Shown here: one piece after another, positions 1 through 32,544 of the stretch | Position numbering within the stretch: position 1 is the stretch's first letter | Layout of the letters: every line of letters begins with the position of its first letter | NCBI GenBank assembly: GCA_964010765.1 | Contig: CAXGMD010000038.1 | Coordinates: forward strand, 1-32,544 | Reading direction: 5' to 3' | DNA: 32,544 nucleotides | DNA from: an uncultured bacterium | GTDB taxonomy: Bacteria > SAR324 > NAC60-12 | Program-made: the position numbers and the translations under genes | The notes under the pieces: model-generated | Database searches by the model: none | What the model was told of the DNA's origin: nothing | The model's input: only the letters and a program-made list of their open reading frames with translations

Positions 1-104
1 GCTTCGCTGTCACGTCGTCGAACTTCCTGTAGACCGAGCAGCTTGTAAAAGGCAACGGATTCATCGAGATCCTTCACTCGAAGCATGGTGTGCAGATAGC
101 GCAT
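1..104 (-). CDS. gloA: Lactoylglutathione lyase / glyoxalase I (VOC family), 5' part only; runs off the window
   Basis: Not in the ORF track. Manual translation from ATG at 104 gives MRYLHTMLRVKDLDESVAFYKLLGLQEVRRRDSE, the typical glyoxalase I N-terminus (HTMLRV.DL). An AGGAG RBS lies at 117-113. Confidence 0.85.
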   Translation of the reverse strand, partial: MRYLHTMLRVKDLDESVAFYKLLGLQEVRRRDSE

Positions 105-152
105 GGAAACATCTCCTGTTCAATTATGGACCAATAAACTGGTCGTGGTTTT

Positions 153-2270
153 TCAGATAAGTTGGGTGGCAACCGGCAATCGGCGAATTCGTTTTCCAGT
201 TGCAGTGTAAATGGCGTTACAGAGCGCAGGAGCAATCGGTGGCACTCCTGGTTCCCCAACCCCACCTGGAGCTTCATCATTTTCGATGATACTCACAAAT
301 ACTTCGGGAGACTCCGAAAGGCGAGCGACCCGATAATCATGGAAGTTGCTGTTGGCCACAGCCCCATCCTTCAAGGAAATTTGTTCGTAGAGAGCAGCAG
401 AGAGCCCGAAGACCACTGCTCCCTCCAATTGCTGGCGGATGATGTTGGGGTTGACGTATCGTCCGCAGTCAATCGCACAATGAACTTTATGAACACGAAC
501 GGTGCCTGCGTCAACAGAAACTTCAACAACCTGGGCAACAATACTTTTAAAGGACTCATGGAGAGCGATGCCTCTGGCATGCCCCTCTGGCAGTTCAGCG
601 CCCCAGCCGGCCTCCTTAGCAGCACGCTTCAGCACAGTTCGATGACGTGGCTGGTCGTTTAACAATGCCAAACGATATTCCAGTGGATCACGACCCACAA
701 GGTTTGCGGCTTCATCCAGTACACTTTCGACGGTAAAGGCATTATGAGAGTTGCCAACAGATCGCCAGAAGCCCACACGAATACCGGGCTCAACCACCTC
801 ATAGTCCATTTCGTGCTCAGGGATCGCATAAGGCAGCTGGGTTCCTTTCGTGGAGGTCACATCCCAATCGATCCATTTCAAAGCACTACCCACAGCTCTA
901 GTATCCATCAACTGCCAAGCAAATTCAGAGATAGCCGATGGACCTGCCAGCTGATGGTTCCATGAACTAGGGAATCCGTCTTCACCTAGCTGAACCTGCA
1001 AGCGACTTTTGTAGGCCGGCCGATAGAAATCATGCTGCGTATCCTCCTCTCTGGTCCAGATCAACTTGACCGGACGTCCAACTGCTTTGGATGCCTGAAC
1101 CGCTTGAATTGCGAAGTCCCAACCTCTGCGTCCAAAGCCTCCGCCCAAATAGGTGGTGTGAACCGTCACTTGCTCCGGTTCCAATCCTGTGATTTCAGCT
1201 GCCTTGTCTCGGACCACTTCGGGAAACTGGGTCGGCACCCACACCTCACAGCGGTCTGAACGCACATCAGCCGTGCAGTTCATCGGTTCCATCGTAGCAT
1301 GGGCAAGATAGGGCAGGAAGTACTCAACATCCAGGGTCTTCTCTCCTGAAATTTCCGTTTTTCCCAGATTATCCAGAACCTCGGTCAACTGCTGCTCTAA
1401 TTTCTGATCATCCAATCCCTGGCTCTTGCCTTCGCTAAACTCAATGCGCAAGGCATCAGCACCCTTCTTAGCCTGCCAGAATTTTTCTGCAACAACGGCT
1501 ACTCCGTTGAGAATTTCGACAACTTTGACAACTCCTTTCACTTCCAAAGCACTGGATTCTTCATAACGCAAAACCTCACCTTCAAAAACGGGAGACTGCC
1601 GCACCGTTGCGTGGAGCATACGGGGCACTTTAACATCAATCCCGAACTGAGCCTGGCCTGTGACCTTAGCCAGACCGTCCAAGCGCTTTAGGGGTTGACC
1701 AACGAGTCGATACTTCGAAGGATCTTTGCGAGGTGGATCTTCAGGCACCTCGAGCTTGGAAGCTGCTTCCGCCAATTCTCCGTAACTCAGCTTCCTTCCA
1801 CTATCAACATGCAGGACTTGTCCGGCTTGGGTTTGACATTCGTTTGGAGGTACCTGCCAGCGATTTGCAGCCGCCTGGACAAGCATACTTCGAGCAGCAG
1901 CACCTGTTTTACTGAGGGGCCCCCACCATTTCACAATTGATGTACTGCCACCAGTTCCCTGAGTGAACATCCCCTGCTGCCGATACGCTTTGTGGACGGA
2001 AGCCAGGACGATATCGATCTGCTCTGGCTCCACATCCAGTTCCTCTGCCAGGATCGTGGGCATTGAAGTAGTAACCCCCTGGCCCATCTCCACGGAAGGC
2101 ACCACAAAACCGATCCGATTGTCCGTGCTGATTCTCAGCCACAGTCCCAACTCATTTGCAGCTTCCTTGGGGCTACTCAAGATTCGTGGATAATTTGAAG
2201 TGCAGCCTAGTAACAAACCCCCAGTCACCAACAGTGATGAGTGAAGAAAAGCCCGTCTTGTTAAACTCAT
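153..2270 (-). CDS. iorB: Xanthine dehydrogenase family molybdopterin-binding subunit (isoquinoline 1-oxidoreductase beta-like), Tat-exported
   Basis: Tat motif TRRAFL; motifs EMGQG, TGGSTSI, AHATMEPMN, LGGGFGRR, WRSVG, GGVGEPG. ATG at 2270 overlaps the iorA stop (TGATG). The substrate is unknown. Confidence 0.88.
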   Translation of the reverse strand: MSLTRRAFLHSSLLVTGGLLLGCTSNYPRILSSPKEAANELGLWLRISTDNRIGFVVPSVEMGQGVTTSMPTILAEELDVEPEQIDIVLASVHKAYRQQGMFTQGTGGSTSIVKWWGPLSKTGAAARSMLVQAAANRWQVPPNECQTQAGQVLHVDSGRKLSYGELAEAASKLEVPEDPPRKDPSKYRLVGQPLKRLDGLAKVTGQAQFGIDVKVPRMLHATVRQSPVFEGEVLRYEESSALEVKGVVKVVEILNGVAVVAEKFWQAKKGADALRIEFSEGKSQGLDDQKLEQQLTEVLDNLGKTEISGEKTLDVEYFLPYLAHATMEPMNCTADVRSDRCEVWVPTQFPEVVRDKAAEITGLEPEQVTVHTTYLGGGFGRRGWDFAIQAVQASKAVGRPVKLIWTREEDTQHDFYRPAYKSRLQVQLGEDGFPSSWNHQLAGPSAISEFAWQLMDTRAVGSALKWIDWDVTSTKGTQLPYAIPEHEMDYEVVEPGIRVGFWRSVGNSHNAFTVESVLDEAANLVGRDPLEYRLALLNDQPRHRTVLKRAAKEAGWGAELPEGHARGIALHESFKSIVAQVVEVSVDAGTVRVHKVHCAIDCGRYVNPNIIRQQLEGAVVFGLSAALYEQISLKDGAVANSNFHDYRVARLSESPEVFVSIIENDEAPGGVGEPGVPPIAPALCNAIYTATGKRIRRLPVATQLI

Positions 2271-2737
2271 CAAGCTTCCTGTGTTTGAAGTTCTGCAGCT
2301 CGTCTGATGGCCTTGCGGATTCGCGGATAGGTTCCACAGCGACAGATATTACTCATCGCTTGATCAATCTGAGAGTCTGTGGGTTGAGGGTTGTCTTGAA
2401 GCAAGGCAGCGGCAGCCATTAGCTGTCCTGATTGACAGTATCCACATTGAGGGACTTGTTCTTCCAGCCAGGCTTGTTGAACCGGATGTAATCGACTCTG
2501 TCCCAGTCCTTCAATGGTCCTGATTTCAGCGTTCTCTGGGACTGCTTCAAAGGGGAGGCTGCAGGAGCGTACAGGCTTGCCATCCAGATGAACTGTACAA
2601 GCACCGCATTGCGCAATCCCACAACCAAACTTTGTTCCGGTTAAACCAACCTCATCCCGTAATACCCAAAGCAGTGGGGTGTCCGGCTCAAGATCTAGTT
2701 CGATGGCGGTTTGATTGATTTTAAAAGTCTTCTTCAT
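2270..2737 (-). CDS. iorA: (2Fe-2S)-binding small subunit (IorA/CoxS family)
   Basis: [16 protein letters not shown]...C and QCGYCQSG...CRCGTY motifs for two 2Fe-2S clusters; directly coupled to the large subunit. Confidence 0.92.
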
Positions 2738-2744
2738 GGATTTT

Positions 2745-3335
2745 TTACTGAGGAGATTTGGACTGGGGTGAAAGATAGCGCCAGAGAATTTCAGAGGAAA
2801 TTGTAGCGACTTCAGCTACTTCTTTTTCGGAGAGATTGTGCTGGATATTATGTTGAATCACTGCCTCCAGATGTCCATGGATGATGGAAAGCAATAGATT
2901 GGTTGGGAAACTTGCTAACTTGCCCTCCTGTTGACCCAACTTGATCCAATCATAAGATTCTTTCAAATCATCCTCGATGGTTTCGTGAATACGCTGACTG
3001 ACTTGATTACCCTGCCGCAGTTGTAGCATCAGTTGGAACTTCTTCGGATTTGCTGAACCCCATTTCAGCAGTCGTGTGTGGATCTCTTTAAATACAGCTT
3101 CAAAAGCCCCCTGGGGCTTCGGTTCCCGTTGAACTTCAGCTAGTGCCTCACGCTTGATCATTAGGTACACCTCGTCCAGCAAATCATTTTTTGTTGGAAA
3201 ATAGGTGAACAAGGTACCAGTGGCCACCCCAGCATGTTTTGCAATATTCGCTGTTGTGGTATTCCAGAAGCCATCTTTTGCAAAAAGTTCAATGGCGGCT
3301 TCTAGCAACGCTTGCTTTTTAGGTGAAGGGTTCAT
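2745..3335 (-). CDS. TetR/AcrR family transcriptional regulator
   Basis: N-terminal [43 protein letters not shown]. Confidence 0.93.
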
Positions 3336-3405
3336 TGGTCTTACTCAATAGTCGCTTCCTATCAAGATGGTCGTTCCTGATCAAGTCCAGCAACTCCAGA
3401 AAAAC

Positions 3406-4521
3406 TTATTGTACCTGTTCCCACCAATGAGAAAATTGATTTTTCACTGCGAGGTCGACAACTTGACCCAGTTTTGGAGTCATCAACTCCATCCCAAGCT
3501 CTTCAGCAGCTTGTTGGGAACGCTTAATCGGCTCATCCCAGTCATGTAAGGAAAGCTCAAACATCGCCCAGTGGATCGGGATCATCTGTTTTGCTCTCAA
3601 ATCAATGGCAGCCTGGACAGCTTCTTCAGGCAGATTGTGGACTTCTCGCCAACGCTCATTGTATTGGCCACTATCGATAAAGGCCGCATCGAAAGGGCCA
3701 AGTTGATCGCCAATTTTTTGATAATGTTCATCATACCCTGAGTCACCACTGAAATAGATTTTACTGTTGGGGGAATCTACTACCCACGATGCCCAAAGGG
3801 TTGTTTGATTGGTCCCCGTCCGTCCAGAGAAGTGTTGGGCTGGTGTGCATACAAAGCGAATTCCTTCAAATTCATGCTCTGCCCACCAATCCAACTCAAT
3901 GATCTTCTTGGTGGCGACTCCCCAATATTCCAGGTGAGATTTGATTCCCAGGGGAACCAGAAATGTTGACTCTTTATCACGAAAGAACTGGACGGAACGC
4001 ATATCGAGATGATCGTAGTGGTCATGTGAGATCACGATGTAGTCAATCGGAGGCAACTCTTCCAAACTTAGGACAGCTGGCTGAAAGCGTTGTACCAAGA
4101 AATTAACTGGGGCCGCTGAATTCGAAAAAACAGGATCAAACAGGATCAGTTTGTTTTGGACATTTACTAATACTGTGGAATGTCCCAGCCAGATAAACCG
4201 TAGAGAATCTGTTGTTTCTAAAAAAGCTTGGAGATCGGGAGGATTGACTTCAGGCAGTGGCTTGTCCGGTGTTCGGCGAGATGAATTGCTTGTAAAATAC
4301 TCGAGAGTCAGTCGCCAATCAATCCGTTCGTTCATTTCTTACAGAATCTTGGGGCGCCTATTCTCAAATACCTGCTGCTCTTTGTTGAAATGTGGGGATC
4401 TCCCGAAGTCAGATAGTTCCTGCTGAGAGGGACCCTTGCCCAACTGCTCCCAGATTGAACAGGAACCTAATAAAACTGCCAAATCAAAGGTCATCAAAAT
4501 TAAAGAGGGTAGATTGCGCAT
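3406..4521 (-). pseudogene. MBL-fold metallo-hydrolase (RomA/NAPE-PLD-like) split by one in-frame TAA; the downstream ORF 3406..4335 keeps the catalytic domain
   Basis: ORFs 4339..4521 and 3406..4335 share a frame (CTG TAA GAA ATG, TAA at 4341-4339). Motifs WLGHST, SHDHYDHLD, PAQHFSGR, FSGDSGY and PIHW are in the downstream part. The upstream part holds a signal/lipobox-like segment (LLGSC) and the SPHF...FEN motif. Confidence 0.75.
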
Positions 4522-4552
4522 CGTGTGCCCAGAAAAATTTACTAAATTAAAC

Positions 4553-4567
4553 TGACTAATCAGTCAA
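4553..4567 (-). promoter_or_regulatory. Putative TetR operator TGACT-N4-AGTCA overlapping a -35-like TTGACT of the minus-strand operon
   Basis: Inverted repeat TGACTaatcAGTCA at 4553-4566, about 30 nt upstream of the ATG at 4521; the operon contains a TetR gene. Confidence 0.6.
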
Positions 4568-4614
4568 TAAATTTTCTGACTGTTTTTAGCTATCCCCAAT
4601 TCAATTACTAGAAC

Positions 4615-5826
4615 TCAGGTCGGCTGATTTTCAGGATTTTCTAAAGAAGGTGCGGAAGCGGGCATCGCCACACTAAGACAAGCAAACAGGGCACAAAGTG
4701 CTAAGGCACCAGACAAGAGGAAGGCATTACTGAAGGCGTACCCAGCGACCCAACCGGCTAGAAGTGCACCCAAGGCTCCGATTCCATCCATCAAAGAGAA
4801 GGAAAATCCAAGAGCAGCCCCTTCTCGTGAGCCAGCAAATTCAACAGCTGCAGCCAGAATCGCAGCCCGGACACCTTGCAGCAACGCCACTGCCAGTAAG
4901 AGCATCGCAAGTACAGCAAACAAATAAGAGGTTGCGTCTAATGTATAAGCAGCAAACGCAGCCAGAGCTGCACCACCGTTGAAACTTAAAATCACCTTTC
5001 GACGTCCTACCAGATCTGAAAGTTTGCCCACATAAGGCTGAGCCAACGCACCTACAAGAACCATCACCGCATAGATCAGTCCAGTTTCAGATGAAGACAA
5101 ACCTTTGTCCTGCTGCAAATAAAGCGGAATCATACTGATCAAGGCCACCATCGCCATATGATAGGTACTCATCATAAGAACAATCCGGCGGCCTTTGGAA
5201 CCAGACCAGGTTTTGACAATCGCTCCAAATTCCTGACGATTCCATCTCATACGACTAGTTTGAAGGGGGATGTGTTTCATTTGAATGATGAACCAGATTC
5301 CCATCAGCGCAGCAGGAAGTGTGATCAGTTGTAAAGTGTTTCTCCAGTCAATCATGGTCAGCAGGAAGCCAACAATCAGCGGACCAACCACTGCTGAGAG
5401 TGTCCCCCCAATCGCATGAATTCCCAGTGCTTGGGCCCTGCGTGAGGGAGCTTGCTGCACAAGAATGGAAGTGGCCAGAGGATGCCAGGCAGCATCGCCA
5501 CTTCCACCAAAAGCGAGCAGTAACGCCAGGAGCCAAAAGCCAGGAGCTAAAGACGCCAACCAGTAGCCGATCACCACCCACCAAAAGGTGATCATCAGCA
5601 AACGGCCACGGTTCAACGTTGCATCTGCCACCAATCCGGCTGGCAAGAAGCCTATGGCAGAGCCCCAACCTTGTAGAGCCAACAGCAAGCCAACCTCTGC
5701 TGTGGATAGATCCATCTCCAAGGCAATTGCTGGGGCCAAGACAACCAGTGATACAGGTGCAATATCATTTGCAAAATGGCCGATTGAGAAGGGTAGTAGC
5801 CAACTGCGTGGCGCTGAGTTACTCAT
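4615..5826 (-). CDS. MFS transporter (FsR-like)
   Basis: 403 aa, about 12 hydrophobic segments, GHFAND, AAWHP and GKLSDLVGRR (motif A-like); divergent from the GntR gene. Confidence 0.88.
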   Translation of the reverse strand: MSNSAPRSWLLPFSIGHFANDIAPVSLVVLAPAIALEMDLSTAEVGLLLALQGWGSAIGFLPAGLVADATLNRGRLLMITFWWVVIGYWLASLAPGFWLLALLLAFGGSGDAAWHPLATSILVQQAPSRRAQALGIHAIGGTLSAVVGPLIVGFLLTMIDWRNTLQLITLPAALMGIWFIIQMKHIPLQTSRMRWNRQEFGAIVKTWSGSKGRRIVLMMSTYHMAMVALISMIPLYLQQDKGLSSSETGLIYAVMVLVGALAQPYVGKLSDLVGRRKVILSFNGGAALAAFAAYTLDATSYLFAVLAMLLLAVALLQGVRAAILAAAVEFAGSREGAALGFSFSLMDGIGALGALLAGWVAGYAFSNAFLLSGALALCALFACLSVAMPASAPSLENPENQPT

Positions 5827-5971
5827 AAAATTCTGGGTTGTTTTAAGGAGTTTTGCTAGAAGCTACCGTCATCTGTCAGAATTAATCCATCTTTCTCTGC
5901 CTGCCAAAACTGCAAAAGCCATGAATGCGAAGTTCCCATACAATCAATATTTTAACCAATAAAATTTTGCA

Positions 5972-6000
5972 TTGCGCTACAGAAACACCTTCGCTAGATT
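5972..6000 (+). promoter_or_regulatory. Putative sigma70 promoter of the GntR-mtnK operon
   Basis: TTGCGC (5972-5977), 17 nt spacer, TAGATT (5995-6000). Confidence 0.5.
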
Positions 6001-6012
6001 CTTGCGGTGCTA

Positions 6013-6027
6013 AGACATCAGATGTCT
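6013..6027. promoter_or_regulatory. Putative GntR operator palindrome AGACATC-A-GATGTCT
   Basis: Perfect 7 bp inverted repeat just downstream of the predicted -10 and upstream of the GntR gene. Confidence 0.6.
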
Positions 6028-6076
6028 GAGGGCCCTTTGGATTTCATGAACTGATTGTGATGCAGAGGGAGAAATT

Positions 6077-6808
6077 ATGCTACTGCGAGTTGACAAGCCA
6101 CTGACACGTCGGGTTCAGGAAGCTCTGCTGCGGCTGATCCGTGAACGCAATTGCCAACCTGGTGAAAAGGTACCGACGGAAGCAGAGTTGGGACAATTGT
6201 TTGGGGTTGGACGTTCAACGCTTAGAGAAGCCATCGGCAACCTTGTCGAGCAAGGAATCCTGCAAAAATCCCACGGTCGAGGAACGTTCCTAAGGCAGCT
6301 CCCAATCGTTCTCGAAAGTGGCTTGGAGGAGTTGACCAGTGTTACGGAGCACATCCGAAAAGTAGGTGCCAAGCCTTCAACGCAGAGAATCCAGGTGGAA
6401 AAGATTCCTGCTGATGAGCGACTCAGTCAAAAACTTCAGTTGCCCCAGGGGACAAGCTGTTACTGGATTGAAAGAGTCCGCTTCGCAGACGACGTACCAG
6501 CTGCCTATTGCATTGACGTCATCCCTGAGAATCTGTTGCCGGACGGACTCAAAGAGCAGGTCTTTCGGGATTCACTCTTTGAGCTACTGAGCAAAAGCGG
6601 ACATCTGGTTTCACATACGGAGAGTTACATCACCCCGACCCTTTTGACACAGCAGGAACTACCAGAATTGAATAGTGAGTCTGCGTATTTTCTACTGTTT
6701 GAAGAAGTAAACTACGACGTCAGTGGCTTCCCAGTCTGCTACAGCAACGACTACTACAGCAGTCAGGTTTTTGAATTCAAGATCATCCGTAAGCGTCCCT
6801 TGGACTGA
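6077..6808 (+). CDS. GntR family regulator, HutC subfamily (UTRA domain)
   Basis: wHTH PGEKVPTEAELGQLFGVGRSTLREAI...HGRGTF plus a UTRA-like C-terminus (IERVRFADDVP); GAGGGAG RBS. Confidence 0.92.
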   Translation: MLLRVDKPLTRRVQEALLRLIRERNCQPGEKVPTEAELGQLFGVGRSTLREAIGNLVEQGILQKSHGRGTFLRQLPIVLESGLEELTSVTEHIRKVGAKPSTQRIQVEKIPADERLSQKLQLPQGTSCYWIERVRFADDVPAAYCIDVIPENLLPDGLKEQVFRDSLFELLSKSGHLVSHTESYITPTLLTQQELPELNSESAYFLLFEEVNYDVSGFPVCYSNDYYSSQVFEFKIIRKRPLD

Positions 6809-6840
6809 TTCTTAAACCCATTTAATCAGAGGAAGAAATC

Positions 6841-8097
6841 ATGGAATACCGTCAGCTCAGCCCGGAAACGGTCCCGGGATTTCTGAAGGACATCTCCAGT
6901 GTGCAACAGATCTTTTCGGATCTGGATGATCTAGAAGTTGAGGAGGTAGGGGACGGCAACCTGAACTTTGTCTACAAAGTAAGACAGCGAAAGAATCCCG
7001 AACAAACGGTAGTAATCAAGCAGGCCGTGCCTTTCTTGCGAATTGTTGGCGAATCCTGGCCTCTTTCTCGGACCCGTATGAACTTTGAGATTCAGGCACT
7101 GGAGCACCACACGAAGTATTGCCCCCAGCATGTCCCCGAAATCTTTTACTCTTCCACAGACATGTCGCTGGTGGTGATGCAAAACCTGAATCGGCATGCA
7201 GTCCTTCGTGGTGAAATGATCTTGGGGAAGATCTTCCCAAAACTGGCTGAGCATATTTCATCCTTTCTGGCGAACACCCTCTTCCCTACAACAGACTGGT
7301 GTCTGACCGGGGGTGAGAAAAAAGCGATGGTGGACAGGTTCATTAACCCGGAACTCTGCAAGATCACTGAAGATTTTGTGCTGACTAATCCGTACGAAGA
7401 CCATGAGACAAATGTCTACCACGATGAAGTCACCCAGGCAGACAAAGACTATCTTCAGCAGGATTCCCAACTGAAGGTTGCAGTTGCCGAAATGAAATAT
7501 GCCTTCATGAACCACAGTGAGGCGCTGCTTCACGGGGATCTACATATCGGCAGTATCATGGCCAATGAGGAGGAAACCTACGTAATTGATCCTGAGTTCG
7601 CTTTCTTTGGTCCTATCGGCTTTGATGTGGGGGCTTTCATTGGCAATCTATTCCTCGCATACTATGCGCACGAAGTACGTCAAAAGATGCTGGGGCGTGA
7701 GCCTTTTGAGTATCGCAATTGGATTTTACGGACAGCGGAGGAGACTTGGAATCAATTCCAGGCAAAGTTTGAAGTAAATTGGGTTGCGCACGAACAAGAT
7801 GCTCCCAGTAGCTACTGGAACTATCAAGAAGGACACATTGGCTTCGCCTTGCAGCGTCAGCGATTCTTACGCCACATTTTTGAAGACACCATTGGCTTTG
7901 CTGCCTGCAAAATGATGCGGCGCATTTACGGACTTGCCAAAGTGGCTGACATCGCTGAGATCCCTGATTTAAAAGCTCGCTTGGAGGTGGAACGTAATGT
8001 CATGCGCATGGCTAAAGTGATGGTTCAACAACGCAGCTCCTTCCGTTCCATTGAGGAACTATCGGCGTTAGCCCAAGAAATATCTCCCTTACGCTGA
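6841..8097 (+). CDS. mtnK: S-methyl-5-thioribose kinase (may also act on 5-deoxyribose)
   Basis: EVGDGNLNFVY, VIKQAVP, WPL, NPELCKITED, LLHGDLH.GS, IDPEFAF.GP, MMRRI.G.A.VAD. Confidence 0.93.
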   Translation: MEYRQLSPETVPGFLKDISSVQQIFSDLDDLEVEEVGDGNLNFVYKVRQRKNPEQTVVIKQAVPFLRIVGESWPLSRTRMNFEIQALEHHTKYCPQHVPEIFYSSTDMSLVVMQNLNRHAVLRGEMILGKIFPKLAEHISSFLANTLFPTTDWCLTGGEKKAMVDRFINPELCKITEDFVLTNPYEDHETNVYHDEVTQADKDYLQQDSQLKVAVAEMKYAFMNHSEALLHGDLHIGSIMANEEETYVIDPEFAFFGPIGFDVGAFIGNLFLAYYAHEVRQKMLGREPFEYRNWILRTAEETWNQFQAKFEVNWVAHEQDAPSSYWNYQEGHIGFALQRQRFLRHIFEDTIGFAACKMMRRIYGLAKVADIAEIPDLKARLEVERNVMRMAKVMVQQRSSFRSIEELSALAQEISPLR

Positions 8098-8103
8098 AGT
8101 TTC

Positions 8104-9618
8104 GTGAATCCAATCGTTGAAGTACAACAAATCAGCAAATCCTTTGGAGCAACCCAGGCGCTGCGGGGTGTCTCCTTCTCCTTTTTTTCAGGGGAGATCT
8201 TCGCCTTGGTGGGAGCGAATGGGGCCGGCAAATCCACTCTGATCAAGATCATCTGTGGCTACTATGAGGATTACGAAGGTGAAATTCGTATTGAGGGCCA
8301 ACGTGTTCGGTTTCACAGTCCTCAAGACTCCTTTCGTCAGGGCATTCGCACGGTTCACCAGATTATCGATCAAGGTGTAGTGCCCACAATGAGTATTGCT
8401 GAAAACTTAGCTCTCAACGAGTTGCTGGACCCAGCAACCGGATTGCGTTACCGTCGTCAACACATTCGAACTCGTGCTCAGGAAATCGCAGAACCGATGG
8501 GCCTGACGTTTACTAATTGGGATCTTCCTGTCTCCGATTTGTCCCAAAGTGATCGTCAGTTGATCAGCATCGCCCGCTCTCTGGTTGGTGAACCAAAGTT
8601 ACTGATCTTGGATGAACCGACCTCCTCATTGAGTACCCGTGAGACAGACCGACTGTTTGATAAGCTAAACCAGTTACGCTCGCAAGGAGTTGGGATTGTC
8701 TATGTTTCTCATCGACTCCACGAGGTTGAGTTGCTGGCTGACCGTGCCGGTGTGGTTCGAGATGGGCTGAAAAGCGCTGATCTGACTCGTCCAGTGAAAT
8801 CCCAAAATTTGGTTCGTGCGATGGTAGGTGAAATAGATACAATTTCTCACGACCATCCACATGCTGTTCAAGCTGGAAAAGTTCGACTGGAGTTGAAGGA
8901 TCTTATTGTGCGTCCAGGAGACCCACCATTAAATCTCCAGCTGAGGGCTGGAGAAATTGTTGGTTTGACAGGTTTGATTGGAGCCGGAAAGTCAGAGTTG
9001 GCAGAGATTCTCTATGGCATGCGAGAGCCCGTTTCTGGAGAAATATTTCTGGATGACCAGCCCTTGAAACCCGAATCGATTTCCTCTGCGATCGACAAGG
9101 GGGTCCATCTTGTTCCAGAAGATCGCAGCAACCGAGCGGTGATTCCCCAGTTCAGTGTGAATCAGAATCTTTCCTTACCTTTTCTTAGAAGTTTTTGTCG
9201 GTTTGCGTTGCTGCAACCGAGAAAAGAGCAGCAGGAAGCCGATCGGATGGTGCGAGACCTAGGAGTCAAGTGCCAAGGCATACACGCCCTGATTGGCAGT
9301 CTCTCAGGAGGTAATCAACAGAAGGTTGTAGTGGCTCGCTGGCTTCAACGAAAATTCCGAGTCCTCTTATTGGATGAGCCTTTCCAAGGTGTGGACATCA
9401 AGTCCCGGCATGACATTATTCAATACCTACGAGATCAACTACATGATGAAGTGGTGCTGGTACTCGCTGCAGATCTCGATGAAATTCTGGAAGTGGCTGA
9501 TCGAGTTCTGGTGCTCAACCGGGGACGTCTGATGGGAGAACAAAACCGTAATTCAATTGACCGAACACAGCTCCTTGACTGGATCTCTACCACCGAAACA
9601 AAATTCGCCCATGCCTGA
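8104..9618 (+). CDS. Sugar ABC transporter ATP-binding protein (CUT2, two NBDs)
   Basis: GTG start; GANGAGKST, LILDEPT, VPEDR, LSGGNQQK, LLLDEP. Confidence 0.93.
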   Translation: MNPIVEVQQISKSFGATQALRGVSFSFFSGEIFALVGANGAGKSTLIKIICGYYEDYEGEIRIEGQRVRFHSPQDSFRQGIRTVHQIIDQGVVPTMSIAENLALNELLDPATGLRYRRQHIRTRAQEIAEPMGLTFTNWDLPVSDLSQSDRQLISIARSLVGEPKLLILDEPTSSLSTRETDRLFDKLNQLRSQGVGIVYVSHRLHEVELLADRAGVVRDGLKSADLTRPVKSQNLVRAMVGEIDTISHDHPHAVQAGKVRLELKDLIVRPGDPPLNLQLRAGEIVGLTGLIGAGKSELAEILYGMREPVSGEIFLDDQPLKPESISSAIDKGVHLVPEDRSNRAVIPQFSVNQNLSLPFLRSFCRFALLQPRKEQQEADRMVRDLGVKCQGIHALIGSLSGGNQQKVVVARWLQRKFRVLLLDEPFQGVDIKSRHDIIQYLRDQLHDEVVLVLAADLDEILEVADRVLVLNRGRLMGEQNRNSIDRTQLLDWISTTETKFAHA

Positions 9619-10633
9619 AGCTACAAACACCGAAAAAGGTGGAACATCCAATAATTGGGATGCCAAGCAATTTGCCATTCGCTATGGATTTTTGATTGTG
9701 ATGGCTGCCTTGTACCTGCTGTTTAGTATCTTGGAACCTGCATTTTTAACCTGGAGTAATCAGTTTTCCATTCTCTTGGGCATCGCGATTTATGGCATTC
9801 TCGCACTTGGTGTCACTTTCACCCTAGTTGTCGATGGCTTGGATCTATCGATTGGCTCTGTCGCTGCGCTGAGTGTGATGATCTCCTCTTACTGCATGGT
9901 TGTGCTCGAGCAGGGTGCCGTCATTAGCGTGATAATTTGTCTGCTGCTGGGCGCCTTGGTTGGACTCCTAAACGGTCTATTGATTGTTAAGATGAAGATC
10001 CCTGATTTGCTAACAACACTGGGGATGATGTTTTTGATTCAAGGACTTCAGCTGATCCCCTCTGCAGGACGGACTATCAGTGAAGGGATGCTGATGGAGG
10101 ACGGGGAGGAAGCACTGGGGTTTTTTGATCCGAGCTTCCTTTATCTTGGACAGGGCCGACTTTTCGGGGTAATTCCAATTCCAGTGATTGTCATGCTGGT
10201 GATCGCTCTCCTCGTTTACATTGTCCTGGACCATACCCGTTGGGGTCGAGTGATGTACGCCATTGGTGGAAACCCAGAAGCCACTCGACTGGCTGGAGCA
10301 CCTGTGAATTTATATCGGATCATGGCTTACGTGATCAGCGGAACGATTGCTTCGATCGGTGGTGTTCTCCTGGTAGCCCGAGTTGGAGTCGGGGACATCA
10401 CCAGCGGTACTGGTTTGCTATTGGATGCTGTCGGGGCTGCCTTGATTGGCTTTGCAGTTTTTGGAGTTCGACGACCAAATCCTTTTGGCACTCTTGTCGG
10501 AGCCATCTTCATTGGGGTTCTATTGAGCGGCTTAACGATGTTGAGCCTGCCCTACTACACTCAGGATTTCATCAAAGGCGGGGTGCTTGTCCTCTCGCTG
10601 ATGTTTACTTTTGCGCTGGCTAAGCGCTCTTAG
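9611..10633 (+). CDS. Sugar ABC transporter permease (RbsC family)
   Basis: GLDLSIGS, TRWGRVMYAIGGNPEATRLAG. ATG at 9611 overlaps the upstream stop and is preferred to the track's TTG at 9557. Confidence 0.92.
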   Translation: MPEATNTEKGGTSNNWDAKQFAIRYGFLIVMAALYLLFSILEPAFLTWSNQFSILLGIAIYGILALGVTFTLVVDGLDLSIGSVAALSVMISSYCMVVLEQGAVISVIICLLLGALVGLLNGLLIVKMKIPDLLTTLGMMFLIQGLQLIPSAGRTISEGMLMEDGEEALGFFDPSFLYLGQGRLFGVIPIPVIVMLVIALLVYIVLDHTRWGRVMYAIGGNPEATRLAGAPVNLYRIMAYVISGTIASIGGVLLVARVGVGDITSGTGLLLDAVGAALIGFAVFGVRRPNPFGTLVGAIFIGVLLSGLTMLSLPYYTQDFIKGGVLVLSLMFTFALAKRS

Positions 10634-10701
10634 GTCTTCCCTTGTGGAAGTTCACGCAGAGATTTTTTCTCTGCCTCATTTCCTTTCTCATGGAGATTCA
10701 G

Positions 10702-11763
10702 ATGAAAAAGATGCTGTCCGCAGCTTGTTCCCTGTTATTCCTGTTGATCACAACCACTACGCTTTGGGCCCAGATCGCAGGGGCTCCTCCACCATTTGAT
10801 GGATCTAAAAAACTCAAAGTTGCCTTGGTCCAGCTTTTGGTGGAAGGCGAATTCATGCAGACCTTCCGCTCTGGAGCCAAACGCCAGGCTGAGATGCTGG
10901 GTATGGAATTCCTGGCATTGAATACGAAAAACGCCGATAACAAAGCCCAGGCTGATGCCGTAGATCGTGCGATCAGTCTTGGAGTGGATGCAATCCTTCT
11001 GAGTCACGGACGACCGGAGACGATGCGAGAGCCCATCCAGCGTGCCTTGGCGAAAGGGATCAAAGTAGTCGCATTCGACATCTACTTTGAAGATCTGACC
11101 AATATCGTTACCCACATGGCCCAAGATGATGTCCTACTGGGTCAAATGGCACTGGATGCCCTGGTCGCCGATTTCAACGGCCAAGCAAACGTTGGGTATA
11201 TCTACATTCCCGGTGTTCTACCACTGGACAAGCGAGATACCAGCTTCACCAAGGTCAAGCAGGAATACCCAGGTATCAAGGAAATCGCCCGTCATGGCTC
11301 CCTCGAGTCACCGATCTCCACCAAGAATGCTGATCAGGTGAAGGCTACGATGCAGGCAAACCGGAATATCAACGCCTACTTTGCACCTTATGATGAGTTT
11401 GCAAAAGGGGTTGTGATCGCCCTGCGTGAACTGAACATGAGTGACAAGGTGAAAGTCTACAGTGCTGACATCAGCACCGTTGATATTCGGCAGATGACCC
11501 AGGATGGAAGCCCTTGGGCTGCGACTGCCGCTACGAACCCAGCTGCTATTGGAGCTACCGGGATTCGAGCTTTGGCCATGAAACTGACCGGAGAATGGCT
11601 GCCACAAGAAATCACGATTCCACCTATGCTCTTCACCCAGAAAATGCTGCGTGACAACAACGTTCAACGGTTCAATGATCTCTTTGAGAAATTCCCAGAG
11701 TTCAATACGGTTGATCGTGCCAGCGCCACTTGGATTCCGAGAGATTCCTCAGGCAAGTTCTAA
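10702..11763 (+). CDS. Sugar ABC transporter substrate-binding protein (PBP type 1), candidate methylthioribose/5-deoxyribose binder
   Basis: GGAG RBS at 10692, ATG at 10702, signal peptide MKKMLSAACSLLFLLITTTTLWA; GVDAILL and GIKVVAFD motifs. The ligand is inferred only from the mtnK/mtnA context. Confidence 0.88.
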   Translation: MKKMLSAACSLLFLLITTTTLWAQIAGAPPPFDGSKKLKVALVQLLVEGEFMQTFRSGAKRQAEMLGMEFLALNTKNADNKAQADAVDRAISLGVDAILLSHGRPETMREPIQRALAKGIKVVAFDIYFEDLTNIVTHMAQDDVLLGQMALDALVADFNGQANVGYIYIPGVLPLDKRDTSFTKVKQEYPGIKEIARHGSLESPISTKNADQVKATMQANRNINAYFAPYDEFAKGVVIALRELNMSDKVKVYSADISTVDIRQMTQDGSPWAATAATNPAAIGATGIRALAMKLTGEWLPQEITIPPMLFTQKMLRDNNVQRFNDLFEKFPEFNTVDRASATWIPRDSSGKF

Positions 11764-11784
11764 CCTCCTATTTTTGAGAACTCT

Positions 11785-12825
11785 ATGAGCCTCCCGTTGA
11801 GCCTTCAATGGCAAGAAGATGAGCTGATCATGTTGGATCAGACGCGTCTACCCATCGAAGAAGTGATGTTGCGACCAAAGACGGTCGAAGCTGTCTTTGA
11901 AGCCATCAAAATGCTTCGGGTACGGGGGGCCCCTGCGATTGGGATTGCCGGTGCTTATGGACTGGTCATCGCCATGCAGCACAAGCGCAACCTCACTTGG
12001 CCTGAGTTTCTCCTGGAAGCAGAACGCCAAGCAGATTATCTCAACAGCGCCCGACCCACTGCGGTGAATCTAAGTTGGGCACTTAAGCGAATGATTGGGA
12101 AATTAAATGATCAGCACGACAGCGAAACTGCTTTTCAGGTCTTGTTAGAGGAAGCCAAGGTCATTCATGAAGAAGATCGAAAACTCTGCCGGGGCATTGG
12201 TAAAAATGGACTCTCGCTCATTAAAGAGGGGATGGGAATCCTGACTCATTGCAATGCTGGTGGATTAGCAACCAGTGAGCTTGGAACTGCACTGGCCCCA
12301 ATGTATCTGGCCCATGAAAAAGGCATCAGTTTCCGAGTTTATTCGGATGAAACCAGACCACTGCTCCAGGGCTCTCGACTGACAGCTTGGGAACTACAGA
12401 GAAGTGGGATTGATGTCACCACGATTTGCGACAACATGGCTGCCGTGATGATGCAAGAAGGCAAGATCGATATGGTGATCGTGGGTACCGATCGGGTTGC
12501 CGCTAACGGGGACGTTGCCAACAAGATTGGCACCTTCAACGTTGCGATACTGGCGAACTATTTCAAAATTCCTTTTTACGTGGCCTGTCCAGCGTCCACT
12601 ATTGATCTGATCACCCCAACTGGTGCCGAGATTGTGATTGAAGAACGAGCCCCTGAAGAGGTGACAGCTTTTGGAGAACGTAGAACCGCACCAATCGATA
12701 TCAAAGTAAGAAATCCCGCCTTCGACGTCACACCTGCAAATCTAGTCACTGGCATCATTACCGAACAGACGATTCTTCGAGCACCATATGCTGAGTCGAT
12801 TCGTCAGACCTACGGTAATGCATGA
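11785..12825 (+). CDS. mtnA: S-methyl-5-thioribose-1-phosphate isomerase
   Basis: LDQTRLP, VRGAPAIG, ARPTAVNL, LTHCNAGGLAT, DETRPLLQGSRLT, GDVANKIGT, NPAFDVTP. Confidence 0.96.
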   Translation: MSLPLSLQWQEDELIMLDQTRLPIEEVMLRPKTVEAVFEAIKMLRVRGAPAIGIAGAYGLVIAMQHKRNLTWPEFLLEAERQADYLNSARPTAVNLSWALKRMIGKLNDQHDSETAFQVLLEEAKVIHEEDRKLCRGIGKNGLSLIKEGMGILTHCNAGGLATSELGTALAPMYLAHEKGISFRVYSDETRPLLQGSRLTAWELQRSGIDVTTICDNMAAVMMQEGKIDMVIVGTDRVAANGDVANKIGTFNVAILANYFKIPFYVACPASTIDLITPTGAEIVIEERAPEEVTAFGERRTAPIDIKVRNPAFDVTPANLVTGIITEQTILRAPYAESIRQTYGNA

Positions 12826-12856
12826 ATAGTCCATATCCCACGTTTTGTTTTTGATA

Positions 12857-12897
12857 GGTGCTGAATTTTGTGAAAGCAAATCAGCACTTCTTCTTTC
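12857..12897 (+). terminator. Putative intrinsic terminator/hairpin between mtnA and the RLP gene
   Basis: GTGCTGA (12858-12864) pairs with TCAGCAC (12881-12887), with an inner TTTG/CAAA stem, followed by TTCTTCTTT. Confidence 0.5.
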
Positions 12898-12921
12898 CTA
12901 TCCATTTTCATAGCAACAAGC

Positions 12922-14040
12922 ATGAACACCCGCTTTTGGGTTGAATATCACCTGACCGGTTCTCCTAAAGAAACCGAAGACATGGCCAAGGGAATCGCTA
13001 TTGAACAAAGTGCCGGTCTACCACTCCAGCTTGTTGCTTCTGGATTTTTGCAGGATGAAATTCTTGGACGTGTAGAAGACCTCAAAGTCCTGAATGATCA
13101 AACTTCTTACGTTAAAATTAGCTACCTGACTGAATCAATTGGCAATGAATTGACACAACTGATGAATGTCCTTTACGGAAACATCAGTCTCTGGAAAGGA
13201 ATCAAAGTAATTGGTATTGAATTACCCGATCCGTTGAAAGCATACTTCGCAGGTCCGCGCTTTGGCATCCGTGGTCTTCGAGACAGACTGCGGGCCCCAG
13301 TGGGGCCACTGTTGATGGCTCAGGTCAAACCAATGGGAAGGGGCACCCATGAATTAGCAGAGTTGGCTTATCGATTTGCCATAGGAGGTATAGATCTGAT
13401 CATCGAAGATCACATGGTCACCGACCAGACCTGGAGCCATTTCAGAGACAGAGTGTTTGCCATCAGCCAAGCTGTTCAGCGCGCTAACTCAAAGACCAAG
13501 GGCAATTGTGTTTATGTGCCTAATGTCACTTCTTCACCAGAAGAACTCCTGCTGAGAGCAGACTGGGCGTCCCGATATGGAGCTGGTGCTTTGCTCGTTT
13601 CACCGGGATTGACAGGGTTCGATAGTCTTCAAAGGCTTAGCCAGAATAGACGCCCAGGACTTCCTATCATTGCACATCCCACCTTCCTTGGTTCGCTGAT
13701 GCTGAGTCCAAATCAGGGCATCGTCCCAGGTTTATTGCTTGGAACCATATTTCGTCTAGCTGGTGCAGATTGTAGCCTTCTTCCTTATGCAGGGGGACGT
13801 TTCGGTTTCCATGAAGAAGACTGTCAATCAGTGATTGAACACTGCCAGCAAGCTGACTTACTGCTGAAGCGTTCGATGCCTGCTTTGGGAGGAGGAATTA
13901 CTTTGGAGAACCTACCATCTCTACATAAGAAATATGGAAATGATGTCATCTATCTCCTTGGTGGGCAGCTTTATGGAATTTCGGCTGATCTGCCGGAGAA
14001 TGTGCGCCAATTACGAAGAGTACTTGAAAGAGAGACGTGA
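12922..14040 (+). CDS. RuBisCO-like protein (form IV, resembles DeepYkr/MTRu-1P isomerase type) with an atypical active site
   Basis: IAIEQS, LYGNISL, GPRFGIRGLR, PLL...KPMG, GGIDLIIEDH, YVPNVT, IIAHP, RLAGAD, GGRF, PALGGG, LLGG; located after mtnK/mtnA. Confidence 0.88.
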   Translation: MNTRFWVEYHLTGSPKETEDMAKGIAIEQSAGLPLQLVASGFLQDEILGRVEDLKVLNDQTSYVKISYLTESIGNELTQLMNVLYGNISLWKGIKVIGIELPDPLKAYFAGPRFGIRGLRDRLRAPVGPLLMAQVKPMGRGTHELAELAYRFAIGGIDLIIEDHMVTDQTWSHFRDRVFAISQAVQRANSKTKGNCVYVPNVTSSPEELLLRADWASRYGAGALLVSPGLTGFDSLQRLSQNRRPGLPIIAHPTFLGSLMLSPNQGIVPGLLLGTIFRLAGADCSLLPYAGGRFGFHEEDCQSVIEHCQQADLLLKRSMPALGGGITLENLPSLHKKYGNDVIYLLGGQLYGISADLPENVRQLRRVLERET

Positions 14041-14578
14041 AATGGAATGCTTGCCTAGCTTTGTTCCTAGGCTTTATCTGGGGTAGTACCGTAGCCTGAA
14101 CTACTGAAGATGGTGAATTCCAGCTTTTCGATTCTGATGGCTATCGTATTCAATCCTAATGTTCGGCTACTCCAGCTCACTGAGATGGTGTACAGACTCT
14201 CACTACGGGATCTGCCTAGGAACTTTGTTTGAGACAGTCTGTCCATTTTGTGAATGTGCAACCCGTACTTTGGAGTCAGGGATTTTTTCTTCCAGATCAA
14301 CCTCTAACAATCATTCCAGGAAGTGACTTGCTACACAATGTTGGTTTCGGGCCAATGGAAGAACTCTGGGCAGACTATCTCCAACACTACGCTCAGTAGT
14401 GGGATGGAATGATCATCTTTTATTGCACTCCTGACTGCTGGCATTCATGGAATACAGCTAAAAGAGTTGCTGAGAAGTGGCCTGATTTGAAGGTGGGGTG
14501 GTTTCGAGAGGGTATGATGCTTGGCAGGAAAAGGGATATCCAGTGGAGTTCCTTCAACAACCTCTTCCAATGCCATGA
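14037..14578 (+). pseudogene. Degraded rhodanese-like 'PQQ-dependent catabolism-associated CXXCW motif' protein
   Basis: From GTG at 14037: MKWNACLALFLGFIWGSTVA*TTEDGEFQLFDSDGYRIQS*CSATPAH*DGVQTLTT...IPGSDLLHNVGFG...*WDGMIIFYCTPDCWHSWNTAKR...WFREG, then a frameshift to DAWQEKGYP...PMP* (TGA at 14576-14578). Stops at 14097, 14157, 14181, 14217 and 14397. Confidence 0.75.
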
Positions 14579-14612
14579 TCTCCCTCAGGAGAAACAGGCG
14601 AGGATAAAGGTT

Positions 14613-16956
<2,344 letters not shown>

Positions 16957-17005
16957 CTGTTTTTCTCGTTAAATTAGAATGAAAACCGTGACGGATTGTG
17001 GAAAC

Positions 17006-17788
17006 TCAAAGTTTCCACGTTGGATCTTTTTGATCAACCAGACGGAGGAGGGCAGGCCATTCAGGATGACGGTTCTTTGCGCCCGCCTGCGCAGAACCTC
17101 CCTCAAATTGCTCTCGGGTCTTGGCCATGATACCAGGAGGAATTCTTTGTAGTTTTCCCGTCGACATCGCACGTAATTGAACCTCAGCATTACGAATGAA
17201 CGCCAAGTGCCGAACGAAAGCCCAAGTACAATCTGGACCGGCAGTGATCAGGCCATGATTTCTGAAAACCAGAGTATGGTTTTCGGCCCCCATCGCTTCT
17301 AGCAAACGAGGGCTCTCACTCCCGTCAAGAACAATTCCTTCGAAATCATGGTAGCCAACACGCTCAAAGAATTGACAGCCTTCCTGTGTCACAGGGATCA
17401 CTTCGCTATTGGTGGCACACAATGATTGGGAGTGAGCTTCATGAGTGTGCAGAACACAGTGTAGATCCGGGCGCCCCTTATGAATTGTGGAGTGGATCAG
17501 ATACCCAGCTCGGTTGACAGGCCAATCACTCTCGCTGATCTGATTGCCATCGATATCAATCCGAATTAGATCACTGGCTCGCAGTTCATCGTAGCGAACA
17601 CCAAAGGGATTGATCAAAAAGTGATCAGTTCCCGGAATACGATAGGTTATGTGATTATAAACCACGCTCGTCCAGCCATAGTGATCCACCAAGCGATAAC
17701 AAGCGGCGAGTTGCAGCCTAGCTTGCCACTCAGCTTCAGCCATTCCTTGAGGGGTTCTTGGCCAGAAAATTTCAAAGCTGCGTGCCAT
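17006..17788 (-). CDS. Class II aldolase/adducin family protein
   Basis: GGAG RBS and ATG at 17788; LAACYRL, NHITYR, FLINPFG, IHSTIH.GRPD, VLHTH and RNHG metal motifs. Confidence 0.88.
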   Translation of the reverse strand: MARSFEIFWPRTPQGMAEAEWQARLQLAACYRLVDHYGWTSVVYNHITYRIPGTDHFLINPFGVRYDELRASDLIRIDIDGNQISESDWPVNRAGYLIHSTIHKGRPDLHCVLHTHEAHSQSLCATNSEVIPVTQEGCQFFERVGYHDFEGIVLDGSESPRLLEAMGAENHTLVFRNHGLITAGPDCTWAFVRHLAFIRNAEVQLRAMSTGKLQRIPPGIMAKTREQFEGGSAQAGAKNRHPEWPALLRLVDQKDPTWKL

Positions 17789-17823
17789 CGTACAAACTCC
17801 GATTGGAGATGAGAGGGACGAGT

Positions 17824-18771
17824 TTAATGATGAATCGGTTCTGTAGCCCAAAACTCAGGAGCCCGTTCCCGTAACCGAATCAACCGCGCCATTAAATTAG
17901 TGAGAGGAACTTCTTTACCATGCTTGCGAGCGGCTGCCACCAAGTATCCGTTGAGCGATTCAATCTCCGTCAGGCGTTGGGCTTTCAAATCTTGGAGCAT
18001 AGATGGTCGGTGATAGGTGTGGTCTGCACAGGCGTAGTCAATCAGGCCGTGCACTTTTTCTGGATCCACGGATGCGCCTTCCAACTGTGCAACAGTAATC
18101 GCTTCCTCGGCAATTTCGTGCGCGAGTTGACGTCCGTCTGGAAACTGTTGAAGCAGACCTGGAGAACCATCGACTAGACTGCACAAGGCATTCATCGCCA
18201 TATTGAAACAAGCCTTTTGCCAGATAAATTTGCGTACTTCGGCTGTGACGTAAGTTTTCAGGCCAGCTTGATTTAAATCTTCACCAATGTGATTCACGAT
18301 TTCGCTCTGCTCTCCATTGGCTGAAAACATCCAAGTTTCTGAACTGCCAGCAGAGCTTACCTCACCTGGTTTGATGAACTCAGCAGGCATGATCGAGACA
18401 CCCTCCACAGTTTGATCGATCCCGACATAAGCCGCAACCTGCTCCCCATTTCCCAAACCATTTTGCAGTGTGATGAAATGGGCAGGCCGAAGGTTTGAAG
18501 GCAAATTAGCCAGGGCTTCTTTAATTCGGTGGGTCTTGGTGAAGAGAAAAACCACATCCACAGAATTAGCGTTAGTAACCAAATCAGCTTGTAGTGGAAT
18601 CAGATGCTTCTGTTTGTCCAAATGGCAGATCAATCCACCCTGCTCTTTGATCGCCTTGGCGTGATCAGGAGTTCGATTGAGTAGTTCGACAGGATGCCCT
18701 TGTAGAGCGAGTCTTGCTCCAAAAACCGAGCCCATCGCGCCAGCTCCGAGCACACTATACTTCAGCTTCAT
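17824..18771 (-). CDS. Ketopantoate reductase family protein (2-oxoacid reductase, PanE/ApbA-like)
   Basis: GAGAMG, LFTK, LQNGLG, IWQK, SMLQD, TEIESLNG. Confidence 0.88.
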   Translation of the reverse strand: MKLKYSVLGAGAMGSVFGARLALQGHPVELLNRTPDHAKAIKEQGGLICHLDKQKHLIPLQADLVTNANSVDVVFLFTKTHRIKEALANLPSNLRPAHFITLQNGLGNGEQVAAYVGIDQTVEGVSIMPAEFIKPGEVSSAGSSETWMFSANGEQSEIVNHIGEDLNQAGLKTYVTAEVRKFIWQKACFNMAMNALCSLVDGSPGLLQQFPDGRQLAHEIAEEAITVAQLEGASVDPEKVHGLIDYACADHTYHRPSMLQDLKAQRLTEIESLNGYLVAAARKHGKEVPLTNLMARLIRLRERAPEFWATEPIHH

Positions 18772-18775
18772 CTAT

Positions 18776-20101
18776 TCACCCGGTGAGTAGTCGTGGGAGC
18801 CACAAAACAATACCAGGAAATGCCACCAGGAGTAGGACTCTGAGTAGCTCTGCCCCGAAGAAAGGCATCACTCCTTTGAATGTCTCACTCATGGGAATAT
18901 CCTCGGCCATCGCATGGATCACAAAAACATTCATCCCAACAGGTGGAGTGATCAAACCAAGTTCCACGACAATCAGCGCTAGGATTCCAAACCAGATTTT
19001 CAGTTCTTCCGGGCCCAAACCAAAGTCGAGACCATCGATCACGGGCCAAAAGAAAGGCATCGCCAGCAAGATCATGGACAATGAGTCCATGAGACATCCT
19101 AGAATAATCAATGACATTAGCATCAGCAGAAGAATCGTGATCGGATCCAATCCCGATGACTGCATAATCTCCACTGCTACCTGAGGAACTCCTCCACGAG
19201 ACATGAAAATCTTAAGCATCTCGGCCCCAAGCAGAATCAAATAGATCATGCCCGAAGTCTTGGCGGTCTCCAGTAAGGCCGCTTTGAGTTGTGGAATCTT
19301 AATCAAACCTCGATAGATTCCAAGTAATCCTACTAGAAAAACACCAGCTGCGGCGGCTGGAGTGGGATTAAACAAACCAAAATAGATACCACCAATCACC
19401 GCTATAAAGATCCCTAGAACCGGTAAAACCCCAAGAGTAGCATTCCAGAATTCTTGACGATCCATTGGCTCACGGGAGGGTCCTGACTCAGGAAAGAAGC
19501 GAACGTAGATCGCAATTGTCACCAAAAACAGGCCCACTGCCAACAAACCAGGAATCATCGCAGCCATGAACATCGCAATGATGTTTGCTTCCACGATGAT
19601 CGCGTAGACAACCAGAACAACTGAGGGTGGAATCAATATTCCTAGTACGCCCCCAGCAGCTAATGTCCCAGTTGCCAAAGAGCCACTATATTTGTAATTA
19701 CGAAGCTCCGGTAGCGCCACTTTTCCCATCGTGGAGGCTGTGGCCAATGAGGATCCACAAACAGCTCCGAATCCAGCACAGGCGATGATAGCTGACATGG
19801 CGACACCCCCTCGAACCCAGCCTACCCATGCATTTGCTGCCTGGAAAAGCTCTCGTGATAGACCCGCCTTGGTTGCCAAATTTCCCATCAGCACAAACAT
19901 AGGGACCACAGAAAGGTCATAGATGGAAAATTGAATGTAGGCCAGATCCTTCAATTGAGACATGAAGATCAGTGGCCCGTTCAGGATCGTCACGCCAATT
20001 CCGCCAGTGACGATCATGGCATACGCAATCGGTATCCGCAGTGCGATCAAGAATAACAACCCCAAAAGGCCAGCCAATCCAACGAGTAGTTCAAATGACA
20101 T
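18776..20101 (-). CDS. dctM: TRAP transporter large permease
   Basis: VPMFVLMG, FGAVCGSSLAT, GGVLGILIPPS, ELGLITPPVGMNVFV. Confidence 0.94.
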   Translation of the reverse strand: MSFELLVGLAGLLGLLFLIALRIPIAYAMIVTGGIGVTILNGPLIFMSQLKDLAYIQFSIYDLSVVPMFVLMGNLATKAGLSRELFQAANAWVGWVRGGVAMSAIIACAGFGAVCGSSLATASTMGKVALPELRNYKYSGSLATGTLAAGGVLGILIPPSVVLVVYAIIVEANIIAMFMAAMIPGLLAVGLFLVTIAIYVRFFPESGPSREPMDRQEFWNATLGVLPVLGIFIAVIGGIYFGLFNPTPAAAAGVFLVGLLGIYRGLIKIPQLKAALLETAKTSGMIYLILLGAEMLKIFMSRGGVPQVAVEIMQSSGLDPITILLLMLMSLIILGCLMDSLSMILLAMPFFWPVIDGLDFGLGPEELKIWFGILALIVVELGLITPPVGMNVFVIHAMAEDIPMSETFKGVMPFFGAELLRVLLLVAFPGIVLWLPRLLTG

Positions 20102-20111
20102 GGTTGCGGCG

Positions 20112-20603
20112 TTACTCGGGGATTAAAGATGGTTCGGGTACTCCATCCGGATGAATAAACGTGATTAGAGCGGCCAACAGGAGGAGGAGAAGAGAGAAAA
20201 TTGAAGGGACAAACGCATACCAGATCGGCACCTGTAAGATTGTCGTAGTCTCTAGGTATATCTGGTAATCTAGCAATCCTTCGTACATTCGCCAGATCAA
20301 CAGAATGCTGAAGGCTGCGGCCACCAAAGAGCCCACTCGACTTAAAAATCGAACTTTTGCAGGTTTCATTTTAGCCGTGAAGACATCCGCAGAAACATTT
20401 GCGAAAGTCAATTGGCAGTAAGGAAGGAACGCAAAGGAAGCAACTGCCACTCCCATTTCAGTGAGTTCAAAATCCCCAGGAAAGGGAGTGGCAATCAAGA
20501 AACCCGCTGCTGCACTGTAGGTAGTCATTATCACCAGCAGCAACAAAATCACACCACCAAACAGGGCCCAACCCACAATCAGTTTCGAGGCCCATTTTAC
20601 CAT
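20112..20603 (-). CDS. dctQ: TRAP transporter small permease
   Basis: 163 aa, four TM segments, PGDFELTE, located between dctP and dctM. Confidence 0.9.
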   Translation of the reverse strand: MVKWASKLIVGWALFGGVILLLLVIMTTYSAAAGFLIATPFPGDFELTEMGVAVASFAFLPYCQLTFANVSADVFTAKMKPAKVRFLSRVGSLVAAAFSILLIWRMYEGLLDYQIYLETTTILQVPIWYAFVPSIFSLLLLLLAALITFIHPDGVPEPSLIPE

Positions 20604-20640
20604 CTTGGAAGCCCTGGAAAATCTTCAGAAATCTGGGCCG

Positions 20641-21678
20641 TCACTTGGAATACTTGGCGACCAGTTCTCGGGCCTTGCTGACAAGGCTCTTACCGTCGAT
20701 GCCAGAATCACTGACTTCTTTCACCCAGCGATCGACAACAGGCTCCAGCGCTTTCTTGAACTCAGCAGTTTCTGCAGTACTCAATGTGATATGCTCATTC
20801 CCTGCTTTTGTCGCTACACCGATGCCAAACAGGTCAGTACGGTGCCACACTTCGCCAACTTCTCTGACCCAAGCTTCGTTGGAGGCTTGCAGGAAAACGT
20901 CCTGAAGATCTTTGGGCAACTTATCCCATGTCCCTTGATTCATGGAGACCTGGAAGGTCGTTGTCCCAAAGCGGGTCATATTCTCACCTTCAATCTGGTA
21001 CTTGGTCATATCTTGGAGCTTCAACGGTGGAATGATTTCCCAGGGAATCAAGCCTCCATCAACCACATTCTTGGAAAGAGCTTGTGGAAAGTCTGGTACT
21101 GGCATAGATACTGGCGCCGCTCCCATTGCTTCTAGAACCCAGGCACCTGTTCTGGTGGGGATACGCATCTTGGTGCCCTGAAAGTCACTGGGCTTGCGGA
21201 TTACCTTGTCAACCATATGGATCGCCTGCCCTTGGTGGACATGCAGAAACATCACTTTCATACCGCGGTATTCTTCCGCAAGGTAATCCTCGAACATCTC
21301 ACGCATGGCAAGATTGGTGGCCACAGGATCATTCGTATGGATGAAAGGTAGTTCGAAGACCTCTGTACGTGGAAACAAGCCTGGCGTGTACCCATTGACT
21401 GTCCAGATCAGATCAACCACCCCGTCACGGACTTGTCGAACCAGTTGAGGTGGTTTGCCTCCCAAGGACATTGCTGGGTAGATATCAATTTTAACTCTCC
21501 CTTTTGATAACTCCTCTACCTTCTTTACCCATGGTTCCAGCATTTGTGTATGCGCTGGAGCTTTTGGACCTAATAAATGGTGCAACTTGAGAGTGAAATC
21601 AGCGGCTTGAACCGAACCAGCGACGAGGAGTGCAGATGCACTAAAAATAGAAGCAATCAAAATTGGCAGGCGTTTCAT
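20641..21678 (-). CDS. dctP: TRAP transporter substrate-binding protein
   Basis: Signal peptide, SKGRVKIDIYPAMSLGG, VRDGVVD, YTPGLFP, FELPF, GTKMRIP (conserved carboxylate-binding Arg). Confidence 0.93.
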   Translation of the reverse strand: MKRLPILIASIFSASALLVAGSVQAADFTLKLHHLLGPKAPAHTQMLEPWVKKVEELSKGRVKIDIYPAMSLGGKPPQLVRQVRDGVVDLIWTVNGYTPGLFPRTEVFELPFIHTNDPVATNLAMREMFEDYLAEEYRGMKVMFLHVHQGQAIHMVDKVIRKPSDFQGTKMRIPTRTGAWVLEAMGAAPVSMPVPDFPQALSKNVVDGGLIPWEIIPPLKLQDMTKYQIEGENMTRFGTTTFQVSMNQGTWDKLPKDLQDVFLQASNEAWVREVGEVWHRTDLFGIGVATKAGNEHITLSTAETAEFKKALEPVVDRWVKEVSDSGIDGKSLVSKARELVAKYSK

Positions 21679-21960
21679 GGCGAAGCTCTCGTATGGGGAT
21701 TATCTGGCAAGTTCGGCAGAAACTTTCTCAAACTACCAAACTGCAACAAAACTTGCTATCCGCGATGCTTTGACGAATAAACAATAACTATTACAAAACT
21801 CTTCTCTAATGAGAATTTCAAGTTTCAACCTGCTTGCCCACAGAATTAGGTATCTTTACTTTTATAGCTTTAGCTTAAGACATGTCTGTAAAACACTTAG
21901 AGCAGTTTTGAAAAGGCTTGTTTCAGCTCATTGAAACCACTTTTTGGATAATTTATATTT

Positions 21961-21988
21961 TTGATATCTGTAATTCTTAAATTATAAC
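21961..21988 (+). promoter_or_regulatory. Possible sigma70 promoter of the sugar cluster
   Basis: TTGATA, 16 nt spacer, TATAAC in the AT-rich divergent intergenic region. The AT richness makes a chance match possible. Confidence 0.35.
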
Positions 21989-22010
21989 TAATCTTCAAAA
22001 TCCATCTACC

Positions 22011-22973
22011 ATGTCATCAGTTCTCCCACCAGCATTTGCTTCACGTCTCAATTCTATGAAATCAAAACCCGAACTTTGGGAGGGCCGAGAAGATCTCATT
22101 GGTTGGATTCATCGACAGGGCACAATCAGTGGGCTTGAACTTGTTGATTTCAACTACCCTGAACACTTGGAAGGCTATTCACTCTCTGAAATTAAGATTG
22201 CTCTCTCTGAAGCTGGATTATCAACTGGAGCAGTTTGTCTAAGATATCCGAAGCATTTCAGCTTGGGTGCTTTCACGAATCCAGCTGCAGCACTTCGACG
22301 TGAAGCAATCCAGCTGACTCTGAATGCTGGTCAGTGGGCAAGAGAGCTCGGTGCAAAAGAATTGATTGTCTGGCCTGCCTATGACGGCTACGACTACCCT
22401 CTCCAAGTAAATTACAATGAACTTTGGCAGTACGTTGTTCAGGGGTTCCGCGAAGTCTGTGATTTCTTTCCGGAGCTTAGGGTTTCCTTGGAACCGAAAC
22501 CAACAGAGCCACGCCGTTACTTTATACAGAACACCACGGGGGCTGGATTGTTGATGGTACTAGAGGTTGACCGTGAGAATATGGGGCTTACCCTAGATTT
22601 TGGCCACTGCCTGATGGCGGGGGAAAACCCTGCTCAGTCTGTGGCGCTGGTTGGGAAGCACAAGAAACTCTGGGGCATGCAGCTCAACGATGGTTTTGTC
22701 CGTCCAGGCTGCGAAGATGGGATGCTACTTGGTTCTGTTCATCCACAACAAACCCTGGAATGCCTCCTCTGGCTCCAACGTACTCAATATGATGGGCACC
22801 TGTACTTTGACACCTTTCCAATCAATGAAGATCCCGTTCGTGAGGCAGAAGCCAACATTCGACGTTGCACTCGTTGGTGGAATCAGGCTGCTGATCTAGA
22901 AGCTAAAGGATTGGGTAACTGGCAATCAGATCATGACATTTTGAAAACTTTTGAAGCAATGGAGGAACTCTGA
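22011..22973 (+). CDS. Xylose isomerase-like TIM-barrel sugar isomerase/epimerase
   Basis: GAFTNP, W..YDGYDY, LEPKPTEPR, TLDFGH, QLNDG, ED, YFDTFP metal-site motifs. Confidence 0.85.
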   Translation: MSSVLPPAFASRLNSMKSKPELWEGREDLIGWIHRQGTISGLELVDFNYPEHLEGYSLSEIKIALSEAGLSTGAVCLRYPKHFSLGAFTNPAAALRREAIQLTLNAGQWARELGAKELIVWPAYDGYDYPLQVNYNELWQYVVQGFREVCDFFPELRVSLEPKPTEPRRYFIQNTTGAGLLMVLEVDRENMGLTLDFGHCLMAGENPAQSVALVGKHKKLWGMQLNDGFVRPGCEDGMLLGSVHPQQTLECLLWLQRTQYDGHLYFDTFPINEDPVREAEANIRRCTRWWNQAADLEAKGLGNWQSDHDILKTFEAMEEL

Positions 22974-23881
22974 AAAAACGAGTTTTGGTTGTTGGTGCCG
23001 CTAACTTGGACAGGATGGTCTACGTTGATCAGTTACCGGCTGTTGGAGCAACAATCATGGGGCAAAGATATGAAGAGCATCCTGGTGGTAAGGGTTCCAA
23101 TCAAGCAGTTGCCGCCTCTTTGTGGGGCACACAGACCCAATTCGTTGGTTGTATCGGTGAAGATGAGGCAGGAACCATTTTGCGCGAGGCCATGCTTAGT
23201 GCAGGAGTGAATTTGGATCTTCTCCAAACTCACCCTATCGGATCAGGCCTAGCACTTGATTTTGTTGACCAGTCTGGTCGATACCAGGCCGTTGTGATTT
23301 CGAGGGCAAACGAATATGTTACGTCTGATTTTCTTAAACCAGATCCCACTTTCTGGAAGGACATTGGCTTGGTGGTTCAGCAACTAGAGATTCCATTTGA
23401 AACAGTTGATGCTATTGGAAGAATGGCTCTCAGTTTTGACGTGCCTGTCCTTTTAAATGCTGCACCTGCTGCCAAAATTCCTAAGTCATGGTGGGATTGG
23501 ATCAACATGCTAGTAGTCAATGAAGTGGAAGCCTCTGCCTTGACTGGCCTTGAAATCCAACATCCTCAAGACGCAGAAATAGCAGCACAGCAGCTTCACA
23601 AACATTGTCGAAATGTCTTAATCACCCTCGGAGAAACGGGTGTCTTATTGTGCAATGTCGAGGGTGTTGATCACCTTCAAGCCTATAGAGTACCGGTCGT
23701 GAGTACCCTTGGTGCTGGTGATGCTTTTGTGGGGGTATTGGCTGCCGAATGGGTAGGACATCAAAATCTGCGGCAAGCAGCAGAGCAAGCAAATCGAGCT
23801 GCGGCTGCTAGTGTCCAGCGTTCAGGAGCGCAGGTTTCTTATGTGCGACGAGAAGAATTCAAAAATTGGGGATTGGCTTGA
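22970..23881 (+). CDS. PfkB family carbohydrate kinase (ribokinase-like) 1
   Basis: VLVVGAANLD, PGGKGSNQA, QQLE, LNAAPA, VNEVEA, ITLGETG, STLGAGDAF. Start is uncertain: CTG at 22970 (GGAGG upstream) or TTG at 22985. Confidence 0.85.
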   Translation: MKKRVLVVGAANLDRMVYVDQLPAVGATIMGQRYEEHPGGKGSNQAVAASLWGTQTQFVGCIGEDEAGTILREAMLSAGVNLDLLQTHPIGSGLALDFVDQSGRYQAVVISRANEYVTSDFLKPDPTFWKDIGLVVQQLEIPFETVDAIGRMALSFDVPVLLNAAPAAKIPKSWWDWINMLVVNEVEASALTGLEIQHPQDAEIAAQQLHKHCRNVLITLGETGVLLCNVEGVDHLQAYRVPVVSTLGAGDAFVGVLAAEWVGHQNLRQAAEQANRAAAASVQRSGAQVSYVRREEFKNWGLA

Positions 23882-23949
23882 TTGAAAAAATATGATCTAA
23901 ATCTGTATTTTCTAATTGAATTGCTTAAAAAATTACCTGGGGAGGCGAC

Positions 23950-24414
23950 ATGCTCAAAACCATTCATCCACTGCTAAGTGCCGATCTGCTTTACATTCTC
24001 CGTTCTATGGGTCACGGGGATGAATTGATCCTGGCTGACTGCAATTTCCCATCTGCCTCCGTAGCTGCACATACTGTCACCGGTGAGTTGATCAACATGA
24101 ACGGGGTCGATATTCCTGAGGCAGCAGGGGCGATTCTCTCCGTGTTCCCGCTGGATAGCTTTGTCGAGCATGCCGTGCTGAGAATGGAAGTCGTTGGGAA
24201 TCCAGATGAGTTAGTCCCTTGTCACACGGATATGCAACGAGTCGTAAAAGAGACTTCAGGCGATCAGTGGAAAATGGGTTCGATTGAACGCTTTGCCTTT
24301 TACGAGAGAGCACGCAATGCGTACGCCGTTGTTTGTGCTGGAAATGAGAGGAGATCCTATGGGTGCTTTGTCTTGGTAAAAGGTGTCTTGGATCCAGACG
24401 GAAACGTAGTCTGA
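23950..24414 (+). CDS. RbsD/FucU family sugar mutarotase/pyranase
   Basis: MLKTIHPLLS, MGHGDELILADCNFP, ERFAFYERA, YG...LVKGV; GGAGG RBS. Confidence 0.93.
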   Translation: MLKTIHPLLSADLLYILRSMGHGDELILADCNFPSASVAAHTVTGELINMNGVDIPEAAGAILSVFPLDSFVEHAVLRMEVVGNPDELVPCHTDMQRVVKETSGDQWKMGSIERFAFYERARNAYAVVCAGNERRSYGCFVLVKGVLDPDGNVV

Positions 24415-24442
24415 CAATCTTCAACAAGCTCGAGCGCAATCT

Positions 24443-25372
24443 ATGAAGTCAGTCGTAATTTTAGGTATTTTCGTTGCTGATCTCGCCTTCCGGACACCAA
24501 GAATGCCCGTGATGGGCGAAACAGTGATTGGTCCCCTATTTAAACTTGGACCTGGTGGGAAGGGATCTAATCAGGCGGTTGCTGCCAAAAGAGCCGGGGC
24601 AGAAGTGAGCTTCATTGCAATGCTGGGTGAAGATGCCTTCGCAAAAATCGCTCTAGATTTGTATTCCTCTGAGGGAGTCAACACCGATTATGTTTTCCGC
24701 ACAAAAGAACAGGACACTGGAGCTGCGGATATTATCATTGATGATGTGACCGGTAATAATGCGATCATTGTCGTGATCGGGGCTGCTGGATTACTTGGCC
24801 CAGAGCATGTGGAGCAAGCGACCTCGAGAATCGCTGAGGCATCGGTCTTCATGACTAACTTTGAGGTCTCTTCCCCTGCTGTAAAACGAGGGTTGGAGAT
24901 TGCCAGAGCGCATGGAATTCCAACCATTCTCAACCCAGCACCCGCAACAGAAACCCCTTTAGAGATCTTTGCTCTCGCAGATTATGCAACTCCCAATGAA
25001 ACAGAGGCCTCATCGTTCACGGGTATTCAGGTTAATGATGCCAATGATGCTAGAAAAGCGGCTTTGAAATTACGCGAGATGGGTGTTGGCACTGCCTTAA
25101 TCACCCTAGGCGAAAAGGGTTGCTATGTGCTCAATGATGACTTGGATGAACACATCCCTGCTTTCGACATGACTGGAAAAGTTATTGAAACGACTGGAGC
25201 AGGAGACGCCTTCAATGGTGGATTTGCACACGCTTTAGCCAGTGGTCAGTCCCTGCGTGATGCCATCAGATTTGGTTCTGCTACAGCCGCACTGTCTGTC
25301 ACCAAACCAGGGACAGCTCCTGCTATGCCAACAAATGCTGAAATCCAATCACTACTCAACACCGGAACCTAA
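24443..25372 (+). CDS. Ribokinase-family kinase 2 (possible deoxyribokinase)
   Basis: LGIFVAD, GPGGKGSNQA, TGAA.I, LNPAPA, TPNETEA, ITLGEKG, ETTGAGDAFNG. Confidence 0.9.
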   Translation: MKSVVILGIFVADLAFRTPRMPVMGETVIGPLFKLGPGGKGSNQAVAAKRAGAEVSFIAMLGEDAFAKIALDLYSSEGVNTDYVFRTKEQDTGAADIIIDDVTGNNAIIVVIGAAGLLGPEHVEQATSRIAEASVFMTNFEVSSPAVKRGLEIARAHGIPTILNPAPATETPLEIFALADYATPNETEASSFTGIQVNDANDARKAALKLREMGVGTALITLGEKGCYVLNDDLDEHIPAFDMTGKVIETTGAGDAFNGGFAHALASGQSLRDAIRFGSATAALSVTKPGTAPAMPTNAEIQSLLNTGT

Positions 25373-25374
25373 TT

Positions 25375-26244
25375 ATGAGAGATTGGTCTCGTCATGTTTT
25401 CATTTGGCCGGCTACGTTAGTTGTCTTGCTTGTTACACTTTTTCCCCTTGTCTACACACTAGACTTGAGTTTTCAAAACTCTAGACTTGTTCCCCCACTC
25501 CCTCCTAAATACATCGGTTTAGGAAACTATACTAAACTCTTTGGGCAAGAACGGTTTTGGTCTGTTATTGGGAATACAAGTATTTTTGTTTTTGTGTCTG
25601 TAACTTTACAGTATGTATTGGGGTTTGCTATCGCACTGGCATTACATAGTAAAGTTGCTGGAGAAAAACTTTATCGCATAACTTTCCTTCTGCCAATGCT
25701 GATGACACCAATTGCAGTAGCATTGTTATGGAAGACCATGTTCAATCAACAATTTGGCCCCTTAAACCAGGTATTTACTTTTTTTGGCTATGCAAATCCA
25801 CCTTTTCTTACTGAAAATATTTGGAGTTATGGATCTCTAATAACTGTCGAAGTGTGGCAATGGACTCCATTTGTGATCTTAATGATGCTTGCTGGCCTAC
25901 AGTCTCTGCCTACTGATATTTTTGAAGCAGCTCGATTGGAAAATGCTTCCTCTTTACAAATGTTTTTAGGAATCACTTTCCCAATGCTTTTACCTCTGAC
26001 AGCTGCGGTGATATTTATTCGCATTGTAGAGGCTTTCAAAATTATAGACACAGTTTATATTATGACAGGAGGAGGGCCAGGTATCGCTACAGAAACACTG
26101 ACTCTCTTCGCTTATCAAGAAGGATTAAAGAAGTTTAATCTCGGCTACACTTCTGCGATAAGCTTTTTATTTCTGATTTTTATCATCATTTTTGGATTGA
26201 TTTATATGGTCATATTAAAACCCCAAATCGAGAAAAGACGTTGA
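25375..26244 (+). CDS. Carbohydrate ABC transporter permease (CUT1, MalF/UgpA-like)
   Basis: YIGLGNY, VWQWTPF, AGLQSLP..IFEAARLE (EAA loop), TGGGPG.ATET. Confidence 0.93.
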   Translation: MRDWSRHVFIWPATLVVLLVTLFPLVYTLDLSFQNSRLVPPLPPKYIGLGNYTKLFGQERFWSVIGNTSIFVFVSVTLQYVLGFAIALALHSKVAGEKLYRITFLLPMLMTPIAVALLWKTMFNQQFGPLNQVFTFFGYANPPFLTENIWSYGSLITVEVWQWTPFVILMMLAGLQSLPTDIFEAARLENASSLQMFLGITFPMLLPLTAAVIFIRIVEAFKIIDTVYIMTGGGPGIATETLTLFAYQEGLKKFNLGYTSAISFLFLIFIIIFGLIYMVILKPQIEKRR

Positions 26245-26253
26245 GACGAGGTC

Positions 26254-27276
26254 ATGAATAAAAATTCAAATCAAAAAATCATTACCCAAATTTTATGTAT
26301 TGCTTGGCTAATATTCACTTTATTCCCACTCTATTGGATATTTGTCACATCATTCAAATCACCGATTGCCGTTACTGGTGGACCAACTTACTTACCCTGG
26401 ATTGACTTTGAACCAACATTAAATGCTTGGAGTGATGCATTTTCTGGTAGTCGAGGTGATTTCTTCGCAACTTTTTTCAATTCAGTTTGGATATCGGTAG
26501 CTGCCAGTTTGATTGCCGTGGTATTTGGATCCATGGCTGCTTATGCGCTTGTAAGATTTCAATTCAGAGTAAAATTACTAGCTGGGATTGTCTTTGCCTC
26601 CTGTGGGATGGGCTCTTATCTATTGGCAAAAGAAATCTTTGATTGGAAGGATACCACGTCAATGGGCTTTGCTTTTCTTTGTGCTTTGATTCTAAGTGTA
26701 ATAAGCAATCGATTACCACTGCCTGGACCTGTTCTGAAAAATAATGATGTTGTGTTTTGGTTTGTTTCACAGCGAATGATGCCTCCAATCGTAAGTGCAT
26801 TTGCTTTGTACATGCTTTACTCAAAAATTGGGAAGGACTCTGGAATAAGATTATTAGACAGCTTTGCTGGCCTAACATTATGTTATGTAGCTTTTTCACT
26901 TCCACTTGTAGTCTGGCTGATGCGCGACTTTTTTGAGTCTTTGCCTGTCGAAGTAGAAGAAGCAGCATTGGTTGATGATGTACCCAGGTGGCGCATATTT
27001 TTAGAAATTGTCATTCCGATGGCAAAACCTGGTTTGGTGGCCGTAACAATGATTACTATTGGATTTGTTTGGAATGAATTTCTATTTGCTCTCATTTTAA
27101 CAACTGGAGACTGGCAAACTTTGCCAGTTCTCTTGTCGGGTCAAAATTCTTATCGTGGTGATGAGTGGTGGGCTATTGCTGTTGCGAATATCATAGCAAT
27201 CGCACCTATGCTGATTATCACGATTCTACTGGGTAGAATGATGAGGTCTGGGCTGATGCTAGGATCAATTCGCTAA
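26254..27276 (+). CDS. Carbohydrate ABC transporter permease (CUT1, MalG/UgpE-like) with an internal insertion
   Basis: FPLYW..VTSFK, AAYALVRF, RMMPP, LPVEVEEAALVD, WNEFLFA. Confidence 0.92.
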   Translation: MNKNSNQKIITQILCIAWLIFTLFPLYWIFVTSFKSPIAVTGGPTYLPWIDFEPTLNAWSDAFSGSRGDFFATFFNSVWISVAASLIAVVFGSMAAYALVRFQFRVKLLAGIVFASCGMGSYLLAKEIFDWKDTTSMGFAFLCALILSVISNRLPLPGPVLKNNDVVFWFVSQRMMPPIVSAFALYMLYSKIGKDSGIRLLDSFAGLTLCYVAFSLPLVVWLMRDFFESLPVEVEEAALVDDVPRWRIFLEIVIPMAKPGLVAVTMITIGFVWNEFLFALILTTGDWQTLPVLLSGQNSYRGDEWWAIAVANIIAIAPMLIITILLGRMMRSGLMLGSIR

Positions 27277-27355
27277 CTACCCACTATCTATGTGGCAAGT
27301 TAATGATTTTTTTCATTAGCTCACGCTACAATTTCCACTTCATGAAGAGGAAAAA

Positions 27356-28816
27356 ATGAAGAAAATGTTCGCTGGATTTCTAGCCAGTGCAACTGCTGCC
27401 ATCCTCACATCTGGGATCGCTGCAGCTCAATGTAAACCACAGACTGGCATGCCAGACTATACTGGTGTAACGATAAATGTTGGTTCACAAGTAGGACCTT
27501 TTATCGCTAGTGCGATGAAGCAAGGTGGTGACTCTTGGAGCAAAGCCACTTGCGGGAAAGTACAAATTGTCGAATTCCCATTTGGGGAACTTTACCCTAA
27601 GTACCTCACTGCTTTTGCAGCAGGGGAAGACGCATTTGATGTGATCACATTTGCACCTGCTTGGACCCCAGATTTAGCTCCATTTCTCTCCGAAATGCCT
27701 AGCAAAATGAGAGAAACAGATGCTTGGCAAGATATTCACCCGACTTATCGTGACCGGTTGATGGTTTGGGAAGGAAAGCATAAGTCACAAACCATTGACG
27801 GAGATCTCCATACTTTACACTACCGCATTGACTTATTCGAAGATCCCAAAGAAAGGGCTGCCTTCAAAGCAAAGTACGGACGTGATTTAGTCGTACCTCG
27901 TACATGGGATGAGTACTATGAAGTTGCTGAATTCTTCCATCGACCAAATGATGGAATCTACGGTGTAACAGAAGCTTTTGCCAGAGGTGGGCAGCAGTTC
28001 TGGTTCTATTTCACTCATGCTGCTTCCTACACAAATCACCCTGAAAATCCTGGCTCAATGTTCTTTGATCCAGACACGATGGATGCTCAGGTAAACAATC
28101 CTGGATGGGTAAAGGCTTTAGAAGACTACATAAAGTCTCTCAAATTGGCTCCTCCAGGCGCACTAAACTATTCATCAGGAGACACACGACAGCAGTTTGC
28201 TGGTGGCAAAACCTCTATGAATTTTGACTGGGGAGATACTGGTACGGTTGGTACTGATCCATCACAAAGCCAAATTCCTGGCAGTGTTGGTTCAGATCTT
28301 ACTCCAGGTTCAACCACGATTTGGAATTACAAAACCAAACAGTGGGATGAGTTCTCCCGAGTTATCCACTCTCCATTCATGGCCTTTGGAGGATGGCAAG
28401 CTGCGGTTCCAGAGTTGAGTGAAGACAAAGAAGCTGCATGGCATTACGTTGAGCACACCACCAATATTGAGAATAGTTCTATTCAAGCAATTACTGGTGG
28501 TTCCGGTGTAAACCCATATCGCTACAGCCACTTTAGCAAAGATCTTTGGGAAAAGAAGATGAGTCCTCGCGAAGCAAACGAATATCTGACTGCACAACGT
28601 GACTCCCTCGGGGCTACCAACGTTGCGTTGGATATGCGATTGCCAGGATACTTCTCTTACACTGAAATCCTGGAGATTGAATTGACTCGTGCTCTTGCTG
28701 GAGAAATCTCACCACAAGAAGCTCTAGACTCCGTAGCATCTCAATGGAATGAGTTGACGGACGAGTTTGGGCGTGACTCCCAAAAAGCAGCCTACCGCGC
28801 TTCGATGGGTCTTTAA
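27356..28816 (+). CDS. Carbohydrate ABC transporter substrate-binding protein (family 1)
   Basis: GAGG RBS, signal peptide ending AAA-Q, LHYRIDLFEDP, VPRTWDEY, FAGGKTSM. Confidence 0.9.
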   Translation: MKKMFAGFLASATAAILTSGIAAAQCKPQTGMPDYTGVTINVGSQVGPFIASAMKQGGDSWSKATCGKVQIVEFPFGELYPKYLTAFAAGEDAFDVITFAPAWTPDLAPFLSEMPSKMRETDAWQDIHPTYRDRLMVWEGKHKSQTIDGDLHTLHYRIDLFEDPKERAAFKAKYGRDLVVPRTWDEYYEVAEFFHRPNDGIYGVTEAFARGGQQFWFYFTHAASYTNHPENPGSMFFDPDTMDAQVNNPGWVKALEDYIKSLKLAPPGALNYSSGDTRQQFAGGKTSMNFDWGDTGTVGTDPSQSQIPGSVGSDLTPGSTTIWNYKTKQWDEFSRVIHSPFMAFGGWQAAVPELSEDKEAAWHYVEHTTNIENSSIQAITGGSGVNPYRYSHFSKDLWEKKMSPREANEYLTAQRDSLGATNVALDMRLPGYFSYTEILEIELTRALAGEISPQEALDSVASQWNELTDEFGRDSQKAAYRASMGL

Positions 28817-28858
28817 TCTTCCTTGACAGGGATTTTAAAGAATTCCTGCTCTTATACA

Positions 28859-28886
28859 ACCTGCCAACAAAATTTTGTTGGCAGGT
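28859..28886. repeat. Perfect 28 bp palindrome ACCTGCCAACAAAATTTTGTTGGCAGGT (intra-operon stem-loop)
   Basis: Self-complementary by inspection; lies between the binding-protein and ATPase genes. Confidence 0.85.
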
Positions 28887-28918
28887 CCTTTCCCCACCAA
28901 CGCTATTTGGCAAAATGC

Positions 28919-30007
28919 ATGGCACAAGTACGACTTGTTTCAATCACCAAAAAATTCGGTGAAACCACGGTAATTCCAGGATTGGATCTTGATATTGCTG
29001 ACCGAGAATTTGTTGTATTGGTCGGTCCATCAGGCTGTGGGAAAACTACTACACTTCGAATGATAGCAGGCTTAGAAGAGGCTTCTGGAGGTAATGTTTT
29101 TGTTGGTGAGCGAGATGTAACAAACCTTCGGCCTGGTTTGCGGAACTGTGCAATGGTCTTCCAAAATTATGCGCTTTATCCACACATGTCTGTAAGGGAC
29201 AACATCGCCTACGGACTAAAAGTACGCAAAACACCAAAGAATGAAGTTGAAAGACTGGTCAATGAGGCAGCCAGAATCCTAGAGCTGGATTCGATGTTAG
29301 ATCGGCGCCCTAAAAATCTATCAGGAGGACAGCGCCAAAGAGTTGCAATTGGCCGAGCAATTGTCCGTGAACCTGATGTTTTTCTTTTCGATGAACCCCT
29401 CTCGAATCTAGATGCAAAGCTACGAATTGAGATGAGGACAGAGATTAAGAATCTGCACCGGAGACTCAAAGCAACCATGGTGTATGTTACCCACGATCAG
29501 GTTGAGGCAATGACTCTCGCAGATAGAGTAGTTGTGATGAAAGACGGTATCATCGAACAAGTAGCGGATCCAATTACTCTTTATGAAAATCCAGCAAATA
29601 CTTTCGTGGCTAGTTTTATTGGATCTCCAAGTATGAATTTTCTATCAGTAAAACTGATTCGTAAAGAATCTAATTTTTTTGTTGAACTAGCTGAGGGTAG
29701 CCAACTGAAAATCCCTGAATCTATGCACAATAGATTTGAGCCATATATCGATCAAACTCTAACCCTAGGAATCAGACCAGAACATCTCGAAAATGCGGGG
29801 GAAGGCCACCCAGCTGTTGCAAATGTTCAGGTAAATGTTTTAGAGCCACTTGGGCCGCATACCCTTTTGTTGGGTCAGATTGGTCAAGAAAATCTTACTG
29901 CTCAGATTGAAGCACGCTCTGCTGTACAACCAGGTGCAACATATCCGATCGGATTCAGCATGGAACAGATACACATATTCGACCCTAAATCAGGGCGAGT
30001 TTTGTGA
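28919..30007 (+). CDS. Carbohydrate ABC transporter ATP-binding protein (MalK/UgpC family)
   Basis: From ATG at 28919 (MAQVRL); GPSGCGKTT, VFQNYALYPHM, LSGGQRQR, FLFDEPLSNLDAKLR, YVTHDQ, GIRPEH. Confidence 0.94.
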   Translation: MAQVRLVSITKKFGETTVIPGLDLDIADREFVVLVGPSGCGKTTTLRMIAGLEEASGGNVFVGERDVTNLRPGLRNCAMVFQNYALYPHMSVRDNIAYGLKVRKTPKNEVERLVNEAARILELDSMLDRRPKNLSGGQRQRVAIGRAIVREPDVFLFDEPLSNLDAKLRIEMRTEIKNLHRRLKATMVYVTHDQVEAMTLADRVVVMKDGIIEQVADPITLYENPANTFVASFIGSPSMNFLSVKLIRKESNFFVELAEGSQLKIPESMHNRFEPYIDQTLTLGIRPEHLENAGEGHPAVANVQVNVLEPLGPHTLLLGQIGQENLTAQIEARSAVQPGATYPIGFSMEQIHIFDPKSGRVL

Positions 30008-30948
30008 CCAACCCCGGAACTGCACTAAATTTAGATTGGCTGGAAGACGTCCGTGTCAATGCCAGTGCCGTCAGTCGGCGAACCCAATCCTTGACTGGAC
30101 GGCGAAGCGTCAAAGGACGATGGCAAACTGCCTGGCTGCTACATGCGATTCAGTGTATGGATTTGACGACACTCTCCAGTGACGACACACCAAAGCGTGT
30201 CCACCGACTCTGCGCAAAAGCTCGACAGCCGATTCGTCCAGAACTGGTGAAGTCTCTCGGGATCGAATCTCTAACTCTTCAAGTTGGAGCCGTCTGTGTC
30301 TATCATGCCTTCGTCAATACAGCGGTCACTGCTCTGAAAGACACGAACATTCCTGTTGCTGCAGTTGCTGCAGGTTTTCCTCATGGTCTTAGTCCCCTTT
30401 CCGCCAAACTCAGCGAAATTCGAGCGTCTGTTGAGGACGGAGCCCAAGAAATCGACATCGTCATTAGCCGCCATCATGTGCTGACAGGAAATTGGCCGGC
30501 CCTATATGATGAGGTAGCTGCATTCAAAGAAGCCTGTGGAGCAGCCCATTTAAAAACTATCTTGGGCACTGGAGACTTGGGTACTTTTCGAAATGTTGCA
30601 AAAGCCAGCTGGGTTTGTCTGATGGCTGGAGCAGATTTCATCAAGACCTCCACAGGGAAAGAGGCTGTGAATGCTACCCTCCCAGTAGCACTGGTTATGT
30701 TGCGAGTGTTGCGAGACTATCATCAGCGTACAGGACACTGGGCAGGCTTTAAGCCAGCTGGAGGCATTAGCACTGCCAAACAGGCACTTGACTGGCAAGT
30801 GTTGGTTCGAGAAGAGTTAGGATTCGATGCTCAACAGCCTGCCCGCTTTCGCTTTGGTGCCAGTGGCTTATTGACCGATATTGAACGCCAACTTGAACAT
30901 CGTGTGACAGGGCGATACGCCACCGCTGCCCGACAACCCCTCTGCTGA
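30004..30948 (+). CDS. deoC: Deoxyribose-phosphate aldolase (long type)
   Basis: GTG overlapping the upstream stop; MDLTTL, AVCVY, GFPHG, EIDIV, HLKTIL, GADFIKTSTGK, GFKPAGGI, RFGASGLL. Confidence 0.95.
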   Translation: MTNPGTALNLDWLEDVRVNASAVSRRTQSLTGRRSVKGRWQTAWLLHAIQCMDLTTLSSDDTPKRVHRLCAKARQPIRPELVKSLGIESLTLQVGAVCVYHAFVNTAVTALKDTNIPVAAVAAGFPHGLSPLSAKLSEIRASVEDGAQEIDIVISRHHVLTGNWPALYDEVAAFKEACGAAHLKTILGTGDLGTFRNVAKASWVCLMAGADFIKTSTGKEAVNATLPVALVMLRVLRDYHQRTGHWAGFKPAGGISTAKQALDWQVLVREELGFDAQQPARFRFGASGLLTDIERQLEHRVTGRYATAARQPLC

Positions 30949-30954
30949 TCTCCA

Positions 30955-32544
30955 ATGAGTGACTTAGTGACGTTGTTCCAAAAATTGGATTACGGCCCTG
31001 CTCCTGAAAGTGACCAACCAGCCCAACAATGGCTGGAGAGCCATCATCGCAGCTTTGGCTTCTACCTCAATGGCAACTGGGAGCTGCCCAAAGATGCTGA
31101 GCTATTTTCTGTGGAAAATCCTGCCACTGGTGAACAACTCGCCACTTGTCGGCAAGCAGGTTCCAGAGAAATTGCACAGGCATTATCAGGGGCCAGGGAA
31201 GCACAACCGAAGTGGGAGAAACTAACTGGTCATCAACGGGCAAAATACCTTTATGCACTCGCTCGGGAAATGCAGCAGCATTCACGTGTACTTTCGGTGC
31301 TGGAGACACTGGATAACGGCAAGCCATTCCGAGAATCACGTGACATCGACATCCCGTTGGCAGTACGGCATTTTTACCATCATGCGGGTTGGGCTCAGCT
31401 AGTTGAGGAAGAGTATCCCCAGCACGTTGCTACAGGAGTGGTCGGGCAGATCATACCCTGGAATTTCCCTTTGTTGATGCTCGCCTGGAAAGTTGCTCCA
31501 GCCTTAGCTTGTGGGAACACTGTTCTGCTTAAACCAGCAGAACAAACGCCGTTGACAGCAATCTGGTTTGCAGAATGTTGTCATCGAATTGGCTTGCCTG
31601 CCGGAGTGTTTCAATTGCTCACTGGAGATGGACGGACGGGTGAGGAGTTGGTCTGCAGCAATGGTCTCGACAAAATTGCCTTCACCGGTTCTACCTCTGT
31701 TGGGAAACGCATTCGGGAACTGACCGCCGATTCAGATTGTAAATTAACGCTGGAACTCGGTGGCAAATCTCCTTTCATCGTTTTCGAAGATGCAGATCTG
31801 GATGCTGCTGTTGAAGGGGTAGTTGATGCGATATGGTTGAATCAAGGAGAGGTCTGTTGCGCTGGCTCAAGGTTATTGCTTCAAGAGAGCATTGCCGAAA
31901 AAATGGTTGGGAAATTACAACAGCGCATGCAGCAACTACGTGTTGGTAATCCGCTGGATAAAGCAATCGATATTGGATCATTGGTTAGCAAAGTCCAATT
32001 AGAGCGTGTAAAGAGAATGACCACTGAGGGTGCTGAGAACGGAGCCACTCTCTGGCAACCTCAAATTAGTTTGCCTGAAACGGGCTGCTTCTTTGCTCCC
32101 ACTCTTGCCATCGATGTGGATCCCTCCTCTGTTCTTGCTCAAGAAGAGATTTTTGGACCAATAGCAGCCACCATGACGTTCCGGACCCCAAGTGAAGCTC
32201 TTGAATTGGCAAACAACACCATATATGGCCTAGCTGGAAGTGTTTGGAGTGAGAACATCAATCAGGCCCTACACCTGGCGCCATCTCTACAAGCAGGGGT
32301 TGTTTGGGTAAACTGTACAAATCAGTTTGATGCGGCCTGTGGTTTTGGTGGATATCGAGAGAGTGGATACGGAAGAGAAGGTGGTCGAGAGGGTTTGCTT
32401 GAATATATGAAGCCCAAGGTGACGGCATTTACAGGTAAAAAACTGAAGCGTCCCGACGTCCAGGGCCTAGGTCACACAACCACTCTCAAAGGATCGGAAA
32501 TACATCGTACCGCAAAATTTTTCATTGCAGGTAAACAAGCCCGA
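30955..32544 (+). CDS. Aldehyde dehydrogenase, long ALDH16-like type, partial (runs off the window)
   Basis: Not in the ORF track because no stop lies in the window. From ATG at 30955: MSDLVTLFQKLDYGPAPES, ETLDNGKP.RESRDID, QIIPWNFP, LKPAE, FTGST, LELGGKSP, GEVCCAGSR, EEIFGP, FGGYRESG, then HRTAKFFIAGKQAR. Confidence 0.92.
   Translation, partial: MSDLVTLFQKLDYGPAPESDQPAQQWLESHHRSFGFYLNGNWELPKDAELFSVENPATGEQLATCRQAGSREIAQALSGAREAQPKWEKLTGHQRAKYLYALAREMQQHSRVLSVLETLDNGKPFRESRDIDIPLAVRHFYHHAGWAQLVEEEYPQHVATGVVGQIIPWNFPLLMLAWKVAPALACGNTVLLKPAEQTPLTAIWFAECCHRIGLPAGVFQLLTGDGRTGEELVCSNGLDKIAFTGSTSVGKRIRELTADSDCKLTLELGGKSPFIVFEDADLDAAVEGVVDAIWLNQGEVCCAGSRLLLQESIAEKMVGKLQQRMQQLRVGNPLDKAIDIGSLVSKVQLERVKRMTTEGAENGATLWQPQISLPETGCFFAPTLAIDVDPSSVLAQEEIFGPIAATMTFRTPSEALELANNTIYGLAGSVWSENINQALHLAPSLQAGVVWVNCTNQFDAACGFGGYRESGYGREGGREGLLEYMKPKVTAFTGKKLKRPDVQGLGHTTTLKGSEIHRTAKFFIAGKQAR

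Follow-up and report, generated by a model that had tools for sequence, protein, structure and literature searches.

The operon studied here carries a gene for a RuBisCO-like protein (RLP) behind mtnK, an ABC importer and mtnA, which raises the question whether this protein works in the use of sugars derived from SAM or whether the operon functions without it. Two known routes come into consideration. The MTA-isoprenoid shunt of R. rubrum and R. palustris consists of MtnP, MtnA, an RLP of the DeepYkr type and a cupin methylsulfurylase. The DHAP shunt, known from R. rubrum, R. palustris, B. thuringiensis and ExPEC E. coli, consists of MtnK or MtnP, MtnA and Ald2/DrdA.

The window, i.e. the whole stretch of 32,544 nucleotides that was analysed, contains seven co-oriented genes with intergenic gaps of -62 to 96 nt. 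We regard these genes as one real GntR-controlled operon in the order GntR/UTRA regulator, MtnK, CUT2 importer, MtnA, and RLP (Table 1). An earlier note on this DNA had described a complete CUT2 importer between mtnK and mtnA, followed by an RLP, and domain scans together with the coordinates confirmed this arrangement: an ATPase with two ABC domains, a permease (BPD_transp_2), and a binding protein (Peripla_BP_4) are all present. The scores of MtnK and MtnA lie above the curated equivalog cut-offs. The true start of the permease is probably downstream of the first TTG, and the binding protein likely starts near position 10690 because P0121, a protein of 357 aa with 99% identity, points to a later start.

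Table 1. Features of the operon region, with positions in the window
Feature	Position	Strand	Basis or remark
Candidate operator, inverted repeat CTAAGACATC-A-GATGTCTGAG	6010..6030		precedes the regulator gene by about 50 nt
GntR+UTRA regulator (HutC-type)	6077..6808	+	Pfam GntR 65.5 bits, UTRA 94.4 bits
MtnK, 5-methylthioribose kinase family	6841..8097	+	TIGR01767 530.1 bits, cut-off 275
CUT2-type ABC ATPase, two ABC domains	8104..9618	+	ABC_tran, two stretches, 192.9 bits
CUT2 permease, RbsC-like	9557..10633	+	BPD_transp_2 144 bits
Periplasmic binding protein	10642..11763	+	Peripla_BP_4 123 bits; relative of MTR-binding 4RY8
MtnA, 5-methylthioribose-1-phosphate isomerase	11785..12825	+	TIGR00512 438.9 bits, cut-off 279
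Variable cassette, RLP gene swapped as block	12817..13972		near-identical flanks
Degenerate RuBisCO-like protein (RLP), 372 aa	12922..14040	+	PF00016 (RuBisCO_large) 76 bits
Codon of Ile161, carbamylated-lysine position	13402..13404	+	DLIIEDH aligned with DLIKDDH of 3qfw
Terminator-like hairpin 3' of the RLP stop codon	14053..14072	+	consensus match only

The regulator may bind to the inverted repeat upstream of its own gene. G002 and G004, two sister genomes, have this repeat unchanged, and in G001 a comparable but imperfect version lies upstream. Promoter-like and terminator-like sites were not enriched in the region (10 terminator-like sites found, 8.6 expected). An Rfam search of the window matched no family and thus gave no SAM riboswitch. 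A Pfam scan of the 29 ORFs of the window (its main non-nested reading frames) detected no MtnB, MtnC, MtnD or cupin, as the earlier note had stated. Its claim that no co-oriented class II aldolase is present is also correct, since the only class II aldolase of the window (17006-17851, adducin type, PRK07044; top PDB match 3ocr) is encoded on the minus strand within a separate convergent cluster.

Judged from the relatives of its binding protein, the most likely substrate of the importer is 5-methylthioribose (MTR) or 5-deoxyribose. The best sequence match was 4ry8_A (phmmer E-value 3e-65; next best 5ulb, 3e-38). The predicted model of the binding protein (pLDDT 90.7) also found its top fold match in this structure (4ry8_B, Z 39.6, rmsd 3.1 over 315 residues), at an identity of only 36%, the likeness being one of overall sequence and fold. 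The PDB title of 4RY8 names a 5-methylthioribose transporter binding protein (TLET_1677 of Thermotoga lettingae); we found no mention of the structure in the literature searched. As the closest solved relative is this MTR-bound protein, there is support for the proposed import of SAM waste sugars. A binding protein of Denitrovibrio acetiphilus is 58% identical, and the 5-deoxyribose cluster of that organism is reported to contain sugar transporter genes (PMC6079011). Dissolved MTA is measurable in seawater according to a preprint (bioRxiv 10.1101/2021.03.09.434501), so that uptake of the MTA sugar by a deep-ocean heterotroph would be ecologically plausible. We consider it highly improbable that the operon serves another pentose instead, such as ribose or a different 5-substituted sugar, and that the assignment to MTR or 5-deoxyribose is wrong. 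ATPase, permease, and binding protein do match models for ribose, arabinose, and xylose as well, all below the cut-offs (the top NCBIfam matches of the ATPase are AraG, XylG, and RbsA, each below its own cut-off), but MtnK and MtnA exceed their equivalog cut-offs and 4RY8 (Z 39.6) ranks above the ribose-binding proteins, whose Z values do not exceed 31.3 except for that of 5ulb (Z 37.2).

The predicted model of the RLP (pLDDT 91.1) displays the fold of the RuBisCO large-subunit superfamily, an N-terminal domain and a TIM barrel, with Z values above 40 to RuBisCOs. The top PDB match is 3qfw, an RLP of R. palustris (198 bits; Z 45.6, rmsd 1.5). For comparison we used eight other genomes of the genus, G001 to G008. 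In the tree the window RLP is sister to the RLP of G001 (SH-aLRT 90) inside a group supported at 98, and its stem has a length of 1.01 changes per column. The operon of G001 (GntR-mtnK-ABC-mtnA-tkt-RLP-aldolase) is syntenic with that of the window. Phylogeny and the same position behind mtnA place the window RLP as an offshoot of a transketolase-linked RLP clade, in which a transketolase-like gene pair lies directly upstream of RLP in 61 of 80 canonical loci. Since this clade is linked to transketolase-like genes and not to a cupin, the missing cupin is no anomaly, and its interpretation as a sign of a direct route to DXP was not borne out. In contrast to the transketolase-linked clusters, the window operon contains neither a transketolase-like gene nor an aldolase, and the active site of its RLP is degenerate. 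The gap between mtnA and the RLP gene measures only 96 nt, with no transketolase-like gene in between, and a search of the 92%-complete genome with the G001 protein did not reveal the partner; the best matches, dxs and tkt, reach 30% identity. A search of open-access main texts yielded no description of the transketolase-RLP pair. As a speculation on the parent module, present in G001 and in Pseudovibrio (L027), the transketolase-like protein might split MTXu-5P into glyceraldehyde-3-P and a ThDP-bound two-carbon unit from which methanethiol could be eliminated.

The degeneration concerns above all one residue. Ile161 of the window RLP stands where canonical members have the carbamylated lysine (Lys201 of the spinach enzyme), which in the RuBisCO superfamily carries the Mg-binding carbamate and is key to catalysis. 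All 12 canonical relatives have DIIKDDH, whereas the window RLP has DLIIEDH. Among 120 homologs, the KDDH motif is kept in all 115 that fall outside the subclade of the window RLP; the six subclade members, i.e. the window RLP and its five closest relatives, all have isoleucine at this position. In the subclade, conservation is gone at 43 of 127 family-conserved columns and intact in all six members at 80. Only four of these columns were switched to a single new residue throughout the subclade, each time conservatively. The KPxG lysine is missing as well in two of the six members, and the conserved histidine in one. For the same genome pairs dN/dS was 0.18-0.23 for RLP and 0.05-0.07 for MtnA, calculated with codons at the in-frame stops of the metagenome contig L106 skipped. 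From these alignments the RLP is probably without isomerase activity.

In the sister genomes the gene is disappearing. The RLP is canonical in G001 and an intact divergent allele in G003, broken in one genome, reduced to a remnant in four, and not found in one (G007). G005 contains two partial copies sharing three in-frame stops, with frameshifts in addition; in G002, G004, and G006 a remnant of 83 residues is left and the importer is lost too; in G008 only the first approximately 100 nt remain. By comparison, mtnK and mtnA were each seen in six of the eight genomes and are intact wherever seen. L106 carries another RLP pseudogene, with a deletion. Across the phylum MtnK occurs in 18 of 88 genomes and RLP in five. 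As the catalytic residue and the partner enzyme are lost and the gene is vanishing in sister species, the RLP is probably not a maker of isoprenoid precursors.

Nevertheless, the RLP gene of the window has an intact frame of 372 codons, and the gene is also intact in subclade members that are only 60% identical to one another; the members P0003-P0005 stand at 60-63% identity. Compared with the G003 allele, identity amounts to 64, 84, and 38% at codon positions 1, 2, and 3, respectively, which is the pattern of long purifying selection. Full-length copies of 372 aa numbered 10 and 8 among the 15 members listed for each of two 90% clusters (22 and 89 members, respectively), and a metagenome scan for related loci gave two. 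One cluster member is labelled Deltaproteobacteria, in keeping with a SAR324 origin. Contigs from four RNA libraries of four studies cover the RLP gene, one of them bridging mtnA and RLP; DNA carry-over is possible, and the contig depths give no basis for ranking expression. Taken together, the intact frames, the codon-position constraint, the many full-length copies, and the RNA-library contigs suggest that the protein probably still does something. The gene is also exchanged as a block. In the comparison with G003, DNA identity is 94-97% in the flanks and only 65% in the RLP gene; synonymous sites have diverged by 0.12 in MtnA and to saturation in RLP. RNA-library contigs depart from the window sequence precisely at 12816 and match it again from 13972.

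The remainder of the genome was searched as well, a 92%-complete MAG, and absences are judged on that basis. The earlier note had allowed that the genes not seen could be located beyond the window. This holds for a FucA-like aldolase on contig C21 and for MtnN on contig C14 (122.5 bits, cut-off 73.8). Of the genes it had listed for a genome-wide search, mtnB and mtnD were not detected, the FucA-like aldolase is a candidate for ald2, and for the cupin there are seven Cupin_2 matches elsewhere, at the domain level only. No MtnB scored above the cut-off (best 52.7 bits vs 137), and neither MtnC (TIGR01691) nor ARD (PF03079) gave a match; the searches of this 92%-complete genome did not recover the canonical methionine salvage set of MtnB, enolase-phosphatase, and ARD. 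The genome does encode a normal dxs (805.6 bits, cut-off 466). The C21 gene (31896-32543) is the only FucA-like class II aldolase of the genome, and its product is 68.5% identical to the in-operon aldolase of G001. Exactly one copy was found in each of the five sister genomes searched, and in G001 this is the in-operon copy. Next to the C21 gene lie a SorC regulator, a CUT1 ABC transporter, Fe-ADH_2, and an HAD hydrolase.

From these data we propose, with a probability of roughly 0.55, that import, MtnK, and MtnA feed a DHAP-shunt aldolase encoded in trans, and that the RLP is degenerate and dispensable. Under GntR control the CUT2 importer would bring in 5-methylthioribose and/or 5-deoxyribose; MtnK would phosphorylate the sugar and MtnA would isomerize the product to the ribulose-1-phosphate. 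Both enzymes could also process the cell's own MTR or 5-deoxyribose, released by MtnN. The C21 aldolase most likely would cleave the ketose-1-phosphate to DHAP and an aldehyde. The RLP would be what is left of a transketolase-coupled RLP, derived and catalytically degenerate, after the loss of both its partner and the carbamylated lysine; it would not be required for flux and would supply neither MTXu-5P nor DXP.

Like the DHAP shunt, the proposed pathway has MtnK and MtnA, and the genome encodes a class II aldolase of the FucA-like kind. Transporter genes are present in some 5-deoxyribose clusters as well (PMC6079011), and the use of exogenous 5-deoxyribose or MTR is documented for E. coli (PMC12632272, PMC10986504). 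It differs in that the aldolase gene lies outside the operon on another contig, the regulator is GntR/UTRA instead of DeoR-type MtnR, and an RLP gene is attached. Several observations count against our proposal. The aldolase gene is part of a different sugar operon, and its product scores higher against E. coli FucA (207 bits, the best match) than against DrdA (155 bits). The RLP, for its part, has an intact frame, a confident fold, constrained codons, many full-length copies in public data, and RNA-library coverage, and it might catalyse by another route. In a MAG that is 92% complete, a transketolase-like or cupin partner may also have escaped assembly, and one of the seven Cupin_2 matches might be such a cupin.

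The earlier note had assigned the RLP an active role, that of a 1,3-isomerase converting MTRu-1P to MTXu-5P and 5-deoxyribulose-1-P directly to DXP, with no need for a cupin. The substrates would indeed come from MtnK and MtnA, the window has no cupin, and the order MtnA, RLP as well as the nearest solved structure, that of R. palustris, recall the MTA-isoprenoid shunt; one study describes 1,3-isomerase activity for R. palustris RLP1, and rates of about 1 per second for the R. rubrum and R. palustris RLPs (PMC5893883). The window protein differs from the DeepYkr-type proteins, however, in having IEDH instead of KDDH, no cupin gene stands beside it among the 29 ORFs scanned, and its clade is tied to transketolase-like genes instead. 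With the carbamate lysine missing, 43 of 127 columns decayed, the partner gone, the gene broken or deleted in sisters that retain mtnK and mtnA, dxs present, and no downstream enzyme for MTXu-5P identified, the proposed isomerization is unsupported and we consider it unlikely.

Less remote is a new, selected function of the lysine-less RLP, either as a pseudoenzyme binding a ketose-phosphate or a partner protein or as a carbamate-free enzyme, retained in either case as a dispensable addition to the import operon. The intact frames across 60% divergence, the codon-position pattern, and the 80 columns kept in all six members would fit such a role, as would the abundance of the subclade in public data and its presence in RNA libraries, the retention of two anciently diverged alleles at one site in closely related genomes, and the joint loss of importer and RLP in G002, G004, and G006. 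On the other hand, the four conservative replacements do not amount to a fresh conserved active-site pattern, the KPxG lysine and the conserved histidine are missing in some members, the gene was pseudogenized or deleted several times, and its dN/dS is three to four times that of mtnA. We regard this alternative as clearly less likely than our proposal. The same holds for its extension that the RLP, far from being a decaying relic, keeps a selected function free of the carbamate-metal site while at least two ancient marine allelic cassettes recombine at fixed boundaries behind mtnA; if true, this would be the first carbamate-independent or non-catalytic RLP tied to the uptake of SAM waste sugars.

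Under the preferred reading, the import-fed DHAP shunt, the gene content mtnK, mtnA, and RLP taken alone would misleadingly suggest an MTA-isoprenoid shunt or a new route to DXP, while the working pathway here is probably the DHAP shunt. Within one genus a natural series is found that leads from the canonical transketolase-RLP operon to a partnerless, lysine-less RLP, further to a pseudogene, and finally to deletion. This series could help to reveal the role of the transketolase-RLP pair and how enzymes of the RuBisCO family get lost or repurposed.

Pfam scans of 29 ORFs, which cover the window's main frames apart from nested ones, bore out the gene content put forward in the earlier note: mtnK, importer genes, mtnA and the gene of a RuBisCO-like protein (RLP) are present, and no MtnB, MtnC, MtnD, cupin or co-oriented aldolase was detected in these frames (see table). 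The ATPase, the permease and the binding protein form a complete CUT2 importer. The sole class II aldolase of the window belongs to a separate convergent cluster. The inverted repeat in front of the operon is conserved in G002 and G004, two genomes of the same genus, with an imperfect copy in a third, G001; no riboswitch was found in the window.

Features discussed in the text; positions refer to the window unless another sequence is named
Feature	Position	Strand	Assignment
Inverted repeat AGACATC-A-GATGTCT	6010-6030		upstream of the GntR gene; candidate operator
mtn operon	6077-14040	+	seven genes, head to tail
GntR regulator		+	first gene; UTRA domain (Pfam scan)
MtnK		+	TIGR01767, 530 bits (cut-off 275)
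ABC ATPase		+	two-domain; CUT2 importer component
Permease		+	BPD_transp_2; CUT2 importer component
Binding protein	10642-11763	+	Peripla_BP_4; CUT2 importer component
MtnA		+	TIGR00512, 439 bits (cut-off 279)
RLP	12922-14040	+	last gene; RuBisCO large-subunit family member, 372 residues
Exchangeable RLP cassette	12817-13972; L006, L024, L021		alleles ~65% DNA identity, flanks 94-97%
RNA-library contigs on RLP	12991-14003, 12912-14010, 13116-13811, 13201-13658		four runs, four studies
RNA-library contig bridging mtnA and RLP	12660-13110		
pobA	14613-15866		between mtn operon and convergent cluster
Convergent cluster	15847-21678	-	TRAP transporter (DctPQM), PanE-like reductase, aldolase, short MetE-like protein with catalytic domain only (PRK06520)
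Class II aldolase	17006-17851	-	adducin type, in convergent cluster
Second sugar cluster	22011-32544	+	xylose-isomerase-like TIM barrel, two PfkB kinases, RbsD/FucU mutarotase, CUT1 ABC importer, DeoC/LacD-family aldolase, aldehyde dehydrogenase; resembles a catabolic set of the deoxy-sugar or sulfo-sugar type
C21 locus (other contig of the same genome)	G000:C21:24000-34000 (L109)		SorC-type regulator, CUT1 ABC importer, Fe-ADH_2-family gene, HAD-IIB hydrolase, aldolase, MFS transporter
FucA-like class II aldolase	C21:31896-32543		68.5% identical to G001 in-operon aldolase
Transketolase-like N part, C part, RLP	L025-L104, e.g. L027:8059-11104, L017:7899-11227		61 of 80 loci
ATPase N-terminus joined to binding-protein C-terminus	L018:8094-8644, L019:8214-8755, L022:2-328		same in-frame-looking deletion in three sister genomes
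Further RLP copy, metagenome contig L106	13270-14056 deleted		two in-frame stops

The fold of the RLP is predicted confidently (pLDDT 91.1), and the nearest solved structure is 3qfw, an RLP of R. palustris (198 bits; Z 45.6, rmsd 1.5 over 346 residues). In the alignment DLIIEDH of the window protein lies opposite DLIKDDH, and the missing lysine is the counterpart of Lys201 of spinach RuBisCO, which bears the Mg-binding carbamate. In an 18-sequence alignment this position is occupied by I or M in the window RLP and the five sequences nearest to it (60-95% identity; together, the subclade) and by K in all 12 more distant sequences. Among the best 120 homologs KDDH is found in 115 of 115 outside the subclade, and the lysine is absent in all five within it. 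Of the 127 columns in which 11 or all 12 of the canonical, KDDH-bearing sequences agree, 80 were retained by all six subclade members, four had switched to one new residue and 43 were variable, among them the KPxG lysine (absent in two of the six members), the conserved His of AHPxF (absent in one) and glycine-rich loops. Such a pattern points to an active site that has been relaxed while the scaffold stayed conserved, rather than to a new active site. The RLP probably no longer performs the 1,3-isomerisation.

A scan of a genome collection yielded 80 loci whose RLPs share 39-46% identity with that of the window; since one of the two scan patterns contained the KDDH motif, the lysine counts were taken from the best 120 homologs and not from these loci. 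In 61 of these loci, transketolase-like genes occur no more than 5 kb from the start of the RLP, almost always immediately upstream; most are divided into an N and a C part, and their identity to the G001 protein is 47-75%. Contig ends truncate some of the 19 loci that lack the pair. Clustering of the neighbours gave the transketolase C part 60 times, the N part 53 times, MtnA 12 and MtnK 10 times (both within 10 kb), CUT2 importer genes eight to nine times and an O-acetylhomoserine-sulfhydrylase-like gene seven times, with no cupin cluster among the neighbours of the 80 loci. These neighbourhoods indicate that the partner of RLPs in the window protein's clade is a transketolase rather than a cupin. 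The transketolase-like/RLP module spans at least 10 phyla, and we found no published description of it.

The G001 operon contains GntR, MtnK, ATPase, permease, binding protein and MtnA (71-91% identity to the window). Behind these come a fused transketolase-like gene, the gene of a canonical RLP (LKPMG, DIIKDDHG; 45% identity with the window RLP) and a FucA-like aldolase. In the tree the lysine-less subclade forms a single branch (support 100), and its stem is long, at 1.01 changes per column. The G001 RLP is its sister (support 90), and next comes a Pseudovibrio RLP, whose locus comprises a mutarotase gene, aldolase, ABC importer, MtnK, MtnA, transketolase pair and RLP. The transketolase-like partner is missing from the window operon. 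It follows from the tree and these two operons that the window arrangement derives from an operon of this kind that lost both its transketolase-like gene and its aldolase.

Among the eight other genomes of the genus (G001-G008), the RLP is canonical in G001, intact in G003 and represented in G005 by two partial copies that have three in-frame stops in common, plus frameshifts. G002, G004 and G006 keep an 83-residue remnant and have also lost the importer, in a deletion that starts near ATPase residue 126 and ends near residue 296 of the binding protein. Since the deletion is common to all three, the importer was lost once, in their shared ancestor, and most of the RLP went with it. G008 retains no more than the initial ~100 nt of the gene, and no RLP was found in G007 (80% complete). 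MtnK and MtnA, each found in six of the eight genomes, are intact wherever seen and 92-99% identical to the window except in G001. Thus the RLP has been lost repeatedly in the sister genomes, with mtnK and mtnA intact wherever found. In a sample of the phylum MtnK occurs in 18 and the RLP in five of 88 genomes.

The G003 RLP is a divergent allele (59% protein identity), whereas the adjoining binding-protein and MtnA genes have 97% DNA identity. Between the window genome and G003, synonymous divergence of MtnA is 0.12 (dN/dS 0.07), whereas the synonymous sites of the RLP are saturated (pS 0.77; codon-position identities 64/84/38%); both RLP alleles are therefore far older than the genomes carrying them. 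The alleles have been exchanged by recombination, from ~12816 to 13949-13972. In six metatranscriptomic runs, 52-73% of the words sampled from mtnA and the RLP are present, and RNA-library contigs, which give no expression levels and may include DNA carry-over, cover the RLP. Others depart from the window sequence at exactly 12816 and rejoin it at 13972; these samples thus also contain the other allele.

Given its intact frame, its constrained sequence and its presence in RNA libraries, the RLP may have kept a residual function or gained a new one; this is a serious, if rather unlikely, rival to the reading of a relaxed, dispensable protein. The earlier note suggested that, with 5-deoxyribose as the sugar, isomerisation by the RLP would give DXP directly. 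We found nothing in favour of this route and regard it as very improbable: the lysine and the transketolase-like partner are missing, the RLP is repeatedly lost in sister genomes, and the window genome encodes dxs (805.6 bits, cut-off 466).

The uptake of methylthioribose (MTR) and/or 5-deoxyribose is the best-supported part of the earlier proposal, because the binding protein matches 4ry8 in sequence and fold and has a relative in Denitrovibrio acetiphilus. 4ry8, titled 5-methylthioribose transporter binding protein of Thermotoga lettingae, is the top match among solved structures (E 3e-65) and the best structural alignment of the model (pLDDT 90.7; 4ry8_B, Z 39.6, rmsd 3.1 over 315 residues, 36% identity), so that either sugar is a probable ligand. 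The binding protein is part of a large family (~350 residues, 52-70% identity) with a 58% identical member in D. acetiphilus, whose 5-deoxyribose cluster reportedly contains sugar transporter genes, possibly including this one (PMC6079011). Picomolar levels of dissolved MTA have been measured in Atlantic seawater (bioRxiv 10.1101/2021.03.09.434501). The genome also encodes an MTA/SAH nucleosidase (122.5 bits, cut-off 73.8), and therefore the cell can produce its own MTR and 5-deoxyribose.

The genes missing from the operon were sought in the rest of the assembly (3.86 Mb, 266 contigs, 92.4% complete, the window being one whole contig). Neither MtnB (best 52.7 bits, cut-off 137) nor MTA phosphorylase exceeded its cut-off there, and ARD and enolase-phosphatase gave no match. 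A FucA-like aldolase, the only one of the genome, is present on C21, and a search of five sister genomes gave a single gene of this kind in each. The role of the C21 aldolase in the mtn pathway is plausible but unproven, because the operon around it has a regulator and a transporter of its own. PMC5893883, PMC6079011 and PMC12632272 describe a DHAP shunt, in which an aldolase cleaves a ketose-1-phosphate to DHAP and an aldehyde. By analogy, in the most likely reading MTR or 5-deoxyribose would be imported, phosphorylated and isomerised, and the C21 aldolase would then split the ketose-1-phosphate into DHAP and an aldehyde.

Follow-up and report, generated by a model that had tools for sequence, protein, structure and literature searches.

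RESULTS

Gene content of the locus

The window, by which we mean the whole 32,544-nucleotide stretch that was analyzed, carries on its forward strand an operon in the order GntR, MtnK, ABC importer, MtnA, RuBisCO-like protein (RLP), and terminator. The operon is headed by a GntR/HutC-type regulator recognized by profile match (6077 to 6808), followed by the methylthioribose kinase MtnK (6841 to 8097; TIGR01767, 530.1 bits; cut-off, 275), a ribose-type ABC importer (8104 to 11763) made up of an ATPase (8104 to 9618), a permease (9557 to 10633), and a binding protein (10642 to 11763), and the S-methyl-5-thioribose-1-phosphate isomerase MtnA (11785 to 12825; TIGR00512, 438.9 bits; cut-off, 279). 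The importer's substrate is presumed to be methylthioribose or 5-deoxyribose, and MtnA would supply methylthioribulose-1-phosphate (MTRu-1P). The final gene (12922 to 14040, plus strand) starts with ATG and encodes a 372-aa RLP of allele type A, as indicated by its open reading frame, a PF00016 match, its match to the solved RLP 3qfw, and an AF2 model. It begins 96 bp after the end of MtnA on the same strand, a synteny found in 5/5 metagenome loci, so that the genomic link to MTR-1-P isomerase through which Deep-Ykr RLPs are supplied with substrate is present here. The RLP gene is covered by contigs from three metatranscriptome libraries, contigs of a kind that can contain DNA.

The remainder of the genome, which is 92.4% complete, limits the pathways in which this gene could take part. 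For MtnB, whose cut-off is 137 bits, the best match reaches 52.7, and neither MtnC nor ARD/MtnD was found in this incomplete genome; neither Bacillus-type nor classical salvage therefore explains the RLP gene, and we rejected canonical methionine salvage. A transketolase-like ortholog was likewise not found in the window's genome, and a FucA-like aldolase is encoded elsewhere in it. In this 92.4%-complete genome, PF00016 detects the window gene alone as a member of the RuBisCO family, and this result led us to discard the idea that the partner subunit proposed in the initial annotation joins a KDDH-type RLP in a hetero-oligomer. We also considered whether the conserved sequence that follows the gene holds a tRNA or another RNA element and rejected this, since Rfam gave no match between 12700 and 14700 at E values up to 1, and a terminator-like hairpin is all that is seen there.

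The RLP belongs to the family by sequence, scoring 76.1 bits with PF00016 (cut-off, 30.1) over residues 115 to 352. It falls well short of the models for RuBisCO forms I to III (111.7 versus 438 for NF003252, 106 versus 497 for TIGR03326, and 39.3 versus 489 for NF010002). Its best NCBIfam matches are the MtnW/YkrW models NF007095 and TIGR03332, also below cut-off (197.8 versus 409 and 157 versus 513.6, respectively). Public sources label these proteins "ribulose-bisphosphate carboxylase large chain." The AF2 model (pLDDT 95.1, pTM 0.93) predicts that the protein folds as a normal RLP, with an N-terminal alpha/beta domain and a C-terminal barrel. Foldseek places this model closest to 3qfw (TM 0.90/0.95, rmsd 1.6 Å, 31% identity), and ranks 1 to 50 all have query-normalized TM scores of 0.88 to 0.93 to the RLPs and RuBisCOs listed.

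Loss of the active-site lysine and of a conserved glutamate

In RuBisCO, as in RLPs, a carbamylated lysine (K201 in RuBisCO) carries the Mg-binding carbamate, which serves as metal ligand and presumed base in both RuBisCO and the Geobacillus enolase. To our knowledge, this lysine is regarded as indispensable in RuBisCO and in every characterized RLP. In the window, bases 13381 to 13413 translate as I-G-G-I-D-L-I-I-E-D-H, and alignment and the rows of related sequences place codon 161 (ATC, Ile; 13402 to 13404, plus strand) at the K201 position. The next codon is GAA (Glu162). The segment GGIDLIIEDH aligns without gaps to GGVDLIKDDH of 3qfw and to GGVDLVKDDE of 4nas and 2oek (phmmer), such that Ile161 sits over the Lys of all three solved RLPs and corresponds to K173 in 2oek numbering. 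The window protein has no Lys between K136 and K191; thus, the alignment cannot be shifted to bring another Lys onto the 201 position. Ile161 followed by Glu162 in a full-length reading frame, as first read from the sequence, is therefore confirmed by the frame, the codons, and the gapless alignment.

We consider it hardly credible, and found nothing to suggest, that the substitution is an assembly or sequencing artifact or that a single strain has privately mutated an otherwise ordinary KDDH-type RLP. Converting ATC to AAA or AAG takes two changes, and the codon-161 column of a 270-row MAFFT alignment holds 259 K, 7 I, 1 M, 1 T, and 2 gaps. All 44 members of the clade that cover the site lack Lys and have I or M instead, so that close relatives do not revert to KDDH, and the IEDH motif is present in 25 type A rows. 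The stretch containing codon 161 occurs in 13 DNA runs and 6 RNA runs, and in the four runs whose contigs span the codon (three metatranscriptome, one DNA), none of the variants listed, which comprise all but 7 lesser-supported differences, falls there. The initial judgment that a single sequencing error was unlikely agrees with these data, and we regard the artifact and private-mutation readings as refuted.

The rest of the active site is altered unevenly. The protein has N87 (GNIS), K136 (KPMG), H252 (AHP), and R278 as well as the Gly loops, all of them in highly conserved columns, which bears out the earlier statement that the N123, K175, and H294 equivalents and the Gly motifs are kept. 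D163 is retained at the D203 position, and position 164, corresponding to E204, is His, as in 245/270 relatives. Row comparison shows that codon 32 (13015 to 13017, plus strand) encodes Gly in place of an invariant Glu (EQTVE to EQSAG). This Glu is found in 100% of 81 Lys-type relatives and has been lost in 10/10 Lys-less rows, a second loss common to the whole clade; T30, G165, and P322 are likewise gone from all ten rows. Since Lys161 and Glu32 are both invariant in the 81 Lys-type rows, the window protein lacks a complete Deep-Ykr-type active site. The loss of Glu32 had escaped the initial annotation, as had the change of Glu162 to Asp in the allele L094.

These residues bear on whether the protein could still be an enzyme, one that, without a carbamate, isomerizes or otherwise converts MTRu-1P or 5-deoxyribulose-1-phosphate through general acid-base catalysis or through a metal held by Asp, Glu, and His alone. 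In type A, the pocket residues K136, D163, H164, H252, and R278 and the Gly loops (including the equivalents of K175, D203, H294, and R295) are unchanged in 24 sequences, and substitutions avoid the sites that were conserved ancestrally. Moreover, three of four allele types lengthen one acidic residue beside the lost Lys (IEDH, IDEH, and MDEH; the clade also contains IDDH), a change that could compensate for its absence. The position of the gene directly after MtnA suits a consumer of the MtnA product, and because MtnB over the cut-off, MtnC, and MtnD are missing from the genome, something else must consume that product. However, the carbamate acts as both ligand and presumed base, Lys has been replaced by hydrophobic Ile or Met rather than by a carboxylate, and the conserved Glu32 is gone as well. 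Glu162, which the initial annotation had emphasized as part of a Glu/Asp/His metal site, is not conserved across the clade, being Asp in the 99%-identical allele L094 and in P0004. K136 is missing from alleles B and P0003, which are exchangeable in this operon slot; B has also lost H252 and two Gly-loop residues (K175 and H294 equivalents replaced by G and Q, respectively), yet is constrained. The absence of these residues from a constrained allele argues against RuBisCO-type catalysis as a function shared across the slot. The MtnA product could also be used by the FucA-like aldolase, and five genomes keep MtnK and MtnA without the RLP. On balance, we think a carbamate-independent enzyme quite unlikely. 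Two features nevertheless stand against reading the protein as a pseudoenzyme: the intact type A pocket is also what an active enzyme would show, and the D-to-E lengthening beside the lost Lys could reflect a remodeled metal site.

Phylogenetic position

Building a tree and collecting homologs with the IEDH motif, both suggested at the outset, showed that the Lys-less proteins fall into a single clade with an SH-aLRT of 100, whose stem is 0.70 changes per site long, pointing to one ancient loss of Lys. This clade nests, with a support of 98, among uncharacterized Lys-type RLPs, one of which comes from a genome of the same genus, G001, and its path from root to tip is roughly double that of the sister lineages. 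It is seen in one genus only. Residues 205 to 245 form an invariant patch specific to the clade, which may be an interface. Within it, the bodies of allele types A and B are ~60% identical, and frames are open in five 90%-identity clusters with 216 member sequences, which include partial members; the 51 cluster rows read include full-length proteins of type A (24) and type B (10). Dozens of contigs, drawn from many sources, carry the exact window protein or near-copies of it. At the DNA level, the scope was an order-wide search (4/64 genomes, all in the genus), which yielded no further type A, P0003, or P0004 alleles, and one metagenome scan (5 loci).

Selection and recurrent gene loss

Intact RLP copies are under purifying selection. 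Nonsynonymous-to-synonymous counts in three intact type B pairs are 8:17, 14:23, and 13:16 (binomial P = 2.4e-6 to 1.9e-4 versus neutrality), and omega in intact type B pairs is 0 to 0.23, compared to 0.69 to 0.78 in pseudogene pairs of the same allele. In the 24 full-length type A proteins, 1/80 ancestrally conserved positions varies versus 32/152 weakly conserved positions (Fisher P = 6.6e-6). Variable sites in type B show no significant avoidance of conserved positions (3/72 versus 14/152, P = 0.28). The pairwise values in type B are far from the dN/dS near 1 that a decaying gene would give. The most recent type A changes lean the other way: an X14 RNA-library contig differs from the window RLP by 6 nonsynonymous and 2 synonymous changes and L094 differs by 2 and 0, whereas MtnA of the same strain has 5 nonsynonymous and 11 synonymous changes (Fisher P = 0.08 for the contrast with the RLP, 0.04 pooled). 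The nonsynonymous lean of these few changes hints at relaxed constraint.

The gene has also been lost repeatedly. An RLP pseudogene, stub, or deletion is found in 5/7 syntenic sister genomes (G005, G002, G004, G006, and G008), representing at least three separate events, and the RLP is also broken or deleted at the metagenome locus L098. Both allele backgrounds are affected, type A in G008 and type B in G005. What looked like two pseudogene copies in G005 proved to be one locus split across two contigs. MtnA is intact in 7/7 syntenic sister genomes, and MtnK and MtnA persist in the five without an RLP; the ABC importer is largely deleted in G002, G004, and G006, which lost the RLP too. The role of the RLP is dispensable, given that sister species lost the gene repeatedly.

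These patterns raise the question of whether the RLP is a functionless relic of an ancestral pathway that was broken when its transketolase-like partner was lost, with the frame kept by residual constraint, for instance selection against misfolding of the expressed protein, or for want of time. The breakage and deletion just described, on both allele backgrounds, would fit such a relic, as would the stepwise loss of catalytic residues across the clade, its doubled root-to-tip path, and the 8 nonsynonymous versus 2 synonymous recent changes in type A. Against it, frames have stayed open in all five clusters while the clade diverged to ~60% identity after losing Lys, and full-length proteins are common among the rows read, even if the clusters include partial members and broken DNA copies are seen at L098 and in G005. 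Neutrality is rejected, with omega in intact pairs well below that of true pseudogenes; type A substitutions strongly avoid conserved sites; and the wide occurrence of the window protein and its near-copies is difficult to reconcile with a gene devoid of function. We therefore view a relic as unlikely. The suggestion of early decay in the initial annotation does not hold for the window copy, because Ile is fixed in a deeply diverged clade with open frames under purifying selection, but it does apply across the genus, where most sister genomes have lost the gene.

Probable exchange of allele cassettes

Allele types A and B differ as a cassette. Sliding identity and the points at which contigs leave the window delimit a divergent segment (12826 to 13972, plus strand) that comprises the 96-bp spacer and RLP codons 1 to ~350, with ~60% nucleotide identity between types A and B compared to ~97% in the flanks. 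Contigs from runs X13, X14, and X15 depart from the window at 12816 and 13972. Between the two types, 36/100 four-fold sites are identical in the cassette versus 155/171 in MtnA, and the allele bodies are saturated at synonymous sites. Sliding identity further defines a shared segment (13973 to 14072, plus strand) that contains the final ~22 codons of the gene, its 3' end, and the terminator-like hairpin (14053 to 14072). This segment is 92 to 97% identical between allele types in 2/3 loci (L096 and L095); in the third, L097, the bin 13981 to 14040 is at 93% and the hairpin-holding bin 14041 to 14100 is at 72%. In codons 351 to 372, 8/10 four-fold sites are identical. These final ~22 codons are common to types A and B, whereas the C termini of P0003 and P0004 have diverged in proportion.

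We considered whether the two types are paralogs sorted from a tandem pair and rejected this, as no locus with two RLP copies was found in the window, the 5 metagenome loci, or the 8 genus genomes. The absence of a two-copy locus, together with the 3' end that type B shares with type A, favors recombination within the 3' end of the gene. In an uncultured marine bacterium, the locus cleanly illustrates how alleles can be replaced as cassettes at sharp recombination breakpoints and how an operon can decay stepwise.

DISCUSSION

The explanation that we prefer, with confidence that is about evenly balanced, is that the window protein descends from a Deep-Ykr-like RLP, has been catalytically disabled, and is retained for a noncatalytic role, though often lost. 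Its ancestor would have acted on MTRu-1P downstream of MtnK and MtnA. On the stem of the clade, both the carbamate-bearing Lys and the invariant Glu of the N domain would have been replaced, and, judging from what is generally known of RuBisCO and the solved RLPs, these replacements probably abolished the Mg/carbamate enolization chemistry of the family. The RLP fold appears to have been retained, with the remaining sugar-phosphate pocket kept in type A, and the gene would have persisted under purifying selection at the end of an operon for methylthioribose uptake, kinase, and isomerase functions. The likeliest present role is binding without turnover, either to sense or sequester a sugar phosphate or to engage a protein partner, while homologous recombination may swap the gene body, as a cassette, from one lineage to another. 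Of the noncatalytic options raised in the initial annotation, a ligand-binding role is thus favored in general terms, and partnership with a KDDH-type RLP is not.

A bolder version of the pseudoenzyme explanation, which we put forward as doubtful but worth stating, is that these proteins are the first natural pseudoenzyme lineage in the RuBisCO superfamily, having given up carbamate/Mg chemistry to serve the methylthioribose operon as a sugar-phosphate sensor or protein partner. Balancing or niche-specific selection would then maintain the anciently diverged alleles alongside one another in near-identical genomes, with recombination shuffling them as cassettes. Our literature search returned no paper pairing "RuBisCO-like protein" with "pseudoenzyme," in a search whose reach did not extend to the classic tabulations of RLP active sites. 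A natural clade that has long lacked the Lys yet stayed under selection amounts to a ready-made experiment in what a RuBisCO fold can do without its metal-carbamate center, whether binding only or new chemistry. For annotation, the consequence is that Lys-less proteins should not be taken as working methionine-salvage enzymes. Surveys of SAR324, an abundant ocean lineage, count these proteins as RLPs (PMC8364033).

Comparison with known systems

The closest solved relative of the window protein is the Rhodopseudomonas palustris RLP 3qfw, which is both the best sequence match (E = 2.3e-57, residues 4 to 360) and the best structural match. The two proteins are alike in length (~370 to 380 aa), in the GNxS motif at the N123 equivalent, and in the His at the E204 position; they differ at the lysine motif, which reads GGVDLIKDDH in 3qfw and GGIDLIIEDH in the window protein. 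The PDB title of 3qfw gives no function. We take 3qfw to be a Deep-Ykr RLP, and the class of the window RLP presumably follows from that label and from our general knowledge of the family. Unlike the Lys-type form of Deep-Ykr RLPs, it lacks both Lys and Glu32. The Deep-Ykr RLP of Rhodospirillum rubrum (Rru_A1998) is reported to isomerize MTRu-1P to MTXu-5P in the MTA-isoprenoid shunt (PMC4958253). On that account, Rru_A1998 and the window RLP both lie in pathways fed by MTR-1-phosphate isomerase, and MTRu-1P isomerase is a likely function for the clade's Lys-bearing ancestors and sisters.

Closest in setting is the Lys-type RLP of G001 (L099:11109-12227), which is likewise 372 aa long, is 45% identical to the window protein, and lies behind the same GntR, MtnK, ABC importer, and MtnA genes. 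It has GGVDIIKDDH and EQTVE, and on its flanks lie a transketolase-like gene of 736 aa and a FucA-like aldolase, neither of which is present in the window operon. The G001 locus is GC-rich, with a GC3 of 0.75 versus 0.42.

More distant are the MtnW/YkrW DK-MTP-1-P enolases of methionine salvage (Geobacillus 2oek and Bacillus 2zvi), which share the fold of the window RLP. The enolases have a catalytic-site Lys, and 2oek and 4nas have FGKLS, with Lys at the N123 position, where the window RLP has YGNIS. The enolase substrate also requires MtnB, for which the window's genome has no match over the cut-off. The Chlorobium tepidum RLP (1tel and 1ykw; TM 0.91/0.80, 26% identity to the window RLP) belongs to another RLP class. 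We know of no established catalytic reaction for this protein, which retains the Lys. It is the nearest precedent for an RLP that may not act as an enzyme.

The window RLP has isoleucine at the carbamate lysine

The RuBisCO-like protein (RLP) gene of the window is a single open reading frame of 372 amino acids with an ATG start (12922-14040, + strand). Its product matches RuBisCO_large (PF00016) in Pfam at 76.1 bits against a cut-off of 30.1. The top NCBIfam models are those of the MtnW enolase, which score far under their cut-offs (197.8 versus 409 and 157 versus 513.6), and the true RuBisCO models score even lower. When all PDB sequences were compared, the closest was the Rhodopseudomonas palustris RLP 3qfw (E 2.3e-57), on which a confident AF2 model of the window RLP (pLDDT 95.1, pTM 0.93) superposes with TM 0.90/0.95 and an rmsd of 1.6 Å. 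Nucleotides 13381-13413 encode IGGIDLIIEDH, in which codon 161 is ATC (13402-13404), followed by GAA. Because GGIDLIIEDH aligns without gaps on GGVDLIKDDH of 3qfw and GGVDLVKDDE of 4nas and 2oek, Ile161 falls on the Lys of these proteins (K173 in 2oek numbering), confirming the Ile at the K201-equivalent position and the IEDH motif of the initial annotation. The window RLP has no Lys elsewhere between residues 136 and 191. The replaced Lys corresponds to the residue that is carbamylated and binds the metal in RuBisCO (K201) and in the Geobacillus enolase.

The window stretch is present in 13 DNA and 6 RNA-library runs, and codon 161 is covered by contigs from three metatranscriptome runs and one DNA run, with no variant there among the differences listed. 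A word-index search placed five clusters close to the window RLP (95, 89, 63, 60, and 60% identity), beyond which lie more than 100 proteins at 41-47%. When the six closest sequences were aligned with 13 others, the six read IIEDH, IMDEH, IIDDH, or IIDEH and the remaining 13/13 read [IV]KDDH. The five clusters hold 100, 22, 3, 2, and 89 members, publicly named only as Deltaproteobacteria, Pseudomonadota, or “bacterium”; reading at most 40 members of each gave 51 rows including the window. Lys is absent from all 44 clade rows that cover the site (25 DLIIEDH, 12 DLIIDEH, 3 DLIMDEH, 2 DVIIDDH, and 2 DLVIEDH). Together with the agreement among the four runs, this shows that the substitution is not a sequencing error, nor is it private to the window, as KDDH in close relatives would have implied.

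A full HMMER scan of 1.84 billion representatives returned 1644 homologues at E ≤0.001. Only P0005, at 60%, exceeds 46% identity to the window RLP, and the Lys-less clade (RLPs with I or M for Lys) is thus a single 50% cluster. The Lys column is K in 259 of 270 aligned rows; the non-K rows comprise the clade (eight rows, including the window, P0001-P0005, and the fragment P0261) and the degenerate singletons P0256 and P0258. Both singletons are unrelated, distant homologues: P0256 (370 aa) has I at the Lys site with its K175 and H294 equivalents changed to G and D, and P0258 (545 aa) has T at the Lys site and Y for H294. Degenerate RLPs therefore occur sporadically elsewhere. Many distant homologues are fused forms of 520-785 aa with the RLP portion at one end (e.g., P0125, P0133, P0138, P0155, P0173).

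A single loss of lysine with further active-site changes

An IQ-TREE tree was built from 63 rows of 340-450 aa, hand-picked from the matches to the exclusion of fused and fragmentary ones. A single branch (SH-aLRT 100) separates the eight Lys-less rows from all others; its stem measures 0.70 changes per column and is nested in a group (98) with the Lys-type (Lys-retaining) RLP of G001, a genome of the same genus, and two other Lys-type proteins. This position and stem indicate one loss of Lys, along the stem, in descent from an ancestor that still carried it. The path from the shared node is ~1.2 to the window RLP versus 0.5-0.6 to its sisters; the Lys-less lineage thus evolved about twice as fast after the loss.

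We compared ten Lys-less with 81 Lys-type rows at positions ≥85% conserved in the latter. Five such positions are altered in all ten Lys-less rows: T30 (to S), E32 (replaced by G, C, or N), K161 (replaced by I or M), G165, and P322; Lys-type rows uniformly (100%) have Glu at position 32 and Lys at 161. From the known enzymology of the family, exchange of the carbamate Lys for a hydrophobic residue, combined with loss of the invariant Glu, should have ended its Mg/carbamate chemistry. Further catalytic-site equivalents are missing from some alleles within the clade. P0003 and type B, a ~60%-identical allele found in the same operon slot, carry K136G, D163E, G291/G292 to S/E, G325S, and G348R, and type B also has H252Q; the window allele, type A, retains all of these residues. 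The clade has 16 invariant residues that are rare among its relatives; eight of these fall within 205-245, where two outer helices and a loop on the lower side of the barrel offer a lead to a new putative interface.

Divergent RLP alleles are exchanged by recombination

All five metagenome loci are syntenic with the window. Between the window and type B loci, ten flanking genes show 95-100% protein identity and dS of 0.05-0.58, whereas the RLPs are 61% identical with dN 0.30 and an NG86 dS >2 that is saturated and unreliable as a number. Among identical codon families, four-fold sites agree at 36/100 in RLP codons 1-350, versus 155/171 in MtnA (S-methyl-5-thioribose-1-phosphate isomerase) and 176/195 in PobA. 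Nucleotide identity falls from ~97% to ~60% at the MtnA stop (~12816-12825) and rises again to >90% some 60 nt ahead of the RLP stop, and in three of the four runs compared, contigs break away from the window at precisely 12816 and 13972. Type B sequence is encoded by the loose end at 13972, which shows that the same samples contain both alleles. Both have the GC content of the host. Synonymous saturation rules out faster protein evolution in place as the source of the divergence. Homologous recombination has replaced the body of the RLP gene, one crossover falling within the 3' end of the gene itself, and the alleles of this cytoplasmic protein are far older than the genomes carrying them. 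Against metagenome locus L097, the flanks have mosaic dS (GntR 0.58 and MtnK 0.37 at window positions 6077-8097, versus 0.09-0.18 in the ABC genes, MtnA, PobA, and beyond), which suggests more recombination tracts within the locus.

Intact alleles are constrained and repeatedly lost

Pairs of the three intact metagenome copies of type B have nonsynonymous:synonymous changes of 8:17, 14:23, and 13:16 over 858:258 sites, rejecting neutrality (binomial p 2.4e-6, 4.3e-7, and 1.9e-4). Omega, for which the initial annotation had named values near 1 as counting against its proposal, is 0-0.23 between intact type B copies, 0.20-0.34 when an intact copy is paired with a pseudogene, and 0.69-0.78 for pairs of pseudogenes; it is 2.3, on very few changes, between two pieces of the G005 pseudogene. 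For type A, where DNA was too scarce, a protein-level test was applied to 24 full-length proteins (89-100% identical). Of 80 positions kept in the window and conserved at ≥80% among Lys-type relatives, a single one varies (I160V), against 29/123 intermediate and 32/152 weakly conserved positions (Fisher p 6.6e-6). The same test on ten type B proteins was not significant (3/72 versus 14/152, p 0.28).

The RLP might instead be a relic under residual constraint. Recent type A changes, in small counts, speak against constraint: an RNA-library contig carries 6 nonsynonymous and 2 synonymous differences from the window RLP and L094 (a 99% allele) carries 2 and 0, whereas MtnA on the same contig has 5 and 11 (Fisher p 0.08, or 0.04 with L094 pooled). 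We regard a relic as unlikely.

Of eight other species genomes in the genus, seven carry a syntenic MtnA, intact in 7/7; in G007 (~80% complete), searches for MtnA, RLP, and the MetE-like gene all came back without a match. The RLP is intact in G003 (type B) and of Lys-type in G001. It is a pseudogene in G005 (in-frame stops, 2- and 4-nt deletions; one locus over two contigs), an 83-aa stub with stops in G002, G004, and G006, where a deletion has also joined the gene of the ABC ATPase to that of the binding protein, and a type-A-like stub of ~37 codons in G008 after a ~1.1 kb deletion. A further type B pseudogene occupies metagenome locus L098. These states imply that the gene was inactivated independently at least three times, in type A as well as type B backgrounds. 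A close homologue (E ≤1e-30) is present in 4 of 64 species genomes of the order, all four in this genus.

At L101 (G002:C325, 8094-8644), as at L007-L009, one deletion joins ABC ATPase codon ~126 to binding-protein codon ~296, removing the importer in G002, G004, and G006; MtnK (methylthioribose kinase) and MtnA are intact there. The MetE-like gene (Meth_synt_2, PRK06520 type) lies two genes downstream in the window (15847-16956, − strand), with other loci on G005:C133, G002:C325, G004:C92, G006:C162, and G008:C94. It is a pseudogene in G005 (3 stops and a frameshift) and in G002, G004, and G006 (4-9 stops), where the RLP is also broken, and is intact in G000 (the window genome), G003, and G008, which lost the RLP. 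The two genes may have decayed together in two of three loss events, among few, closely related genomes.

Operon context and reading of function

Upstream of the RLP on the + strand lie a GntR/HutC regulator (6077-6808), MtnK (6841-8097; TIGR01767, 530 bits), a ribose-type ABC importer (8104-11763), and MtnA (11785-12825; TIGR00512, 439 bits); a terminator-like hairpin (14053-14072) lies 3' of the RLP stop. The ~570 bp from there to pobA (14041-14612) contain no convincing gene, only two ORFs (77 and 71 aa) without a Pfam match, and no Rfam match. Identity between strains is 72-98% there (most 60-nt bins 85-98%) versus ~97% in the coding flanks, and the interval may be the remains of lost genes.

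Despite its losses, the window RLP is predicted to fold, is present in RNA libraries, and is under constraint. Because an exchangeable allele without the K175 and H294 equivalents is still constrained, RuBisCO-type catalysis is unlikely to be the function common to the alleles. We see an even chance that the Lys-less RLP is a pseudoenzyme with a binding or partner role. That it is a carbamate-independent enzyme, at least as type A, which keeps the residues that type B has lost, seems improbable. A literature search, with the main RLP reviews and mechanism papers outside its scope, found no paper combining “RuBisCO-like protein” and “pseudoenzyme”; those reviews or papers may have tabulated a Lys-less RLP earlier. 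The GOS protein-family paper names 6 among 19 residues of the RuBisCO active site that are poorly conserved in homologues from the ocean, and K201 is not one of them (PMC1821046); the SAR324 pangenome paper reports a type IV RLP in surface ecotypes without mention of its active site (PMC8364033).

The window genome (3.86 Mb, 266 contigs, 92.4% complete) yielded no other PF00016 gene, and hence no second KDDH-type RLP of the kind the initial annotation suggested seeking. Nor did it yield an MtnB above cut-off, ARD/MtnD, MtnC, or an orthologue of the G001 transketolase-like gene. In G001 the order is GntR, MtnK, ABC, MtnA, transketolase-like, Lys-type RLP, and FucA-like aldolase; at this locus (L099, G001:C3, 8899-12971) the transketolase/DXS-like gene encodes 736 aa. 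The window genome has a FucA-like aldolase 69% identical to that of G001, on another contig in an unrelated sugar-transport cluster (L111, G000:C21, 5692-8556) with a glycerol-1-phosphate-dehydrogenase-like gene, a HAD phosphatase, and a sugar ABC transporter; it is a candidate for cleaving the MtnA product, as in the DHAP shunt. Within 8 kb of Lys-type relatives in other phyla, MtnA occurs at 12, MtnK at 9, and a transketolase-like gene at 9 of 80 loci, directly 5' of the RLP in 9/80. The pairing of RLP and transketolase looks like an undescribed route for methylthio- or deoxy-pentulose phosphates. The window lineage probably no longer has the enzymes that used the product of its ancestral RLP. 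That ancestor, we infer, carried out the same isomerization as the characterised Deep-Ykr RLP of R. rubrum, reported to convert the MtnA product to 1-methylthioxylulose-5-phosphate (PMC4958253), or a similar one.
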